Shown one piece after another: positions 1 to 64,000 of a DNA stretch of 64,000 nt. The notes below the pieces were generated by a model. The model was not told where the DNA came from, made no database searches, and worked only from the letters and a program-made list of their open reading frames with translations. The stretch spans positions 26,505-90,504 of the forward strand of contig DATAPP010000177.1 of NCBI GenBank assembly GCA_036265125.1. The letters are read 5' to 3'. Source of the DNA: Pseudolabrys sp. GTDB lineage: Bacteria > Pseudomonadota > Alphaproteobacteria > Rhizobiales > Xanthobacteraceae. A program made the translations under genes and the position numbers. How positions within the stretch are numbered: position 1 is the stretch's first letter; each line of letters opens with the position of its first letter.

Positions 1-7
1 GGGACAT
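1..7 (-). CDS. Start of a divergent gene running off the left edge (partial)
   Basis: Reverse strand reads GAGGAG-ttgtcac-ATG TCC C; strong RBS at normal spacing; only two codons visible. Confidence 0.45.
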
Positions 8-151
8 GTGACAACTCCTCTGATGGGCAGACACGGTGCCGCGGCTCGTACCCGTTTTTTTAAGGGTAACTTTACCACTAGGAAAGTCAATTGAACGCGC
101 GGCTGGAGGTGGCTATTGTTGCGCGGCCGCCCGGACCTCGATGGAAGAAAA

Positions 152-835
152 ATGCCGAAACCCAGAAAAAAGACCGTGCCGAACTCTGGGCGCGCCCATT
201 TGACACCACGCGCCAAGAGCAATCCCAGGAATGGACGCCAGCACGCACGGGAAGGCGCGCAAGTGCTGGATCTTTCGCGCTATGCGATAGGGACGCGCTT
301 GCGCCATGCACGGTTGATGCGCGGCTCGCGATTGAAGGACGTTGCGGACGCGGCCGGCTGTTCTGAAAGCCTTGTCTCAAAGATCGAAAACAACAAGATC
401 GAGCCATCATTGCAGGTGCTGCACAAACTCTGCACGGTCCTGAAAATAGGGCTTGGCGAGCTCTTCACCCGGCAGGAAGAAGACGCTCCGGTTGTAACGC
501 GTGCCGACCAGCGATCAAGAATTGAGATGGACCCCATGCGGCGCGGGAATGGCATCCTGATGGAGCGCGTGATCCCTTACGCGAAGGGACACTTGCTTCA
601 GAGCAATATCCACGTCATCGCTCCGGGTGGGTCGAGTTTTGGCCTGATCTCGCACGAGGGCGAAGAGGTCGGTTACGTCATTGCCGGCGAGATCGAGCTT
701 TTCCTCGGCGACAAGGCCTATCAGCTTTCGGCCGGCGACACGTTCTGTTTCCGGTCGGAAGTCGGTCACGGCTACCGGAACCGTGGGAAGAGCGAGGCGC
801 GCATCCTGTTCGTGAACACGCCACCGACCTTCTAG
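152..835 (+). CDS. XRE-family HTH + cupin transcriptional regulator (PuuR/SutR-like)
   Basis: IGTRLRHARLMRGSRLKDVADAAGCSESLVSKIENNKIEPSL HTH; C-terminal cupin SHEGEEVGYVIAGEIEL...GHGYRN; ATG at 152 preferred over ORF start 116. Confidence 0.9.
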   Translation: MPKPRKKTVPNSGRAHLTPRAKSNPRNGRQHAREGAQVLDLSRYAIGTRLRHARLMRGSRLKDVADAAGCSESLVSKIENNKIEPSLQVLHKLCTVLKIGLGELFTRQEEDAPVVTRADQRSRIEMDPMRRGNGILMERVIPYAKGHLLQSNIHVIAPGGSSFGLISHEGEEVGYVIAGEIELFLGDKAYQLSAGDTFCFRSEVGHGYRNRGKSEARILFVNTPPTF

Positions 836-848
836 AATTTCCCGTTGA

Positions 849-861
849 TCAAGTGACTTGA
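849..861. promoter_or_regulatory. Palindromic candidate operator TCAAGT-G-ACTTGA
   Basis: Perfect 6-bp inverted repeat in the 77-bp gap between the regulator and the first catabolic gene. Confidence 0.4.
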
Positions 862-912
862 ACTACGTTAGCGTGCCGTCCGCGATTGGACGGGCGTCGA
901 GGGAAGTAACGC

Positions 913-1815
913 ATGCTCAAGCTGCCTCACCACAAACGATACGATTTTCTGCCGATCACGAAGCGGAAGCATTACACATGGCCGGGCGGCAAAAGACTCG
1001 CGTTCTATGTCGCGCTCAACATCGAGCACTTTGCGTTTCAGGCGGGTCTCGGAATCGACCCCCACAACCGGACCGGCCCGCAGACGTCGCGCAACTACGC
1101 GTGGCGGGACTACGGAAATCGCGTCGGCAACTGGCGCTTCTTCGAGATTCTCGATGAGCTCAAGCTGCCGGCGTCGATCCTGCTGAATTCAGCGGTCTGT
1201 TACGAGTATCCGGAGATTGTCGAGAAGATCAAGCAACGCGGTGACGACGTGCTCGGCCACGGCCGGACCAATGCCGAGGTGCTGCGCGGCATGTGGGAGG
1301 ATGACGAGCGCCGCGTCATCCAGGAATGCGTCGACGTCATCACGAAACATGTGGGTGTCCCGCCGACCGGCTGGATGGGATCGGGTGCCGCTGAAACAAG
1401 CGTCACGCCCGATCTCCTCAAGGAATGCGGCTTCACGCATTTGCTGGACTGGCCGGTGGACGATCAGCCGATCTGGATGCGCACGCGTTCGGGCCCGCTG
1501 CTGTCGGTTCCCTATCCGATGGAGCTCAATGACGCCGGCACCCTGGCGCTCCGCGACCACACGGGGCGGCAGTTCGCGGATATGGTGGTCGATCAGTTCG
1601 AGGAATTGCTCGAGGCCTCGGAGAAGCAACCGCTTGTCTTTGCGCTGTCCCTGCACGGCTTCATTCTCGGGCAGCCCTTCCGGTTGAGGCCGTTGCGTCA
1701 GGCAATCAAGCACTGCATCCAGCACAAGCACGCGGACCAGATATGGTTCACGCGCGCCGGCGACATTTCGAAGTACTGTTACAGCATGGAGCCAGGGATC
1801 ATCCCTGGCAGTTGA
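913..1815 (+). CDS. Polysaccharide-deacetylase (CE4) family, PuuE/allantoinase-like hydrolase
   Basis: WPGGKRLAFYVALNIEHF, NYAWRDYGNRVG, GHG, P.GW, PY..ELND, LSLHGFILGQPFR motifs. Confidence 0.85.
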   Translation: MLKLPHHKRYDFLPITKRKHYTWPGGKRLAFYVALNIEHFAFQAGLGIDPHNRTGPQTSRNYAWRDYGNRVGNWRFFEILDELKLPASILLNSAVCYEYPEIVEKIKQRGDDVLGHGRTNAEVLRGMWEDDERRVIQECVDVITKHVGVPPTGWMGSGAAETSVTPDLLKECGFTHLLDWPVDDQPIWMRTRSGPLLSVPYPMELNDAGTLALRDHTGRQFADMVVDQFEELLEASEKQPLVFALSLHGFILGQPFRLRPLRQAIKHCIQHKHADQIWFTRAGDISKYCYSMEPGIIPGS

Positions 1816-1823
1816 GGCTTGCC

Positions 1824-2792
1824 ATGAATGTGAGCACCACAGCGAACGCGAAGACCAAACTTCTGCAAGCCACGCCGGAGACGGTGCACTGGGGCTATCT
1901 CGACGCCACGATCAAGCCCGCGCTCACCATCGATTCCGGCGAGCGGGTGACGATCGAGTGTGTCACCTGCAATCCCAAGTGGATGCCGGCGAAGGACAGC
2001 GGGTTCGACATCCTTCCCGACATCACCGAGATTCATCAGAAGGTGAAGAAGGGCTCCGGCAATCACATCTTCACCGGGCCGGTTTATGTCCGTGGCGCTG
2101 CAGTGGGCGACGTCCTCGAAGTCAATATCCTGGACATCAAGCTCCGGCAGAACTGGGGCTGGAATGTCTTTCGTGGCTACATGGGGACGATCCCGGAAGA
2201 CTTTCCCTACATGCGGCTGACGCACGTCCCGCTCGATCTCAAGGCGAACGTCGCGACCACAGCATCGGGCTACAAGATCCCGATTGCGCCGTTCTTCGGC
2301 CAGCTTGCGGTGGCGCCGGCCGCTGTGTTCGGGCGCCAGAACAGCAAGGAGCCGCGCGAATTCGGCGGCAATCTCGACTGCAAGGAATTGACTGCAGGGA
2401 GCACGATTTATCTTCCGGTGTGGAACGAGGGTGCTCTGTTTTCAACGGGCGATGGCCACGCGGCGCAGGGCGATGGCGAAGTCGATGGGACGGCGATCGA
2501 GACCGCGTTGACCGGCACATTCGAATTCAAGGTGCGAAAGGACCTTGGCTGGAAAATGCCGCGTGCGGAGACCGCAACCCATTTCATCACGTTCGGTCTC
2601 GACACCGATCTGGACGATGCGGCGCGCCAGGCGCTCAAGGAAATGATCGATTGGATCGTCAGCATGACCGGCATCCACAAGGATGAAGCCTACGCAATGT
2701 GCAGCTTCGCCGGCGACCTGCATGTGACGCAGACGGTGAACAACGTCAAAGGCGTGCATGCGATGATTCAGAAGAGTATCCTGAAGAAGTAG
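1824..2792 (+). CDS. Acetamidase/formamidase family protein
   Basis: TVHWGY, HIFTGPVYVRGA..GDVLEV, FGGNLDCKEL, GDGHAAQGDGEVDGTAIE; ATG at 1824. Confidence 0.92.
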   Translation: MNVSTTANAKTKLLQATPETVHWGYLDATIKPALTIDSGERVTIECVTCNPKWMPAKDSGFDILPDITEIHQKVKKGSGNHIFTGPVYVRGAAVGDVLEVNILDIKLRQNWGWNVFRGYMGTIPEDFPYMRLTHVPLDLKANVATTASGYKIPIAPFFGQLAVAPAAVFGRQNSKEPREFGGNLDCKELTAGSTIYLPVWNEGALFSTGDGHAAQGDGEVDGTAIETALTGTFEFKVRKDLGWKMPRAETATHFITFGLDTDLDDAARQALKEMIDWIVSMTGIHKDEAYAMCSFAGDLHVTQTVNNVKGVHAMIQKSILKK

Positions 2793-2851
2793 CGTGAGCG
2801 GGGGTGCCGGCCCGCAATTTGCATGGCCCGGAACGGTTCCCGTGATCTCTC

Positions 2852-3653
<802 letters not shown>

Positions 3654-3667
<14 letters not shown>

Positions 3668-4517
3668 TCGTCAAGACGCCGGGGTGAAGATCGTCGAGAC
3701 CGACGATCTTCCGGTTCTTGTGCGCCGGCCGAAGTTTTTCGACCGTAAGATCGTGCGTCAGGCGCTGCCTTGGGTCGTGATTGCAGGCATGTTCGTGCTG
3801 TGGGAACTGTGCGTTCGGATTTTCCAGATTCAGCAGTTCGTATTGCCGGCGCCGTCGGCGATCTTCGAGGCGCTGTGGCAATGGCGCGCGCCAATCCTGG
3901 AAAATTCGTGGCAAACGTTGATGACCACTCTGGTCGGATTCGCCTTCGCCATCGTGATCGGTGGAATCGGCGGGATCGCGCTTGGGTCCTCGCGGGCCAT
4001 CTATGACGGATTTTATCCGGCGCTGATCGCATTCAACTCCGTCCCGAAGGTTGCGGTTATTCCCGTGCTGGTCATTTGGTTTGGAATCGGCACGGTGCCT
4101 GCCGTGATCACCGCATTTTTGCTCTCGTTCTTTCCCATTCTCGTTAACGTCGCAACCGGGATCGCCACTGTCGAACCGGAATTGCGCGACGTTCTGAGGG
4201 CGCTCGGAGCGACGCGGCGCCAGGTGATCATGAAAGTCGGCCTGCCGAGAGCGATGCCGTATTTCTTCGCGTCACTGAAAATTGCGATGACGGTCGCCTT
4301 TGTCGGTTCGATTGTGGCCGAAACCGTCGCTGCGAATTCAGGTATTGGTTATCTGATGCTCGTCGCTTCGTCGCGTTTCGAGGTTCCGCTGGCATTCGCG
4401 GGACTGATCGTGACCGGCCTGATGGGCGTCGGGATGTATGTCGTTTGCGTTGCCATCGAACAGCGCATGACCGGATGGGCGACGCGAGGTTCCGAGGGAG
4501 TGACGTTTGGCAGCTAA
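3654..4517 (+). CDS. NitT/TauT-type ABC transporter permease
   Basis: Multiple hydrophobic segments; EAA-like loop LRDVLRALGATRRQVIMKVGLPRAMPYFF; overlaps the ATPase 3' end. Confidence 0.9.
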
Positions 4518-4541
4518 TGGTACGAAAAGGGAGCGTGAGAC

Positions 4542-4940
4542 GTGCAACTGCAACTCGACAATTACAAGGAGTTAAAGCTTCAGCTCGACGGCTTTCTCAA
4601 ACCCGGCGAGCAGCATAAGCGCAATGTTCTGCTCGATTCCGTTTATGCCTCTCTCCCAAAGGACCCGCAGGCCAAGGTCCTGGTCTTCAGTGCCGAAGTC
4701 GTGCCCGGTGGCTACACGAATTGGCACTGCCACAATGGAGCGACGTTCTTCGTTTGCACACAAGGACTGTTCGAGGCGCATTTTCAGGAAGGCACGCTCG
4801 TCAAGGCGAAGGCGGGGGACGTCTATTCCGAACCCATCGCGAAATTCCATCGTGGTCACAACCCTCATCCCGAGCTCGTCTATTCCTGCATCGGGCTGTG
4901 CCTCACACCTCCTGATCGCGACCACATCACAACCGTGTAG
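4542..4940 (+). CDS. Small cupin-domain protein
   Basis: Cupin motif 1 PGGYTNWHCHNGATFF and motif 2 EP..KFHRGHN; RBS GGGAG before GTG. Confidence 0.75.
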   Translation: MQLQLDNYKELKLQLDGFLKPGEQHKRNVLLDSVYASLPKDPQAKVLVFSAEVVPGGYTNWHCHNGATFFVCTQGLFEAHFQEGTLVKAKAGDVYSEPIAKFHRGHNPHPELVYSCIGLCLTPPDRDHITTV

Positions 4941-4986
4941 GAGCGGCCGTGGTGAGCGCTTGCGCCACAAAGGCCGCAATCATCCA

Positions 4987-5676
4987 ATGGCAGCACCAGT
5001 TACCCTTCCTGTGGTAGGAGATGACGCTCCGTTTAACGTGCGTCGAATCTATTGCGTCGGAAGGAATTATCTCGATCACATCCGCGAGATGAAGGAAGCG
5101 GATGAGCGCGATCCACCCTTCTTTTTTCAGAAGCCCACCGACGCAATCGTTCAGAACGGCGCGTTGGTGCCTTATCCCGCTGCAACGAACGATTTTCAGT
5201 TCGAGGTCGAGCTTGTGGCCGCCATCGGGCGCGGAGGCTCGGACATTCCGGTCGAGGCTTCCGAGACGCATATCTTCGGGTACGCGATCGGGGTCGATCT
5301 CACGCGGCGCGACCTGCAGCGCGACGCTGCCAAGCGCGGTCTGCCCTGGGAGATGGGAAAATCATTCGATCACTCGGCGCCGTGCGGTCCCATTCACCGA
5401 ATTGAGACAACGGGCAAAATTCGCAAGGGCGCGATCAGCCTGTCCGTCAACGGGACGGTGCGGCAGAGTGGCGATATTGGCCGGATGATATGGAACGTGC
5501 CCGAAATCATCGCCCAGCTCTCGAGCCAGTATGAACTGTGCCCCGGCGACATCATTCTTACAGGCACGCCGGCCGGCGTTGGCCCGCTCGTGCCCGGAGA
5601 CGTGGTTGAATGTTCGATCGAGGGACTGGGTACGTTTAGCATCCGGATAGGGCCGAAGCTGCGGGCTCGAACGTAA
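4987..5676 (+). CDS. Fumarylacetoacetate-hydrolase family protein (fumarylpyruvate hydrolase/YcgM-like)
   Basis: IYCVGRNY, PFFFQKP, FEVEL, GVDLTRRDLQ, GKSFD, ILTGTPAGVG; real start MAAPVTLP at 4987. Confidence 0.92.
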   Translation: MAAPVTLPVVGDDAPFNVRRIYCVGRNYLDHIREMKEADERDPPFFFQKPTDAIVQNGALVPYPAATNDFQFEVELVAAIGRGGSDIPVEASETHIFGYAIGVDLTRRDLQRDAAKRGLPWEMGKSFDHSAPCGPIHRIETTGKIRKGAISLSVNGTVRQSGDIGRMIWNVPEIIAQLSSQYELCPGDIILTGTPAGVGPLVPGDVVECSIEGLGTFSIRIGPKLRART

Positions 5677-5697
5677 GACAGCCGACCTTGCGTGTTT

Positions 5698-6669
5698 CTA
5701 CAGCTTGAGATCGGCGGCCTGGATCGCGGTGGCCCACTGATTGATGTCCTCCGCAATCGTTGCCTTGAATTCTTCCGGCGTCGATCCGATCGCATCCACG
5801 CCATAGTTTTCAAGCGTGCGAAGAATCTTCTCGTCCTTGAGAGCGGCTTTCACCTCCTTGACGAGAAGCTGGATGATCGCATCCGGTGTCTTGGCGGGAG
5901 CGATCAACCCGTTCCAGGTCTCTGACCGGAAACCCTCGAAGCCGCTTTCCGCAACCGTCGGCACGTCCGGCAGTCTTGCCGCGCGCTTTGCGCCCGATAC
6001 GGCAAGCGGACGTAGCGCGCCTCCCGCGTGTGGCAGCGCTTCGGACAAATTTCCGAAATAGACCGGCGCCTGATTGCCGATAACATCGGCGATGGCCGGG
6101 CCGCCGCCCTTGTAGGGCACATGAACCATGTCGAGTTGCGCCCGCTGGCAGAGCAGGACCATCGTCAGATGGCTGAGACTGCCGCTGCCGCCGGACGCAT
6201 AGACCACCTTGCCCGGGCGCGCCTTCACGTAGGCGACAAAATCCTTGAATGTCTTCGGCTCGAACTGGGGATTGGCGACCAGGCAGAACGGATTGCTGGC
6301 CACATTGCTGATCGGGGCGAAGTCGCTGACGGGGTTGTAGCTGGTTTTCCTCATTGTCGGCAGGATGGCGATCTGCGGCAGTGCGGCCATCATCAGGTTG
6401 TAGCCATCGGGCTCCGCACGCGCGATGGCCTCGGCTGCAATGATGCCGCCTCCGCCGACGCGATTTTCGACGATGAACGTCTCGCCCAGCTTTTCGGTGA
6501 GATACTGAGCGATCAGTCGTGCAATCCCGTCCGTGTTGCCGCCGGCAGCGAATGGCACGGCAATCTTGACCGGACGCTGCGGCCATTTGTCGGCCGCAAG
6601 CGCCTTGAGCGACGACGCGGCCAGCGCACCGGCAGCCAATGATTTCAGGACCATTCTTCGCGTTGTCAT
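5698..6669 (-). CDS. Bug/TctC tripartite tricarboxylate transporter substrate-binding protein
   Basis: Tat-like TRRMVLK signal; PFAAGGNTDGIAR, VENRVGGGG, HVPYKGGGPA, LPDVPTVAESG. Confidence 0.93.
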   Translation of the reverse strand: MTTRRMVLKSLAAGALAASSLKALAADKWPQRPVKIAVPFAAGGNTDGIARLIAQYLTEKLGETFIVENRVGGGGIIAAEAIARAEPDGYNLMMAALPQIAILPTMRKTSYNPVSDFAPISNVASNPFCLVANPQFEPKTFKDFVAYVKARPGKVVYASGGSGSLSHLTMVLLCQRAQLDMVHVPYKGGGPAIADVIGNQAPVYFGNLSEALPHAGGALRPLAVSGAKRAARLPDVPTVAESGFEGFRSETWNGLIAPAKTPDAIIQLLVKEVKAALKDEKILRTLENYGVDAIGSTPEEFKATIAEDINQWATAIQAADLKL

Positions 6670-6735
6670 TTCTGTAACTCCAGCTTCTCTGGTGACCGGC
6701 CAATCATTGGTCGCGACGCGCTGTTGCGTGCTTCA

Positions 6736-7929
6736 TCAGTTGATGTTCTCCGCGGCCTGCAGGCCCTCGAACATCGACGTCCGCATCAGGAAGGCACGGG
6801 AGCGCCCGCGGTCGGCCGCAATCGCGCGCATCTCGTCGAGACGATCGCGCCGCCGTGCCGGGTCCTTTTCCTCCAGGACGCGCTTGTTCTGGATTGTCAT
6901 CGACTGGAGAAATTCATTGGCGACAAAGCGCCGCTGCCGGTCATACAGGTCGAGCAGACTATCAGGCTCGCCGGCGAGTACACGCGCGAGCTTCCCGGCC
7001 AGGCTGACCGCATCGTGAATGCCAAAATTCATGCCCATGCCGCCGAGTGGATTGTTGACGTGCGCGGCGTCGCCCGCCAGCAGGACGCGATCGCGGCGGT
7101 AAGCCGTCGCGACCCGTTGATGTACGGTGTACAGATTGGTGTGCAGGATCCGATGCGGCGTGGGCTGCGGGATGAACGCCTGCACCCGGCGACCCGCATC
7201 GCCGTGATCGAGCAGTTGATCAGCGTCAGCCTCCGCCACGGTCGGGAAAACGACTCGCCACACACCGGGCGGGCCCGATCCGGGCACCTTGAATGTGGCG
7301 CACCACTCGTTTGGGTCGGACACGTAAGCGCTGTAGGCAAAACCACGCGTTTCCAGATCGGTCGCTGTGGTGATGACAAGAAAGCGCTCCGGATAGGTGA
7401 ACCCTTCGAAACCGATATCCTGGGACTTCCGGACCACGCTGCGGCCGCCGTCGGCGCCGATCACGTAACTGCCCTCATAGATCGATCCATCCGCCGTCGT
7501 GACCGTTGTACCGGTCGCGTTTTGCGACACCGCCGTGACAGTCGCGCCATAGTGCAACTGGAATTTCGGATTTCCCGACAGCTTCTCGGCGAGGATCGCG
7601 ACCAGTTTGTGCTGCTCGCACTGAAGCCGATAGGGATAAGGCGTAATATCGGCGAGCACGCCGAGATCGAACGCAGCAACCACGCCTTCGTCACGGCCAC
7701 GAAACTGCCATTGCGGGCAGACGATCCCAAGTTCGTGCAGCCGGTCGGTGACCCCGCTTGGCGCGAACATCTCCATGGTCGGCGGATGAAACGTCGCGGC
7801 GCGCGGATCTTCGTATGGTTCCGTGCGGCCTTCCAGTACGGTGACTGACACTCCGGCCGAAACGAGGAACAGAGCCGCGGTCAATCCGGACGGCCCGGCC
7901 CCAACAATGATGACGCGGGTGTCAGGCAT
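6736..7929 (-). CDS. FAD-dependent monooxygenase (PheA/TfdB/MhpA-like, class A)
   Basis: GAGPSG, IGADGGRSVVRK, RVLLAGDAAHVNNPLGGMGMNFGIHDA; real start MPDTRVIIVG at 7929. Confidence 0.92.
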   Translation of the reverse strand: MPDTRVIIVGAGPSGLTAALFLVSAGVSVTVLEGRTEPYEDPRAATFHPPTMEMFAPSGVTDRLHELGIVCPQWQFRGRDEGVVAAFDLGVLADITPYPYRLQCEQHKLVAILAEKLSGNPKFQLHYGATVTAVSQNATGTTVTTADGSIYEGSYVIGADGGRSVVRKSQDIGFEGFTYPERFLVITTATDLETRGFAYSAYVSDPNEWCATFKVPGSGPPGVWRVVFPTVAEADADQLLDHGDAGRRVQAFIPQPTPHRILHTNLYTVHQRVATAYRRDRVLLAGDAAHVNNPLGGMGMNFGIHDAVSLAGKLARVLAGEPDSLLDLYDRQRRFVANEFLQSMTIQNKRVLEEKDPARRRDRLDEMRAIAADRGRSRAFLMRTSMFEGLQAAENIN

Positions 7930-7937
7930 GAAACGGC

Positions 7938-8681
7938 CTAGAACTCCTCGAGGACGCGGCCGTGACCAAAAACGTGGTCCTTTATACCGCTGCGGCGCAA
8001 CGCGTCCCAATAGGTCACGACATTCATCGCCAGCACGGGTTTCTCCAGCCATCGCTCGGCTTCGGCAGCTACCGCGCCATTCGCAAGGTTTGTGCCAACC
8101 TGCAGAATGGCGTCGATGTCGTCACCATCGATGTCGCGCAATGTCTTTCGCAGCGTCGCCGGCGCAATCTCTGCAATTGCGCGCGGTGACGCGCACTTGA
8201 GTCCGATCAGCCGCACGATCTCGAAGCCCGCTTCCGTGAGGTAGGCGCGCACGGTCTCATCGCCCTTTGGCTGATGCGGCGTGAGCACCGCGATCCGCGC
8301 GGCCTTGAACGAACGCAGTGCGGCAACCGCCGCTGTCGAGCCCATCGACACGCCGACACCGGCGCGTTCGGCAAGCTCCTTCTGCAATGCATCGGCTCCC
8401 GCGACGCCACCGGTGAAAGCCTCGATCGCAACCCCCATGATGACGTGATCGGGAGCACAGGTCATAACCTGATCGATCGCCGGTCCGATGCCGTCCCGCA
8501 TCGCCTGGACGTGAGACAGATATCCCTGATCGCTAGACTGGATAGGGCGGTCCTGAATCGTGAGACGCGCGACGTGATTGGTTACACCGGGCGGGCGCAG
8601 CGCTTCGCTCTCGGGCCCGACAACGGTATTGGTCGATGGGACGACGATCCCGATCTTCTTGCGATAACCAAGTGCATCCAC
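7938..8681 (-). CDS. Asp/Glu racemase / maleate isomerase / arylmalonate decarboxylase superfamily protein
   Basis: KIGIVVPSTNTVVGPE, RIAVLTP, D.DAILQVGTNL, PVLAMN; canonical catalytic Cys positions read MGVA and VGTN. Confidence 0.85.
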   Translation of the reverse strand: MDALGYRKKIGIVVPSTNTVVGPESEALRPPGVTNHVARLTIQDRPIQSSDQGYLSHVQAMRDGIGPAIDQVMTCAPDHVIMGVAIEAFTGGVAGADALQKELAERAGVGVSMGSTAAVAALRSFKAARIAVLTPHQPKGDETVRAYLTEAGFEIVRLIGLKCASPRAIAEIAPATLRKTLRDIDGDDIDAILQVGTNLANGAVAAEAERWLEKPVLAMNVVTYWDALRRSGIKDHVFGHGRVLEEF

Positions 8682-8714
8682 GTCGAAACTCCCAGGTCAA
8701 AACAAGGCCGCTGC

Positions 8715-10541
8715 TTATCGCCGCGATTTTTTGTTGGGGGAAGACTTACGCTTTGACGTCTTGCCTCGCTTCGGCTTTTGCGTATTGGCACTCGCCGCGC
8801 GCGGAATGATCGGTAACAGCACGTAATTCTCTTGTCCGCCGCCGAGATGAATCGTCGTCTTCCCGCCGTAGATTTCCAGCGGCCTGTCGCGCGGGTCGTC
8901 ATGCAGGAAGGGCCCGTTGCCGGTGAATTCGTTCTTCATGTTGGAAAGGCGGCCGCCCGATCCACCGGGATAGACATAGTCACGGCCGCGGATGCTCAGC
9001 GCAACGCGATAGTTCTTCGGCACGACGATGCAGGTCGGGATGACCTCGATATCAAGCTCGTAAACCTCTCCCGGCTTGAGCGGCTGCTTTTCGTCATGGG
9101 TGTGGTAGGGCCGGAACGGCCGCGACAGATTCCTGTCAAGCTTGCGGTGTGATGCGCGCAGCCAGCCTTGCCCGACGGGCGTGTGCGGGTCGAGCGCACC
9201 CTGAAACACAACTTCCTTCATGTCGGGCGAAAATACGCGCAGCACGAGAAAAAGGTCGACATCGCTGGTCGACGATGAAACGTGCAGCTTGGCGGCCACG
9301 GGCCCGGTAATCTCGGTGTCCTTCTCCATGGGCTCGGTCAGGAACGTAACGCCGTCGCCCATTGCGTCGAAGATGACCTTTGCAGATTCGCCGGGAGCGA
9401 TCGCGGCCAGTTTCTGCGCGTCCGCGGCCAAATGGAATTTCGTCCATTGAGTGCGCGGGAGCGGCCAATCATCTTCGTGGCGGATGACGAATTTTTCACC
9501 CGGGTGGCGGATGTTGAGCTGAACGCGCGGCTGTTTGTCCCAACCATTGCGCTCGCCTTTCAGGAAATAGCCGAAGAATTTCTTCTGCAGGCCGACCCCG
9601 TAGTCGGTGTAGTAATGTGTCCAATGCTCGATGCCATGCACTTCGAGCCATTTCTGTTTCGACGCCGACCGGTAAAAGCCCTCGAAATTGCCGCGCGGAT
9701 GAAGCGGCTGTCCGCCCCAGTTCGCAGCGGAAAGCATGGGCACCTTCACTTTCGACCAGTCCGGCCGCATCGCCTTGTAGAAATCGTCGTCGAGAGGATG
9801 AGCGAAATAGGTCCTGCCGAGGTCGTAGCGATTGGCGCCCATCTGCTCGGCGGTGAGCGTTTCGGGTCCTGACACCCAGTCGCCGTTCATGCGGCTGCGG
9901 TGACCCTTGGTGCCGAGCCCGTACTGCACGGTCTTGACCTGCATGTCGTACCAGTTCTGCGCAAACGTGTTGTAGATGCCGCCGTTGTGGCTGAGCTCGC
10001 GATAGAAATCGGCAAAGCCCTCCCAGACACAGATGGCGGCAAGGTGCTTCGGCTGCATGGCCGCCGCCTGCCATTGGTTGATCGCGTAGTAGGAGATCCC
10101 GCTCAGCCCGACTTTGCCGTTCGACCACGGCTGGACGCCCGCCCATTCGATGCAATTGCAGAAATCCCTGGTTTCGCGCGGTGACCAGTGCTCGACATAA
10201 CCCGGTGAACGGCCGCATCCGCGTGAATCGACGCGCACACACACATAACCGTCCGGCACCCATTTTTCCGGGTCGCAGACTTCCCAGCTCTGATACTTGT
10301 TGGTCGATCCGGCCATCACATCCGGCTGTTTTTCCTCCATGCGCTTCCATGCGGTTTTGTAGCCGTCTTCGAAGTGCAGCCACTTGCCGTACGGACCGTA
10401 GCTCAGGATGACCGGATAGCGTCCTTTCTTGACCGGCCGGAATACGTCACAACGCAGTACAATACCGTCGTCCATCGTGATCGGCATGTCCCAATCGATC
10501 TGCATGCCGTCGCGGACCTCACTGACTTCACGATAACTCAT
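8715..10541 (-). CDS. CocE/NonD family serine hydrolase (copy 2)
   Basis: YPVILSYGPYGK, RVDSRGCGRSPG, WSNGKVGLSGISYYA nucleophile elbow, C-terminal PepX_C-like domain; basic C-terminal tail. Confidence 0.92.
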   Translation of the reverse strand: MSYREVSEVRDGMQIDWDMPITMDDGIVLRCDVFRPVKKGRYPVILSYGPYGKWLHFEDGYKTAWKRMEEKQPDVMAGSTNKYQSWEVCDPEKWVPDGYVCVRVDSRGCGRSPGYVEHWSPRETRDFCNCIEWAGVQPWSNGKVGLSGISYYAINQWQAAAMQPKHLAAICVWEGFADFYRELSHNGGIYNTFAQNWYDMQVKTVQYGLGTKGHRSRMNGDWVSGPETLTAEQMGANRYDLGRTYFAHPLDDDFYKAMRPDWSKVKVPMLSAANWGGQPLHPRGNFEGFYRSASKQKWLEVHGIEHWTHYYTDYGVGLQKKFFGYFLKGERNGWDKQPRVQLNIRHPGEKFVIRHEDDWPLPRTQWTKFHLAADAQKLAAIAPGESAKVIFDAMGDGVTFLTEPMEKDTEITGPVAAKLHVSSSTSDVDLFLVLRVFSPDMKEVVFQGALDPHTPVGQGWLRASHRKLDRNLSRPFRPYHTHDEKQPLKPGEVYELDIEVIPTCIVVPKNYRVALSIRGRDYVYPGGSGGRLSNMKNEFTGNGPFLHDDPRDRPLEIYGGKTTIHLGGGQENYVLLPIIPRAASANTQKPKRGKTSKRKSSPNKKSRR

Positions 10542-10574
10542 GATCTCTCGCTCCTGAGGGATGGCCTGACGGCG

Positions 10575-12329
10575 TTATTTCTTCGGGATGACCGGCAGCA
10601 GCACGTAAGCCTGCCGATCGGGACCCGCGTGCAGCGTGACGTCGCCGCCGAAGATCGCGGGCGGGCGGTCGCGCGGATCGTCATGGGTAAAGGGTCCGAC
10701 ACCGGTCCAAACCTTGCCGAGCGTTTCGACGCCGGCGCCCGGCTCGCCCGGATAGACATAGTCGGTGCCGCGCACGGACAGCGCGAGGCGATAGCCTTTC
10801 GGCAGCACGATGCAGGTCGGCCAGATTTCGACGTCCACCTCGTAGATGTGGCCGGGCGTCAGCTTCTGCTCCTCGTCGTGCGAGTGATAGGGGCGGTACG
10901 GCAGCGTGAGCTTGGGGTCGAGTTTGCGATGCGAGCAGCGCAGCCAGCCTTGCGCGATCGGCGTATGCGCATCGAGCGCGCCCTGGAACGTGACCTCTTT
11001 CAGGTCCGGCGTGAACGCACGCACCACCAGGAAAAGATCGGCATCTTCTGTCGCTGACGAAACCCATAGCTTGGCGGCGATCGGGCCGGTTAATTCGACC
11101 TCGCGTTCGAGCGGCTCGCCGAGAAACGTGACGCCCGCGCCCAAACCGGCATAGGTCACGGTGCTTTGCTCGCTTTGTGCTCCGGTGGATATTGTCATAT
11201 CGTTCGGATGGACAAAAAATTTCGTCCACTGTGTGCGTGCGAGCGGCCATTCGTTTTCATGGCGCTCGACGAATTTCTCGCCGGGGTGGCGAACCTGGAG
11301 CAACACTCTCGGCTGCCTCTCCCAGCCAGTGTCCTCCCCCTTGAGAAAATGCCCGAAGAACTTCTTCTGCAGCGCAACTCCGTAATTCGTGTAGAAATGC
11401 GTCCAGTGCTCGATGCCATGCACCTCGAGCCACTTCTGCTCGGAAGCGGCCCGCACGAAGCCCTCGAAATTCCCGCGCGGGTGTAACCCTTGCCCGCCCC
11501 AGTTTGCGGAGGAGAGCAGGGGTGTATTCACCCTGGTCCAGTCCGGCATGCGCGACTGCCAGTAGGGATCGGAGTCGAGCTTGCGCGAAATGCAGTCCTC
11601 GTAAAAGTCGCGGCGGTTGCGGCCGAGCTGCTCTTCCGAAAGCGTTTCCGGCCCGGAGACCCAGTCGCCATTCATGCGGCTCTTGAAGCCGCGCTCGCCG
11701 CGGCCGTTCTGCACCGAATAGACCTGCGCCTTCGACCAGTCCTGCACGAAGCCGCGATTGAAGATGCCACCATGATGCGCCATGTCCCGATAGAAATCGG
11801 CGGCGCCCTCCCAGGTACAGATTGCGGCCAGGTGCTTCGGCTGCAGCGCCGAGGTCTGCCACTGGTTCTGTGCGTAGTAGGAAATCCCGTTGAGGCCGAC
11901 CTTGCCGTTAGACCACGGCTGCGTCCCCGCCCATTCGATGCAGCAGGCGAGATCCTGCGCCTCGCGCAATGACCAGATGTCGATCACGCCGGACGAACGG
12001 CCGGCACCGCGGCTGTCGACGCGGATGCAGACATAGTCGTCGTGGACCCATTTCTCCGGGTCGACGACCTCCCAGCATTGGTATTTGTTGGTCGAATCCG
12101 TGGGCACGTCCGGCTGATCGGCGCACATGCGATCCCACTGGGTCTTGTAGAGATCCTCGAAATGCAGCCATTTGCCATAAGGCCCGAGTGTCATGATGAC
12201 CGGGTATTTTCCGTCGGCGACCGGACGGTAGATGTCGCAACGGAGCATCAGCCCGTCGTCCATCTTGATCGGCATATCCCAGTCGATCCGCATGCCGTCG
12301 CGGAATTCGATCTTTTCACGGTAGTCCAT
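10575..12329 (-). CDS. CocE/NonD family serine hydrolase (copy 1)
   Basis: YPVIMTLGPYGK, RVDSRGAGRS, WSNGKVGLNGISYYA; collinear with the downstream copy. Confidence 0.92.
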   Translation of the reverse strand: MDYREKIEFRDGMRIDWDMPIKMDDGLMLRCDIYRPVADGKYPVIMTLGPYGKWLHFEDLYKTQWDRMCADQPDVPTDSTNKYQCWEVVDPEKWVHDDYVCIRVDSRGAGRSSGVIDIWSLREAQDLACCIEWAGTQPWSNGKVGLNGISYYAQNQWQTSALQPKHLAAICTWEGAADFYRDMAHHGGIFNRGFVQDWSKAQVYSVQNGRGERGFKSRMNGDWVSGPETLSEEQLGRNRRDFYEDCISRKLDSDPYWQSRMPDWTRVNTPLLSSANWGGQGLHPRGNFEGFVRAASEQKWLEVHGIEHWTHFYTNYGVALQKKFFGHFLKGEDTGWERQPRVLLQVRHPGEKFVERHENEWPLARTQWTKFFVHPNDMTISTGAQSEQSTVTYAGLGAGVTFLGEPLEREVELTGPIAAKLWVSSATEDADLFLVVRAFTPDLKEVTFQGALDAHTPIAQGWLRCSHRKLDPKLTLPYRPYHSHDEEQKLTPGHIYEVDVEIWPTCIVLPKGYRLALSVRGTDYVYPGEPGAGVETLGKVWTGVGPFTHDDPRDRPPAIFGGDVTLHAGPDRQAYVLLPVIPKK

Positions 12330-12356
12330 GGATCCCCCGTCGTGGATGTGGTCGGT

Positions 12357-13442
12357 TTACGAGGCTCTGATGCTGTGCCCTTGGGCGTCGAACAGGTGCA
12401 TGCGCCGTTCGTCCAGGGAAAGCGTGAGCCGTTCGCCGATTTTGGTGTCGGCCATACTCAGGCCTTCGCTCACCGCAACGAAGGCGCGGTCCGTGCCGGC
12501 GTCGAAATAGAGAAGGGTATCCTTGCCGAGCGGCTCGACGAGTCGCACCGGCAGCGCGGCGTCGGTCTTGCCGCCCGCATTGATCCGGACATGCTCGGGC
12601 CGGATTCCGAGGGTCACCTTGCCGGCGCTGGCCGACATAAAACGCTGCGGAAGAGGGATGTCGAACAGCACCGAGCGGAAGCGCGCGACACCGTTGTCGC
12701 GCACGACCTCGCCGGCAATAAGGTTCATCGACGGCGAGCCGAAGAAGTCGGCGACGAAATAATTGACAGGATTCGAATAGATTTCCATCGGCGAGCCGAC
12801 CTGCACGATCTCGCCTGCTCGCATGACGACGATACGGTCGGCCAGCGTCATTGCTTCTTCCTGATCGTGCGTCACGAAGATGAAGGTGCGCTTGAGCACC
12901 TGGTGCAGCCGGTCGCATTCGGCGCGCAGCTCGCGGCGAAGTTTCGCGTCGAGGCTCGACAGCGGCTCGTCGAGCAGGAACGTGGATGGATTTGTCACCA
13001 GCGTGCGCGCCAGTGCAACCCGCTGCGACTCGCCGCCCGAGCACTGGCCCGGCATCTTGTCCAGCAGATGCCCGATACGGACCATGTCAGCCACCTCGCG
13101 CACGCGACTGACACGCTCCTGCGGCGCGACCTTCTTCATGCGGAGGCCGAACTCGATATTCTGCGCGACATTCTTGTGGGGAAACAGCGCGTGGGTCTGG
13201 AAAACCATGCCGAGATTGCGGTCTCTGGGCTCAAGATCGTTCACCACGCGTCCGTCAATGCGGATTTCCCCCGAGGTCGGATCCTCGAACCCGGCAATCA
13301 TGCGCAGGGTGGTGGTCTTGCCGCAGCCGGACGGCCCGACGAACACGACGAATTCGCCGTCTTCGATGGTGAAGTTCAGGCTCTTGACCGCCTGAACGGC
13401 GCCGAACGATTTGTTGAGATTACTGAGCTCGATTCGCGCCAC
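12357..13442 (-). CDS. Carbohydrate-type (MalK-like) ABC ATP-binding protein
   Basis: GPSGCGKTT, CSGGESQRVALAR, FLLDEPLS.LD, VTHDQEEA, TOBE tail GIRPEH. Confidence 0.93.
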   Translation of the reverse strand: MARIELSNLNKSFGAVQAVKSLNFTIEDGEFVVFVGPSGCGKTTTLRMIAGFEDPTSGEIRIDGRVVNDLEPRDRNLGMVFQTHALFPHKNVAQNIEFGLRMKKVAPQERVSRVREVADMVRIGHLLDKMPGQCSGGESQRVALARTLVTNPSTFLLDEPLSSLDAKLRRELRAECDRLHQVLKRTFIFVTHDQEEAMTLADRIVVMRAGEIVQVGSPMEIYSNPVNYFVADFFGSPSMNLIAGEVVRDNGVARFRSVLFDIPLPQRFMSASAGKVTLGIRPEHVRINAGGKTDAALPVRLVEPLGKDTLLYFDAGTDRAFVAVSEGLSMADTKIGERLTLSLDERRMHLFDAQGHSIRAS

Positions 13443-13444
13443 GG

Positions 13445-14323
13445 CTATCTCCGTACCATTCCGAAACTGAATCCCCGCGCGAGGTGCTTGCGAATGATGA
13501 TGCCGACGATCATCAGCGGGATCGTGATGCCGACCGCAAGTGCCGCCTGCCGGCCATAGACGCGCCCTTCGGTCGAGCCTTGATATTTCGAGAGCTCGAT
13601 CGGCAGCGTCGAAACCTGCGTCTTGGTGATGATGAGAGCGAGGAGGTATTCGCTCCAGGTCAGGATCAGGATGAAGAGGAAGGTCGCCACGAGACCGGAG
13701 CGGATCAGGGGAAGGACAATTTCAAAGACTGTGCGCCAGCGCGACGCACCGAGAATCTCGGCCGCTTGCTCCACTTCGCGGGGTACTTCGTCGATGAAGC
13801 TTTTTGTCATCCACACGGCATAAGGAAGTGTGGTCAGGAAGTAGACCATGATGAGGCCGATGCGCGTGTCGAGCAGGCCAAGCGCCGAGTAGTAGAGGGA
13901 CAGGGGCGCGACCACGACGATAGGCGGGATCATGCGCAGCATCAGAAGCTGAAACATGCGCGCTTCCGAAAGGATGCGGTAACGCGAAACGCCGTAAGCG
14001 AGAACAGAGCCGAAGCCGACCGCGAGAAAAGTCGAACTGAAAGCGATCACCGTCGAGTTCCACAGCGAAACCAGCGGCGTCTGGGACGAGATTGCATATT
14101 GCGTCTGGTCATATTGCTCGGCACCGAGCCAGACGTTCATGTAATTGGTCAATGTCGGCGGGTCCGGAAAATAGACCGGCGGCCACGCGAACCACTGGAT
14201 GTCCGGCTTGAACGACGTCGAGACCATCCAGTAGATCGGGAAAAAGGCGACAACTCCCCAGATGCTAAGGATCACGTAGCGGAGGGTTGCAGAGATCAGG
14301 CGGCGGCGGGATTTGATTATCAT
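13445..14323 (-). CDS. Carbohydrate ABC permease (MalG-like)
   Basis: FFPIYWMVSTSFKP; EAA loop EVEQAAEILGAS.WR...IVLPL. Confidence 0.92.
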   Translation of the reverse strand: MIIKSRRRLISATLRYVILSIWGVVAFFPIYWMVSTSFKPDIQWFAWPPVYFPDPPTLTNYMNVWLGAEQYDQTQYAISSQTPLVSLWNSTVIAFSSTFLAVGFGSVLAYGVSRYRILSEARMFQLLMLRMIPPIVVVAPLSLYYSALGLLDTRIGLIMVYFLTTLPYAVWMTKSFIDEVPREVEQAAEILGASRWRTVFEIVLPLIRSGLVATFLFILILTWSEYLLALIITKTQVSTLPIELSKYQGSTEGRVYGRQAALAVGITIPLMIVGIIIRKHLARGFSFGMVRR

Positions 14324-14326
14324 CGT

Positions 14327-15313
14327 TCAGCCCTCCACTTCCTTCGTGCGTAGCTCATACATCTGATCGAGCGAGCGCTTCTCGCGACGCAGCAGCTGAA
14401 TTGCGATCAGCACGATAACGATCATCAGCAGCATGACGATGTAAGACATCGCCGCGCCCTTGGAGATCTGGAAGTACTGCCAGGTTGTCATGAAGATGTA
14501 GACCGGCAGCGTTTCCGTCGCCGATCCCGGGCCGCCCTGAAACAAAGACCAGGTCTTGGGGAATTCCGCCATCGCCTCGAGGAAACGCAGCACCAGCGCA
14601 AGCAGGATGACGGGCCGCAGCAGCGGCAACTGCACCTCCCAGAAGATGTGCCACTTCGATGCGCCGAGTATTTCCGCGGCTTCGATCGGCTCCTTCGGGA
14701 TGGCGGAGAGGCCGGCAAGCAGGATGATGAACGAGAACGGCGTCCAGTTCCAGATTTCCAGCAGAGCGACGGTGGCGAGCGCGATGTCCGGATTGGTCAG
14801 CCAGGCCGGTTTGAAATCGACGCCGATGAGTTTTGAGATGATCGCGTTGATCGGCCCGCTCTGGTACAGCATCATCTCGGCCGTGTAGGCGACGACGACC
14901 GGGACGGTGAGCATCGGCAGTATGAATATGATGTAGAAGAAGGCTTGGCCGCGGAACGGCTTGTACATGAGGTAGGCGAGCAGGAAGCCGAACACGAAGC
15001 AGCCGAGTGTCGAGCTTGTCGCGAAGAGCAGCGAGCGGACAACGGCCCAGCCAAAGCGCGGATCGGTCAGCACTTCCCTGAACAGGTCGAGACCGACAAA
15101 ATCCGCGTCCCACCAGGAGCTGAGATACACCGTCCACTGGTGGACCGAAAAATAAAGCTGCAGCAACAGGACCGGCGTCAGCAGGAACAGGAATAGTGCG
15201 ATCAGCGGCAGCAGCAGCGACAGCTTGAAATGACGTACGGCGAGACGCCGCGATTGACTGCGGGCCGAGCTTGGGAGCTTTGCTTTGCCGGCTGAGAGAA
15301 CGTCGACGGCCAT
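14327..15313 (-). CDS. Carbohydrate ABC permease (MalF-like)
   Basis: WNWTPFSFIILLAGLSAIPKEPIEAAEILGAS.W. Confidence 0.92.
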   Translation of the reverse strand: MAVDVLSAGKAKLPSSARSQSRRLAVRHFKLSLLLPLIALFLFLLTPVLLLQLYFSVHQWTVYLSSWWDADFVGLDLFREVLTDPRFGWAVVRSLLFATSSTLGCFVFGFLLAYLMYKPFRGQAFFYIIFILPMLTVPVVVAYTAEMMLYQSGPINAIISKLIGVDFKPAWLTNPDIALATVALLEIWNWTPFSFIILLAGLSAIPKEPIEAAEILGASKWHIFWEVQLPLLRPVILLALVLRFLEAMAEFPKTWSLFQGGPGSATETLPVYIFMTTWQYFQISKGAAMSYIVMLLMIVIVLIAIQLLRREKRSLDQMYELRTKEVEG

Positions 15314-15334
15314 GCTCTGATTCTTTGAGAATAG

Positions 15335-15366
15335 GGGCCCAGGGGCGTATGGATCGCCCCGGGCCC
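15335..15366 (-). other. Intra-operon stem-loop downstream of the binding-protein gene
   Basis: gggccc-a-ggggcg / tatggat / cgcccc-gggccc: 12-bp stem with one bulge between SBP and first permease; typical of mRNA-stabilising or attenuating hairpins. Confidence 0.6.
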
Positions 15367-15381
15367 ATGCTGCGCGTCAGA

Positions 15382-16824
15382 TCAGGTCGGCAGGGCTTTG
15401 GTCGGCATAACCGCCTTGTAGCTCTCGAGGTCCTTCTTGAGCTTGCTGCGGCCGATCCGGCCAATGATCGCGTTCCATTCGTTCTCGGTCTTCTTCAGCA
15501 CGTCCTTTGCCGGCAGTTGGCCGACGTAGGCTTCCGAAAGGTTCTTGCCGAGCGCATCCTGGAATTCGAGATAGCCCGTGAGGTAGATCGGCGGCGCGAC
15601 CACCTGGAAATTGGTCTCGACAGCTTTGATGCCCTCGGGCGTATAGGCCTTCAGCACCGGCTCCGCGGCCATGTGCTCCTTGGCCCAGGCGTCGTTGAAT
15701 GCGTTGACCGGATCGGAGACGATCGGGATGCTGTTCTTTCCAGACCCGAGCCACAGCGCCAGGTAAGCCGCCTGCGCCTTGCGCGGCGAGTACTTGTTGA
15801 TGAGGATCGCCGCCAGCGGCGACGAGATCGACCGGTGCACCATCTTGCCGGTGAAGTTCGAGCCCGGCACGAGGCTGTAATAGAACTGGCCAACGGTCTT
15901 CGACTGCTTCGGGTTTGCGATTGTCTTGCAGGTTCCGTCCCAGTACTGGCAGGCAACCACGTGCCCCTGCGCGATGCGCGGAATCATCTGCGGGGTGCCC
16001 CAGTTGGCCGCTTCCGGATGGTTCACCTTCTTGTCCTGCAGGTAGATGTCGACCGCGTATTGCCCGGCCGGCGTGTCGATCGTCGGTTTCATGTCGTCAT
16101 CGAAAGGGAATCCGCCGGCGCTGTAGAAGATCATGTACCACCAGGTCACGCCGTTTGCGCGGTTGCGCAGGTTGCCGGAGCCGTAGAGATCCTTCGACGG
16201 ATCCATGAGGAATTCCTGCACGCGCAACGTGTCTTCCCAGGTCACCGGAATTTTCAGCTCTGTGCCGAACTTGTCGGCGAAGCGCTTTTTGTTGTCCGGA
16301 TCGTCGATCAGGTCCTTGCGCGTGTACTGGATATGCACGTTGCCGTCGGTCGGAACGCCGTAGGTCTGGCCTCCGTACTTCATGAAGTTGCCGTAGTCGG
16401 CGACGGCGTCGAGATGAAAGCCGGCCTTCTTGATGTAGTCATCGAGCGGCTCGAGATAGCCGGCGGACGCGAGCGAAGGGATCATGTTCGAGTCGATATG
16501 GATGAAATCGAACTGCGGCGAACGAGACAGCGCCTCGGCCATCGCGCGCTGCGGGGCGTCGAAGATCGAGATGTCCTGCACCGCGCCTATGCCGATTCCG
16601 GTTTCTTTGGTGAACTCGGCAATGACAGGCTTCATCGGCACCAGATATGGCGACCAGATCATTCCGTTGACGTCCGCCTTTCCGGCTGCTTTCGCAGCCG
16701 CGATGGTTTGCTCCTCCATGGTGGCGGCACTGGCGAAAGGTGTTGTCCCCGGCACGAAATTGGCCACGGTCAGCCCGACACTGCCTTGCAGGAACGTACG
16801 TCGCGAAAAACCCGACCTGGACAT
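15382..16824 (-). CDS. Carbohydrate-type ABC extracellular solute-binding protein (family 1), Tat-exported
   Basis: Start MSRSGFSRRTFLQG (twin-arginine) after GAGGAGG RBS; SLASAGYLEPLD, TYGVPTD, P.TWED motifs. Confidence 0.9.
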   Translation of the reverse strand: MSRSGFSRRTFLQGSVGLTVANFVPGTTPFASAATMEEQTIAAAKAAGKADVNGMIWSPYLVPMKPVIAEFTKETGIGIGAVQDISIFDAPQRAMAEALSRSPQFDFIHIDSNMIPSLASAGYLEPLDDYIKKAGFHLDAVADYGNFMKYGGQTYGVPTDGNVHIQYTRKDLIDDPDNKKRFADKFGTELKIPVTWEDTLRVQEFLMDPSKDLYGSGNLRNRANGVTWWYMIFYSAGGFPFDDDMKPTIDTPAGQYAVDIYLQDKKVNHPEAANWGTPQMIPRIAQGHVVACQYWDGTCKTIANPKQSKTVGQFYYSLVPGSNFTGKMVHRSISSPLAAILINKYSPRKAQAAYLALWLGSGKNSIPIVSDPVNAFNDAWAKEHMAAEPVLKAYTPEGIKAVETNFQVVAPPIYLTGYLEFQDALGKNLSEAYVGQLPAKDVLKKTENEWNAIIGRIGRSKLKKDLESYKAVMPTKALPT

Positions 16825-16883
16825 GACTTCCTCCTCGCCTGTGTTGGTCTTATGCGTTGACCTGTGAAGTAACCCGGCGGAGT

Positions 16884-16986
16884 GTGCTCCCCCGCACAAG
16901 AGCATCAAGCTGCGACTGCACGCAGCCCGAAAAGCCGAGCATCGACAATGGAAGGGCTTTCGTTGCCTGCGCGGGGCAGGGAGCAC
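16884..16986 (-). ncRNA. Candidate structured 5' leader (three-way junction) of the ABC/CocE operon
   Basis: By eye on the minus strand: 17-bp P1 with a 4-nt bulge and 2 G-U pairs, plus two internal hairpins; ends 60 nt upstream of the ATG; matches no riboswitch I recognise. Confidence 0.4.
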
Positions 16987-17267
16987 GCATACTTTCAACC
17001 ACCCGTTCGCGAGAGGAAAAACCCAAAAGGCCTCCCGTCACTTTGGCCCTGACGCGCTCAGTCGGCCTACGGCCATGGCGGGTCAAGACGACTTGGTACA
17101 ATCAGCGCGTTTAGCTCCCCAGACGTCCGCGTTGATGCCGCGGTCAATGTTTGAACACATCGTATGGTGATGGGTTTCAATCCGCAACACACTTCAGTGC
17201 CGCGGATGGACGAAAAGAAGCAGTCACGTTGCAAGCAGATCGGCCCAGAAACGCCGTGGTCTGAACA

Positions 17268-18119
17268 TCAGGCAACGGTCTCGATGTCCCACTTCGGCGC
17301 TCGCTCGGGCGGATCCGCGATGCGAATGTTCTTTTTTCGCAGCGCGGAAATTCTCCGCATCTCTTCGTCGGTGAGCGAGAAATCGAACACATTGAGGTTT
17401 TCGATGATATGCTGCTCCTCGAGGGCGCGCGGCACCGCGGCAACCATCGACTGCTGGACGAGCCAGCGCAGGCAAATCTGGGCGTGCGTCTTTCCGCGTG
17501 CCTTTGCGATCTCGCCAATCAACGGATCATCGAGAAGCTTGCCGCGCGCCACCGGGCAATAGGCCGTGAGGATCATGCCGTATGTTTTGAGCGCCGCGAT
17601 CATGCGGTCCTGCGGCAGATAGGCATGATACTCGATCTGGTTGGTGACGAGAGGCTCAGGACAGACCCGCACCGCCTCGTCGAGCATCGCCAGCGTGAAA
17701 TTCGACACGCCGATGTGCCGCGTCATGCCGCTGCGTTTGGCTTTGGCGAGTGCGCCGAGCGTTTCCGCGAATGGGACTTTGGGTTGCGGCCAATGAATCA
17801 GCAAAAGGTCGACATAATCGAGACCAAGAGCCTTGAGGCTCGTTTCCACCGAACGGAGAAAATCCGCCTCGCGTGCGTCCAATTCGGTCACCTTCGTGGT
17901 GACGAATAGTTCTCCGCGCGTGATGCCGCTCGCCCGGATCCCTTCACCCACACGCTCTTCAGTCCCGTATTTGCGGGCGGTATCGATGTGACGATAGCCG
18001 GCGGCGATGGCCGCCGCGACAAGCTCGACCGGACGATGCGGTAGCTCCATAGTGCCGAAGCCAATCGCCGGGATCTTTGCGCGGTTTGCGGTGAGCTCGA
18101 AGGCCTTTGCGGATTGCAT
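17268..18119 (-). CDS. Aldo/keto reductase (DkgB-like)
   Basis: IGFGT, HIDTARKYGTE, FVTTKV, LLIHWP, IGVSNF, NQIEYH. Confidence 0.93.
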   Translation of the reverse strand: MQSAKAFELTANRAKIPAIGFGTMELPHRPVELVAAAIAAGYRHIDTARKYGTEERVGEGIRASGITRGELFVTTKVTELDAREADFLRSVETSLKALGLDYVDLLLIHWPQPKVPFAETLGALAKAKRSGMTRHIGVSNFTLAMLDEAVRVCPEPLVTNQIEYHAYLPQDRMIAALKTYGMILTAYCPVARGKLLDDPLIGEIAKARGKTHAQICLRWLVQQSMVAAVPRALEEQHIIENLNVFDFSLTDEEMRRISALRKKNIRIADPPERAPKWDIETVA

Positions 18120-18326
18120 CCCCAACTCCGCGATGAGGAGAGATGAGCAAACAATAGTGCGGCTGCCAGGTCACTGTAAACGTGGGAGGCGCGCCGGCAA
18201 TTCAAGTTGTGCAAGGCCCCTGGCGTGGGGTCACGTCGGTGGCGCTCGGCATGAAGGTTCATGACGTGCCGTATCCCCAGCCCCAATGATCGCATGACCA
18301 CGGACTAACGGGCCCACCGCCGATCC

Positions 18327-19055
18327 TCAGTGCTGCAGAATCTTCGACAGAAACATCTGCGCCCGTTCGCTGCGCGGCTTGCCGAAGAAATCGGCGGTTG
18401 CGGCATCCTCGACGATCTCGCCTTTGTCCATGAACACGACGCGGTTCGCGACCTTGCGGGCAAAACCCATTTCGTGCGTCACCACGATCATAGTCATGCC
18501 GTCTTTGGCGAGTGCCACCATGACGTCGAGCACTTCGTTGATCATTTCCGGATCGAGCGCCGAGGTCGGCTCGTCGAACAGCATGGCGATCGGATCCATC
18601 GCCAGCGCACGCGCAATGGCGACGCGTTGCTGCTGGCCGCCGGAGAGCTGGCCGGGATATTTGGCGGCATGTGCGCTCAGGCCCACGCGTTCGAGAAGCT
18701 TCATGCCTTTCTCGGTGGCAGTCTTCGGATCGCGGCCAAGCACCTTGATCTGTGCCAGCGACAGATTGCGTATGACGGAGAGGTGAGGGAAGAGTTCGAA
18801 ATGCTGAAATACCATGCCGATGCGGGCGCGGAGCTTCGGTAGCCTGGTCTTCGGGTCGCCGACCGAAATCCCGTCGACCGTGATGGTGCCTTTCTCGAAC
18901 GGTTCAAGTCCGTTGACGCATTTGATCAAGGTCGATTTTCCGGACCCCGACGGGCCGCACACCACCACGACCTCGCCTTTGGCGACCTCGGCGCTGCATT
19001 TGTCGAGCACCTGCACCTTGCCGTACCATTTGCTGACATTGCTGATTGTAATCAT
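18327..19055 (-). CDS. gltL: Glutamate/aspartate ABC transporter ATP-binding protein
   Basis: VCGPSGSGKSTLIKCVNGLE, MVFQHFELFPHL, LSGGQQQRVAIARALAMDP. Confidence 0.9.
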   Translation of the reverse strand: MITISNVSKWYGKVQVLDKCSAEVAKGEVVVVCGPSGSGKSTLIKCVNGLEPFEKGTITVDGISVGDPKTRLPKLRARIGMVFQHFELFPHLSVIRNLSLAQIKVLGRDPKTATEKGMKLLERVGLSAHAAKYPGQLSGGQQQRVAIARALAMDPIAMLFDEPTSALDPEMINEVLDVMVALAKDGMTMIVVTHEMGFARKVANRVVFMDKGEIVEDAATADFFGKPRSERAQMFLSKILQH

Positions 19056-19073
19056 GGACGCTTTCTTGGGTGC

Positions 19074-19766
19074 TCAGCGTATGATGGCGATGCGGTGCTG
19101 GAGACGGCGTACGCCGTAGGATGCGGCGAGCGAAATGACAAAATAGACGACCGCGGCGAACAGATACATCTCGACCAGGCGTCCGTCGCGTTGGGCGACC
19201 TTGGACGCCGCGCCAAGGAAGTCGGTGACCGAGATCACATAGACCAGCGATGTATCCTGAAACAAAATGATGGTCTGCGTCAGCAGCACCGGCACCATGT
19301 TGCGGAAGGCTTGCGGCAGGATGATTTCCGCCATCGCAGTCCAGTAGGGCATGCCGAGGGCCTGCGCCGCCTGGACCTGGCCGCGCGGAATCGACTGGAT
19401 GCCGGCGCGCATGATCTCGCAGAAATAGGCGGCTTCGAACAATGTGAAGGTTACCAGCGCCGAGAGGAACGCGCCGACCTGGATCGGCCGTTCGGCACCA
19501 GTGAGCCATTGTCCAATATAAGGCACCAAAAAGAAGAACCAGAAGATCACCAGAACGAGCGGCATCGAACGGATCAGATTTACATAGGCGCCCGCGACAT
19601 GGGAGAGGCCGGGTATGTTCGAGAGCCGCGCCAGCGCCAGCAACGTGCCGATCACGATGCCGCCGGCGGTCGCCATCAAGGTCAACATGATGGTGAAGCG
19701 CATGCCCTCGAAAAACAGATACGGCAGCGAGCGGAGGATGACGTCCCAGTCGATATTGGAGAACAT
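19074..19766 (-). CDS. gltK: Glutamate/aspartate ABC permease
   Basis: FEAAYFCEIMRAGIQSIPRGQ, QTIILFQDTSLVYV. Confidence 0.88.
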   Translation of the reverse strand: MFSNIDWDVILRSLPYLFFEGMRFTIMLTLMATAGGIVIGTLLALARLSNIPGLSHVAGAYVNLIRSMPLVLVIFWFFFLVPYIGQWLTGAERPIQVGAFLSALVTFTLFEAAYFCEIMRAGIQSIPRGQVQAAQALGMPYWTAMAEIILPQAFRNMVPVLLTQTIILFQDTSLVYVISVTDFLGAASKVAQRDGRLVEMYLFAAVVYFVISLAASYGVRRLQHRIAIIR

Positions 19767-19775
19767 CGTCCGCCC

Positions 19776-20525
19776 TCAATGCGCCGCCGCCGGTTGGCCC
19801 ATGCTGATGAAGCCGGGCACCGCGACGCGCTGTTCGAGCCAGCGCATGCCGCTCACAACAACGATGTTGATGATGATGTAGATCAAGGTCGCGCCGGTGA
19901 AGGCCTCGAACACCTGAAAGGAAAATTCCGACATTGAGCGCGCTGCGGCGGTGAGCTCGATGAGCCCGATGGTCAGCGCCACCGAGGAATTCTTGATGAT
20001 GTTGAGGAATTCCGAGCTCAGCGGCGGCAGGATGATGCGAAACGCCATCGGCAGCAGAACGTAGCGATAGGTCTGCGGCAGCGTAAGGCCCATCGCGAGA
20101 CCGGCCATACGTTGGCCGCTGCGCAAGCTGAGAATTCCGGCCTTGACCTGTTCGGCGACGCGCGCCGAGGTGTAGAGGCCGAGACAGATCACCGCATTGT
20201 AGAAGGAGGCGTTGGCCAACTGCTTGAGCCAGTCGCCAATTGCCTGGGGCATGACTTCCGGCAACACGAAGTACCACAGGAACATCTGCACCAGCAGGGG
20301 AATGTTGCGGAACAATTCGACATAGGCATTGCCGAGTCGTACCAACCACGGGACCGGCGAGGTGCGGATCACCCCGACGACAGCGCCGATCGAAAGCGCG
20401 ATTGCCCAGGCGAGCAGCGCCGTCGCCAGTGTCCAGCCGGCGCCGAACAACAGAAGCTGCGCGTACGTGTAGGTGCCGTCCGGGGAAAGCTGAAAGAAGA
20501 TTCCCCAGTTCCAGTTGTAGCTCAT
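19776..20525 (-). CDS. gltJ: Glutamate/aspartate ABC permease
   Basis: MSYNWNWGIF, YVELFRNIPLLVQMFLWYF, YTSARVAEQV, FLNIIKNSSVA. Confidence 0.88.
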   Translation of the reverse strand: MSYNWNWGIFFQLSPDGTYTYAQLLLFGAGWTLATALLAWAIALSIGAVVGVIRTSPVPWLVRLGNAYVELFRNIPLLVQMFLWYFVLPEVMPQAIGDWLKQLANASFYNAVICLGLYTSARVAEQVKAGILSLRSGQRMAGLAMGLTLPQTYRYVLLPMAFRIILPPLSSEFLNIIKNSSVALTIGLIELTAAARSMSEFSFQVFEAFTGATLIYIIINIVVVSGMRWLEQRVAVPGFISMGQPAAAH

Positions 20526-20551
20526 GCGTGCAGCATCCCCCTGACGCAATT

Positions 20552-20576
20552 GCGGCGCGGTTTTAGGCGGCGCCGC
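20552..20576 (-). other. Stem-loop between gltI and gltJ
   Basis: gcggcgc...gcgccgc 7-bp inverted repeat in the gap after the binding-protein gene. Confidence 0.45.
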
Positions 20577-20599
20577 GAAGTCTAGCGTCTATTTGGAGG

Positions 20600-21502
20600 C
20601 TATTGGTAGTCTTTGGGGTCGCCGCTGTCGGTCGGTTTGGCGACGACCTTCTTGAACGCCGCGCCCATCGGCAGGTTGAGATTGACGCCCCTGGGCGGGA
20701 TCGGCTTGAGGAACCACTTGTCGTAGATCCCGTTGATCTCGCCGCTCTTGTAGACGGCAACCATGGCGTCATCGACCACTTTCTTGAATGCCGGATCGTC
20801 CTTGCGCAGCATGATTCCATAGGGCTCAACCGACAGTGCAGCGGCGGAGATTTCGTAGTCTTTCGGCTCCTTCGAGCCTGCGACAAGGCTGTAGAGCAAA
20901 ATGTCGTCCATCACGAAGGCGGCGGCGCGGCCGGTCTCGACCATCAGGAAGGCCTCGGCGTGATCCTTGGCCGGCAGAATGGTGAGACCGAGATTTTTCT
21001 CGGTGTTGAGCTCGGTGATCTGCTTGATGTTGGTGGTGCCGGAGGTCGAGACCACGGTCTTGCCCTTGAGGTCCTCGAGCTTGTCGAGCTTGCTGGCCTT
21101 TTTCGATACGAAGCGGTTGGCCGTGACGAAATGGGTGATCGTGAAGGAGACCTGCTTCTGCCGCTCGAGATTGTTGGTCGTCGAGCCGCATTCAAGATCG
21201 ACCGTGCCGTTCGCGATGAGCGGGATACGCGTGGCGGATGTAACGGGCTGTAGTTTGACGTCGAGCTTGGCCAGCTTGAGATTTGCTTTCACCGCATCGA
21301 CGATCTTGTTGCAGAGGTCCATGGCGTAACCGACGACCTGCTGCTTGTCGTCATAATAGGAAAATGGAATCGAGGATTCACGATGGCCGATCGTGATCGT
21401 ACCCGTATCCTTGATTTTCTTAAGCGTTCCTTCCTGCGCTACCGCGGTACCGGCGAGCAGGCCGGTGGCAGCAATTGTCATGGCTATCGCCTTCAAACGC
21501 AT
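20600..21502 (-). CDS. gltI: Glutamate/aspartate ABC substrate-binding protein
   Basis: Signal peptide; GHRESSIPFSY, VTSATRIPL..NGTVDLECGSTTNN.ERQKQV, FVMDD.LL. Confidence 0.9.
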   Translation of the reverse strand: MRLKAIAMTIAATGLLAGTAVAQEGTLKKIKDTGTITIGHRESSIPFSYYDDKQQVVGYAMDLCNKIVDAVKANLKLAKLDVKLQPVTSATRIPLIANGTVDLECGSTTNNLERQKQVSFTITHFVTANRFVSKKASKLDKLEDLKGKTVVSTSGTTNIKQITELNTEKNLGLTILPAKDHAEAFLMVETGRAAAFVMDDILLYSLVAGSKEPKDYEISAAALSVEPYGIMLRKDDPAFKKVVDDAMVAVYKSGEINGIYDKWFLKPIPPRGVNLNLPMGAAFKKVVAKPTDSGDPKDYQ

Positions 21503-21828
21503 CGAAACCCCCGTAAAATCCACGCATTATCCGATGATGCGGCGCCGTTATGGTGCCGGACGGTTGCGTGACCGGGTTTTATCATAGTCCCGGGGCTGAT
21601 TTCCAAACATAGGTGACAGCGTGATCGGGTGAGGTGACCTGTATTGTCAGCCTGGACGTCAACCTTGGCCCAAAAAGCGGATATTCCGCCGTGTCCAAGC
21701 CGTGTTTGCTCAAGGGCCACACAACGGCGGAACTGGAACTGATGCGGGGCGATCAAGACCTCGTGACGACAACGCAGGATCGGTCCGGCCGTGGTGTTCA
21801 TTGCATAGATCAACCAAAGGAGGGTCTG

Positions 21829-22224
21829 ATGCGTAGGCTTCTAATTGCCTTGGCAATCGCACTGCTGCCCTCGATTGCTCTCGCGCACGGTCATGGCGGA
21901 GGTGGCGGCGGTCACGGCGGCGGTCACATGGGTGGTGGCTGGAGTGGCGGTCACATGGGTGGTGGCTGGAGTGGCGGTCGCGTAAGCGGTGGCATGAGCA
22001 GCCGCGCCGCTGTCGGTGGCGTCCGCGTTGGCGCCTGGAACGGCAGCCGGTCGGCCGCGTGGAGCCGAGGCGCCTTCCACGGCCACGGAAGGTTCGTGCA
22101 TCGCCACGGCCGAGTCTTCTTCGTCGGCGGCGGACCGTGGTGGGTCGACGGCTACGACAGTTGCTGGAGCTGGGTTCCGACGGCGTGGGGACCGCGTCGC
22201 GTCTGGGCCTGCGACTACTTCTAA
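21829..22224 (+). CDS. Small secreted Gly/His/Trp/Arg-rich protein (Rhizobiales type)
   Basis: GGAGG RBS; signal peptide MRRLLIALAIALLPSIALA; GGHMGGGWS repeats; C-terminal CWSWVPTAWGPRRVWAC. Confidence 0.8.
   Translation: MRRLLIALAIALLPSIALAHGHGGGGGGHGGGHMGGGWSGGHMGGGWSGGRVSGGMSSRAAVGGVRVGAWNGSRSAAWSRGAFHGHGRFVHRHGRVFFVGGGPWWVDGYDSCWSWVPTAWGPRRVWACDYF
21919..21979 (+). repeat. 27-bp tandem repeat, about 2.3 copies (GGHMGGGWS)
   Basis: ggcggtcacatgggtggtggctggagt exact at 21919-21945 and 21946-21972, partial third copy. Confidence 0.9.
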
Positions 22225-22248
22225 CGACCGAGCCTTGTGTAGCTCATA

Positions 22249-22271
22249 GCCGCCCCCTGAGCGGGGGCGGC
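22249..22271. terminator. GC-rich hairpin between convergent genes
   Basis: GCCGCCCCC-tgagc-GGGGGCGGC perfect 9-bp stem; no clear U-tract. Confidence 0.5.
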
Positions 22272-22413
22272 GCCCGCTTGTCCATGCGCAGCGCGGTGCT
22301 CACCCAGGCGATGCGTTCGCAACGCTGTTTGATCACCTGATCGCGCGTGCGAGCAACCAAAGCAAACGCTGAAAAGGTCGGCCTGGGCCGCACAAACGAA
22401 CGAGTCTCAAGCG

Positions 22414-23439
22414 TCACAATGTACGCGTCACTTTGCTCAGGTAAGGCGGATTGTCGGGATCGAAGCCTCGCCGCCGAGCGATTACCTCGATGGCGCGGTA
22501 GGCCGGGATGAGCATAACGACGGGATCGCAAACCGGGTGGCCGTCGCCGATCCAGGGCAGCGTCCCTGCCGCGCCTCCGGCGATGAACACGGTTTCACCC
22601 GCATCGTTCAGGTCACTGACGAGGTCGTCGATAGCGACAGCGGCCGGGTCGTTCTGTCGCAACACCAGCACCGGCGTTGTCGGCGTGATCGATGCGCGCG
22701 GGCCGTGCCGCAGTTCGGCTGCGCTGTAACCGAGAGCAGGAACCCGCAGGATTTCAGCGACCTTGAGCGCGATCTCGCGGACGCAACCGAGGCCATATCC
22801 ACGTCCTACGATAAACGCTGCCGTGGCGCCCGCCGCATTGTCGGCCCAGGCCGACCAATCGCAGGCGAGCGCGCCGGACAATCGGAGCGGAAGATGCTGG
22901 AGGCCGTCGTTCAGATCGTCGCCGCGTGCCATCGTCGCTACCAGCCGCGCTCCGGCAATCATCGACAGCACGACGGTCTTGGTCGCCGCGACGGCGTGCT
23001 CGGTTCCCGCGCCAATTGGCAAGACCAGCTCGGAGGCGGCGGCAGCGGGAGAGTTTTCGTCATTGACGATGGCAAGCGTCAGCGCCCCGAACTTGCGCGC
23101 AACTTGCGTCGCTTCGATGAGATCGGGACTGCGCCCGGACTGCGACACCACGACGAACAAGGCGTCCCGGAAATCCGGAGGCCGCTGATAGGCCGTCACG
23201 ACGGAAGGTGCGGCGGCGGATGCGAGCAGGCCAAGCCGCGCCTCAAAAAGGTAGCGCAGATAAACTCCGACATGACCGGAGCTGCCGCGCCCGCAGAAAA
23301 CGACGATGCGCGGCCTGGCCCGCTCGAGCCGCTCGGCGATCGCCGCGAACACATCGGTACGCGCGAGAAGACGCTCGGCCGCCGCCGGGATTTCGGCGGT
23401 CTCGCGTGCCATTGCACTTCCCGTATTTGATTCAGCCAT
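22414..23439 (-). CDS. Double-SIS protein, glucosamine-6-phosphate deaminase NagB-II/GlmS C-terminal-like
   Basis: GRGSSGH, SQSGRSPD, AVAATKT, GRG...REIALK.AE, AELRHGP; start overlaps the murQ stop. Confidence 0.87.
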   Translation of the reverse strand: MAESNTGSAMARETAEIPAAAERLLARTDVFAAIAERLERARPRIVVFCGRGSSGHVGVYLRYLFEARLGLLASAAAPSVVTAYQRPPDFRDALFVVVSQSGRSPDLIEATQVARKFGALTLAIVNDENSPAAAASELVLPIGAGTEHAVAATKTVVLSMIAGARLVATMARGDDLNDGLQHLPLRLSGALACDWSAWADNAAGATAAFIVGRGYGLGCVREIALKVAEILRVPALGYSAAELRHGPRASITPTTPVLVLRQNDPAAVAIDDLVSDLNDAGETVFIAGGAAGTLPWIGDGHPVCDPVVMLIPAYRAIEVIARRRGFDPDNPPYLSKVTRTL

Positions 23440-24337
23440 CGTCGTCCGTGGAGGCGTCCCTGGACGCGTTGATGGCCGAGCGCAGATTGCCACCGTGGCG
23501 CTGCAGCAGCTGCGCGGCTTCGCTGCGGCTCAGTCCCAAGCCGAGCAGGACAGCCGTCTTCACATGCCCGTCTGCCTGTTCAAGATAGCGCGCCGCGTCG
23601 CCTTCCGGACAGCGGACAATTTCGCTGACCATGGCTTCCGCGCGCCGGCGCAACTTGGCGTTCCGCGCCCGCATATCCACCATCAAGCCGCGATAGACGC
23701 GGCCCATCTTCACCATCACGGCAGTCGAGAACAGGTTCAGCACGATCTTCTGGGCAGTGCCTGCTTTCATCCGGGTTGAACCGGCGATCACCTCGCTTCC
23801 CGTGTCGGCGAGGATGCGATGACGCGCGACCTCAAACAGCGGAGCGCCCGGGTTGTTGGCGACGGCGATTGTCACCGCACCCAGGGCACTGGATGCGCGC
23901 AAGGCGCCGATCGTAAACGGAGTCGTGCCACTCGCGGCGACGCCGATGACGACATCATTGGCGCCGATCTTTGCGTCCGTCATGGCCTGCGCCCCGGCGG
24001 CTTCGTTGTCTTCCGCCTGCTCGGCGCTGCGGACGAGCGCGTCAAGCCCGCCTGCCATGGCGAATACAAGACGATCGGGGGGCCAGTCATAGGTTGGCGG
24101 CAGCTCGCTTCCATCCTGCACGCCGATGCGCCCGGACGTGCCGGCCCCGGCGTAGACAATCCGTCCGCCTTGCTGCAGCGCCAGCACCGCGTCGTCAACG
24201 GCTGCGGCGATCGCGCCGAGGGCGCCGCGAACTGCCGCGGCTGCCGCAAGCTGCCCCTCATACATGGCGGCGATCATCTCGGCTGCGGACCAGGAATCGA
24301 GTTCGACGTAACGTGGGCTGATTTGCTCGGTGCGCAT
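23432..24337 (-). CDS. murQ: N-acetylmuramic acid 6-phosphate etherase
   Basis: TEQISPR..ELD, YAGAGTSGRIGVQDGSELPPTY, AED, GSEVIAGSTRMKAGTAQK.VLN, MVDM. Confidence 0.92.
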   Translation of the reverse strand: MRTEQISPRYVELDSWSAAEMIAAMYEGQLAAAAAVRGALGAIAAAVDDAVLALQQGGRIVYAGAGTSGRIGVQDGSELPPTYDWPPDRLVFAMAGGLDALVRSAEQAEDNEAAGAQAMTDAKIGANDVVIGVAASGTTPFTIGALRASSALGAVTIAVANNPGAPLFEVARHRILADTGSEVIAGSTRMKAGTAQKIVLNLFSTAVMVKMGRVYRGLMVDMRARNAKLRRRAEAMVSEIVRCPEGDAARYLEQADGHVKTAVLLGLGLSRSEAAQLLQRHGGNLRSAINASRDASTDDDG

Positions 24338-24406
24338 GACCCTGTCTCGGTTATGTCGCTAACGCGGCCGGCTTTCGCTCCATTTCGATACGTCGGCGCG
24401 CGGACA

Positions 24407-25297
24407 CTATCCCTTCATGACGGCACGCCGGGCGAGATGCAAGGCGCCATCCAGCGCATCGCCCTCGACCGGAACCAGCCGACGTTGGACATCCGGCGCC
24501 AGCCACGGCTCCATCGACGATGCGAGGCCGCCGAGCAGGGCGATGCGCGAAGCGCCGCACTCGAAGAGCCGGCGCACCAACTCGTCGATCTGCTCCGCGG
24601 CGTCCCGGACGATCCGCCGCGCCACCGGATCTCCGGCATCCGCGTGCCGCATCACCAGGGGTGCGAAGGTCGCATAGTCGGTGGCCGTCGCGTGATCCAT
24701 CCAGGCCACCACCTCGAACGGATCGTTGTGGAAGCGCATCATCACGTCGCGCGTGAGGCTGGTGCCGACGGCGCGCTCGTCGTAGGCGCGCAACGCCAGA
24801 CGGATCGCGTGCAACCCGAGATCGGCCCCGCTACCCTCGTCGGATATGGGAAAACCGTAGCCACCAACCCTGACCTCGCGTTCCCCGACAACGGCAAAGC
24901 CGACGCTACCCGTTCCGACGATGACGATGCCACCGTCCCGGGCGCCATGCGCCCCGATACAGGCGATCGTCGCGTCATGAGCGTAAATGACAGAGCGAAA
25001 GGGATGCGGCCGTAGCTCGAGCTGCTCGAGCACCCCTTTGCGGCCGATCCCGGCGAGCCCGACAGCGGCATGCACGGAGCCCAGTACGTTAGGTCCAAGC
25101 CCGGCTTCCTCGAGCGCGACGCGGCAGGCCTTTTCCACTTCGGCAAGCGCGCGGTCGACTCCGATTCGCAGCGCGGCAGGGCCGGCAATGCCGGTCCCGA
25201 GCAGGCACCCCTCGGCGTCCTCGATACGCGCGCGGCAGCCCGTGCCGCCGCCGTCAACGCCGACGAACAGCGCACCAGATTGTGCGGTCGCCGTCAT
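24407..25297 (-). CDS. BadF/BadG/BcrA/BcrD-type N-acetylglucosamine/N-acetylmuramate kinase (NagK-II/MurK-like)
   Basis: VGVDGGGTGCRA, HDATIACIGAH, IVIVGTGS, GGYGFPISDEGSGA, LLGGLA; ATGA overlap with the murA stop. Confidence 0.88.
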   Translation of the reverse strand: MTATAQSGALFVGVDGGGTGCRARIEDAEGCLLGTGIAGPAALRIGVDRALAEVEKACRVALEEAGLGPNVLGSVHAAVGLAGIGRKGVLEQLELRPHPFRSVIYAHDATIACIGAHGARDGGIVIVGTGSVGFAVVGEREVRVGGYGFPISDEGSGADLGLHAIRLALRAYDERAVGTSLTRDVMMRFHNDPFEVVAWMDHATATDYATFAPLVMRHADAGDPVARRIVRDAAEQIDELVRRLFECGASRIALLGGLASSMEPWLAPDVQRRLVPVEGDALDGALHLARRAVMKG

Positions 25298-26556
25298 TCT
25301 GCGACTCGCTGGATATCGGCCCCGCACTGAACCAGCTTGCGGTCGAGCGACTCATACCCGCGATCGAGATGGTAGATGCGATGGACGGTCGTTTCGCCCT
25401 CGGCCACCAGGGCGGCGAGGACCAGGCTCACCGATGCGCGCAAGTCTGTAGCCATCACTTCCGCGCCATGCAGCCGCTCAACGCCACGCACCAGCGCCGT
25501 CGAACCTTGCAGCGAGATGTTGGCACCGAGCCGCCCGAGTTCGGGGACGTGCATGAATCGGCTCTCGTACACAGTCTCGCGGATGACCGATGCACCTGAT
25601 GCGATGATCATCAAGGCCGTGAACTGCGCCTGCAGGTCCGTAGGAAATCCGGGATAAGGTTCCGTCACGACGTCGACGGCCTGCAGGGGCCCAGAGCGGA
25701 CAACCATCAGACCCCGGTCGGTCGGCCAGATCTGGACTCCGGCACTTTCCAGCACCGCGCCGACCGATCCGAGATGCTCGAGATGCGCGCCGAGAATCTC
25801 GAGATGTCCGCCGGTGATCGCAGCCGCGATGGCGTAGGTCCCGGCCTCGATGCGGTCAGTGATCAGATCGTGGTGGGCGTCGTGGAGGGCATCCACCCCC
25901 TGCACCAGAATCCGATGCGTCCCGACACCTTGGATGCGCGCTCCCATCGCGGACAGGCAGAGCGCAAGGTCGCTGACTTCGGGATCGCGCGCCGCGTTCA
26001 GGATCTCGCTTTCACCCCGTGCGAGGATCGCCGCCATCAAGGCCGTCTCGGTCGCTCCCACGGACGGCGAGGACAGCACGACGCGGGCGCCGCGCAGCCC
26101 GTCGCCTTTGGTCCGCGCGTGAATGTAACCGGACACGATGTCGACGTCGGCCCCGAGCGCGTCCAGCGCCTTGAGATGCAGATCGATCGGCCGCGCGCCG
26201 ATCGCGCAACCTCCGGGCAACGACACGCGCGCAGAACCGAAACGTGCCAGCAACGGTGCCAGAACCAGAATGCTGGCGCGCATGCGGCGGACCATGTCGT
26301 AGGGCGCCTGCGCGTTGCGCGCGCCGCTGGCATCCAGCACCAGCATTCGCCCAGGGCCGCGACTGGCGACCACGCCAAACTCCCGCATCATAACGAGCAT
26401 GGTGTCGACGTCCGTCACTTCGGGAACGTTTCCCAACTCCAGCCGTCCGGAACCGAGCAACGCAGCGGCAATCTGCGGCAGAACGGCGTTCTTCGCCCCG
26501 CAGATCTGGACCGAGCCTTCAATGCGATTGCCGCCACGAATGACTAGTCGGTCCAT
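25294..26556 (-). CDS. murA: UDP-N-acetylglucosamine 1-carboxyvinyltransferase (probable paralogue)
   Basis: GAKNAVLP, MRASILVLAPLLAR, VSLPGGCAIGARPIDLH (Cys115/Arg120 equivalents), SVGATE, GFPTDLQAQ, ATDLRAS, HLDRGYE. Confidence 0.95.
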   Translation of the reverse strand: MDRLVIRGGNRIEGSVQICGAKNAVLPQIAAALLGSGRLELGNVPEVTDVDTMLVMMREFGVVASRGPGRMLVLDASGARNAQAPYDMVRRMRASILVLAPLLARFGSARVSLPGGCAIGARPIDLHLKALDALGADVDIVSGYIHARTKGDGLRGARVVLSSPSVGATETALMAAILARGESEILNAARDPEVSDLALCLSAMGARIQGVGTHRILVQGVDALHDAHHDLITDRIEAGTYAIAAAITGGHLEILGAHLEHLGSVGAVLESAGVQIWPTDRGLMVVRSGPLQAVDVVTEPYPGFPTDLQAQFTALMIIASGASVIRETVYESRFMHVPELGRLGANISLQGSTALVRGVERLHGAEVMATDLRASVSLVLAALVAEGETTVHRIYHLDRGYESLDRKLVQCGADIQRVAE

Positions 26557-26692
26557 GCTGTTTCTCTTTTCGTCGCCTGGCCTGCGATCAGAAAAAGCGG
26601 GCACCGGCTTTGCGTCTGGTCAGATCGGCGCATCATCCTGTCGGCAAACGGTAGGCCGGTGACGCTCTGGGTATTCGGCGTCCTTTAACTTA

Positions 26693-26717
26693 GATTGGAT
26701 TTGTTGCGATACCAATC
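26693..26717. promoter_or_regulatory. Candidate operator in the murA/nagA divergent promoter region
   Basis: GATTGG-N13-CCAATC inverted repeat; includes GATACCAAT (reverse TGGTATC), resembling GntR-type amino-sugar regulator half-sites as I recall them. Confidence 0.3.
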
Positions 26718-26736
26718 CAGCCTGTCATGGACATCG

Positions 26737-27918
26737 ATGAGCCCGGGCCGAAACAATCCTGCAACCGCCGACAGTCATGCCATCCTGGCGGACCGTGTTT
26801 TTGACGGTCACGGCTGGCATGCCGAAGCCGCGGTGCTGGTCCGGGACGGACGCATCGCTGGACTGGGTGCCTGGGGCGATGTTTCCACCGATTGGCCGCA
26901 GACGCGCCTCCCGCGCGGCGTCTTCCTGGCCCCCGGCTTCATCGATCTGCAGGTCAACGGGGGCGGCGGCGTTTTGCTCAACGATCAACCGACGGCCGAC
27001 GGCATGCGTGCCATTGCCACGGCGCATCGCCGCTACGGCACCACAGCCTGCCTTCCAACCCTGATTACCGATACCCGCGAGCAGATGCGAACCGCCATTG
27101 CGGCTGCTCGCTCGATCGCCGGCCGGGACGGGGTCCTCGGTCTTCACCTGGAAGGTCCCTTCATCAGTCCGCAGCGTCCAGGCGTCCACCGGCCTGATCG
27201 GATCGCGCAACCCGCTGCGGGCGACCTGGAGGAATTGTGCGAACTTGCCGGCGCCGGCAGGTCATTGGTGACGCTGGCGCCCGAATGCGTTCCGGCGGGC
27301 TTTATCAGGACGTTGGTCTCCGCAGGAGTGCGGATTTCAATTGGCCACAGCGAGGCATCCGCTGGCGTTGTGATGCAGGCCGTCGCGGATGGTGCAACCG
27401 GCGTGACCCATCTGTTTAATGCAATGCCGCCGTTGAGTGCGCGTGCACCGGGGATCGTCGGTGTGGCGCTGGCAGAACGCCGGCTGACGGCAGGTCTCAT
27501 CGTCGACGGAATCCATGTCGATCCCGCTTCGGTCCGGGCCGCGTTTGCGGCGAAAGGCTACGACCGAATTGCGTTGGTCACCGATGCCATGCCGACAGTC
27601 GGGACATCGCTGGATCGTTTCGAACTGGTTGGTCGAACGATCAAGCTGGCTGACGGGCGGTTGACCACGGAAGAGGGAACGCTGGCGGGTGCACACCTGG
27701 ATATGGCCTCGGCGGTGCGTAATGCTGTCGGGCTGGCCAAGCTCCCGCTGGAGGACGCGCTGCGCGCCGCTTCGCTGACCCCCGCGCGATTTCTCGGCCT
27801 GGACAATGAGCGCGGATCGCTCGTTCAGGGCGCGCGCGCGGATCTCGTTGCTCTCACTGAGGAGATGAACGTCGTTGCAACCTGGCTCGACGGCAATACC
27901 GATACGAAAAGCGATTGA
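26737..27918 (+). CDS. nagA: N-acetylglucosamine-6-phosphate deacetylase
   Basis: PGFIDLQVNGGGG, GLHLEGPFI, VTLAPE, IGHSEA, VTHLFNAM, IVDGIHV, LVTDAM, LAGAHL. Confidence 0.95.
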   Translation: MSPGRNNPATADSHAILADRVFDGHGWHAEAAVLVRDGRIAGLGAWGDVSTDWPQTRLPRGVFLAPGFIDLQVNGGGGVLLNDQPTADGMRAIATAHRRYGTTACLPTLITDTREQMRTAIAAARSIAGRDGVLGLHLEGPFISPQRPGVHRPDRIAQPAAGDLEELCELAGAGRSLVTLAPECVPAGFIRTLVSAGVRISIGHSEASAGVVMQAVADGATGVTHLFNAMPPLSARAPGIVGVALAERRLTAGLIVDGIHVDPASVRAAFAAKGYDRIALVTDAMPTVGTSLDRFELVGRTIKLADGRLTTEEGTLAGAHLDMASAVRNAVGLAKLPLEDALRAASLTPARFLGLDNERGSLVQGARADLVALTEEMNVVATWLDGNTDTKSD

Positions 27919-27941
27919 CGCGGTGAATCAGCCTACGGCTT

Positions 27942-29144
27942 TCAGTAACGCAGGTGTTGCTGACGCTGGCCCAACCAAGCCTGCTCATCGGGTAACGCCA
28001 GCCGATCCAGGTCCTGCGGTGCCGCCGACGCATCGTCGACCCATTCTCGCAGCAACGGGCTGCCGTTGATGACATCGATAGGGAGTCTGCCGCGCTCGTA
28101 CTCGTAGGCGAAATCGCGCCACAGCGGGTAGTCCGGGTACAAACGGCGAATCGCCTTGAAAGCGAGCGCCTGGAGGCGCCAGGGTCTGAATGTCTGGTGA
28201 TCGTAGCCGGCCCCCTCAGTGTGTATCTGCACGCCGTGGCAAAGCTCACCCGCATGTTTGTGAAACGTGGGTTCGAACCAGCATTCGCGCAGGCGGCAGC
28301 CATCGAGCCATTGCGGGGCAAGGATCTCAATTTCCTTCATGACCGCTCGTGCATCCACATCGGGAGCGCCGAACTGCTCGAGCGGCCGCGTGGTGCCGCG
28401 TCCTTCCGAGAGCGTCGTGCCCTCGAGCATCACTGTCCCTGCATAGGCGCGCGCCATCCACAAGTTCGGCGCATTGGGACTGGGATTGATCCACGTGCGC
28501 GCGTTCAACGGCCAACCGAACCCCGGCGCGGCGTCGGGCTGCCAGCCCTGCATCTCGATAACCCGATACTCGACATCGAGTTTGAGCGTCCTGACGAACC
28601 ACAGACCCAGTTCGCCGAGCGTGAGTCCATGACGCATTGGCATCGGCCCGGCGCCGACAAAACTTTCCCAGCCGGCGCGCAGCGTTAAACCTTCGACAGG
28701 CCGGCCCACAGGATTGGGCCGATCGAGCACCCAGACAGTCTTGTGATGTTGCGATGCCGCTTCGAGAATGTAACGCAGGGTCGTGACAAACGTATAGATA
28801 CGGCAGCCAAGATCCTGCAGGTCGACAAGGATCACATCGAAGGCGTCCATCATGGCATCGGTCGGCTTGCGCACGTCTCGATAGAGGCTGAAGACCGGGA
28901 TGCCATGCACCGGATCGTTGAAGTCCGGCGACTCGATCATGTTGTCTTGCTTGTCGCCGCGCAGGCCGTGCTGCGGGCCGAAGGCGGCACTGATTGTCAT
29001 GCCGCTGCATGCGGCCAGTGCATCCAGCGTGTGCGTCAGGTTTTCCGTGACGGAAGCAGGATGCGCAAGCAACGCGACGCGCTTGCCCCTGAGTGGCGCA
29101 CGCAAAGTGGGTTCGGCGATGAGTCGATCGATGCCAAACTTCAT
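27942..29144 (-). CDS. namZ: DUF1343 / exo-beta-N-acetylmuramidase NamZ family protein, no signal peptide
   Basis: FGPQHG, PVFSLY, DLQDLGCRIYTF, VLDRPNP, RHGLTLGEL, PSPNAP, EGTTLSEGRGTTRPLE.FGAP. Confidence 0.88.
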   Translation of the reverse strand: MKFGIDRLIAEPTLRAPLRGKRVALLAHPASVTENLTHTLDALAACSGMTISAAFGPQHGLRGDKQDNMIESPDFNDPVHGIPVFSLYRDVRKPTDAMMDAFDVILVDLQDLGCRIYTFVTTLRYILEAASQHHKTVWVLDRPNPVGRPVEGLTLRAGWESFVGAGPMPMRHGLTLGELGLWFVRTLKLDVEYRVIEMQGWQPDAAPGFGWPLNARTWINPSPNAPNLWMARAYAGTVMLEGTTLSEGRGTTRPLEQFGAPDVDARAVMKEIEILAPQWLDGCRLRECWFEPTFHKHAGELCHGVQIHTEGAGYDHQTFRPWRLQALAFKAIRRLYPDYPLWRDFAYEYERGRLPIDVINGSPLLREWVDDASAAPQDLDRLALPDEQAWLGQRQQHLRY

Positions 29145-29695
29145 GGTTGCACGGCCGGAGAAAACTCATGCGCAAAAGAGTCCGCGTGATGAAAGTCCGG
29201 CTTCCCGGGCGGATGCGCCAGCGCCCAGTATGACTTTTGGCCACCTGTATCTTCGATTAACGCCGACAAACCGAGACGCCACAAGGCCTTACGTGGCAAA
29301 TCCGACAGGCGATCCAGCTCGAGCGAGGTCTCCAATGTGTAGCAGTCGGGGCTCGATCGCACGTCGATTGGAGGCGCGCCGATCTCGGTCGCCACACTCA
29401 TACCGCTTCTATAGCTGCTGAACCGATATGCCGCCCATTGTGTCGAAGGCGCAAAGTTGAATTCGTAATATTCCACGCCCGATGAAGCCCGGACAAATGC
29501 CTCAAAGCAGGTGTGCCGCCAAAGCTCGTCGCTGCGCACGGCGGCCGCGACATGCGGCATGCGGATGTCGCTCATCTTGCCGGTCACGATATAGGACAAC
29601 ACCAAACTATCGGTGCGCGGACGCGCAATCTCTACTTCAACGTGGGCCGCTGCCAGGCAACGCGAGTCCGGATGAGGTTTCAGCACGTGGCGCAT
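29141..29695 (-). CDS. DOMON-like domain protein (resembles the DOMON_murB_like group)
   Basis: DELWRHTCFEAFV, YYEFNFAPS..WAAYRF..YR, YWALAHP.GKPDFHH; ATGA overlap with namZ. Confidence 0.75.
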   Translation of the reverse strand: MRHVLKPHPDSRCLAAAHVEVEIARPRTDSLVLSYIVTGKMSDIRMPHVAAAVRSDELWRHTCFEAFVRASSGVEYYEFNFAPSTQWAAYRFSSYRSGMSVATEIGAPPIDVRSSPDCYTLETSLELDRLSDLPRKALWRLGLSALIEDTGGQKSYWALAHPPGKPDFHHADSFAHEFSPAVQP

Positions 29696-29776
29696 ACCGA
29701 CATTCTATAGGTCGGATCATTGTTGTCACATGGTGCAGAGACGGTGCTTGCTCGGGAGCGCCGAGCCTGCGGGTCA

Positions 29777-30274
29777 TCAAATTGCCGATCGGCCGGGACT
29801 GGCGACTCGCGCGCGCGGAGGCGAGAAACGGTACGCCATGCGGGCATGGCCCGCACAGTAGGACACTCCGCCGGCCGTGGTGTTGCCGCAAAAGGCGAAG
29901 CCGGCAGTGGCGGCGGCGCTGATGGGCCAGCGGCACTTACGCGGCGCGAGGTTGAGCAGCGAACAGGGCTCCGTGCTCACGACATCGTCGGCAACAGGCT
30001 CCGATGCAAACAGTGCTTTAAGCGCCAGCCGCTGGGTGAAGACCTGAGGCCGCCGCATTGGCGCGCCTAACCGCGTTCGCGGCGCGGCGGGATTTCTGCC
30101 ACGCGACAGACCGAGACGGTTGATCTTGCCGATAACGGCGTTGCGGGAGACACCAATCTCGTGGGCAATTTGTGCGCAGGACAGGCCGGCGTTGACGCAA
30201 CTTCTGAGCATATCCACGCGCTCGGCAGTCCAGGTCATATGCAAATTTTTGCTGGAGTTTTCGGTAGCGGTCAT
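29777..30274 (-). CDS. gcrA: GcrA cell-cycle regulator family protein (paralogue)
   Basis: WTAERVDML...GLSCAQIA..IGVSRNAVIGKINRLGL N-domain; C-terminal CRWP...FCG...YC..H..AY. Confidence 0.88.
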   Translation of the reverse strand: MTATENSSKNLHMTWTAERVDMLRSCVNAGLSCAQIAHEIGVSRNAVIGKINRLGLSRGRNPAAPRTRLGAPMRRPQVFTQRLALKALFASEPVADDVVSTEPCSLLNLAPRKCRWPISAAATAGFAFCGNTTAGGVSYCAGHARMAYRFSPPRARVASPGRSAI

Positions 30275-30687
30275 GTTGGCCTCGTGGCCGGTTGACGCGG
30301 CCAGACTGGGCCGCCGGCAGGACGAGGTCGCACTCACGCGTATGCCGCGTTGAGATCGAATGTCGGGCTTCAGGCTGATCGCGCAAATCGGTGCCGTCGG
30401 CATGCTGCGCCTTGGGCAACCGAGCCGCATCCGCGCCATCGGACTGCAAGCCCGCCACACTGATCGATGCCAGAGCCCGCGCGTCTGACCCGAAAGAGAG
30501 CCGGTCCTTCAGGCCACGGGCCTTTCAGCGCAGGGCTGCCAACCGACGTTTTTGGGTCATAAAAACCGCGCGGGACCACTTGGCCTCGAGCGAAAACCCT
30601 CGCCGAATCAAGCGTTCCACGATTCGATTCGCCCAGCAAGGGTTATAATGCCATAATAATCAGGTTGTAACAGTCCAGGGTGTAAAC

Positions 30688-30897
30688 ATGGCGCGACCAG
30701 AAAACCGCTCGGAAGCACGAGCACTCAGCCTGACGCTGCCAATCGAAACGTTCAATTACCTGGCCCTTCTTGCAACGCTGGGAAAGCTTGGGCGCACCGA
30801 AAACGAAGTGGCAACGCACATCCTCGTTCGCGAGGCCTATGCCATGTACGAGCGCGGTTTCCACGAAGAGCGTGTTCCGGCCGCGGACCTCGAGTGA
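30688..30897 (+). CDS. Small hypothetical protein, ribbon-helix-helix-like
   Basis: ATG after an AT-rich promoter-like stretch; ALSLTLP strand followed by two amphipathic helices. Confidence 0.55.
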   Translation: MARPENRSEARALSLTLPIETFNYLALLATLGKLGRTENEVATHILVREAYAMYERGFHEERVPAADLE

Positions 30898-30934
30898 CGC
30901 GGGCGGCGATAAATGTCGCCCGACTGGCCGCCGA

Positions 30935-31441
30935 TTATTTGTTTTGCGTTTTCTTCACCCGGGCTTCAGCCGAGCAGGGATTGTCGTTTGAACAATTGTC
31001 CCCGATCACGCCGACCGCCTGGATTTCGATCTCGATCCCGGGCCTCGCAAAGTTGGTGACCGTGATCAACGCGCTTCCGGGATAGTTTCCATCCTTGAAG
31101 GCTTCCTTGCGCATTTCGACAAATTTATCCCCGTAGCGGGACTCCTTGATGAAGACTGTCATGGTCACGACATTGTCCAGGCTGCCGCCCGCCCGCTTCA
31201 GAACACCGTCAACCTGAGAAAGTACTTGTTTGACCTGAGCTTCGAAATTGTTTGCGATGTTGTTGCCCTGGTTGTCCTGGGTTGCAGTCTGACCGGCCAC
31301 CCACACAATCGTTCCACCCGACGTAATGACACCGGGCGAAAACGCACGCGATAACTGAAAAGGCGTCTTCTCCATATATTCGGCGGCGTGTGCAGCCGTT
31401 GAGAGCAAAATAGCGAGCAAAAACGTCGCGACACGTTTCAT
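30935..31441 (-). CDS. RidA/YjgF/YER057c/UK114 family protein with Sec signal peptide
   Basis: MKRVATFLLAILLSTAAHA signal; FSPGV, VWVAGQ, FEAQ..QVL, GGSLDNVV.MTVF, EIEIQA. Confidence 0.85.
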   Translation of the reverse strand: MKRVATFLLAILLSTAAHAAEYMEKTPFQLSRAFSPGVITSGGTIVWVAGQTATQDNQGNNIANNFEAQVKQVLSQVDGVLKRAGGSLDNVVTMTVFIKESRYGDKFVEMRKEAFKDGNYPGSALITVTNFARPGIEIEIQAVGVIGDNCSNDNPCSAEARVKKTQNK

Positions 31442-31610
31442 GGGATGCTCCTTCAAAATAGCCGGTATGCTCGTTGGTGAGTGTTCTCGATATCAAAAAT
31501 TGCGTCAACCCGAGTCGTGCTTCCGTTTGACAGCCCAGGCTCCTGAGCCGCTATGCTGTGTTACAAATCTCGGGACCGTCATTGCGCATCAGCCCGGAGC
31601 CAGATTTCTC

Positions 31611-32597
31611 ATGCGTTTTCTGCCGGTTTGGATTCAAATGCCGCTTCTCGCGGTTGCGGCGTTGCTTGCAGTCACCGCACCGATGCGTGCGGCCGACTAC
31701 CCCGTCCGGCCGGTCACGCTGGTTGTGGCGTTTACTCCCGGCGGGCCGAGCGACGTGCTTGCCCGCATTGTCGGCAAGAAGATGGAGCAACTGCTCGGCG
31801 CCCCGTTCGTGATCGAGAACCGTCCCGGTGCCGGCGGCAATATCGCGGCGGAAGGCGTCGCGCGTGCGGCGCCAGACGGCTACACGTTGCTGATGGGGAA
31901 CAACAGCATCCTCGCGACCAACGAAAGTCTGTACAAACATATCAATTATAGCCCCGAGAAGGACTTCATGCCGATCACACTGGTTGGCACGCAGGCCAAT
32001 ATTCTGGTGGTCAATTCTGACGTTCCGGCGCGGTCGCTGAAAGAGCTGATCGCGCTCGCGCAAGCGCAACCGGGCAAGATCAATTTTGCCTCATCGGGCT
32101 ATGGCGCGGCTGCGCATCTCGCCGGCGAACTGTTCAAGTCAGAGGCAAAAATCAACATTGTGCACGTGCCATACAAGGGCGCGGCGCCCGCATTGCAGGA
32201 TGTCATTGCCGGACACGACCAGATGATGTTTGCCACCGCGGCTTCCGTGATCGGCCATATCGAGGGCGGGCGCGTACGCGCACTGGCTGTCACGACGCTC
32301 AGGCGCACGCAGGTCTTGCCTGACGTGCCGACCATGGATGAAGCGGGTCTCAAGGGCTTTGATGCGAGTACGTGGCACGGGCTGGTTGCGCCGGCCGGTA
32401 CGCCGCCGCAGGTGATCGCAACGCTGCACGAAGCCGCGGTCAAGGCGCTGCACGATCCCGGCGTGCAAGAGTCGCTCAGCAGGCTCGGTGTCGATATCGT
32501 GGGGGACACGCCGCAAGAATTCCAGACCTACATTAAGAACGAAATTCCGAAATGGACGGCAATCGTGAAAGCCTCCGGCGCCAAACTGGACAATTAA
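31611..32597 (+). CDS. Bug/TctC substrate-binding protein
   Basis: FTPGGPSDVLAR, IENRPGAGGNI, HVPYKGAAPA, LPDVPTMDEAG. Confidence 0.93.
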   Translation: MRFLPVWIQMPLLAVAALLAVTAPMRAADYPVRPVTLVVAFTPGGPSDVLARIVGKKMEQLLGAPFVIENRPGAGGNIAAEGVARAAPDGYTLLMGNNSILATNESLYKHINYSPEKDFMPITLVGTQANILVVNSDVPARSLKELIALAQAQPGKINFASSGYGAAAHLAGELFKSEAKINIVHVPYKGAAPALQDVIAGHDQMMFATAASVIGHIEGGRVRALAVTTLRRTQVLPDVPTMDEAGLKGFDASTWHGLVAPAGTPPQVIATLHEAAVKALHDPGVQESLSRLGVDIVGDTPQEFQTYIKNEIPKWTAIVKASGAKLDN

Positions 32598-32601
32598 GAA
32601 G

Positions 32602-33933
32602 ATGAACAGGGTGGATAGGCCGAACGGAGTGATGGCCCGTCATGTGAAGCGGCTTGGCCATCTCGATTTGCCGGGGGCAGGGCAGGTTACAGTCGCCGGC
32701 CAACATGCCTTTGTCGGGCATATCCCGAACAAGCAGAATCTGGGCACATCGATTGTCGATATTTCCGATCCGCAGAACCCACATCTGGTCGCGACCGTCA
32801 CGCTTGATGACCCGGCCTCGCATAGCCACAAGGTCCGCGTCGTTGGCGATCTGATGATAGTCAACCATGAACGCAATCCGACACCGGTCGGACGGCGTGC
32901 CGAGCAATTGCCGGGGGTGCGGCGCGACCTGCGTGAAATACTCGGCCGCGAGCCAAGCCGCGCCGAACTGTCGCAGAAGCTCAATGTCACCGAGGCCGAC
33001 CTTGTCGAGATCGAGGCTGCGGAAAAGCAGCCTTACAGCAAGGGTGGCTTTCGTATTTACGACATTGCCGATCCGGCAAAACCAAACCTCATTCATCATC
33101 AACTGACCGGTGGCATCGGCGTCCACCGTTTCGATATGGATGAACGATACGCCTATATTTCAACCGAGATGGAAGGCTTCGTCGGCAACATCCTCGTGAT
33201 CTACGATCTGCGTGATCCAGAAAAACCGGCCGAGGTTTCGCGTTGGTGGATGCCGGGACAGCATGTCGCCGGCGGAGAAAAGCCTTCCTGGTCCGGCAAA
33301 CGGCACCGGCTGCATCACGCATTGCGTTTTGGCGACGAAATGTGGGCGAGCTGCTGGCACGGCGGCTTTCGTGTCGTCGACGTATCCGATCTGGCAATGC
33401 CGAAAACGGTGGCATCCTATAATTATCATCCGCCGTTTCCGGAGCCCACGCACACCGTGATGCCGGTACCGGGCGGAGTAGGCGGCAAGCGGATTGCGAT
33501 TGCTATCGACGAAGAGGATCAAGCGCAGAGCGCCAACGAGGAACAGGTGCGGCGCGGGCGGCCGCATGCCGGCATGTCGATCTTTGATGTCAGCGATTAC
33601 ACGAGCGTGAAACCCCTTTCCCTCTTTGAGGTGAGCGAACTCGACTCGCCGTTTGCCCGAACGCCTGGCGCCCGTTTCGGAGCGCATCAATTCCACGAGC
33701 GCATGTCCGGCACGCTTGTTTTCGCCGTGTGGTTCGGCGCAGGCCTGCGCATTGTCGACGTTGCCGATCCGTCGGCGCCGCGCGAGGTCGGCCATTTCAT
33801 CCCGGAGCCCGCCGGCGGGTGCCCGGCGCCGCAGAGCAATGATGTTGTGCTGGATCAGCGCGGGCTGATTTACATCGTCGACCGGCACGTCGGTTTCGAC
33901 GTGCTCGAATTCGACGGCGGCCGGGCTGCCTGA
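32602..33933 (+). CDS. LVIVD-repeat beta-propeller protein with a sigma70-region-3-like insert
   Basis: Repeats TSIVDISDP.NP, FRIYDIADP, LVIYDLRDP, FRVVDVSD, MSIFDVSD, LRIVDVADP; insert LREILGREPSRAELSQKLNVTEADL; start may be 32632. Confidence 0.85.
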   Translation: MNRVDRPNGVMARHVKRLGHLDLPGAGQVTVAGQHAFVGHIPNKQNLGTSIVDISDPQNPHLVATVTLDDPASHSHKVRVVGDLMIVNHERNPTPVGRRAEQLPGVRRDLREILGREPSRAELSQKLNVTEADLVEIEAAEKQPYSKGGFRIYDIADPAKPNLIHHQLTGGIGVHRFDMDERYAYISTEMEGFVGNILVIYDLRDPEKPAEVSRWWMPGQHVAGGEKPSWSGKRHRLHHALRFGDEMWASCWHGGFRVVDVSDLAMPKTVASYNYHPPFPEPTHTVMPVPGGVGGKRIAIAIDEEDQAQSANEEQVRRGRPHAGMSIFDVSDYTSVKPLSLFEVSELDSPFARTPGARFGAHQFHERMSGTLVFAVWFGAGLRIVDVADPSAPREVGHFIPEPAGGCPAPQSNDVVLDQRGLIYIVDRHVGFDVLEFDGGRAA

Positions 33934-33939
33934 CGTTCG

Positions 33940-35469
33940 TTATTCTCCGCCGCGGTAGAACGCGCTGACGTCGGCAGTGAACGCCTTGCGCGATTGAGGA
34001 TCGAGATAAATCATGTGCCCGCCGCGGTAAAGCTTGAGTTGCGCGCGGCCGGGTGGATCGAACGCCGGCATGTGATCGAGGACGTAACGCGTCACGGCGT
34101 ATGGCGTGATCATGTCCGAATAGCCATGAGCTATCAGAAGACGGAATGACGAATCGTAGGCCAGCAATGTGCGCAGATCGTCCTCGGCACTGGCCTGCAG
34201 GCGACCACCGCTCTGCCAGTCCCATTGGACGTCGCTCGCGAGCAATGTGTAAGTCATCTCTGTCTTGAAACCCAGCTCATTGCGGGCATAGGAGGCCATG
34301 GCGCCACCGTAGGCGCGGGTGACAACGTCAAGAATCGGATCGGGCGAACGCGATGAGCGCCGCTCGGGGTAGGGGTCATCCACGGCGAAGGTCGCATCAT
34401 AACGGCTGACGATCTTGCCTTCGGGCGCGCGCAACGTCTTCACATAGGCATTGGCAGCGAAACCGCGGGCCTGCGTCACCGCGTCAACCGGCAATCCGGC
34501 CATCTTGGCGACCCGTTCAAAGAATGTCTTGGCAGCCTCACCCTTCGGCGGAGCACCGGCCAATGTCGTCAGGTAATCCGTCATCGCAAATTTTTCAGCC
34601 GCGGCGAGCGCGTCCGGACTGAAGGCATTTTTGCGTTCAAGTTCAGCCGCCGCGAGTGACGGCAATTGCAGCGCTGCATTCAGCGCAGATTGATCGTCGC
34701 CGAAGGTCAGCCAGCCTTCCAGCAGAGGCGAGAGCATGACGATACCGGAAATGAGAATGCCCTGTTCGCTCTGCAGTGCGCGTGCCGTCTTGGCGGCGCG
34801 GAAACCGCCATAGCTTTCGCCAAAAAGATATTTCGGCGAGCCGGCGCGATTGTTCTTGGCGACATAGAGAGCGATGGCCTTGGCCATCGCCCCGGCGTCG
34901 CCCTGCACGCTCCAGAACGATTTTGCGTCGTCGCGCTTGGCCGCCCGGCTCCAGCCGGTGCCGATCGGATCGATCAGGACCAGATCCGTAAAGGCCAGCC
35001 AGGTATCGGGATTGTCACGCAAGCTTGCGCGCGCAGCGTCATGGGCATCCGGTCCGAAATCGAGTATGCGCGGACCGACCAGACCAAGATGCAAAAACGC
35101 TGACGCCGCGCCTGGACCACCGTTGAAGACAAACGTCAGCGGCCGGTTGGGCGGGGCATCCTTGGCGACATAGGCGGTATAGAACACCGACGCGCTTTGC
35201 TCGCCGGACTGGTCGTAAAAGGCCAGCGTACCGGCGGTCGCAGTGTAGGCAAGCTTGCCGCGCGGTGTATCGATGGAATGCTCGGTGACGGCGTCGGCAG
35301 GCAGCAGGCGCAACACGCCCTTGCCAGCTTCGCGGTGCTCGACGGCATTTGCCTGCGGACGGTCTTTAACGTCCTCGTCAGCACGGGCGATGCCCAGCGC
35401 GCCGGCGAGGGTCATCGCCAGCACCAAACGAAGAAGACAGGAGAGTGTTATCGGCACGCGCAGCTCCAA
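33940..35469 (-). CDS. Peptidase S10 (serine carboxypeptidase-like), exported
   Basis: Signal peptide; FVFNGGPGAAS, FTDLVLIDPIGTGWSR, YLFGESYGGFRA, AHG..D...P, Y.GGHMIY. Confidence 0.9.
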   Translation of the reverse strand: MELRVPITLSCLLRLVLAMTLAGALGIARADEDVKDRPQANAVEHREAGKGVLRLLPADAVTEHSIDTPRGKLAYTATAGTLAFYDQSGEQSASVFYTAYVAKDAPPNRPLTFVFNGGPGAASAFLHLGLVGPRILDFGPDAHDAARASLRDNPDTWLAFTDLVLIDPIGTGWSRAAKRDDAKSFWSVQGDAGAMAKAIALYVAKNNRAGSPKYLFGESYGGFRAAKTARALQSEQGILISGIVMLSPLLEGWLTFGDDQSALNAALQLPSLAAAELERKNAFSPDALAAAEKFAMTDYLTTLAGAPPKGEAAKTFFERVAKMAGLPVDAVTQARGFAANAYVKTLRAPEGKIVSRYDATFAVDDPYPERRSSRSPDPILDVVTRAYGGAMASYARNELGFKTEMTYTLLASDVQWDWQSGGRLQASAEDDLRTLLAYDSSFRLLIAHGYSDMITPYAVTRYVLDHMPAFDPPGRAQLKLYRGGHMIYLDPQSRKAFTADVSAFYRGGE

Positions 35470-35512
35470 TAATATGCGTGCCCCCCGAACTTAAAGCCTG
35501 ACTTTTGGACGC

Positions 35513-35788
35513 CTAACGCCTGCCGCGAAAGTTCGGCCGGCGTTGCTGAGGAGCGGGGGACGGAGCATCACCTTTATGGCGGAAACTGATGCGGCCGCGC
35601 TGCAAATCGTAGGGTGACATCTCCACGATCACGCGGTCGCCCACGCCGGTGCGGATGCGGAATTTGCGCATCTTCCCCGCCGTGTAAGCGAGCACCTCGT
35701 GCTCGTTGTCGAGCTTCACCCGGAAATTGCCGTCCGGCAGAACCTCGGTAACCGTCCCATCGAACTCCAGCAGTTCTTCTTTCGCCAT
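35513..35788 (-). CDS. infA: Translation initiation factor IF-1
   Basis: [44 protein letters not shown]...[16 protein letters not shown]. Confidence 0.97.
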
Positions 35789-35808
35789 CCAGTCGTCTCC
35801 TGGTCGCG

Positions 35809-37224
35809 TTAACGCGGCGCTCGGCGGCCAGCATTACGGCGCGGCTCGCCCGGGCGCTTGAGGAATGTAACATTTCCAATGCCGCTTGGCTCCCCTGCCA
35901 CGGCGTCCTGCCGGGCGGGCGGCTGGTGGCCATTGTGGCCTGCCCGGCCTTGGTGGCCGTTCCCGCCGTGGTGCGAGCGCTGGCCGTTGCCCGAGTGCTG
36001 ACCGTTCCGTCCGCCGTGACCACGCTGGCGCTGACCGCGGTGCGGTCGGCCATTGCGGGTCTCGGCATGCTGCGGTGCCGGATGAGGACGCTCGCCGGTG
36101 CGTCGGTCGGTTGCCGGAATGGTCATCCGGATCAGCCGCTCGATGTCGCGCAGGTAGGCCCGCTCCTCGTGATCGCAGAACGAGATCGCGATGCCCTCGG
36201 CGCCGGCGCGCGCGGTGCGGCCGATGCGGTGAACATAGCTCTCGGGGATGTTCGGCAGATCATAGTTGACCACGTGGCTGACGCCGTCGACGTCGATGCC
36301 GCGGGCGGCAATATCCGTCGCAATGAGTGTGCGCAGTTTGCCGTCACGGAAGGCTGCGAGCACACGCTCGCGCTGGCTCTGCGACTTGTTGCCGTGGATC
36401 GCTTCGGCGGTGTGGCCGGCCTTGTGGAGGCCGCGCACCACCTTGTCGGCGCCGTGTTTGGTACGGGTGAACACGAGTACCCGGTCGATATTTTCACCCT
36501 TCAGCACTTCGGCCAACAAAGCCGGCTTCGACGCCTTGTCGGTCAGGATGACGCGCTGATCGACGCGCTCGGCGGTGGTGGCCTGCGGCGTCACTGCGAC
36601 GCGCGCCGGGTCGCGGAGCATAAAGGCGGCGAGCTGTACGATTTGCTGAGGCATGGTGGCCGAGAAGAACAGCGTCTGTCGCGCTTTCGGCAGCATGGCG
36701 ACGATCTTCTTGATGTCGTGAATGAAGCCCATGTCGAGCATGCGGTCGGCTTCGTCCAGCACCAGCACTTCAACCTGGTCGAGGCGCAGTGCACGCTGAT
36801 TGACCAGATCGAGTAAGCGGCCAGGGGTTGCCACCAATACTTCGACGCCGCGCGCGAGCGCACGCACCTGCCGGTTAATCGGAACGCCGCCAATCGCCAG
36901 GGCGATTTCGAGCGGACGGATGTGACGGCCATACGCGCGGAAACTATCGGCGATCTGACCGGATAACTCGCGTGTGGGCGAAAGCACCAGCACGCGGCAG
37001 GATTTCTGCGCGGGCCGCTGACGCTTGTTGAACAGATGATTCAGGATCGGCAGCGCGAAGGCTGCGGTCTTGCCTGTGCCCGTCTGCGCGATGCCGATGA
37101 CATCGCGGACTTGGGACGCAAGAGGAATGGTCTGGGCCTGGATCGGAGTTGGAGTGACGTATTTCTCTTCGGCAAGGGCGCGAAGGATCGGCGCTGCGAG
37201 GCCGAACTCGTTAAATGAAGTCAA
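35809..37224 (-). CDS. rhlE: DEAD-box RNA helicase
   Basis: Q motif, [48 protein letters not shown]; disordered H/G/R-rich tail; TTG start. Confidence 0.93.
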
Positions 37225-37419
37225 AGAGTCTCTTTCTTATACGGCGAAACGGCCGTGCTGCCGTTGCAGCCGGCGGGATCGCGGGGTTCCTAAAGACATC
37301 CCGCGTGGCCAGGGTTGTCGATTACATTGGAGAAACGGAGGAGGCGGGGCGAAATTCGTTTTAATGACTTTCGTGCACGCAGCCCGCAACCCGAGACCGG
37401 GTCTTCATCCGCTGGGCCT

Positions 37420-37448
37420 CATATGACAGTTAGCAGTGTCCTTTTCAA
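37420..37448 (-). promoter_or_regulatory. Possible sigma70-type promoter for rhlE-infA, implying a long 5' UTR
   Basis: Minus strand (C)TTGAAA-N17-CATATG about 195 nt upstream of the rhlE start. Confidence 0.35.
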
Positions 37449-37591
37449 GGCGTCGGCGGAGCTTATTCCGCGGAATGATGAATAAAGTGGCTGCAGGCGG
37501 CCCTCTTCGCCCAATGGACAAGGCGCGGGAGATCGGGGAATGTCGGCCCGAAAATCCAGTCCCGGGACGAAACCACTCCGGAGCCATTGAA

Positions 37592-38785
37592 ATGCCGTCT
37601 CCCAGGGCCTCCCAGGCCCTTTCCCGCTTTACCGTTCTCGATCTTACCCGAGTCCGCTCGGGGCCCACGTGCGTTCGCCAGCTCGGCGATTGGGGCGCCA
37701 ATGTCATCAAGATCGAAACGCCCCCGCATCTGGTCGATGGCGAAGGTCCGGGTGGTCCGCGCGAAGGCTCTGACTTTCAGAATCTTCAGCGCAACAAGCG
37801 CGGTATGACGCTCGATCTGAAATCACCGCAGGGCCTCACGGCCTTCAAGCGGATGGTCGAGAAGGCTGATGTGGTGGTCGAGAATTTCCGTCCCGACGTG
37901 AAGGACCGCCTCGGCATCGATTATGACTCGCTGAAGAAGATCAACAAACGCATTGTGCTCGCCAGCATTTCCGGTTTCGGCCAGGATGGGCCTTACGCCA
38001 AACGGCCGGGCTTTGATCAGATCGCCCAAGGCATGGGCGGGTTGATGTCGGTCACCGGCGCACCGGGTGGCGGTCCGATGCGGGTCGGCATTCCGGTTGC
38101 CGATTTGACGGCAGGAATGTTCGCCGCACTCGGTATTCTGACAGCGTTGCTCGAACGCGAGGCCTCCGGCGAAGGCCAGTGGGTGACGACCTCTCTGCTG
38201 CAGGCGCAGATTTTCATGCTCGACTTCCAGGCATCGCGCTTCCTGACCGAAGGGCTGGTGTCGAAACAGGCCGGCAACAATCACCCGACCTCGATTCCCA
38301 CCGGCGTGTTCAAGACCAGCGATGGATATTTGAATATCGCGGTCGCCGGCGCGGTGATTTGGGAGCGTTTCTGCAGCGCCGTCGGTCGTCCGGAGTGGGT
38401 CACGTCCCCGGACTACAAGAACGGCAAGCTGCGGCTTCAAAACCGCGACACGCTCAACGCGGAAATCGACAAAGTAACCGCGACGAAGTCGAGCGCCCAG
38501 TGGGTCGAAATTTTCAACAAGGTCGGCGTGCCGTGCGGCCCGATCTATTCGATCGATCAGGTATTTGCCGATCCGCAGGTCAAGCATCTCGATATCGCGC
38601 AGGAGTCGGCGCGTTCGGACGGAAGCAGGCTCGGTCTCGTGGGCCAACCGTTCAAATTGTCGCGCACGCCGAGCAAGATCGCGGTGAGGCCGCCAAATCT
38701 CAGCGAGCACACCGAAGAGGTGCTCAAGGAATTTGGTTTCGCGGAAAAGGATATCGCCGAGCTGCGTGCAGCCAAGGCGATTTAA
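37592..38785 (+). CDS. Class III CoA-transferase (CaiB/BaiF/Frc family)
   Basis: VLDLTRVRSGP, GANVIKIE, RNKRG.TLDLK, VVENFRP, RPGFDQIAQGMGGLMSVTG, PVADL (catalytic Asp position). Confidence 0.93.
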   Translation: MPSPRASQALSRFTVLDLTRVRSGPTCVRQLGDWGANVIKIETPPHLVDGEGPGGPREGSDFQNLQRNKRGMTLDLKSPQGLTAFKRMVEKADVVVENFRPDVKDRLGIDYDSLKKINKRIVLASISGFGQDGPYAKRPGFDQIAQGMGGLMSVTGAPGGGPMRVGIPVADLTAGMFAALGILTALLEREASGEGQWVTTSLLQAQIFMLDFQASRFLTEGLVSKQAGNNHPTSIPTGVFKTSDGYLNIAVAGAVIWERFCSAVGRPEWVTSPDYKNGKLRLQNRDTLNAEIDKVTATKSSAQWVEIFNKVGVPCGPIYSIDQVFADPQVKHLDIAQESARSDGSRLGLVGQPFKLSRTPSKIAVRPPNLSEHTEEVLKEFGFAEKDIAELRAAKAI

Positions 38786-38797
38786 GGAGTGCAGGGA

Positions 38798-39589
38798 ATG
38801 TCGCAGACCGACAAGATGTTGTCGCGCAAGGAAGGCAAGGTCGGCTATCTGACCTTCAACAATCCAGAACGCCACAATGCCGTTTCGCTCGAAATGTGGG
38901 AGGCGGCGTCGGGCTTTCTCGAGGATTTCAAGAACGACAGCAACATTCACGTCGTCGTCGTCACCGGTGCCGGCGGGAAGGCCTTTATCTCGGGCGCCGA
39001 CATCTCCAAATTCGAAAAAGAGCGTTCGACCCAGGAAGGAGTCGACCGTTACAACGCTGCGGTTGATCGCGCGAACAATGCATTTTACAACTTTCCAAAG
39101 CCAACCATCGCAATGATCCGCGGCTATTGCATCGGCGGCGGGGTCGGTCTCGCTCTCTGCTGCGATCTGCGCATTTGCACGGAAGGTTCGAAATTCGCCG
39201 TACCGGCCGCGAAACTCGGTCTGGGCTACCGCTTTGACGGCCTCAAGAAGCTTGTCGATGTGGTTGGCCCATCCTTCGCCAAGGAAATTTTCTTCACCGC
39301 CCGGCAATTCACGGCCGCGGAGGCGCAGATGATGGGCCTGGTCAATCGCGTGCTGCCCGACGGGGAGCTCGAGACCTACGTGAAGGACTATGCCGAGACC
39401 ATCGCGGCCAATGCACCACTGACGATCAATTCCGTCAAATATATTGTCGGTCAGGCGGTCACTGACGAAAGCAAGCGCGATCTGAAGAAATGCGAAGAGA
39501 TGGTGCAGGCTTGCTTTGCCAGCAATGATTACAAGGAAGGCCGCAAGGCGTTCATGGAAAAGCGCAAGCCGGCGTTTACCGGGTCATAA
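38798..39589 (+). CDS. Crotonase/enoyl-CoA hydratase superfamily protein lacking both canonical glutamates
   Basis: FNNPERHNA, AFISGADI, GYCIGGGVGLALCCDLR, FAVPAAKLGLGY, APLT, DY.EG.KAF.EKR.P.F. Confidence 0.88.
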   Translation: MSQTDKMLSRKEGKVGYLTFNNPERHNAVSLEMWEAASGFLEDFKNDSNIHVVVVTGAGGKAFISGADISKFEKERSTQEGVDRYNAAVDRANNAFYNFPKPTIAMIRGYCIGGGVGLALCCDLRICTEGSKFAVPAAKLGLGYRFDGLKKLVDVVGPSFAKEIFFTARQFTAAEAQMMGLVNRVLPDGELETYVKDYAETIAANAPLTINSVKYIVGQAVTDESKRDLKKCEEMVQACFASNDYKEGRKAFMEKRKPAFTGS

Positions 39590-39634
39590 AAGGATACAGC
39601 CGCGACAAGCGGCGGGTTACGAGGGAGGAAGTGC

Positions 39635-40693
39635 GTGGCGTCCGTCGAGTTGCGAGACTTGACCAAACGATATGGCCCTGTCGCGGTGGTCGACAACATA
39701 TCGCTCACCATTGAGCATGGTCATCTGGTCTGCCTGCTGGGTCCATCCGGCTGCGGCAAGACTACGACATTGCGCCTGATAGCCGGTTTTATTGAACCGA
39801 GCGCAGGTGAAATCCGCGTCGGTGAGAGACTTGTGTCCTCGCCGGCGAATACATTGCCGCCCGAACGCCGGAACATGTCGATGATCTTCCAGAGTTATGC
39901 GCTCTGGCCGCATATGACGGTTGAGGAGAATATCGTCTATGGCCTGAAGCTACGTAAGCTCGATCGGGCCACCATCGGCAAGAAGCTGGGCGCGATTTTG
40001 ACCACCACGAAGCTCGCGCCGCTGGCGCAGCGTTATCCGGGCGAACTATCGGGCGGTCAGCAGCAGCGCGTAGCGCTGGCCCGGGCATTGATCGTGGAGC
40101 CGGAGACGCTGTTGCTCGACGAGCCGCTCTCCAATCTTGACGCCAATTTGCGCGAAGAGATGCGTTTCGAGGTTCGCCGCCTGCACGATGCCTATCGGTA
40201 CACCACGGTCTATGTCACGCACGACCAGTCGGAGGCGATGACCACCGCCGATCTTATATGCGTCATGAACGCGGGGAAAATCGAGCAATCGGGCAGTCCG
40301 GAAGACATCTATGATCGCCCCCGGTCGGAATTTGTCGCCCGCTTTATCGGATCGAGCAACGTCATCAAGGGCAAAGGTCTCGATACTGCCCGGATCGATT
40401 TTGCGGGCACCCCGTTGCGTTGCAGCGGCGAGAAAATCAATTCGGGGGCGTCGACGCCGGTGTCTATCCGCCCGCATGACATCGCCATATCTGCTGCTCA
40501 ACGGCAGGGTGAGAACATCGTGCCGGCGACCGTTGTGCGGCAGGTCTTTCTCGGTGGCAGCAGGGACTATATGGTTGAGGCAAAGGATGGCACACAACTG
40601 CGCGTGGTTACCGCCGCCGGCGCGAACATTCCACAAGGCAGCGCTGTCTGGCTGCACTTGCCGCCCGAACTTTGCCGCGCGCTGAGCGGATAA
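39635..40693 (+). CDS. FbpC/PotA-type ABC ATP-binding protein
   Basis: GPSGCGKTT, FQSYALWPHM, LSGGQQQRVALAR, VTHDQSEA, TOBE. Confidence 0.92.
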   Translation: MASVELRDLTKRYGPVAVVDNISLTIEHGHLVCLLGPSGCGKTTTLRLIAGFIEPSAGEIRVGERLVSSPANTLPPERRNMSMIFQSYALWPHMTVEENIVYGLKLRKLDRATIGKKLGAILTTTKLAPLAQRYPGELSGGQQQRVALARALIVEPETLLLDEPLSNLDANLREEMRFEVRRLHDAYRYTTVYVTHDQSEAMTTADLICVMNAGKIEQSGSPEDIYDRPRSEFVARFIGSSNVIKGKGLDTARIDFAGTPLRCSGEKINSGASTPVSIRPHDIAISAAQRQGENIVPATVVRQVFLGGSRDYMVEAKDGTQLRVVTAAGANIPQGSAVWLHLPPELCRALSG

Positions 40694-40741
40694 CAATATC
40701 GCAGGGCGAAACGATAAGAACAGGGTATGGAGGATACGTCG

Positions 40742-41809
40742 ATGAAGGGTTCAGCAATTTCTCGCCGTGACATGTTGGTTGGCTCGAGCGCACTTGCCGC
40801 GGGTGCTGTGTTTTCAACCAGGGTCATGTCTGCGGCGCCGCCGGCGACTGCGATCACACCGCAGCTGATCGAGGCGGCAAAAAAAGAGGGCAAGGTCGTC
40901 TGGTACACTTCGGTCGACCTGCCGCTCGCGGAAAAGATTGCCAAATCATTCGAGGCAAAATTCCCCGGTGTCGCCGTACGCGTCGAACGCACTGGTGCGG
41001 AGCGCGTGTTTCAGCGCATCGGCCAGGAGTACGGCAGCAATATCCACGCAGTTGACGTCGCAAACTCATCCGACGCCGCACATTTCATCGTCTGGAAAGG
41101 GCAGGGGCTTCTGGAAGCCTATGTGCCCGAGGATGTTGCCAAGGTCTATCCGGCCGACCACAAGGACCCCGACGGCATGTTTGCCAGCTTCCGGGTCTGG
41201 GTCTCGATCATCGCCTACAACACCAATCTGGTGAAAAAAGAAGACGCGCCCAAAAGTTTTGCCGATCTGCTCGATCCCAGATGGAAGGGCAAGATCGTCA
41301 AGGCACATCCGGGCTATAGCGGCACCATCATGACCGCGACTTACCAGATGCAGCGCGATCTCGGCTGGGGCTTCTTTGAGAAACTGGCCGCGCAGAACGT
41401 CATGCAGGTCCAGTCGTCGGCGGATCCGCCAAAGCGGCTGGCGCTCGGCGAGCGTGCAGTGATGGCTGACGGGAATGAATACAACATCTTCCAAATCGCA
41501 GAGAAAGACGGGCCTGTCGCGCCGGTTTATGCCACGGAGGGTTCACCGCTCATTGTCGGTCCCACCGGCATGTTCAAGGCAGCCCCCAATCCGAACGCCG
41601 CGCGTCTGTTCTGCAACTACAGTTTCACCGCTGAATGCCAGCAGCTGATCATTGATGTCGGGGGTCTGCGCTCTATGCACCCTGATACTAAGGAAAAGCC
41701 CGGACGCACGCCGTTCAAGCAGATCAAGGTCATGAAAGACGATCCCGCCGCCGTTGAGAAGATGAGCGACGAGATCAAGCAGCATTACGTCAAGATTTTC
41801 CACGTCTGA
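40742..41809 (+). CDS. FbpA/AfuA-like ABC substrate-binding protein, Tat-type signal
   Basis: ISRRDML signal; AAKKEGKVVWYTS, IAYNTNLV, DLLDP.WKGKI. Confidence 0.85.
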   Translation: MKGSAISRRDMLVGSSALAAGAVFSTRVMSAAPPATAITPQLIEAAKKEGKVVWYTSVDLPLAEKIAKSFEAKFPGVAVRVERTGAERVFQRIGQEYGSNIHAVDVANSSDAAHFIVWKGQGLLEAYVPEDVAKVYPADHKDPDGMFASFRVWVSIIAYNTNLVKKEDAPKSFADLLDPRWKGKIVKAHPGYSGTIMTATYQMQRDLGWGFFEKLAAQNVMQVQSSADPPKRLALGERAVMADGNEYNIFQIAEKDGPVAPVYATEGSPLIVGPTGMFKAAPNPNAARLFCNYSFTAECQQLIIDVGGLRSMHPDTKEKPGRTPFKQIKVMKDDPAAVEKMSDEIKQHYVKIFHV

Positions 41810-41849
41810 GCAACATCCGCGCCGTCCGGGCGCGGCGCATCAGTCTGCC

Positions 41850-43592
41850 GTGCCCGGAAATGGAATTAGTGGTGACATGACGATCGCCTTGCCCGCCCAC
41901 GCCGAACGCCGCCGCTTCGGGATCGATATTTCGACGCCGGTCCTCTATGTGTTCGCAGCCATTCTCTGCGTGCTCATCATACTGCCGCTGTCGTGGTTGT
42001 TGCTGTACAGCCTGACCGATCCCAAGGGGGCTTTCACGCTTGGCAATTTCTACCGGCTGTTCACGGAATCCTCTTTCTATGATCCTCTCGTCACCACTTT
42101 CATCCTTGCCACGTCATCGGCCTTCATCTGCTGTGCGGTTGCGGCGCCGATGGGGTGGCTGGTGGCGCGTACCGACCTGCCATTTGCTCCTGTCATCCGC
42201 GCCCTTGTCACCGCGTCGTTCGTGACGCCGCCATTCTTGGGCGCCATCGCCTGGGAACTGCTCGCGGCTCCAAACAGTGGACTTTTGAACAAGATCGCCC
42301 GCGACTGGTTCGGCATGGCGCCGGACCAGCATCTGTTCAATATCTACACGCTGCCGGGGATCATCTTCGTCATCTCTTGTTACACGTTCCCTTACGTGTT
42401 CGTGCTGGTTGCCAATTCTCTCGACCGGACGCCGGGCGAGCTCGAAGATGCCTCATCGATCCTCGGTGGAGGACGCTGGTACACCGCCCGACGGGTCACC
42501 ATTCCGCTGGTGTTGCCGGCCCTGCTTGCTGGGGCGCTGGTCGCCTTTCTGCAGGCAATGACGTTATTCGGCTCGCCGGCAATCTTGGCGCTGCCCGCCG
42601 GTTTTCACACGATGACGACGAAGATCTGGAGTCTGTTCCAGTTTCCGCCCAAGCCGGAACTTGCAGCTGCCGCTTCGTTGCCGCTGCTCGTGCTCACCGT
42701 CATTCTGCTGCGCGCCGAACACATGATTCTCGGGCGTCGCGGCTATTCTGTTGTGGGTGGAAAATACGGCGCGCCTCGGCTTATCCCTTTGCACCGCTGG
42801 CGCTGGCCCGCACTCGCGTTGTGCTTGTTTATTCTGCTTAACCCGGTGTTTCTCCCATACGCCGCTCTTTTCAACGCGGCCTTTTCGCCGGTGGCTTCCA
42901 CGTTTCTCACCGTGCAGAATTTCACGCTGCACAATATCAATTTCGTGCTGTTCGAGCTGTCGGCCGCTTCGCTCGCCCTGAAGAATACGGTGATCCTGGG
43001 CACGGCAACTGCCACCATCGGAACTGCAATTGCGCTTGTCATCGCCTACGTGACGGCCCGACAGGCGGTTGCCGGCTGGCGTGTGCTTGGGTTTCTCGCC
43101 ACTGCGCCCATCGCCATTCCCGGCATCGTGCTCGGTGTCGGTCTCTTTCTGAGCTACACGCGACCGCCTTTCGTCCTTTATGGCACGCTGTGGATCCTGC
43201 TGATCGCCTTTGTGACGATCGCGCTACCGTCTTCCTATCAGCAGCTTCAGGCTGCATTCCGCACCATTCATCCCGAGCTGGAAGATGCAAGCCGCATTCT
43301 CGGCGCCACACGCTTGCGTTCCCTGTGGGAGATTACGGCGCCGCTTCTGCGTACAGGAGTGATCGCGACCTGGTGCTTCATCTTCGTGGGTGTGATGCGG
43401 GAACTATCTGCAGCAATCATTCTATTCACGTCGGAAACCAAAGTGGTGTCGGTTCTGATTTATGATCTCAACGAAAGCGGCGATCTCGGCGCCATCGCGG
43501 TTATCGGCCTGGGTATGCTGTTGATCACGTTTGCTGTGGTGATCGCGGTGAACCGGATCCCCGGTTTCGGCAACGTGCGTTTCCGCACTTGA
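41850..43592 (+). CDS. FbpB-type double-domain ABC permease
   Basis: Two EAA loops (ELEDASSILGG, ELEDASRILGA); many TM segments; ATG at 41877 is an alternative start. Confidence 0.9.
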   Translation: MPGNGISGDMTIALPAHAERRRFGIDISTPVLYVFAAILCVLIILPLSWLLLYSLTDPKGAFTLGNFYRLFTESSFYDPLVTTFILATSSAFICCAVAAPMGWLVARTDLPFAPVIRALVTASFVTPPFLGAIAWELLAAPNSGLLNKIARDWFGMAPDQHLFNIYTLPGIIFVISCYTFPYVFVLVANSLDRTPGELEDASSILGGGRWYTARRVTIPLVLPALLAGALVAFLQAMTLFGSPAILALPAGFHTMTTKIWSLFQFPPKPELAAAASLPLLVLTVILLRAEHMILGRRGYSVVGGKYGAPRLIPLHRWRWPALALCLFILLNPVFLPYAALFNAAFSPVASTFLTVQNFTLHNINFVLFELSAASLALKNTVILGTATATIGTAIALVIAYVTARQAVAGWRVLGFLATAPIAIPGIVLGVGLFLSYTRPPFVLYGTLWILLIAFVTIALPSSYQQLQAAFRTIHPELEDASRILGATRLRSLWEITAPLLRTGVIATWCFIFVGVMRELSAAIILFTSETKVVSVLIYDLNESGDLGAIAVIGLGMLLITFAVVIAVNRIPGFGNVRFRT

Positions 43593-44971
43593 TGTCAATG
43601 TCCACGAAGCTTCCTGCCATCTCGGTTGCCGAACAACTGGCGCAGCGCATTGCCGCGCAGCGTGCCGATCGGCTGCCGTCAGCCGTGCGGCAGAAATGCG
43701 AGGATCTGCTGATCGACGTGGCCGGCCTTTGCGTGACCGCCCGCAACGAGGATTACATCAAGGCCGCACTTGCCGGGTGCGACGATGAGGGTTCCTGCAC
43801 CGCCATCGGCCATGCGCGTGCTTTCAGTGCCGCGAGCGCGGCCTTCATCAATGGCACCGCCGCGCATGGCGAGGACTTCGACGACACGTTCGAAGGCGGG
43901 CCCGTCCATGCCGGCGCAGTCATCGTGCCAGCGGTTCTGGCCGCTTGCGAACGGCACAGGCCGGAAGGCGTGGCCGCCATGCTCGGCGTTGCGATCGGCA
44001 CGGAAGTCATGTGCCGCCTGAGCACCGTGGTGCCGAAGGCCGTGCACAAAGCCGGTTTCCATCCGACCGCCATTTTCGGCGTGATGGGGGCGGCCGCTGG
44101 TGTCGGCGCTGCACTTGGCCTCAGTGCCAAACAGATTGTCGATGCGCTTGGCATCGCAGCGAGTTTTGCGGGCGGCATCATTGAATATCTGGCCGAGGGC
44201 ACGTGGACCAAGCGGTTGCATCCGGGCTGGGCTGCGCAGTCCGGCATTCGTGCGGCGCTTCTTGCGCGCGGCGGCTTCATCGGCCCGCGCACGGTGTTCG
44301 AAGGTGTGCATGGGCTATTCCATGGCTTTGCGCATACGACGCAAGGCGACTATGACGCGCTCATCGGCGGCTTTGGCGAACGCTGGGTGACCGAGACGCT
44401 TGCCTTCAAACCCTATCCTTGCGGAACCATGGCGCATCCTTACATCGATTGCGCCAAGCGGCTTGCCGCACGCGGCGTCAAGCCGGTCGACGTAAAAGAG
44501 CTGCTGTGCGAAGTCGCTGAAGGCACAGTGCATCGCTTATGGGAGCCGCTTGCCGACAAGCAGCGCCCGCCCAACGGATATGCAGCCAAGTTTTCGACGC
44601 CGTTTCTTCTTGCTACGGGCTTCGTTCGCGGCGGTGTTGGGCTCGACGCCTTTACTGAGCAAGCGGTGCGCGACAAAGACGTGCTCGCTCTCTCGTCGAA
44701 AGTACGTTACGTCATCGATCCCGATAATCCCTATCCCAACAACTTCACAGGCCACATCCGCGCCGTGCTCAATGATGGCCGCGTGATCGAGGAGCGGCAA
44801 CCACATTTCCGGGGCGGTGCACACGAGCCCTTGACGCGCGCCGACATCGAGGAAAAGTTTATGCTCAACGTCCGTCACGGCGGTTGGGATGACAGGCGCG
44901 CCGCTGCTGCGCTCAAGCAGCTGGCGAAATTTTACGAAGGCAAAATCGATCTGGTATTCTTGCGGGGATAG
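43592..44971 (+). CDS. MmgE/PrpD family protein
   Basis: AAFINGTAAHGEDFDD, HAG, GFHPT, KRLHPG, FKPYPCG..AH. Confidence 0.92.
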   Translation: MSMSTKLPAISVAEQLAQRIAAQRADRLPSAVRQKCEDLLIDVAGLCVTARNEDYIKAALAGCDDEGSCTAIGHARAFSAASAAFINGTAAHGEDFDDTFEGGPVHAGAVIVPAVLAACERHRPEGVAAMLGVAIGTEVMCRLSTVVPKAVHKAGFHPTAIFGVMGAAAGVGAALGLSAKQIVDALGIAASFAGGIIEYLAEGTWTKRLHPGWAAQSGIRAALLARGGFIGPRTVFEGVHGLFHGFAHTTQGDYDALIGGFGERWVTETLAFKPYPCGTMAHPYIDCAKRLAARGVKPVDVKELLCEVAEGTVHRLWEPLADKQRPPNGYAAKFSTPFLLATGFVRGGVGLDAFTEQAVRDKDVLALSSKVRYVIDPDNPYPNNFTGHIRAVLNDGRVIEERQPHFRGGAHEPLTRADIEEKFMLNVRHGGWDDRRAAAALKQLAKFYEGKIDLVFLRG

Positions 44972-44980
44972 TCACTGGTC

Positions 44981-45736
44981 ATGGCTGAAAACAAGGAGCT
45001 CACCGGCAAGGTCGCAATCGTCACCGGTGCCGGGCGTAATATCGGGCGCGCAATCGCGCTTGCGCTCGCGCGGGCCGGCGCTTCGGTGATCGTCAATGTT
45101 CGCTCCAACCAGATTGAAGCCGAAGGTGTCGTGCGCGAGATCGAAGCGGGCGGCAGCAAGGCGGTCGCCGTTCTTGGCGATATCGGCGATGAAAAAACTG
45201 CCGGTGTGCTCGCCGAGACCGCGCTCAAGCGGTTCGGGCGCATCGATATTCTGGTCAACAACGCAGCGCTCCGGCGTGAAAAACCCATCGGCGATATGAG
45301 CTATGCCGAATGGCGCGAGGTGATGAATGTCATCCTCGATGGCACCTTTCGTTGCGTGCATTCCTGCCTGCCGGCGCTGAAGAAGAGTGGTGGCAGCATC
45401 ATCAATATCGGCGGGATGAGCGCGCATATCGGATCAAAAGACCGTGCGCACGTGATAACCGCAAAGGCTGCGCTGGTCGGCTTCTCGCGCGCGCTTGCCC
45501 ACGATCTTGCCGCCGACAAGATCACTGCCAATTGCGTGGTGCCGGGCGCGATCGATACGACACGGCCAGTCTCGTCGCAAAATCCAGCTCACCACCTCAC
45601 TCACGGCACCATTACCGGCGAGCGGGGCAAAGCCGAAGATGTTGCGGCGATGGTGCGCTATTTGTGCGGTCCCGGCGGCCGGTACGTCACCGGCCAGACC
45701 ATTCACGTGAGTGGCGGAGCCTATCTCGGCTCATAG
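44981..45736 (+). CDS. Short-chain dehydrogenase/reductase
   Basis: VTGAGRNIG, LVNNAA, ANCVVPG; YxxxK position reads VITAK. Confidence 0.9.
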   Translation: MAENKELTGKVAIVTGAGRNIGRAIALALARAGASVIVNVRSNQIEAEGVVREIEAGGSKAVAVLGDIGDEKTAGVLAETALKRFGRIDILVNNAALRREKPIGDMSYAEWREVMNVILDGTFRCVHSCLPALKKSGGSIINIGGMSAHIGSKDRAHVITAKAALVGFSRALAHDLAADKITANCVVPGAIDTTRPVSSQNPAHHLTHGTITGERGKAEDVAAMVRYLCGPGGRYVTGQTIHVSGGAYLGS

Positions 45737-45840
45737 CCGCCATGTCCCCGCCGCCATGTCGCGCATGGCGGCAGGGTGGTCGTACTTGCTCTTAAGTGCT
45801 AGTCCATAGCCCGACGGCTTCCGGTCACAACGAGGTTCCT

Positions 45841-47268
45841 ATGTATTCCGAGCTGGGTCTCTACATCGACGGCAAATGGCTCAACGGCGAAGGTCGCAAG
45901 GGCGAGGACGTGATCAATCCTGCAACCGGCAAGACGCTTGCGCACCTGCCGCATGCGAGCAAGGCCGATCTCGATGCGGCGCTCGCCGCCGCCGAAAAAG
46001 GCTTCGCGGCGTGGAAGGCAACCTCCGCCTATGACCGCTCAAAGATCATGCGCAAGGCCGCCGACCTGCTGCGCGAGCGCTTCGATCACGTTTCCAAGGT
46101 GATGACCCAGGAACAGGGCAAGGTCTATGTTGAGTCGCGTGCGGAAGTCCTGACCAGTGCCGACATTATCGACTGGTATGCCGAGGAAGGCCGCCGCACC
46201 TATGGCCGTGTGATCCCGGGCCGCCAGAAGGGCGTCCGCCAGCTCGTTGTTCAGGAGCCTTGCGGCATCGTTGCGGCGTTCACGCCATGGAATTTCCCGA
46301 CGCTGACGCCGGTACGTAAAATCGCCGGCGCGCTCGCGGCCGGCTGCTCGATCATCATCAAGGCGTCGGAGGAAACGCCGGGCGGCTGCGTTGAGCTGGT
46401 CAAATGCTTCGCCGACGCCGGCTTGCCGGCGGGCGTGCTCAATCTCGTCTTCGGCGTGCCGGCGGATGTGTCAGAGCACCTGATCCCGAAGAAGTCGGTC
46501 AAGAAGATCTCGTTCACCGGATCGGTCCCGGTCGGCAAGCATCTCGCCGGCCTCGCGGCCAAGGGCATGAAGAAAGCAACCATGGAGCTTGGCGGGCACT
46601 CACCGGTCGTCGTGTTCGACGATGCCGACCCCGAGAAGACCGCCGACACCATCGCGGCATTCAAGTATCGCAATGCCGGTCAGGTCTGCATCTCGCCGAC
46701 GCGCTTCTACGTGCAGGAAAAAAACTACAGCAAGTTCGTGGCGCGCTTCACCGAATATGCCAAGGGCTTGAAACTTGGTGACGGCATGGAGAAGGGCATC
46801 ACCCTGGGCCCGCTTGCCAATCCGCGCCGGCTCGACGCCATGGAGAGCTTCGTCAACGACGCCAAGGACCGCGGCGGCAAGGTCGTCACCGGCGGCTCGC
46901 GCCACGGTAACCAGGGCTTCTTCTATGAACCGACGGTGATTACCGACGTGCCCGACGATTCCAAGATTATGACTGAGGAACCATTCGGGCCGGTCGCGCC
47001 GATCGTGCCGTTCAAGACCTTCGACGAAGTGGTCGAGCGTGCCAATTCGCTTCAGTTCGGTCTCGCAGCCTATGCCTTCACCACGTCGGACAAGAACGCG
47101 TCGGCAATCAGTGACGCTCTGCAGTCCGGGATGGTGGGCATCAACAGCGTTGCCATCTCGACGCCTGAGACGCCGTTCGGCGGCGTCAAGGAATCGGGTT
47201 ATGGCTCCGAGGGCGGCATTGAAGGCCTGCAGGCTTACATGAACGTCAAGTTCATTTCGCAGGCGTAA
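45841..47268 (+). CDS. NAD(P)-dependent aldehyde dehydrogenase, succinate/2-ketoglutarate semialdehyde dehydrogenase type
   Basis: FTPWNFP, FTGS, MELGGHSP, RNAGQVCISPTR, EEPFGP, PFGGVKESGYGSEGG; closely resembles KGSADH-I sequences as I recall them. Confidence 0.9.
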   Translation: MYSELGLYIDGKWLNGEGRKGEDVINPATGKTLAHLPHASKADLDAALAAAEKGFAAWKATSAYDRSKIMRKAADLLRERFDHVSKVMTQEQGKVYVESRAEVLTSADIIDWYAEEGRRTYGRVIPGRQKGVRQLVVQEPCGIVAAFTPWNFPTLTPVRKIAGALAAGCSIIIKASEETPGGCVELVKCFADAGLPAGVLNLVFGVPADVSEHLIPKKSVKKISFTGSVPVGKHLAGLAAKGMKKATMELGGHSPVVVFDDADPEKTADTIAAFKYRNAGQVCISPTRFYVQEKNYSKFVARFTEYAKGLKLGDGMEKGITLGPLANPRRLDAMESFVNDAKDRGGKVVTGGSRHGNQGFFYEPTVITDVPDDSKIMTEEPFGPVAPIVPFKTFDEVVERANSLQFGLAAYAFTTSDKNASAISDALQSGMVGINSVAISTPETPFGGVKESGYGSEGGIEGLQAYMNVKFISQA

Positions 47269-47279
47269 GATTTATTTCT

Positions 47280-47362
47280 GTCGTCGCCGTCAAGGCGGGG
47301 GCCCAGACGCCGCGGATCATCGGGCTGCGCTTCGCGCGGACCCGTTGGTTCGCCGGGATGAC
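47280..47362. repeat. Degenerate REP-like palindromic element between convergent genes
   Basis: gtcgtcgccgtcaaggcgggggcccag...gcgcttcgcgc...cgccgggatgac; resembles alphaproteobacterial GTCATCCC...GGGATGAC repeats. Confidence 0.5.
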
Positions 47363-47370
47363 AGTTTAGG

Positions 47371-49692
47371 TTATTTCCCCGTCAATCCCCGCTGACACGC
47401 TTCCCACACCTTCGCGGGCGTAGCCGGCATTTCCATGTGATCGGCGGCGCCGTTCGGGATTGCATTTGAAATCGCATTCATTACCGCGGCGATCGCAGCC
47501 GTCGTTCCGGCTTCGCCGGTGCCCTTCACGCCGAGCGGGTTGCTCGTCGCGGGGATCGAATGCACCGCCTCGCGTAGTTCGGCCGGCATATGGTGGGCGC
47601 GCGGCATGCCGTAGTCCATAAACGAGCCTGCCACCAATTGACCGCTTCCGGAATCGTAAACCGCGTTTTCCGTCAGCGCCTGACCGAGGCCGTTCGCGAT
47701 TGAGCCCTGCACCTGTCCTTCCACGATCATTGCATCGAGGATGACGCCCGGGTCATCAACCGCGGTATAGGTCACCAGGTCGACTGCGCCGGTCTCGGGA
47801 TCGATCTCCACCTCGGCGATATGACAACCGTTCGGGAATGTCAGCGGCGTCTCGGTCTTTTCCTTGGTGTCGAGACTCTCGCCAATCTCTTTCGCGCGCT
47901 TCGCGGTATCGAACAGCGAGATCTTGCGGTCGGTGCCGACGACCTCGAAATTTCCATTGCGATACTGGATATCGGCCTCGGACGCTTCCAGGAGCGCTGA
48001 GGCCACTTTCTTGCCCTTCGTCAGCATGACATCTGCCGTATGCACGATCGCACTGCCGGCACACATCGCAGAGCGCGAACCGACGGAGGCGAAACCGGTG
48101 ATTCCCAGCGCGGTGTCACCGTGACGGTGCTGAATCTTGGCAGCGTCGATGCCGAGCTTGTTGGCGAGCAGACGCGGAAAAACGGTGGCGTGACCCTGGC
48201 CGGTCGACTGCACATTGCAGCCAAGAACGAGCTGGTCGCCGCCAGGAAACGAAACGGAAGCCTGCTCCATCGGCAATGCGCCGGCGTGCTCCAGCATGCA
48301 GGAGACACCGATGCCGCGCAGCTTTTTGCGTTTCGATGACTCGCGCCGGCGCTTGTTGAAATTGTCGAAGTCGGCGAGCTCCAGCGCCCGGTCGACAATG
48401 GCCGGGAAATCGCCGCTGTCATACGTATTGATCGGCGTCTTGAACGGCATCGCCGACGGGGGAATGAGGTTTTTCTTGCGCAACCGCACGGGATCGATGC
48501 CGGTGATCCGCGCCGCCTCCTCCACCACGCGCTCAAGTACGTAGTTCGCTTCGGGCCGACCGGCGCCGCGATAGGGTCCGATCGGAATGGTGTTGCTGAA
48601 GTAGCAAGCGACCGAAGCCTCCACCTTCGGAATCCGGTACATGCCGGGCAGGCAGCGAGCGAAATTGTTGGTGTTAATTCCCACGCCCGCGGTGCTCACA
48701 TAGGCGCCCTGGTTGCACAGGTGCCGTACCCGCAGCGCCAGAAATTTCCCCTTTTCGTCGATCGCGAGCTCGGCCTCGGTGACCGTGTCGCGCGCCTGCG
48801 TGTCGGTGACGAAGGCTTCTGATCGCGTCGATTGCCATTGCACCGGACGGCCGAGCTGGCGCGCCGCAACCAGCAGTGCCGGATATTCCGGGTAGGGCGG
48901 TGTCTTCATGCCGAAGGCGCCGCCGACGTCCTGGGTAATTACGCGCAGCTTTTCGTTCGGTACGCCCATAACGGCGGCACTCAGGTTGCGCAGCGAGTCA
49001 GCGCTCTGCGAACAGACGTAGAGCGTGTAGCCGTCATTGGCCTTGTCGTAGACGCCGGTTGCGCCGCGGGTTTCCATGGACGCGACCACCATGCGTTGGT
49101 TGGTCACGCTTACCTTCGCCACATGCGGCGCCTTGGCGATGATCTCGGCGACCTCGCGTTCGTTCTGTTCGTCGGGCACGGGACCCGGCCAGTCCACGCA
49201 GAGATTTCCGGATGCTTCCGGATAGAGTTGCGTGCCGCCTTTCATGGCGTCGCGCAGGTCGACCACCGCCGGCAATTCCTCGTATTCAACTCGCACCAGG
49301 TCGGCTGCATCTTGCGCGGCCGCTGTCGTCTCGGCGACCACCATCGCCACCGGATCGCCGACATGCATCACCTTTTCGCCTGCGAGCGATGGCCGGAACG
49401 GCATGATCATCTTGGCGCCACCGCGGCCCGGAACCGGCGGATGGCGCGACACGCTCCCGACGTTCGCCGCCTTCATGTCTTCGGCTGTGAGCACGGCCAG
49501 CACTTTCTTGGCCCTGCGCGCCTCCTCGGTATTGACCGACGTGATGCGGGCGTGCGCATGCGGCGATCGCACGAATGCGGCATAGGCTGTGTCGGGAAGG
49601 CGCGGATCGTCCATAAAACGGCCGGTGCCCCGGACGAGCGCGTCATCCTCGATGCGCGGCGTGTGCTTCGTGCTGGTGAAACTGGTTGTCAT
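47371..49692 (-). CDS. Xanthine dehydrogenase family molybdopterin-binding large subunit (CoxL form II-like), no adjacent M/S subunits
   Basis: R.ED..LVRG.GRF, DVGGAFGMK, PYRGAGRPE, GQGHAT, GSRSA, GQVQG..A.G.GQAL.E, GVKG.GEAG. Confidence 0.92.
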   Translation of the reverse strand: MTTSFTSTKHTPRIEDDALVRGTGRFMDDPRLPDTAYAAFVRSPHAHARITSVNTEEARRAKKVLAVLTAEDMKAANVGSVSRHPPVPGRGGAKMIMPFRPSLAGEKVMHVGDPVAMVVAETTAAAQDAADLVRVEYEELPAVVDLRDAMKGGTQLYPEASGNLCVDWPGPVPDEQNEREVAEIIAKAPHVAKVSVTNQRMVVASMETRGATGVYDKANDGYTLYVCSQSADSLRNLSAAVMGVPNEKLRVITQDVGGAFGMKTPPYPEYPALLVAARQLGRPVQWQSTRSEAFVTDTQARDTVTEAELAIDEKGKFLALRVRHLCNQGAYVSTAGVGINTNNFARCLPGMYRIPKVEASVACYFSNTIPIGPYRGAGRPEANYVLERVVEEAARITGIDPVRLRKKNLIPPSAMPFKTPINTYDSGDFPAIVDRALELADFDNFNKRRRESSKRKKLRGIGVSCMLEHAGALPMEQASVSFPGGDQLVLGCNVQSTGQGHATVFPRLLANKLGIDAAKIQHRHGDTALGITGFASVGSRSAMCAGSAIVHTADVMLTKGKKVASALLEASEADIQYRNGNFEVVGTDRKISLFDTAKRAKEIGESLDTKEKTETPLTFPNGCHIAEVEIDPETGAVDLVTYTAVDDPGVILDAMIVEGQVQGSIANGLGQALTENAVYDSGSGQLVAGSFMDYGMPRAHHMPAELREAVHSIPATSNPLGVKGTGEAGTTAAIAAVMNAISNAIPNGAADHMEMPATPAKVWEACQRGLTGK

Positions 49693-49829
49693 GAAAGGTC
49701 CGGGAATGCGCTTGAGGAACCCCTTTTATAGCTCAAACAACCGAGGGCGACAGGGGCTTGCGTCCGCACGCCGGGTGCGGCACTCAGGCGTCCTTTCCTT
49801 ACGCCGCATGGCGTTTTTCGGGTGGTGAA

Positions 49830-50831
49830 ATGAGCAAAGTGAGAACGATCGATACTCATGCGCATGTGTTGACCGAAGAAACCGCCGCGTTGCTGCGCAA
49901 GGAAGCACCCAAGGTGCCGGTGACCATCAACCCGATCGACGCGGCTTCGGCGACGCTCGAAGTCGGCGGCGTGGCCTACAGGCCCTATCCGCGCGGCGGC
50001 TTCGATGTTGCACACCGCTTGCGGGACATGGACGAGGCCGGTGTGGACGTGCAAGTCCTCTCGGCAACACCCCAGACCTATCTCTATGGCCAGGAGGCTG
50101 CGCTTGGCGCTGCGACCTCTGCAATCCAGAACGACCAGATCGCGAAACTGGTCAAAGAGAATCCACAACGATTCATGGGCATCGCGACACTGCCGATGCA
50201 GGCGCCGGAAAAGGCCGCCGACGAACTCAGGCGCGCGATGACCAAACTCGGACTGCGCGGCACGATGTTCGCGTCCAATATCATGGGCAAGAACCTCGAC
50301 GATCCGAGCTTCGAGCCGCTTTGGGCAACCGCTGAGGAACTGGGGGCCTTCGTCTTTATTCACCCGAACAATATCGCCGGCGCCGACCGGATGAAGTCCT
50401 ATTACCTCAATAATCTGATCGGCAACCCGCTCGACACAACGATCGGCGCGGCCTGCCTCTATTTTGGCGGCGTGCTCGACCGTTATCCCAAATTGACGGT
50501 GGTGCTCGCCCATGGCGGCGGCTTCACCCCATATCAGGCGGCGCGCTGGGAGCATGGGTGGCAAGTGCGGCCTGAACCAAAGAAAAACATCTCCAAGCAG
50601 CCGATGAACATCGCAAAACATTTTTACTACGACACGATCCTCCACTCGGCACCGGTCCTGGAATTCATGATCGGCCATGTTGGCGCCGATCGCGTCATGC
50701 TCGGCAGCGACTATCCCTATGACATGGGCATGATGGACTGTGTGAAACACGTGCGCTCCCTGAAGATTTCCGATGCCGACAAGGCAACAATTTTGAGCAC
50801 AGGCGCCGAGGCCTTGCTGGGGAATCCATGA
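49830..50831 (+). CDS. Amidohydrolase_2 family protein (ACMSD/aromatic decarboxylase-like)
   Basis: IDTHAH, VFIHP, LAHGGG, VMLGSDYPY. Confidence 0.9.
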   Translation: MSKVRTIDTHAHVLTEETAALLRKEAPKVPVTINPIDAASATLEVGGVAYRPYPRGGFDVAHRLRDMDEAGVDVQVLSATPQTYLYGQEAALGAATSAIQNDQIAKLVKENPQRFMGIATLPMQAPEKAADELRRAMTKLGLRGTMFASNIMGKNLDDPSFEPLWATAEELGAFVFIHPNNIAGADRMKSYYLNNLIGNPLDTTIGAACLYFGGVLDRYPKLTVVLAHGGGFTPYQAARWEHGWQVRPEPKKNISKQPMNIAKHFYYDTILHSAPVLEFMIGHVGADRVMLGSDYPYDMGMMDCVKHVRSLKISDADKATILSTGAEALLGNP

Positions 50832-51904
50832 ACGTTCAAGCCGCCAAAGCCACCCGAATTCCAACGACAGCTGTCACAAGCCTGATCGTCGACGCGATGA
50901 GCAAGGCCGGCGTGTCGACGGATGACGCGGGAAAAATTGCGGGGCTCATGCTTGAGGCAGATCTCATCGGCGCCGATGCGCATGGCGTGTTCCGCCTGAT
51001 GCAATATGTTCAGCGTCTGAAGCTCGGTTCGACCAATCCCCGGCCCAACATCACGGTCAACCGCACAGCGCCGGCGACCGCGCTCGTCGACGGCGACAAT
51101 GGCATGGGCCATTTAGTGGTGGCCCGTGCGGCGGAAACCGCGATTGAGCTCGCTCGCGAATGCGGCGTTGCCTGGGTCGGGTGCCGCATGTCCGGCCACG
51201 CCGGCGCGGCGGGGGTTTATGCCGCATTGCCGTTGAAGGCCGACATGGTGGGTCTCTATTCGGCGGTGGCGAATGCCAACCATATGCCGCTTGCTGGCGG
51301 TGCCGAGCCGGTGCTCGGCACCAATCCGCTGGCGATCGCCATTCCCGCCGGCAAGGAAGCGCCGGTGGTGCTCGATATCGCCACCTCGATCGTGTCCTAC
51401 GGCACTATCAAGAACCACCGCTTGCAAAACAAACCTTTGCAAGACGACTGGATGATCGATCCTGCAACCGGCGAAGCCGTCATCGATCCGCACAAAAGTG
51501 CGGAGGCGCTGCTGCTGCCGATGGCAGGTTACAAGGGGGCAGGGCTCGCGCTGATGCTTGGCCTTCTTGCGGGGACGCTCAATGGTGCGCTGTTTGGTCG
51601 CGACTGCGTGGATTTCAACGCCGAACCGGCCAAGATTACCAATACCGGGCAGTTCGTGGTCGCGCTCGACCCGGCCCGTTTCCAGCCGCTCGACCAATTC
51701 AAGGCCGAGGTGGATCGGCATATCCGCGAACTACGCAACACAAAAGCACTACCCGGCCAAAGCGTTCGTCTGCCGGGCGAGCAGCGTGCACAGCGCCGCG
51801 CCGACCGTCATCACAATGGGCTACCGCTGGGCTCAGAACTATTGGCGCAGCTGGACAAACTCGCGGCAGAGCTGGCGATAACGCCACTGCGTGAACGCAG
51901 TTAG
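50828..51904 (+). CDS. Ldh_2 (malate/L-lactate/ureidoglycolate dehydrogenase-like) oxidoreductase
   Basis: AHGV.RL, VDGDNGMGH, GTNPLA, LDIATS, GYKG.GL, RLPGE; ATGA overlap. Confidence 0.9.
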   Translation: MNVQAAKATRIPTTAVTSLIVDAMSKAGVSTDDAGKIAGLMLEADLIGADAHGVFRLMQYVQRLKLGSTNPRPNITVNRTAPATALVDGDNGMGHLVVARAAETAIELARECGVAWVGCRMSGHAGAAGVYAALPLKADMVGLYSAVANANHMPLAGGAEPVLGTNPLAIAIPAGKEAPVVLDIATSIVSYGTIKNHRLQNKPLQDDWMIDPATGEAVIDPHKSAEALLLPMAGYKGAGLALMLGLLAGTLNGALFGRDCVDFNAEPAKITNTGQFVVALDPARFQPLDQFKAEVDRHIRELRNTKALPGQSVRLPGEQRAQRRADRHHNGLPLGSELLAQLDKLAAELAITPLRERS

Positions 51905-52043
51905 GGCAGTCAGATCACATAACCGCCTTCTTTTGGTCGCAGGGGAACAAATCGATGAAGCGCCGATTATTGCGCGGCCCGCTCCCGGTCAATGTATGGC
52001 TGTCGATGCGCCATTTGTGTAAATCGATTGTCGAATCAATTCG

Positions 52044-52559
52044 ATGAAGCTGATCGAAAAAAAAGAGTTGGCACCGTGGGTCAAAAGAAAGTTGGCCCGT
52101 CTCAGCGTTCTTTTGGTGTTCGGTGCCGCATTGTCGGCAATTCCCTTACTCAGTGTCTCGAGCGAAAATACCTTTGATCGCATTCAGGCCGGCGAGTGGG
52201 TGACGGCTTCGATGTATTGGGAAGACAAGCTGGTTTCGACCGGCAAGAGCTTCAATCCGATCGGATGGCACGCCGCCCATAAGACGTTGCCGATTGGAAC
52301 ATTGATCCGCGTGTCGAATCCCAAGAACCATCGCTCGATCAACGTGACGATCAACGATCGCGGGCCGTTTGTAGCGAACCGGGACCTGGATCTCAGCCTT
52401 GGTGCTGGCACATTGTTGGGGCTTCAAGGACTGGGTACCGTCTACATGGAAGTTCTCTCGATCCCGCCCATAAAGAACATGCGACGGCCGGTGGTGGAGA
52501 GCTTGTTTACGGTGAGTGATGCCAACGCCAACTGCGTGGGTGGCGTCGCCGCCTGCTAG
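52044..52559 (+). CDS. RlpA-like double-psi beta-barrel protein (no SPOR domain, no lipobox)
   Basis: AS.Y, AAHKTLPIGT.IRV.N, INDRGPF, DLDLS. Confidence 0.82.
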   Translation: MKLIEKKELAPWVKRKLARLSVLLVFGAALSAIPLLSVSSENTFDRIQAGEWVTASMYWEDKLVSTGKSFNPIGWHAAHKTLPIGTLIRVSNPKNHRSINVTINDRGPFVANRDLDLSLGAGTLLGLQGLGTVYMEVLSIPPIKNMRRPVVESLFTVSDANANCVGGVAAC

Positions 52560-52624
52560 GCCATTCCGCGCTCGGCGCCCGGGACTGGCGGCTCAAACGG
52601 CAACGAAAACGGCTGCCTTTATAG

Positions 52625-52663
52625 TTAACTCGTCGTTAACCTAAAAAGGTAAACGGCGTTTAA
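52625..52663. promoter_or_regulatory. CtrA-like binding boxes
   Basis: TTAA-CTCGTCG-TTAAC (52625-52640) matches TTAA-N7-TTAAC; minus-strand TTAA-N7-TTAC at 52649-52663; extra TTAACC half-site at 52681. Confidence 0.6.
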
Positions 52664-52877
52664 GGATTACCACCGATTTGTTAACCTTTAGAAGTGAGGG
52701 GCGGGGTGAAAGATTGCGCTCGGTGCGGCTCTTGAGTTGCGCCCATCGCCTGCCGATCGGCCTGGCGCGCAATCGCAAAGTCCCGCCGCACCGCATCCAG
52801 TCCTGTCCCGGCTCGTCAGCCCGCGAAGGATCAAGCGTGGGAGCGTGGTGCTGTGCTCTGGAAGAGGGAGCGGTTCG

Positions 52878-54011
52878 GTGACGGCAGGCATCTTGCTCAG
52901 TAGCCAAACGCGCGGCGATTGGATCGAACTCAGCGCGGCCGGCTCGTGGACCGCCGAATATGCCAGCGCGATCGAACCGCAGGTCGATGCCGTCACACAA
53001 ACCGTCACGGCACGCAGCATCGCGATCAATATCACCCGCATCGACTATCTCGACACTTACGGCGCGTGGCTTCTTGAGCGTACGCTGAGAAACTGGACGA
53101 ACCAGGGGCGTGAAGCGCGTCTTGTCGGATTGCGCGAGGATTACCGCGGTCTTTTCGAGAAGGTTCACGCCGGAACACAGACGCTGTCGCCGCCGCCGCC
53201 CAAGCGCAACAGCATCATTGCGACGCTGGAAAGCGTCGGCATGACGATGGCGGCGGTTGGCGCCGATCTCGTCCTGTTGGCGCAGATGATCGGCTCGCTG
53301 ATCATCGCACTCAAGCGCGTGATCCTACGGCCGACAACGTTTCGCTTCACGTCGATGATCCACCAGCTCGAGCGCGTTGGCTGGCGAGCGGTGCCGATCG
53401 TCCTCCTGATCACGGTATTGATCGGCGCCATTCTCGCGCAGCAAGGCATTTTCCATTTCCGCAAGTTTGGGGCGGACATCTTTGTCATCGACATGGTCGG
53501 TGTGCTCGTGCTCCGCGAAATAGGCGTGCTGATCGTGTGCATCATGGTGGCGGGCCGGTCCGGCAGCTCGTACACGGCCGAGCTCGGCGCGATGCGGATG
53601 CGGGAGGAAGTTGATGCCCTGCGCACGATGGGTTTCGATCCGATCGAGGTCCTGGTTCTGCCGCGTATTCTGGCGCTGATCATCGCGGTGCCGGCTCTCA
53701 CATTCCTCGGCTCCATGGCGGCACTCTATGGCGGCGGGCTGGTGTCCTGGCTTTACGGGGGCATCCAGCCGGAGGTCTTTTTGACGCGCCTGCGCGCGGC
53801 GGTCACGACCACCACATTTGAGGTAGGAATGATCAAGGCGCCATTTATGGCGCTGGTCATCGGCGTTGTGGCCTGCGTCGAGGGGCTGCAGGTTCAGGGA
53901 AGCGCCGAGTCGCTCGGCGAGAAGACCACCAACTCGGTGGTCAAATCCATCTTCCTGGTTATCGTGCTCGACGGTGTGTTCGCCATGTTCTTCGCATCAA
54001 TCGGAATGTGA
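52878..54011 (+). CDS. mlaE: MlaE-family ABC permease with N-terminal STAS-like domain
   Basis: LREIGVLIVCIMVAGRSGSSYTAELG.M...EEVDAL..MG.DP..VLV.PR; GTG start after AGGGAG. Confidence 0.92.
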   Translation: MTAGILLSSQTRGDWIELSAAGSWTAEYASAIEPQVDAVTQTVTARSIAINITRIDYLDTYGAWLLERTLRNWTNQGREARLVGLREDYRGLFEKVHAGTQTLSPPPPKRNSIIATLESVGMTMAAVGADLVLLAQMIGSLIIALKRVILRPTTFRFTSMIHQLERVGWRAVPIVLLITVLIGAILAQQGIFHFRKFGADIFVIDMVGVLVLREIGVLIVCIMVAGRSGSSYTAELGAMRMREEVDALRTMGFDPIEVLVLPRILALIIAVPALTFLGSMAALYGGGLVSWLYGGIQPEVFLTRLRAAVTTTTFEVGMIKAPFMALVIGVVACVEGLQVQGSAESLGEKTTNSVVKSIFLVIVLDGVFAMFFASIGM

Positions 54012-54012
54012 A

Positions 54013-54789
54013 ATGGCCGACGAATCCATCATCGAGGTGCGCGACCTTGTCGTTGAGCTCAAAGGGAATCGGGTTCTCAATGGCGTCACGCTTGATGTCT
54101 ATCGCGGAGAAATCCTGGGCTTCGTTGGCGCTTCGGGCGCGGGCAAGTCGGTTCTCACGCGCACGATCCTTGGCCTGTTGCCGAAGCAACAAGGACGGAT
54201 CGACGTCTTTGGCGTCAATCTCGACGAAGCCGGCGAGATGCAGCGCCAGGAGATAGAGCGGCGCTGGGGCATCCTGTTCCAGCAAGGCGCGTTGTTTTCC
54301 TCTCTGACGGTCGGCGAGAACGTCGAATTTCCCATCCGCGAATATCTCGATATCTCGGACCGCCTGATGACCGAAATCGCCATCACCAAGCTGGAAATGG
54401 TCGGTCTCAAGCCGGACGTATACAGGAAGTTCCCCTCGGAACTTTCGGGCGGCATGATCAAGCGCGTCGCGCTCGCGCGCGCCTTAGCGCTTGATCCTGA
54501 AATCCTTTTTCTGGACGAGCCAACCTCGGGTCTTGACCCGATCAGCGCAGGCGATTTCGACCAGCTAATCCTGACTTTGCAGCAGACTTCGTCGATGGCG
54601 GTTTTTATGGTAACCCATGACCTCGACAGCTTGCACACGATCTGCGACAGAATCGCCGTTCTCGGCGACGGAAAAATCATTGAGGCCGGCACCATGGATA
54701 CGATGCTGGCGTCACAGCATCCATGGATGCGGGCCTATTTCCACGGTGTGCGCGCCCGGACAGGCCTGCTAGCTGCGGCGAGAAACTAA
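54013..54789 (+). CDS. mlaF: MlaF-family ABC ATP-binding protein
   Basis: GASGAGKS, LFQQGALFSSLTV.ENV, ELSGGM.KRVALARAL, DEPTSGLDP. Confidence 0.92.
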   Translation: MADESIIEVRDLVVELKGNRVLNGVTLDVYRGEILGFVGASGAGKSVLTRTILGLLPKQQGRIDVFGVNLDEAGEMQRQEIERRWGILFQQGALFSSLTVGENVEFPIREYLDISDRLMTEIAITKLEMVGLKPDVYRKFPSELSGGMIKRVALARALALDPEILFLDEPTSGLDPISAGDFDQLILTLQQTSSMAVFMVTHDLDSLHTICDRIAVLGDGKIIEAGTMDTMLASQHPWMRAYFHGVRARTGLLAAARN

Positions 54790-54798
54790 CGGAGTGGG

Positions 54799-55728
54799 GT
54801 GATGGAGCGAAAAGCGCACTACGCACTGATCGGGTTGTTCACGTTTGCCGTGGTGGCGGGCGCGTTCGGCTTTATCTTCTGGCTGCATCACTCCTCGGGC
54901 AAGAAACAGGCCGTTTCCTATCGTGTCATTTTCGACAGTTCGGTATCGGGACTGCAGGTCGGCGGCAATGTGCTGTTCAACGGCATTCGCGTCGGTGAGG
55001 TCACCAATCTGCGCCTCGATCCCGACAACCCGCGCCAGGTCATCGCCCTGCTCGCGGTCAACAAGGCAACACCGATCCGCTCCGACACGCGTGTGGGTCT
55101 TGAATTTGCCGGCCTGACCGGCGTCGCCGCGGTGTCGCTCAAGGGCGTCTCGGCAAACACGCCTCTGATTGAACGGGAAGAGGGCGAGCCGCCGACCTTG
55201 CGGTCCGACCCGAGCGCCAGCCAGGACATGATGCAGGCGGCGCGCGAGGTGCTCAACAAGGCGGAGGAAGTGATCACCGCCAATCAGGAGGCGCTACACC
55301 AGGCGATTGCAGACATTGCCACATTCAGCGCATCGCTTGCGCGGAACACCGACAATGTCGATTCGATCATGAAAGATGCCAAAGACACGATGAGCAACGC
55401 CAAGGATGCAACGGCCTCGGCGCGCATGCTTATGGACAATCTCGATAAGCGCACCGACGAGATCACGATTGGCGTCAACAGGATGACTGCGACCGCGACG
55501 CGCCAGATCGACATCGCCGGGAAAGCGATCACCGATCTTGCGCACAATCCGCAGCGATTTTTGTTCGGGGGCAGCAGCAGCAGTACCAGTACCAGTACCA
55601 GTACCAGTAGCCCCACCGAGGCTACGCCGGCGCCTCCGGCGGCCCGCACTCCGGCGCGCACATCGGCGCCTGCTCCGGCGCGTGCTTCGACACCTGCGCC
55701 GCCGCGCAGGCAGTCGCAGCAGCAATAA
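54799..55728 (+). CDS. mlaD: MlaD/MCE-domain protein with helical region and S/T/P/A-rich tail
   Basis: IGLFT TM anchor; F..SVSGL.VG..V.FNGI.VG.V; coiled-coil region; low-complexity C-terminus. Confidence 0.9.
   Translation: MMERKAHYALIGLFTFAVVAGAFGFIFWLHHSSGKKQAVSYRVIFDSSVSGLQVGGNVLFNGIRVGEVTNLRLDPDNPRQVIALLAVNKATPIRSDTRVGLEFAGLTGVAAVSLKGVSANTPLIEREEGEPPTLRSDPSASQDMMQAAREVLNKAEEVITANQEALHQAIADIATFSASLARNTDNVDSIMKDAKDTMSNAKDATASARMLMDNLDKRTDEITIGVNRMTATATRQIDIAGKAITDLAHNPQRFLFGGSSSSTSTSTSTSSPTEATPAPPAARTPARTSAPAPARASTPAPPRRQSQQQ
55572..55610 (+). repeat. In-frame microsatellite (AGC)n then (CAGTAC)x4-5 encoding [12 protein letters not shown]
   Basis: cagtac exact x4 from 55581 plus cagtag; preceded by agc repeats. 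Confidence 0.9.
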
Positions 55729-55733
55729 CCCCG

Positions 55734-56849
55734 TCAGGCCGCCGCGCGTACTTCGTCGGGATCGAGTGGTAACTTTACCGGCTGCTTGCGCCTGGCCGAG
55801 AGGTCGAGCGCTTTGGTCAGCATCAGGTTCCGATGGGCCTCTTCGACTGTCGCGGCTGCCGTTGGCAAGCCGAGCGCGACGCGGTTGAGCCACGAGTCGG
55901 TTTCCTCGGCCATCGGCCCGCGCAGTTCACCGAGCGCCATGTCGCCTGGCGGATAGCTGCCCATGAAATCGACCAGCCGGGTGGCATCGGGATTGTAACC
56001 CTCTGACTGCGGCTTTGAGACCGCAAGCACGATGTCGCGGTGCGTATCATCGATGGTGAGCACGCCGGTGGTGCCGATAATCCCGACTTCGAGCGAATAC
56101 ACCGCGGCTGGCCATGTTACTGGCAGCGCCCAGGACATGTTGAGATGATAAATGGTGCCGTCGGAAAAATTGATCATCCCGGCCGTGCCGTCGATGCCTT
56201 TGTAGGAGGGGCCCAGCACCCTGTCGACCGAACGCGCATAGCATTCGACCGCCGTCTTTCCTTCCAGGCACCACATGCAAATATCGAGCGCGTGCGTGCC
56301 GGAAATGACCATCGGAGAAATGCTCGCGGGATCGTCGGTGCGCTTGTAGTTGTCGATCGCGACCAGACGATTCATGAATGCGCGCGAGGTCACCATCGTA
56401 ACGTCGCCGAGCGCACCGGTGCGGCATTTCTCCTTCGCCGCCAGCCAGCGGCGGCGGAAGCGTTGCGTGTAGCCAACCACGGCATCGAGCTTCGCCGCCT
56501 TGATTGCCTTCAGTACGCGTTCGGATTCGGCAAGATTGGTTGCGAGTGGCTTCTCGATCAGCATCGGAATGCCACGCTCGACGGCAGCCATGATCGGATC
56601 AACGTGCAAATGCTCGTCGGTGCAGATGATCGCAGCCGTGACTTCCGGCCGCTTGAGCAGCTCGATATGGCTTTGCGTCACAAAATCCGCGCTGATCTTC
56701 GGACCCACTTCTCCCGCGCGGTTCGGGTTTTTTTCGGCGAGCCCGATCCACTGGACAGCCGGATGGCGCGCCGCCACCTCGCCACGGAACAATCCGACGC
56801 GGCCGCCGCCGATGATCGCAAGGCCGATTCCCTTGGCCGAGGCCTTCAT
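55734..56849 (-). CDS. Gfo/Idh/MocA oxidoreductase (B)
   Basis: IIGGGRVG, LIEKPLA, VGYTQRF, GTHALD. Confidence 0.9.
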   Translation of the reverse strand: MKASAKGIGLAIIGGGRVGLFRGEVAARHPAVQWIGLAEKNPNRAGEVGPKISADFVTQSHIELLKRPEVTAAIICTDEHLHVDPIMAAVERGIPMLIEKPLATNLAESERVLKAIKAAKLDAVVGYTQRFRRRWLAAKEKCRTGALGDVTMVTSRAFMNRLVAIDNYKRTDDPASISPMVISGTHALDICMWCLEGKTAVECYARSVDRVLGPSYKGIDGTAGMINFSDGTIYHLNMSWALPVTWPAAVYSLEVGIIGTTGVLTIDDTHRDIVLAVSKPQSEGYNPDATRLVDFMGSYPPGDMALGELRGPMAEETDSWLNRVALGLPTAAATVEEAHRNLMLTKALDLSARRKQPVKLPLDPDEVRAAA

Positions 56850-57937
56850 TGGTTCACCCCCGCACGGACTTTCTGTTTGAATTCAGCAATGGCCGAAATC
56901 GTTTGATTGGAAAGCGGCAGATCCACCGGCTCATTTCGATCGGCGGACAGGTCTGCGGCACTGTAGGTCTCCATCACACGTCGCGCGCTTTCCGGCGTTA
57001 CCATCACCGGAGTGTTACGGATGCAGGCCTCCAGGAAATGGATGGTTTCAGGGCCCATGCCGCCAGCGAAGACATTGTCGACCCACTCACCCGGCATGGT
57101 GGACATCGGAAACTCCTGGCCGCGCTTCTCGGTATTGAGCCAGTTGTCGCGTTGGGTGTCATCGAGAAACAGTGAGCCGTCGGTGCCGGTGATCTCGATC
57201 CAGGTCGCGCAATAATTCGGGTAGCTCGGCGGCAGATTCCAGCCGCCGCCGATCATCACCGCCACACCATTGTCCATCGTCACAGTGGTAAACATCACGT
57301 CGTGAGAGCCATTGATGGGCTCCATGTAACCATAGGCGCCCTGCGAGTAGACGCGGACGGGCTTTGCCGGCTCCAGAAGCCAGAGCACAAAATCGAGGTC
57401 GTGCGTTGACTCCATGACGACCGGAGAAAGCCGCACGCGGCTGGCGATCTTTTTGCCCAGGCTGCGCGAGAGGTGGCGACTCACCAATACAGACACGACC
57501 TTGCCGAGTGTGCCGTCAACGATCTTTTTCTTGGCGTAGGCAATTTTCGGGTTGAATCGCTGCGAGTAACCGATGGTGAATTTCAGATTGTTGCGCTTGG
57601 CGAGCAGGATGAGTTCGTCCGCTTCCCATAACTCCAGCGCGATCGGCTTTTCCAGCATCACATTCTTGCCGGACTTGAGGCAGTCGCGGCAGATCGGATA
57701 GTGGTTGGATTCCGGAGTGGTCGATATGTAGACCACTGAGATGTCCGGATTCTTGATGATGTCGTTGTAGTCGAGGGTCGCGGTGGCAGGCTTGTAAAGC
57801 GCTTTCACCTCGGCCAGGCGATCTGGCTTGATGTCGCACAGGTGCAATTTGTCCACCAGTGCCGTACGCGAAAGGGTATCCGCCCGTGTACCCCCGACCC
57901 ACCCCACGCCAATGACCGCAGCTTCAACCGTTTTCAC
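56846..57937 (-). CDS. Gfo/Idh/MocA oxidoreductase (A)
   Basis: GTG start VKTVEAAVIGVGWVG, MLEKPIA, IGYSQRFNP, STHDLD; ATGA overlap with B. Confidence 0.9.
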   Translation of the reverse strand: MKTVEAAVIGVGWVGGTRADTLSRTALVDKLHLCDIKPDRLAEVKALYKPATATLDYNDIIKNPDISVVYISTTPESNHYPICRDCLKSGKNVMLEKPIALELWEADELILLAKRNNLKFTIGYSQRFNPKIAYAKKKIVDGTLGKVVSVLVSRHLSRSLGKKIASRVRLSPVVMESTHDLDFVLWLLEPAKPVRVYSQGAYGYMEPINGSHDVMFTTVTMDNGVAVMIGGGWNLPPSYPNYCATWIEITGTDGSLFLDDTQRDNWLNTEKRGQEFPMSTMPGEWVDNVFAGGMGPETIHFLEACIRNTPVMVTPESARRVMETYSAADLSADRNEPVDLPLSNQTISAIAEFKQKVRAGVNQ

Positions 57938-58034
57938 CGGACTTCTTCCCTTCAGTTTCTTGAGATGTTGCGGCCTGCCGGCCGCGCGGCGGCACACTAG
58001 CCCACGTGCAAAATAACCGGAAGAGCAGGCTTTT

Positions 58035-58805
58035 TCAGCGCGCGAAAGCGGTCTTGCCGATGCCAAACACCTGCGCCGCGAATTGCGGATAGACCTCCGC
58101 CAATTGTGGCGCGACCACCTCCCGCATGAGCTTGAGTGTCTCGGGCGAGGGCGCCCGGGTTTGCGGCACACTCGCCGGCATCTCGAAATCGAATCCCGTG
58201 TTCTCGACAATCTCGTCGACTGTGTGGCCCGGATGCACGCTTGCCAGGGCGAAATGGCCGTGCACAAAACTGAACAGGCAGCGATTTGTCACAAGCGCAA
58301 CAGGTCCCCCTGGGCGATAGATGTTGGCGTCGCTTGTGCCGGGCGCACTGATGAAATCGACCTTGGGTACAAGAGTGCGCCGCGAATGCTCGGTGCGGAA
58401 AAGGATCACCTTCGGTACCACGTAGTAGAGATAAGCGGAGCCAAATGAACCCGGAAAGCGCACTGTTGGATGGCCATAGTCGCCGGTGCTCACAAGGTTG
58501 ACGTTGCCCTCACCATCGATTTGTCCGCCCGAGAGAAAGAACACGTCGATGCGCCCCTGGCCCGCGCAATCGAACAGTTCACGCGCTCCATCGGTGAAGA
58601 AATTGTGCTTGCGGCTTTGCAACAATGAAACATAAGGCCGTCCTTTGCCGCGTTCGCGCGCGATCAGCGCGGCAGTCGCCGGAATGGGTGAGGCATTGCC
58701 GACTGCAACGTGGCGTACGTCACCGATGAGGCGCGCGATCACGTCGGCGAGAAGCTCCTCGTCGCGAAATTCGTGTGCAGTCACGCGCGGGCTTTCCCTT
58801 GTCAT
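58035..58805 (-). CDS. Class I CoA-transferase-like beta subunit (GctB/CatJ-like)
   Basis: DVFFLSGGQIDGEGNVN, RFPGSFGS, VPKVDFISAPG, LVTNRCLF, SVHPG.TV..IVENTGF. Confidence 0.82.
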   Translation of the reverse strand: MTRESPRVTAHEFRDEELLADVIARLIGDVRHVAVGNASPIPATAALIARERGKGRPYVSLLQSRKHNFFTDGARELFDCAGQGRIDVFFLSGGQIDGEGNVNLVSTGDYGHPTVRFPGSFGSAYLYYVVPKVILFRTEHSRRTLVPKVDFISAPGTSDANIYRPGGPVALVTNRCLFSFVHGHFALASVHPGHTVDEIVENTGFDFEMPASVPQTRAPSPETLKLMREVVAPQLAEVYPQFAAQVFGIGKTAFAR

Positions 58806-58831
58806 GTTAGGGTGGCCGGGAAACGCGCCGG

Positions 58832-59650
58832 CTATGCAGCGCGTTTCTCATACACATACTTGTCCAGATACTCGGCGAAACCCTCCTCCGTCGCCGCCAT
58901 GCTGGCGTATTCGGCAAGATGATCGGCGTCAGACGGATAAAAATCCGGCAACCCGAGCGGCCATGCGCCGCGCTCGGCGATTGCGATCGTTTCGACGTAG
59001 AAGCCCGGCAAGGTGCCGGCAGCAAGCATCGGATCATCCAGCAGATTGCCGTCGTGAATTTTTTCGACGGTCGCGATGGTCTTGTGCGCCGCATGGGCCA
59101 TTGTGGCCAATTCGCGTTGTCGTCCGATCCAGACATTGCCGAAACGATCCGCCATCGGCGCATGGATAAGCGCCACGTCCGGCTTGATCGCGGGCAACAG
59201 CACAATTGGGCCGTCGTTTGCGAACGGACTGTCGATCACTTTCCAGTCGTCACGATGTTTCAGGACATCCGAGCCGATAAGCCCGCGCAGCGGCATGAAT
59301 GGCACGCCTTTTTCAGATGCCTGCAGCGCCGCATGCAGCGCCGGGCAGGTGGCGTCCTTCATTTTGATCGCGCCCGATTTGATGGAGGCCGTGAAGCGCG
59401 GCGCCGGACCAAACTCACCGAGGCTCACCGCGCTCGTTTCAAGCGTTTCGACACAGCCGGCGCCGATCAGCAAATCAGCCTGCAGGCTCGAGGTTGGCAG
59501 TGCCACGAGGTGTATGCGTTTCACACCACGCCGTATGAGCGCGCGGGTCGCCGCCATCGGCACGCCCGAAACCTCGCGCGGCACCACCAACAAGCAGCCG
59601 TCGCCAACCGGCGCGAGTAACTCATCGAGTGATTTCGCCGGCTGAAACAT
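58832..59650 (-). CDS. Class I CoA-transferase-like alpha subunit (GctA/CatI-like)
   Basis: QADLLIGAGCV, A...GVPFMP.RG..GSD, PA..PDVALIHA..ADR.GN, TIATVEKI. Confidence 0.82.
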   Translation of the reverse strand: MFQPAKSLDELLAPVGDGCLLVVPREVSGVPMAATRALIRRGVKRIHLVALPTSSLQADLLIGAGCVETLETSAVSLGEFGPAPRFTASIKSGAIKMKDATCPALHAALQASEKGVPFMPLRGLIGSDVLKHRDDWKVIDSPFANDGPIVLLPAIKPDVALIHAPMADRFGNVWIGRQRELATMAHAAHKTIATVEKIHDGNLLDDPMLAAGTLPGFYVETIAIAERGAWPLGLPDFYPSDADHLAEYASMAATEEGFAEYLDKYVYEKRAA

Positions 59651-59661
59651 CGCGGCCTGCA

Positions 59662-59694
59662 AGGTTACGCGGCATTGATGCCGATAACCTTTTT
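59662..59694. promoter_or_regulatory. Inverted repeat in the divergent CoA-transferase/metF intergenic region
   Basis: AGGTTA-cg-CGGCAT-tg-ATGCCG-a-TAACCT followed by TTTT on the plus strand. Confidence 0.45.
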
Positions 59695-59742
59695 CCCATT
59701 GTTGCCCTTGCAACGTCCACTGGATTTTGCGACTTGGATTGG

Positions 59743-60660
59743 ATGCTTACCAACCTGCAGGACAAGCTGCGTTCCCGGCGCTTTGTAATCACTGCGGAAG
59801 TGACGCCGCCGGTATCGGCTGATCGTGCCGAACTGCTGGCTAAAGCGCTTCCACTGCGGGGGCTGGCCGATGCCGTCAACATCACCGACGGTGCGGGCGC
59901 ACGGCCCCATCTCGGTGCGGTTACGTCGGCCGCGATTCTTGTGGAGCAGGGCATCGAGCCGATACTTCAATTCACCTGCCGCGATCGCAATCGCATTGCC
60001 TTGCAGAGCGAATTGTTGAGCGCAGCAGCCTCCGGCATACACAATCTGCTGATGCTGCGCGGTGACGATCCGAGTGCCGGAGACCAGCCGGATGCCGTGC
60101 CCGTGTTCGATCTCGACCCGCGTTCGCTGCTCGAGACCGCGCGGCGGCTTCGCGACAACGGCGAATTGCCGACGGGCCGGAAGATCACCGGTCGCGCCGA
60201 TTTCTTCCTCGGCAGCGCCGACAATCCAGTCGATCCGCCCCCAGGCTGGCGCCCGACCGGATTGCAAGCCAAGGTCGTGGCCGGCGCGCAATTCGTGCAG
60301 ACTCAATTTTGCATGGATGCCGGCGTGGTGCGTCGATATATGGCGCGTCTCGCCGAACTCGGCATAACCGACGAACTGTCGATCCTGATCGGCATTGTGC
60401 CACTTCGCTCCGCCAAGTCGGCACGCTGGATCAAGGAAAAACTGTTTGGCGCCGTCATTCCCGACGCGCTGATTGATCGCATGGAGCGCGCAAGCGATCC
60501 GGCAGCTGAAGGCCGTCGCATTTGCATCGATATGGTCCGTGAGTTGGCGGACGTGCCGTCAGTAGCCGGTGTCCACATCATGGCGCCCGGCAACGATGCG
60601 GCCGTCCCCGAGATCATCAAGGCGGCGCGAGACAGCGTCTCCCGTCTCGCGCCGGCCTGA
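59743..60660 (+). CDS. metF: Methylenetetrahydrofolate reductase family protein
   Basis: FVITAEVTPP, AVNITD, TCRDRNR.ALQ, LRGDDP, KV.AGAQFVQTQ. Confidence 0.85.
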   Translation: MLTNLQDKLRSRRFVITAEVTPPVSADRAELLAKALPLRGLADAVNITDGAGARPHLGAVTSAAILVEQGIEPILQFTCRDRNRIALQSELLSAAASGIHNLLMLRGDDPSAGDQPDAVPVFDLDPRSLLETARRLRDNGELPTGRKITGRADFFLGSADNPVDPPPGWRPTGLQAKVVAGAQFVQTQFCMDAGVVRRYMARLAELGITDELSILIGIVPLRSAKSARWIKEKLFGAVIPDALIDRMERASDPAAEGRRICIDMVRELADVPSVAGVHIMAPGNDAAVPEIIKAARDSVSRLAPA

Positions 60661-60664
60661 TTGG

Positions 60665-62950
60665 TCAGCTCAGCGCCGATTTCACCCGATCCGGCGAGAA
60701 CGGCACGCGGCGGATGCGCACGCCGGTCGCATCGAAGATGGCGTTGGCGATAGCGGCCGCCACCGGCCGGATTGAGGGCTCACCGGCACCGCTGGGCGCG
60801 ATGTCCGGATAATTGATCAGGACCACGTTCACCTCGCCCGGCGTCTCCGTGATGTCGAGGATCGGGTAGGTAAGCCAGTCCACGCTGGTAACCGCCTTCC
60901 GGTCGAAGGTGACTTCTTCCCACAGAGTACGACTGACGCCCTGGACGATGTTGCCCTCGATACATTTCACCAATCCGTCTGGATTGATGATCTGTCCGCA
61001 ATCGTGCGCCACAGTGAATTTGCGCGCCCAGATCTTTCCGGTCGAGCGGTCGATATCCACTTCGGCGACGATGGCAACCCGCGTCCCGTTGCGTTGCGAG
61101 TAGGCGAGGCCACGGCCCGACACCTTGTTTCCGGTCTGATCGCGGCGCGGCGAGGGCCGCGATTGCCATCCGGATTTTTCGGCAACCGCCTTGAGCAATG
61201 CAATGTCGCGCGGTTCCTTGACATGGCGCAGCCGGAATTCGATCGGGTCGACATTGAGGGCAGCAGCCACCTCGTCAATGAACGACTCGCTGGCGAAGTG
61301 AATCTGCGGTCCGACCGGATCGCGCAAATGAGAAGTACGCAACGGCGATGAACGGTCGAGCAGTGGCGGGATTGTTTCCCACCCGGCCCGTTTGTTGTCG
61401 AAGGCGTAGGATTCCGCCGGGATGCCGAAGCCGTCACCCGATTTGAGATCGCCGCCGCGCGCCTGCCCGGCGAGCGTGTCGAACGGCTTGCTGCCGTTTG
61501 TGTCGACGTCGACGCGGGAGAATGCCTTGCTCATGAACTCGTAGGCGGTGACCTTGCCCGACGCGTCGATTGCGGCGCGCACCTTGTGCACGGAGGCCGG
61601 GCCTTTCGGATCCCAGCCGGTGCCCTGGTCGCGCATATATTGCAGACGTACCGGCTTTCCGACGCTTTTCGCGAGTATGGCGGCGTCCATGGCACAGTCG
61701 TCGGCATCGTTGCGGCCGTAGGAGCCGGGTCCCGTCTTCCAGATCACGTGAACACTTTCGGGCGGCACACCGAGCGTCGATGCGACGCCTTGTTGCACGA
61801 AGTGCGATTTTTGCGTGCCCGACCAGCACGTGATCTGGCCATCCTTGATTTCAACCAGAGCGCAGGCCGGCCCCATACTCGCGTGCGACTGGAATGGCCA
61901 TTCGTATTCGGCTTCGATCACCTTCGCGGCGCTCTTGAAAGCCTCATCGACATTGCCGTTTTCTTTTTCGATGTTGCGCTTGCGTACGCTGGCCTTGCGG
62001 ATGTGGTCATAAAGCGAGGCTTGATCGGGGAACGGTGGGTCAACCTGCGACCATTCAATCTTGAGCTGTTGGGCCGCCTGGATCGCATCCCATTCCTTGT
62101 CCGCGATCACGCCGAGGAAGCCTTTGTCCCAGACCGCTTTGGCGCCAGGAATGTCCTTGATAGAGCTTTCATCCACTTTCGTCGGCACGGCCCCCGCGAC
62201 GGCCGGACGGATCATCCGTCCATGCACCATGCCGGGCACCTTGATGTCGGTGACGAAGTTCTCCCGCGCGAAGACTTTTGGCGCCACATCTTCGCGCTTG
62301 ATCGGCTGGCCGACGATCTTGTGCTCGCTCGGTTTCTTTGGCTGAGCCTTGCCGGGCGCGTAAAGCGCGTTGCCGTATTGCTTGTTCCAGTCGAGCTGGA
62401 TGTTGAAATACTTGCCTCCGATCATTTGCGCGTAGGAAATGCGTTTCGACTTGTCGTCGCTTGCGCTCACCACGCCGTCAGTGACAGTGAGTTTATCGGC
62501 GGGCACAGACAACAGGCCTGCGGCCATCTCGACCAGTACGCGGCGGGCTTCCGCTGCCGCCATGCGCATTTGTTTGCCGCCCATCTGGATTCCGGTCGAA
62601 CCGGACGCGCCGCCCTGGTTCACCGAATTTCCGGTATCGCCCATGTAGACCGTGACGCTCTTGAAAGGAACGTCGAGCTCCTCGGCGACGATCTGTCCGA
62701 TCGCGACAAAGAGGCCGTGGCCCATATCCATCTTGCCGAAGAAGGCGGAAACCGTGCCGTCGGCATTGACCGCGATGTATGACGACAATTGATCCGGCGT
62801 CAGGGCCGGCTTGGCGCCCTGCGCGAAGGCCGCCTGGATCGACAATAAAGTGTCGATCGACACAGCACTGCCAACAGAAACCACCAATGCGCCACCGCCG
62901 AGCAAAATCGACCGGCGGGTGAAAGCGGAGGCTTGTTCGAATTTTGTCAT
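60665..62950 (-). CDS. IorB-like molybdopterin oxidoreductase large subunit with twin-arginine-like N-terminus
   Basis: FTRRSILLGG; GKMDMGHG, AEEL, GPGSYGR, LRDP, FASESFIDE.A, HDCG..INPDG, GAGEP. Confidence 0.9.
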   Translation of the reverse strand: MTKFEQASAFTRRSILLGGGALVVSVGSAVSIDTLLSIQAAFAQGAKPALTPDQLSSYIAVNADGTVSAFFGKMDMGHGLFVAIGQIVAEELDVPFKSVTVYMGDTGNSVNQGGASGSTGIQMGGKQMRMAAAEARRVLVEMAAGLLSVPADKLTVTDGVVSASDDKSKRISYAQMIGGKYFNIQLDWNKQYGNALYAPGKAQPKKPSEHKIVGQPIKREDVAPKVFARENFVTDIKVPGMVHGRMIRPAVAGAVPTKVDESSIKDIPGAKAVWDKGFLGVIADKEWDAIQAAQQLKIEWSQVDPPFPDQASLYDHIRKASVRKRNIEKENGNVDEAFKSAAKVIEAEYEWPFQSHASMGPACALVEIKDGQITCWSGTQKSHFVQQGVASTLGVPPESVHVIWKTGPGSYGRNDADDCAMDAAILAKSVGKPVRLQYMRDQGTGWDPKGPASVHKVRAAIDASGKVTAYEFMSKAFSRVDVDTNGSKPFDTLAGQARGGDLKSGDGFGIPAESYAFDNKRAGWETIPPLLDRSSPLRTSHLRDPVGPQIHFASESFIDEVAAALNVDPIEFRLRHVKEPRDIALLKAVAEKSGWQSRPSPRRDQTGNKVSGRGLAYSQRNGTRVAIVAEVDIDRSTGKIWARKFTVAHDCGQIINPDGLVKCIEGNIVQGVSRTLWEEVTFDRKAVTSVDWLTYPILDITETPGEVNVVLINYPDIAPSGAGEPSIRPVAAAIANAIFDATGVRIRRVPFSPDRVKSALS

Positions 62951-62961
62951 GACACCCTCCC

Positions 62962-63429
62962 TCAACCCATCATCGTCGCGGCGCGCTTGACCGCTTTGAG
63001 AATACTGATGTGCGTTCCGCAGCGGCACTTCAAACCTGAGAGCGCGTCTTTGATTTCGGCCTCGCTCGGGTTCTTTTTGTCGCGCAGGAATGCTGCCGCA
63101 GTCATCAGCCAGCCGTTGATGCAGTAGCCGCATTGCGGCACCTGCTCCTCGACATAGGCGGTCTGCAGTGGATGTGGTTTTTCGGGAGTGCCAAGACCCG
63201 CAAGCGTGGTGATCTTGGCGTCACCGACCGTTGAGATTGCGGTGATGCAGGAGCGTATCGGCTGGCCATCGAGATGCACGGTGCAGGCACCGCATTGCGC
63301 CAGCCCGCAACCGAAATGAGGATTGTTGAGTCCGAGGTCGTCACGCAGCGCATAGAGCAACGGCATATCGGGATCGGCGTTGACCGTGTGGGACGTGCCG
63401 TTGACGGTAAGTGCAAATCGTTGGGTCAT
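62962..63429 (-). CDS. IorA/CoxS-like (2Fe-2S) subunit
   Basis: FGCGLAQCGACTV, RSC, QCGYC.NG, CRCGTH. Confidence 0.93.
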   Translation of the reverse strand: MTQRFALTVNGTSHTVNADPDMPLLYALRDDLGLNNPHFGCGLAQCGACTVHLDGQPIRSCITAISTVGDAKITTLAGLGTPEKPHPLQTAYVEEQVPQCGYCINGWLMTAAAFLRDKKNPSEAEIKDALSGLKCRCGTHISILKAVKRAATMMG

Positions 63430-63640
63430 AGCGTTCAGCTCCCTGAACCAATATTAAAGCCGCAGGCTTACGGCCGGCGGCCCTTTGCGGATGCGTCTTT
63501 TGCCGACGCTTGCGGACCGCAGGCTAGTCCCGCACAGTGGATTTGGGAACGCCCGTGGCGATAAAATTGATGTTAGGATCACCGGAATAAAGGCCCTGTC
63601 AGAGGCCTTACGGAACCGGGGTCCATGGAGGAACTTCACG

Positions 63641-64000
63641 ATGCGCACCGCTATGACCAAGAGGGTCGCCGTTGGCGCAATCGCTGTTGCTGCGGTCTTT
63701 GCTGCCCTGTCGGTATCCGCTGCAGCGCAGGAAAAGGCATGGAAACACGGCTTGATCAACGCGAAGAGCGATGCTGGCATTTTTCTGATGGTATCGACGC
63801 GCGACTTTGCCAAAAAACAGGGTCTCAAGCTCGAAGTTTCGCAGTTCAAGGATGATCAGCTGGCGCTGAAGGCCCTGATCGCCGGCGAGCTCGATAGCTT
63901 CGAAGGCGGGCCACAGGGAGTATTTGCCGCCAATTCCAAGGGTGGCGACGTCAAGCTGCTTGGCTGTCATTGGGTGGTCGTCCCGCATGGCATCTATGCG
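63641..64000 (+). CDS. NitT/SsuA/THI5-like ABC substrate-binding protein (5' part, runs off the window)
   Basis: GGAGG RBS; signal peptide; F.KKQGLKLEV.QF......ALIAGELD. Confidence 0.75.
   Translation, partial: MRTAMTKRVAVGAIAVAAVFAALSVSAAAQEKAWKHGLINAKSDAGIFLMVSTRDFAKKQGLKLEVSQFKDDQLALKALIAGELDSFEGGPQGVFAANSKGGDVKLLGCHWVVVPHGIYA

Follow-up and report, generated by a model that had tools for sequence, protein, structure and literature searches.

Our comparative sequence analysis revealed that a paralogue of murA heads a conserved group of amino-sugar salvage genes in a soil Pseudolabrys (Xanthobacteraceae), represented here by a window of 64,000 nt, the whole stretch of contig DATAPP010000177.1 that was analysed. 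We consider it fairly probable that this gene codes for a salvage-coupled second MurA isozyme at the head of a lineage-specific peptidoglycan-sugar module of Hyphomicrobiales, which would direct recovered amino sugar into peptidoglycan synthesis. MurA, the target of fosfomycin, commits precursors to peptidoglycan synthesis, and Gram-negative bacteria are usually regarded as possessing just one copy of it. The two-isozyme MurA systems found in the literature are Gram-positive, mostly from Firmicutes, and no description of the present arrangement was found in searchable papers, which agrees with the earlier note on this DNA, where the module was called undescribed.

Genes of the salvage block

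Profile searches located all seven genes at the positions and with the identities proposed before, in the order p184-namZ / nagA / murA-kinase-murQ-nagB-II:

25294..26556, minus strand: murA paralogue at the head of the operon, 420 aa (TIGR01072, 531.8 bits)
24407..25297, minus strand: BadF/NagK-type sugar kinase, 296 aa (PF01869; top NCBIfam match NagK_SO3507)
23432..24337, minus strand: murQ, MurNAc-6-phosphate etherase, 301 aa (NF003915, 362 bits)
22414..23412, minus strand: NagB-II-like double-SIS protein, 332 aa from M28 (PF01380 twice)
26660..26725, no strand: conserved control region of the murA operon and nagA, with a palindrome and a promoter-like sequence
26737..27918, plus strand: nagA, GlcNAc-6-phosphate deacetylase (TIGR00221; 393 aa with the called start)
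27942..29144, minus strand: namZ-family (GH171) exo-beta-N-acetylmuramidase homologue, 400 aa (PF07075 and PF20732)
29141..29695, minus strand: p184, 184 aa, with a weak match to PF16011 (CBM9_2)
29702..29729, minus strand: sigma-70-like promoter before p184 (GTGACA-N16-TAGAAT)

The kinase shows the BadF/BcrAD ATPase fold (PF01869, 116.7 bits vs 31.5), scores 270.1 bits against NagK_SO3507 (under the equivalog cut-off of 370) and matches the structures 1zc6, a probable GlcNAc kinase, and 8zo3, a MurNAc/GlcNAc kinase, and it is presumed to be a GlcNAc and/or MurNAc 6-kinase. MurQ exceeded the cut-offs of NF003915 (362.1 bits, cut-off 168) and NF009222 (301.9 bits, cut-off 255) and fell slightly below that of TIGR00274 (296.6 bits, cut-off 302). 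The double-SIS protein, which also matches the isomerase half of GlmS (124 bits), reached 246.6 bits against NagB_SO3506 (NF046059, cut-off 430); it resembles a NagB-II enzyme and is a putative GlcN-6-P deaminase. NagA was recognized by TIGR00221 (305.5 bits, cut-off 225.65), and on the basis of gene calls and sequence its start is probably at 26737 rather than at 26695.

Of the two gene overlaps claimed earlier, the ATGA in which the murA stop overlaps the start of the kinase was present at all 41 related loci checked, and that of the deaminase gene with murQ belongs to the longest open reading frame only. Gene callers and the profile alignment place the deaminase start at M28 (23412), which leaves a gap of 19 nt after murQ with a GGGAAG ribosome-binding site, and it is the alternative start at 23439 that overlaps the murQ stop. 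According to the junction sequence, murQ starts 69 nt downstream of the kinase. No terminator-like site was found within the operon. Soil metatranscriptome contigs (unstranded, of low depth, from related strains and possibly including DNA) covered all genes and spanned the murA/kinase and murQ/nagB-II junctions.

The NamZ homologue contains both NamZ_N (PF07075, 237.8 bits) and NamZ_C (PF20732, 146 bits) and is related to the structures 4k05 and 4jja. Its N-terminus MKFGIDRLIAEPTLRAPLRGKR displays no hydrophobic signal sequence by eye, and the reading frame cannot be extended upstream; therefore the protein is presumably cytoplasmic, in contrast to NamZ of B. subtilis, which is secreted (PMC8054146). 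The p184 and namZ genes share an ATGA overlap and are translationally coupled. The p184 product matched PF16011 with 15.3 bits (E=0.017), below the cut-off of 25, and 15 of 18 orthologues matched the same family weakly (best E=0.0024), so p184 may be a remote CBM9_2 relative at most. A PDB sequence search with p184 gave no match. The protein is predicted, with low confidence, to consist mostly of beta-strands; its single-sequence AlphaFold2 model had a pLDDT of 35, too low for use. The former description of p184 as DOMON-like, the Pfam clan that includes PF16011, is weakly supported by these matches. Only 6 nt separate the end of the p184 promoter, conserved as TATAGAAT in closer relatives, from the ATG, pointing to a transcript with no leader or a very short one.

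Two types of MurA

The extra MurA shares 50-57% identity with canonical Hyphomicrobiales MurA proteins, which are 69-78% identical among themselves, and forms a separate clade with 100% bootstrap, together with 418-aa copies of Rhizobium, Neorhizobium, Mesorhizobium, Chelativorans and Brucella anthropi. It thereby lies outside the housekeeping clade of the order, whose members have ~429-430 aa and at least ~69% identity. A canonical 429-aa MurA labelled Pseudolabrys (HEV8464383.1), to which the window MurA is 53% identical, is encoded in the context murA-DUF3574-DUF2948-hisD-UPF0262-infA-maf. The murA-DUF2948-hisD context was likewise seen for canonical copies of other alphaproteobacteria, in line with the remark in the earlier note that alphaproteobacterial murA usually lies near hisD; hisD and DUF2948 were absent from the window and from ~40 related loci. 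From the canonical copy in this context it follows that, by the genus label of MAG proteins and not within one assembly, Pseudolabrys has both MurA types. The sequence data support the window murA as a true paralogue that is distinct from the housekeeping gene. A paralogue copy on a Chelatococcus plasmid is frameshifted, which fits a dispensable accessory gene.

That the window gene might instead be the sole housekeeping murA, placed beside nag and mur genes by chance, appears very improbable. No other gene of the block is as well conserved (85-97% identity), and most Gram-negative bacteria are described with a single murA, but its identity to the hisD-context protein labelled Pseudolabrys is 53%, it groups with Rhizobium copies from accessory replicons, and its adjacency and ATGA overlap with the kinase are kept across families. 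At the genus level, the canonical Pseudolabrys-labelled copy contradicts this explanation.

The score of the extra MurA greatly exceeds the equivalog cut-off for murA (392.7 for TIGR01072), and the protein also matches NF006873 (555.3 bits, cut-off 297) and the EPSP_synthase fold (PF00275, 324.9 bits). Twelve residues, numbered by E. coli MurA (K22, N23, R91, C115, R120, D123, S162, G164, D305, D369, R371 and R397), were invariant in an alignment of 29 paralogue-clade sequences, where Cys115, Asp305 and Lys22 are catalytic and the rest bind PEP/UDP-GlcNAc. All key MurA residues are intact, as had been stated, and just four clade-specific substitutions, all conservative, were detected in this alignment. 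The protein is accordingly functional-looking, a predicted catalytically canonical UDP-GlcNAc 1-carboxyvinyltransferase. The invariable coupling to a sugar kinase and the deep split from housekeeping MurA would suit a diverged function, such as the transfer of enolpyruvate to another acceptor (e.g., the sugar phosphate of the adjacent kinase) or the reverse reaction recovering PEP from an enolpyruvyl sugar, and the MurA family includes members with other acceptors, e.g., NikO. However, conservation of the catalytic and substrate-binding residues makes a new acceptor, also suggested in the earlier note, unlikely, and together with the conservative substitutions and the high profile score it leaves such another job improbable.

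The wider operon and its control

The whole block is retained in ~40 species-level genomes of the Pseudolabrys type, where the flanks vary. A survey of the synteny revealed the order murA-kinase-murQ also on megaplasmids of Rhizobium and Allorhizobium, on the Mesorhizobium chromosome and on the 2.07-Mb record CP047599 of Brucella anthropi. MurQ follows murA-kinase at every locus but that of Chelatococcus, where murA and the kinase adjoin and murQ-SIS-nagA lies on the opposite strand. The relatives' operon joins murA-kinase-murQ to genes for a Yej-like ABC transporter and a PF00144 protein and to anmK, and a MurR regulator gene accompanies the importer in Rhizobium, Mesorhizobium and Brucella anthropi. 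Judged by gene order, the Pseudolabrys block is a lineage variant of a far wider Hyphomicrobiales salvage operon; this wider form with MurR, ABC importer and AnmK in other genera had been overlooked before. Neither the Pseudolabrys block nor the scanned part of the window (~1-54 kb) contains a transporter, anmK, amgK/murU or a regulator, just as the earlier note had reported for the locus, and the MurR/RpiR gene and dedicated importer of the relatives are missing from both.

The palindrome GATTGG-N13-CCAATC (26693-26718) lies between murA and nagA and occurs once in the window. The same spacer carries TTGGTA-N17-TAAGTT, oriented towards murA, which we infer to be the murA promoter. The control region 26660..26725 is kept in most of ~39 aligned distinct sequences, and other parts of the spacer vary. 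In the relatives, the operon's neighbour is a MurR/RpiR repressor gene and a conserved palindrome lies in the interval between the two; MurA2 is therefore predicted to be induced by MurNAc-6-P. The Pseudolabrys palindrome differs from that of the relatives and probably plays the operator role.

An alternative is a damage-inducible backup, in which MurA2 would mainly be an extra copy induced by wall fragments, MurNAc-6-P would signal wall damage or blocked synthesis, tolerance to fosfomycin or other wall-active stress would be raised, and salvage balancing would be secondary. The relatives' murA2 lies behind the MurR-type repressor gene, near AnmK and the muropeptide-type Yej-like importer; Cys115 is kept, making the enzyme a predicted fosfomycin target, further copies of which would titrate the drug; and MurNAc recycling genes of Agrobacterium determine fosfomycin tolerance (PMC9790009). 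Nevertheless, the Pseudolabrys version is joined to the purely catabolic nagA, the NagB-II-like gene and namZ, and lacks AnmK and the importer, and we regard a backup as rather unlikely to be the main role, although it largely overlaps with the salvage-coupled isozyme that we prefer rather than excluding it.

Salvage, resynthesis and known systems

For the salvage-coupled isozyme, the following course is proposed. In the cytoplasm, NamZ and a small CBM9-like partner protein would split an imported disaccharide into MurNAc and GlcNAc, the kinase would convert both to 6-phosphates, MurQ would remove the lactyl ether to give GlcNAc-6-P, and NagA would produce GlcN-6-P. The latter could enter fructose-6-P via the NagB-II-like protein or UDP-GlcNAc via GlmM and GlmU, encoded elsewhere. 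Since the enolpyruvyl-derived lactyl group is lost on the MurQ route, salvaged sugar must pass MurA again to reach the wall. With an extra MurA expressed alongside the salvage enzymes, the committed step would be increased at precisely those times when recovered amino sugar abounds, and a role of the module in balancing breakdown against resynthesis, as proposed before, may reasonably be inferred. A physical or kinetic partnership of the two enzymes might even lie behind the invariant translational coupling of MurA and the kinase.

The MurQ etherase is the central step here as in E. coli murQ-murP/murR and in the B. subtilis murQ-murR-murP-amiE-nagZ-namZ operon, which shares a NamZ-family muramidase with the Pseudolabrys block; a MurR/RpiR gene on the opposite strand, adjoining the operon, is a likeness of the relatives only. 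Unlike these operons, the block has no PTS MurP, a soluble BadF-type kinase being the predicted phosphorylating enzyme, and no regulator or transporter. The B. subtilis gene list contains no murA, and to our knowledge the E. coli operon has none. A BadF-family kinase gene beside murQ, offering a PTS-independent entry into the MurQ pathway, is shared with MurK-MurQ of Tannerella forsythia (murTKQ) and with MurK of Clostridium acetobutylicum. However, the Pseudolabrys kinase is nearer to the NagK_SO3507/1zc6 type than to 8zo3, T. forsythia MurK was absent among its PDB matches, and it is translationally coupled to MurA; we know of no murA in the Tannerella and Clostridium MurK loci. Three enzyme families are shared with the NagK - NagB-II - NagA GlcNAc pathway of the Shewanella/Xanthomonas type, reportedly described by Yang et al. 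in 2006, and the top NCBIfam models are SO3507 and SO3506. Kinase and deaminase, however, score below those equivalog cut-offs, and the block lacks the NagP permease and NagR and adds murQ, namZ and murA.

As with MurAA/MurAB (MurA1/MurZ) of Firmicutes, two catalytically competent MurA paralogues occur per lineage, for Pseudolabrys as a sequence-based prediction. The Firmicute pair belongs to another phylum and is under PASTA-kinase/ReoM-type signalling rather than placed in a MurNAc operon; the Pseudolabrys paralogue matches Firmicute and gammaproteobacterial structures with similar bit scores. The goal of returning salvaged MurNAc to UDP-MurNAc is shared with the AnmK-MupP-AmgK-MurU shortcut of Pseudomonas, Caulobacter and Agrobacterium, which is linked to fosfomycin tolerance. 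That shortcut avoids the MurA step and retains the lactyl group, whereas the Pseudolabrys MurQ would remove it and the module adds an extra MurA. Tentatively, many Hyphomicrobiales may possess an unrecognised inducible MurA isozyme, tied to the sensing of peptidoglycan fragments by way of MurNAc-6-P, with MurR or some equivalent operator. In such a feed-forward loop, breakdown products would directly raise the committed step, which would set intrinsic tolerance to fosfomycin and wall damage and would be the MurQ-users' functional counterpart of the AmgK/MurU bypass.

When a genome yields two murA calls, these should not be dismissed as redundant annotation errors. Both alphaproteobacteria from soil or associated with plants and the opportunistic pathogen relative Brucella/Ochrobactrum anthropi have the conserved second MurA at the head of salvage operons, which hints that the turnover of the wall is linked to its synthesis in a way not yet described. 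The second MurA provides a testable handle on how MurQ-using bacteria return salvaged sugar to the wall and why some of them tolerate fosfomycin.

Organization of the block and its surroundings

A combination of ORF listing and profile searches verified seven block genes in the window.

Genes of the block (window positions)
22414-23412, minus strand: double-SIS protein, NagB-II-like, a predicted GlcN-6-P deaminase
23432-24337, minus strand: murQ
24407-25297, minus strand: BadF-family kinase
25294-26556, minus strand: murA, 420 aa counted from the ATG aligned with profile position 1
Probable start 26737, plus strand: nagA, divergent from murA
27942-29144, minus strand: namZ, convergent with nagA, ATGA overlap with p184
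29141-29695, minus strand: p184, encoding a 184-aa protein, convergent with nagA, ATGA overlap with namZ

The stop codon of murA and the start codon of the kinase overlap in ATGA, and kinase and murQ are separated by 69 nt. An overlap of the deaminase gene with murQ, described in the earlier note, holds for the longest ORF only; with M28 as the start, favoured by gene callers and by the profile, it gives way to a spacer of 19 nt that contains the ribosome-binding site GGGAAG. No terminator-like sites were found within the four-gene murA-kinase-murQ-SIS unit. All block genes were covered at similar low depth by soil metatranscriptome contigs, which are 93-99% identical and therefore derive from related strains. 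Some contigs bridged murA and kinase (25096-25353 and 25149-25516), others murQ and the SIS gene (22960-23584), and coverage fell in the murA-nagA spacer. This coverage fits co-transcription, if weakly, since the contigs are unstranded and DNA carry-over is possible. The p184 gene is preceded by a conserved promoter of its own, from which a leaderless transcript may arise.

The flanks of the block contain gcrA, an aldo-keto reductase, two ABC systems (one for polar amino acids, one for sugars) and CocE/NonD hydrolases; MurR, AnmK, AmpG and NagZ were not found in the scanned parts of the window. The cell-cycle regulator gene gcrA (29777-30238, minus strand) lies directly upstream of the p184-namZ promoter, an adjacency that is probably incidental because this flank is common only to the closest relative (locus L005). 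The interval from the SIS gene to the amino-acid ABC operon contains a 196-aa ORF without Pfam match (21634-22224, plus strand); it is conserved (75%) only in the closest relative and may not be a real gene. In the minus-strand stretches 8715-12329 and 12357-16998, two tandem CocE/NonD-family hydrolase genes (608 and 584 aa) stand downstream of the sugar-type ABC transporter, whose solute-binding protein is unusually long (538 aa) and has no NCBIfam match. A divergent IF-1 (infA) paralogue (35573-35788, minus strand) directly adjoins an RhlE-type DEAD-box RNA helicase gene (35809-37224, minus strand); it shares 68% identity with the canonical IF-1 of a Pseudolabrys-labelled murA-hisD-infA locus, which in turn is 96% identical to Pseudochrobactrum IF-1. 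A small DPBB_1 protein with the RlpA-like lytic transglycosylase fold is encoded at 52044-52559 (plus strand), about 22 kb from the salvage block and with no evident link to it. Raised G+C at 22-28 kb (0.64-0.67 against about 0.60) was considered as a sign of horizontal transfer and rejected, third-position G+C of the genes there (0.70-0.76) being within the range of the window.

A MurA paralogue and its canonical counterpart

Comparison with canonical MurA proteins of Hyphomicrobiales, which are 429-430 aa long (Shinella, Sinorhizobium, Neorhizobium, Pseudochrobactrum, Methylobacterium), revealed that these share 50-57% identity with the window MurA against 69-90% among themselves. Searches of plasmid records by tblastn recovered 418-aa copies, 62-68% identical, on Rhizobium/Allorhizobium megaplasmids and on a conjugative 339-kb R. 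oryzihabitans plasmid. In neighbour-joining trees the Pseudolabrys proteins formed a clade with copies of Rhizobium, Neorhizobium, Mesorhizobium, Chelativorans and Brucella anthropi at 100% bootstrap, and the canonical Hyphomicrobiales MurA formed a separate clade, also at 100%; deeper branching was not resolved in these trees, and a PDB comparison gave no placement of the paralogue clade, Firmicute and gammaproteobacterial MurA scoring about equally. Homologue searches showed this clade to be widespread among cultured Neorhizobium, Mesorhizobium, Nitratireductor, Chelativorans and Brucella anthropi. The hisD neighbourhood named in the earlier note as usual for alphaproteobacterial murA was borne out by the canonical context murA-DUF2948-hisD-UPF0262-(phosphatase)-infA-maf. 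In Ruegeria pomeroyi DSS-3 (L061, 6001-10129) a canonical-type murA-DUF2948 pair and glmS are carried by a 491-kb megaplasmid, so that core cell-wall precursor genes lie on a secondary replicon.

The check for a second, housekeeping murA raised in the same note gave a positive answer at the level of the genus. The window MurA used as a homologue query was silent on a second copy, all 120 matches listed being near-identical Pseudolabrys proteins, and a synthetic parsimony 'ancestral' canonical MurA probe returned only canonical proteins of Methylobacterium and Agrobacterium/Rhizobium, none from Xanthobacteraceae. A canonical Methylobacterium MurA, searched against a library of 50%-identity representatives, retrieved a 429-aa representative; by cluster look-up, its cluster includes HEV8464383.1, 'UDP-N-acetylglucosamine 1-carboxyvinyltransferase [Pseudolabrys sp.]'. 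This protein shares 53% identity with the window MurA and 74-76% with canonical MurA of Methylobacterium/Microvirga, was placed by the tree inside the canonical clade, and occurs exactly on many soil contigs in the order murA-DUF3574-DUF2948-hisD-UPF0262-LMW phosphatase-infA-maf-yacG. Judged from these sequences, the genus Pseudolabrys has both murA types, a link made through the genus label because comparisons of protein accession ranges and of shared samples gave no match for both types in a single MAG.

Conservation and variants of the arrangement

Soil metagenome contigs carry the exact window MurA among the same neighbouring genes, and a scan of species-representative genomes located the window murA in about 43 MAGs, mostly labelled Pseudolabrys or Xanthobacteraceae, at 85-97% MurA identity. 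By tblastn with the window proteins, the whole block (p184-namZ / nagA / murA-kinase-murQ-nagB-II) was present in essentially all of them, and its outer flanks vary between species. Being shared by essentially all relatives while the flanks differ, the block is, on this sequence comparison, a conserved unit and not a chance neighbourhood. Block contigs of the Pseudolabrys type also occur in MAGs labelled Gemmatimonadales, Anaerolineales and Deltaproteobacteria (loci L009 and L038/L041; protein P0104), one such bin holding two different copies (L038 and L041); these bins are probably mis-binned or mixed.

Furthermore, a survey of murA-kinase-murQ synteny upheld the murA-headed arrangement proposed from the window: it recurs in R. 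tropici CIAT 899, R. lusitanum, A. pseudoryzae, R. oryzihabitans, Brucella anthropi (2.07-Mb record CP047599) and on a Mesorhizobium chromosome, where a MurR/RpiR gene is divergent from murA (418 aa)-kinase-murQ. Across the genera surveyed the ATGA overlap of murA and kinase was seen in 41 of the 41 loci examined. As read from the annotated loci of R. tropici, B. anthropi and Mesorhizobium, the genes after murQ code for an ABC transporter of the YejABEF kind (SBP_bac_5 protein, two permeases, fused ATPase) and, further on, AnmK. Between the Yej-like transporter and AnmK lies a protein of some 340 aa from the PF00144 'beta-lactamase family' (B. anthropi L063, 18398-20557; Mesorhizobium L064, 18559-20698), perhaps a peptidase or esterase that processes muropeptides. 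AmpG is absent from Rhizobiales, which take up muropeptides by way of YejBEF-YepA (PMC9790009). The R. oryzihabitans variant has instead, upstream, a HAD phosphatase and an ABC system of the sugar type. In the Chelatococcus plasmid variant, murA-kinase-GntR is divergent from murQ-SIS-nagA. On plasmid pCO-6 of Chelatococcus sp. CO-6 (L056, 10001-11256) a frameshift near residue 248 splits the murA paralogue, for which no CDS is listed; kinase, murQ, SIS gene and nagA are all intact, and the split points either to a pseudogene or to an error in sequencing.

The control sequences differ between the versions. Versions with MurR have a conserved palindrome, TGGAATA-N3-TATTCCA, in the murR-murA spacer. 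In the nagA-murA spacer of the Pseudolabrys versions a different palindrome is conserved, GATTGG-N13-CCAATC (26693-26718 in the window), which overlaps a promoter-like TTGGTA-N17-TAAGTT. No convincing match of the latter palindrome was found to the NagQ, NagR, NagC and CtrA boxes.

Predicted function of the second MurA in salvage

An alignment of 29 proteins of the clade with the E. coli enzyme and 11 further MurA sequences showed K22, N23, R91, C115, R120, D123, S162, G164, D305, D369, R371 and R397 to be invariant, and only four substitutions, all conservative, distinguish the clade (L47V, D257E, G380A, E403D). Consequently, the alignment argues for ordinary UDP-GlcNAc enolpyruvyl transfer by the paralogue and speaks against the other acceptor that the earlier note had entertained. 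The NamZ of the window shows no evident signal peptide, whereas B. subtilis NamZ is secreted (PMC8054146). The small protein p184 shows remote CBM9_2 similarity; neither sequence nor profile matched an entry in the PDB, and a single-sequence AlphaFold2 model (pLDDT 35) was unusable.

A full-text literature search of incomplete coverage returned only Gram-positive MurA pairs, mostly Firmicute MurAA/MurAB, together with known recycling pathways, and no description of a MurA within an alphaproteobacterial murQ operon; given that coverage, this counts as absence of evidence. MurQ is missing from Caulobacter, which relies on the MurU route (PMC13046382). Every part of the block belongs to a known enzyme family, and the novelty lies in a second MurA that is conserved and coupled to salvage.

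In the proposed pathway NamZ would act intracellularly on imported fragments of the MurNAc-GlcNAc type, perhaps with the aid of p184, and the kinase would yield MurNAc-6-P and GlcNAc-6-P. MurQ and NagA would turn these into GlcN-6-P, and the SIS enzyme would turn GlcN-6-P into fructose-6-P. On a related reading the second MurA would be an inducible reserve copy of the enzyme targeted by fosfomycin; in Agrobacterium, fosfomycin tolerance is set by MurNAc recycling (PMC9790009). Under the salvage pathway, sugar returning to the wall via GlmM and GlmU would need MurA again because MurQ has taken off the lactyl group, and the extra MurA, if produced at a constant ratio to the kinase, would re-commit that sugar precisely during active salvage.

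Follow-up and report, generated by a model that had tools for sequence, protein, structure and literature searches.

What kind of protein is encoded by an open reading frame that joins a β-propeller to a piece of a sigma factor, and what could the inserted piece be doing there? The question is raised by a gene at positions 32602..33933 (+ strand) of the 64-kb stretch of soil Pseudolabrys DNA analysed here (the window), whose product has 443 residues. The initial annotation described an LVIVD propeller whose blades are interrupted by about 50 residues resembling sigma-70 region 3, without a signal peptide and 4 bp behind a Bug gene. It proposed a metal site with nitrous oxide reductase as the precedent, and an insert that contacts DNA or RNA polymerase or mediates oligomerization. 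As detailed below, its description of the architecture proved accurate, the precedent had to be replaced, and contacts with DNA or polymerase found no support.

The propeller itself is readily recognized. A Pfam scan of the whole protein identifies LVIVD (PF08309) in four stretches (E = 1.4e-16, 60 bits against a cut-off of 20.2), and the AF2 model (pLDDT 88.4, pTM 0.87) has 28 strands in seven groups of four. Both the score and the modelled blades place the protein among the LVIVD-repeat β-propellers. No hydrophobic signal sequence was found at the N-terminus on reading the translation, and an alternative start codon, ATG 32632 (M11), has GGAG ahead of it.

Fold and sequence profile agree on a single distant homologue, the Sphingobium phosphotriesterase Sb-PTE, also called haloalkylphosphorus hydrolase. 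The best Foldseek match of the model is Sb-PTE 5hrm (E = 4.3e-18, TM 0.63, identity of about 15%), followed by generic WD40 proteins at 1e-9, nine orders of magnitude weaker. Likewise, a search of the PDB with the family profile finds 5hrm as the sole protein (E = 9.3e-20), and homology to Sb-PTE is therefore significant by sequence profile as well as by fold. The family is large, comprising more than 11,000 representative clusters at E values up to 1e-3.

Other parent families fared poorly. Nitrous oxide reductase is represented by no chain among the PDB profile matches (E up to 0.01) or the top 50 Foldseek matches, and Sb-PTE is the better precedent because it is both the only PDB profile match and the best fold match. 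SBP56 and MtoX were rejected since both score under their curated cut-offs: Pfam SBP56 reaches 1e-5 and 25 bits against 34 with a match that spans a single blade, and NCBIfam MtoX reaches 0.075 and 11.4 bits against 650. Thiocyanate dehydrogenase gave either no matches or sub-threshold ones. Rpa3624 of Rhodopseudomonas palustris, a six-bladed Ca-dependent lactonase, is a member of the PON1/SGL family with no relationship to this one (PMC9843451).

The His motifs that had been noted on successive blades are all present: SHSHK 73-77, GVHRF 173-177, RLHHA 236-240, CWHGG 251-255, PTHT 282-285 and GAHQFHE 360-366. In five of the six, at least one His (H74/H76, H175, H238, H284 or H362) is either invariant across the family or conserved to 90% or more, but H253 of CWHGG and H365 are variable. 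Conserved residues occupy inner-strand positions 2-4 in blades 1-7 respectively (Q28, H74/H76, H175, H238, H284, H362 and N413/D414) and, by propeller geometry, are predicted to ring the mouth of the channel.

The metal ligands of Sb-PTE, which we take to be E201, H258, H317, H389, E407 and H475, were reportedly identified by Mabanglo et al. in 2016; chain positions 201, 258 and 475 are indeed E, H and H, in agreement with this list. The candidate metal ligand His175 (33124..33126, +) aligns column for column with Sb-PTE position 258; it is invariant in three alignments (A2, A3 and A5) and at least 90% conserved in a fourth, A1. In the HMM alignment, H362 lies three columns from H475; it belongs to the His362...Glu366 segment (33685..33699, +), in which E366 is also conserved. 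H74-S-H76 (32821..32829, +), at the start of the blade 2 inner strand, is a candidate metal or active-site position that aligns beside Sb-PTE positions E201/H204; it is invariant in A3 and lost in an Erwinia/Rhizobium group of 31-35% identity.

Three further residues complete the set. H238, of the pair His238-His239 (33313..33318, +), is the third residue of strand 236-243 and is invariant in every alignment. His284 (33451..33453, +), another candidate metal ligand, is the second residue of strand 283-293, and Glu304 (DEE; 33511..33513, +) lies at the end of strand 296-303; each is at least 90% conserved or invariant. As invariant residues, the three come in the same order as Sb-PTE 317, 389 and 407 and are similarly spaced (20 residues from H284 to E304 versus 18 from H389 to E407), a correspondence that falls outside the HMMER-aligned columns and is defined by order and spacing only. 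Judged from the sequences, then, H175, H238, H284, E304 and H362 would succeed one another in the same order as the binuclear-Mn ligands of Sb-PTE. Glu90 (32869..32871, +) stands at the top end of blade 2 strand B (strand 84-91) and is the last conserved residue ahead of the insert; it shows no variation in A2 and A3, and its conservation in A1 is at least 90%.

The genetic context connects this propeller family to tripartite tricarboxylate transporters (TTT). Immediately upstream on the same strand is the Bug gene, which encodes a TctC periplasmic binding protein (31611..32597, +; Pfam TctC 1.1e-78; probable start at M58 of ORF 31440..32597). Its stop codon TAA occupies 32595-32597 and leaves a gap of 4 nt to the propeller ATG, and the two genes are probably co-transcribed. 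Related loci were searched for with an alignment of nine sequences, and among the 75 with enough upstream DNA a tctC (25) or tctA (10) gene directly precedes the propeller gene on the same strand in 35, a count in which, Bug genes being very numerous in these taxa, some nearby tctC genes are there by chance. The position directly after tctC or tctA recurs in diverse genomes, and RefSeq-annotated tctCBA-propeller operons occur in Ancylobacter and in Skermanella, with stop and start codons that overlap in Skermanella. Within its 64 kb the window also holds another tctC gene (5701-6585, minus strand), but neither tctA nor tctB was found there.

Other neighbours are lineage-specific and include aldo/keto reductase, FAH-family, GntR/FCD, DapA-like, aconitase-like, OsmC and TauE-like genes. 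We considered reading the substrate from conserved neighbours, but the non-TTT neighbours are not conserved and no pathway was called. Distant homologues (31-35% identity) sit in organosulfur (SfnB/LLM) clusters, and the gene of an Erwinia homologue of 31% identity is followed by one for a CobW/COG0523 metallochaperone-type GTPase, in keeping with a metal site. From the TTT linkage, the substrate is probably an anion imported by such a transporter.

Could the conserved ring belong to a protein that is not a catalyst at all? A ligand-binding or scaffold propeller, such as a cytoplasmic receptor or chaperone for TTT cargo, might use it to hold a ligand or a structural metal, and most propellers in the PDB match list are scaffolds, no member of the family has a known activity, and neighbouring genes define no pathway. 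However, the one specific homologue, Sb-PTE, is an enzyme; the invariant His/Glu/Asp residues at the predicted channel mouth are kept down to 31% identity, as is typical of catalytic metal centres; and a position at the end of a transporter operon is typical of the first catabolic enzyme. These observations make a purely binding function unlikely. The gene product is a cytoplasmic propeller, uncharacterised so far, and very probably has a His/Glu-ligated metal centre. Most likely it is a metal-dependent enzyme, specifically a hydrolase with a binuclear His/Glu centre of the Sb-PTE type, for which we infer both metal binding and hydrolytic chemistry.

The insert comprises residues 95-144 (32884..33033, +) and lies in the loop between strands B and C of blade 2, just past the invariant Glu90. 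Three helices (95-114, 120-126 and 131-141) are predicted both in the full model and when the insert is modelled alone. In the whole-protein scan, Pfam Sigma70_r3 (PF04539) matches residues 106-146 (E = 6.4e-4) with 20.2 bits, under the cut-off of 25.3; the excised insert scores 25.5 bits, a marginal pass for the window sequence. Positions 1-7 of the Pfam model are missing from the match, which begins at position 8-9. A profile built from 35 diverse inserts finds sigma-factor region 3 as its best match in the PDB (E = 3.3e-9), and among the 60 matches listed nearly all are sigma factors, including all those with E < 0.002; the best E value of a reversed-sequence control is 0.1. Similarly, the best 40 or so Foldseek matches of the insert model are all sigma factors (TM 0.77-0.85, rmsd 1.7-2.2 Å), and the modelled helices and these matches together establish the three-helix fold of Sigma70_r3. 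The insert is a genuine sigma-70 region-3 domain.

A rival account would have a generic short helix-turn-helix (HTH) bundle grow in place from the loop, with no common descent. The domain has only about 45 residues, its Foldseek E values are modest (at least 0.014) owing to this short length, and the whole-protein Sigma70_r3 score is under the cut-off. Weak matches to the 434 repressor, LexA and other HTH families are also found, and Sigma70_r3 is a family that we take Pfam to place in a large HTH clan. However, sigma matches are about six orders of magnitude ahead of other HTH proteins (3e-9 versus 3e-3) and stay in register over 40-43 residues that include the LGRePT..ELA motif. All 35 inserts match Sigma70_r3 (best member 5.3e-7) and no other family is matched by more than four, figures that, with the reversed control, argue against convergence. 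Moreover, the insert is already full-length where it first appears, at the base of a single clade, and none of the sampled sister sequences has one of intermediate length. We consider convergence improbable.

Descent from region 3 does not make the protein a sigma factor, as the initial annotation had recognized. Neither Sigma70_r2 nor Sigma70_r4 was found in the whole protein in a Pfam scan at E values up to 10, and NCBIfam sigma models reach 12-14 bits against cut-offs of 234-711, over residues 88-146 only. With regions 2 and 4 absent, we rejected sigma-70 family membership as the identity of the protein.

Comparing homologues with and without the insert, a check proposed with the initial annotation, reveals that it is a true addition to the propeller. 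Most homologues lack it and are 385-395 residues long, but 35 of 37 diverse relatives keep it, and carriers diverge to about 51% identity across many orders of Alpha-, Beta- and Gammaproteobacteria. On the tree the insert was gained once and lost once, the loss being a nested, clean secondary event in L054 and L071, which retain every catalytic-type residue. As these natural insert-less variants show, the fold does not need the module and basal function presumably does not either, which makes an essential catalytic role for it harder to claim. In other relatives the same loop holds unrelated inserts of 10-30 residues, suggesting that it accommodates insertions that differ in sequence and length.

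What role might the domain then have? Conserved positions of the insert form its hydrophobic core and the LGRxPT..ELA turn, and exposed helix positions are the most variable (entropy above 2 bits). Net charge averages about -1 (range -5 to +6), and with no constant basic surface a DNA-binding role was rejected on electrostatic grounds. These features, together with the missing Pfam positions 1-7 and the natural deletions, leave the proposed contact with DNA or RNA polymerase not supported by the sequences. E. coli residues H455 and E458 are presumably those of the first helix that read the extended -10 element; here the former lies outside the match and Arg98 stands at the position of the latter.

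It is thus highly improbable that the protein is a trigger enzyme whose sigma-3 module docks on the RNA polymerase core, a sigma-binding partner or DNA to couple substrate to transcription: true homology to region 3 (about 32% identity to that of SigA) and retention over so wide a range of proteobacteria argue for some usefulness, but the exposed positions vary, the charge is inconstant, the extended -10 contacts are missing or replaced, regions 2 and 4 that give sigma its main affinity for the core are absent, L054 and L071 have lost the module, and the related loci have no conserved neighbour that resembles a regulator or an anti-sigma partner. There is only a very slim chance that the domain keeps a sigma-like interaction, with the polymerase core or with a sigma-3-binding regulator, through which the enzyme would double as a substrate-responsive modulator of transcription.

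The explanation that we favour, with moderate confidence, is a TTT-linked metallo-hydrolase with a once-captured sigma-3 module that serves as a lid, specificity or contact element. The enzyme would act on an anionic compound imported by the TTT, at a binuclear His/Glu centre predicted to sit atop the central channel of the seven-bladed LVIVD propeller. One lineage acquired, on a single occasion, a three-helix domain of about 50 residues homologous to sigma-70 region 3, which was spliced into the blade 2 B-C loop right after Glu90. With the splice site immediately after this residue, the insert should emerge on the face of the conserved His ring, where it probably caps the active site. It most likely acts as a lid, a specificity element or a subunit contact, with no transcriptional role; of the functions proposed at the outset, oligomerization may apply. 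We infer the lid role and the substrate class alike.

The locus offers a clean, datable case of domain capture, in which sigma domain 3 has been spliced into a loop of what is most likely a metabolic enzyme. A search of the literature turned up no report of sigma region 3 in proteins other than sigma factors, nor any of this architecture, and the combination of propeller and sigma-3 insert appears to be undescribed. RefSeq and GenBank wrongly label many members "RNA polymerase subunit sigma-70", a systematic error through which sigma factors are overcounted in genomes of Hyphomicrobiales and Burkholderiales. The insert resides in a large family of probable metalloenzymes encoded at the end of TTT importer operons; knowing what the adjacent TctC binds would reveal the specificity of the transporter and, with it, a new enzyme activity. 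For the function of the module, the natural variants that either have or lack it are a ready-made experiment.

Among known systems, Sb-PTE of Sphingobium sp. TCM1 (PDB 5hrm, 5ioj) is the closest to the window protein. The two share the seven-bladed LVIVD-type propeller; no other solved protein was detected with the family profile, and Sb-PTE ranks first among the fold matches. The conserved His/Glu residues are putatively collinear with the binuclear-Mn ligands of Sb-PTE, three of the six correspondences being judged from order and spacing. We take Sb-PTE to be exported, whereas the window protein has no signal peptide. Sb-PTE has a short loop where the window protein carries the sigma-3 module, and it degrades xenobiotic organophosphate triesters, whereas the window family is tied to TTT carboxylate importers. 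Disulfide bonds are present in Sb-PTE (bioRxiv 10.64898/2026.02.02.703255). SBP56/methanethiol oxidase MtoX bears a weak, blade-level likeness to the window protein, confined to a single blade. MtoX is presumably periplasmic.

Region 3 of sigma-70 proteins (SigF 1l0o_C, FliA 1rp3, SigA 5tw1_F) shares with the insert three helices and the LGRePT..ELA motif, with profile E values from 3e-9 to 4e-6 and a superposition at TM of about 0.8, 1.8 Å and 32% identity over 47 residues. However, the domain here is internal to a predicted enzyme that lacks regions 1.2, 2, 3.2 and 4, and it is without the first seven model positions and without a conserved surface. The TTT-linked LVIVD propellers of 385-395 residues have the same fold, the invariant His/Glu set and the position after tctCBA, with a short blade 2 B-C loop or unrelated inserts of 10-30 residues in its place. 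Unlike these relatives, the window protein is a member of the one clade in which the sigma-3 module was gained.

The propeller gene lies on the plus strand (32602..33933; 443 aa) and, as the initial annotation reported, directly follows a tctC (Bug) gene, whose TAA stop (32595-32597) ends 4 nt before the propeller ATG. Judged from the sequence, either of two start codons may be used: ATG 32602 is preceded only by a weak AAGAAG, while ATG 32632 (M11) has GGAG upstream and coincides with the point where the alignment of distant homologues begins. The N-terminus (MNRVDRPNGVMARHVKRLGH...) carries no hydrophobic signal segment, in agreement with the earlier view that a signal peptide is lacking, and all six previously listed His motifs are found in the protein. 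Pfam detects LVIVD in four stretches (1.4e-16), Sigma70_r3 at residues 106-146 (E 6.4e-4; 20.2 bits versus a cut-off of 25.3 when the whole protein is scanned), and weak sub-cut-off matches to SBP56 and Beta_propel. NCBIfam yields only far sub-threshold matches, to choice-of-anchor B, several sigma models (residues 88-146) and the methanethiol oxidase MtoX. Sigma regions 2 and 4 were searched for with Pfam and none was detected in the protein, which is therefore not a sigma factor, as originally argued.

The sigma-like stretch is a true insert, missing from most full-length relatives. HMMER, run exhaustively against 1.84 billion cluster representatives, recovered 11,076 relatives (232 at E ≤ 1e-30). 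Most of the full-length ones have 385-395 aa and align to the query as two segments, skipping its residues ~92-145. At this site the alignment of the propeller family has a short loop, except that a few sequences have unrelated inserts, 10-30 residues long. When one genome was scanned for each species, at least 587 loci emerged. The 80 best of these (51-96% identity) belong mainly to Xanthobacteraceae/Pseudolabrys, Burkholderiales, Rhodospirillales and other proteobacterial groups, and their cultured carriers include Pigmentiphaga litoralis, Alsobacter metallidurans, Lutibaculum baratangense and Elioraea.

Among 37 aligned sequences, the insert is present in 35 and has the consensus GRKA..LP..R..L...LGR.PT.AELA..LGV...DIP.LEAA....Y. 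Two proteins, L054 and L071, show a clean 36-residue deletion of the insert and retain all invariant residues. In a maximum-likelihood tree built after the insert columns were taken out, the insert-bearing proteins form a single clade, sister to the insert-less relative P0125 (support 100/96), and L054 and L071 lie deep within a betaproteobacterial subclade (support 100/98). Because the two deletions are nested inside a single insert-bearing clade, this tree requires one gain and one loss of the insert.

The assignment of the insert to sigma region 3 is confirmed and strengthened by several searches. When scanned alone, all 35 inserts match Sigma70_r3 (best 5.3e-7), the window insert barely exceeding the Pfam cut-off at 25.5 bits, and any other Pfam family is matched by at most four of the 35. 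The same domain is matched at E < 0.01 by 30 of 37 full-length relatives. A profile of the 35 inserts has 89 matches among all PDB sequences; nearly all of the 60 listed are sigma factors, and every listed match with E < 0.002 is a sigma factor aligned in register over region 3. They include SigF (1l0o_C, 3.3e-9), FliA (1rp3, 1.4e-7) and SigA (5tw1_F, 3.9e-7), and the best non-sigma HTH protein is a 434-repressor derivative (2.6e-3). A control profile rebuilt from reversed sequences gave six PDB matches, with a best E of 0.1. The AF2 model of the full protein places helices at 95-114, 120-126 and 131-141 (pLDDT 79-93), and the same three helices form when the insert is modelled alone (pLDDT 80). 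The top ~40 Foldseek matches of the isolated module are sigma factors (TM 0.77-0.85, rmsd 1.7-2.2 Å; 32% identity to mycobacterial SigA), with E-values that are modest (≥ 0.014) because the module has only 47 residues.

The surrounding protein is modelled as 28 strands in seven blades (pLDDT 88.4, pTM 0.87). Nitrous oxide reductase, previously proposed as the precedent for a metal site, is absent from the top 50 Foldseek matches and from the profile matches at E up to 0.01 in the PDB. Instead, the Sphingobium sp. TCM1 phosphotriesterase (Sb-PTE) is found, as the best Foldseek match (5hrm, 4.3e-18; all others are generic WD40 proteins at ≥ 1e-9) and as the sole profile match (9.3e-20). Residues H175, R176, H238, H239, H284, E304, H362, E366 and D414 are kept family-wide down to 31% identity, and H74, H76 and E90 are additionally conserved in closer clades. 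In the model, Q28, H74/H76, H175, H238, H284, H362 and N413/D414 occupy inner-strand positions 2-4 of successive blades, with E90 and E304 at the top ends of B strands. By propeller geometry, the conserved residues would ring the mouth of the central channel.

Mabanglo et al. 2016 reportedly assigned the binuclear Mn centre of Sb-PTE to E201, H258, H317, H389, E407 and H475. In the HMMER alignment, positions 201, 258 and 475 of the 5ioj chain are E, H and H; H175 falls exactly on 258, H362 three columns off 475, and H74/H76 beside 201/204. H238, H284 and E304 lie outside the aligned part and follow the same order as the other three ligands, with 20 residues between H284 and E304 versus 18 between 389 and 407. 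Ligand identity is thus partly shown, three of the six correspondences being suggested by order and spacing.

In the model the sigma-3 module occupies the B-C loop of blade 2 (strands A, 73-81; B, 84-91; C, 149-154; D, 162-168). B-C loops of propellers share the 'top' face with the N-termini of A strands, and by this topology the module is predicted to lie on the face of the His ring. Its insertion point is one residue past invariant E90 and corresponds in the HMM alignment to A218/Y219 of Sb-PTE, where Y219 is probably an active-site residue. Another top-face B-C loop, in blade 5 (residues 305-322; nt 33514-33567), has a short helix (311-317) and is 7-8 residues longer (..SANEEQVRRGRPH) in a Xanthobacteraceae/Burkholderiales subclade than in Rhodospirillales-type members. 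This loop and the module may together form a cap.

Conservation within the module is concentrated in a hydrophobic core (L103, L110, L114, L123, L127, V129, I134, L137), the turn G115-R116-x-P118-T/S119, and E122, A124, R98, K/R99 and R107. At exposed positions entropy exceeds 2 bits, and net charge averages -1 (range -5 to +6). The Pfam match begins at model position 8-9, and in the PDB-search register E. coli H455 lies ahead of the module, and Arg98 stands at the position of E458; these two E. coli residues read the extended -10 element. The earlier suggestion that the module contacts DNA or RNA polymerase is very improbable, as nothing supports it and surface variability, charge spread and natural deletions speak against it. 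These features, together with the unrelated inserts that other clades have in the same loop, are most economically explained if the protein recruited a sigma-3 domain to serve as a structural cap, a specificity element or an element for contact between subunits.

The genomic context points to an imported anionic substrate. The upstream tctC gene (plus strand; Pfam TctC 1.1e-78) more likely starts at 31611 (M58), since the signal peptide begins there; the listed start at 31440 would overlap a divergent Rid-family gene (start 31456). A second tctC gene (5701-6585, minus strand) is 40% identical to it, and neither tctA nor tctB occurs anywhere in the 64-kb window. Downstream, a gene for an S10-like serine carboxypeptidase with an N-terminal hydrophobic leader (33940-35469, minus strand) converges on the propeller gene; the stops are 6 bp apart (33933-33940), leaving no room for separate terminators. 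Farther neighbours (infA, a DEAD-box helicase gene, a secreted Rid-family gene and gcrA) have no obvious relation to the propeller.

In the 75 related loci whose upstream DNA was long enough, tctC lies directly upstream on the same strand in 25, tctA does so in 10 (tctC-tctB-tctA-propeller), tctC occurs elsewhere within the fetched locus (flank up to 6 kb) in 24, and no upstream context of this tripartite tricarboxylate transporter (TTT) was found in 16. The four-gene operon is present in the RefSeq annotation of Ancylobacter polymorphus plasmid pB and Skermanella rosea pSR-2, the propeller start overlapping the tctA stop in the latter. Other neighbours differ between lineages, leaving the TTT importer as the one conserved partner. 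Two MAG loci (L035, L041) each carry two propeller paralogues, one after tctA and one after tctC, which suggests local duplication with different transporters.

More distant homologues (31-35% identity) have another insert in the B-C loop of blade 2, unrelated to the sigma-3 module and of ~25 residues in the Rhizobium and Agrobacterium proteins (33-35%), and lack H74/H76/E90; their context is therefore not transferable to the window protein. On Erwinia persicina pEP2 (locus L083, 2766-5343), the gene after that of a 31% homologue encodes a CobW/COG0523 G3E GTPase of a metallochaperone family, a hint that the wider family comprises metalloproteins. The 33-35% homologues on plasmids of Rhizobium sp. 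NXC24 and Agrobacterium leguminum (L085, L086) neighbour genes for SfnB-family and LLM flavin oxidoreductases and for ABC importers, of the kinds usual in organosulfur acquisition.

Many family members are named "RNA polymerase subunit sigma-70" in RefSeq/GenBank; the error is systematic, and the region-3-like insert of 45 residues presumably causes it. Examples include an Ancylobacter polymorphus pB protein (locus L081, 8001-9287) and many Pseudolabrys MAG proteins. The insert-bearing branch is a well-documented evolutionary oddity as well as an annotation trap, and its cultured carriers and natural deletion variants could be used for experiments on the module. We found no literature on the propeller plus sigma-3 architecture or on the TTT-linked propeller family. 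In function the window protein is most like Sb-PTE, whose seven-bladed LVIVD propeller holds a metal centre; such a centre is predicted for the window protein. Homology to the Sb-PTE superfamily was established, and the window protein differs from Sb-PTE in location, operon context and insert. It probably represents an uncharacterised branch of Sb-PTE-like propellers, predicted to be enzymes, in which a sigma domain 3 has been captured.
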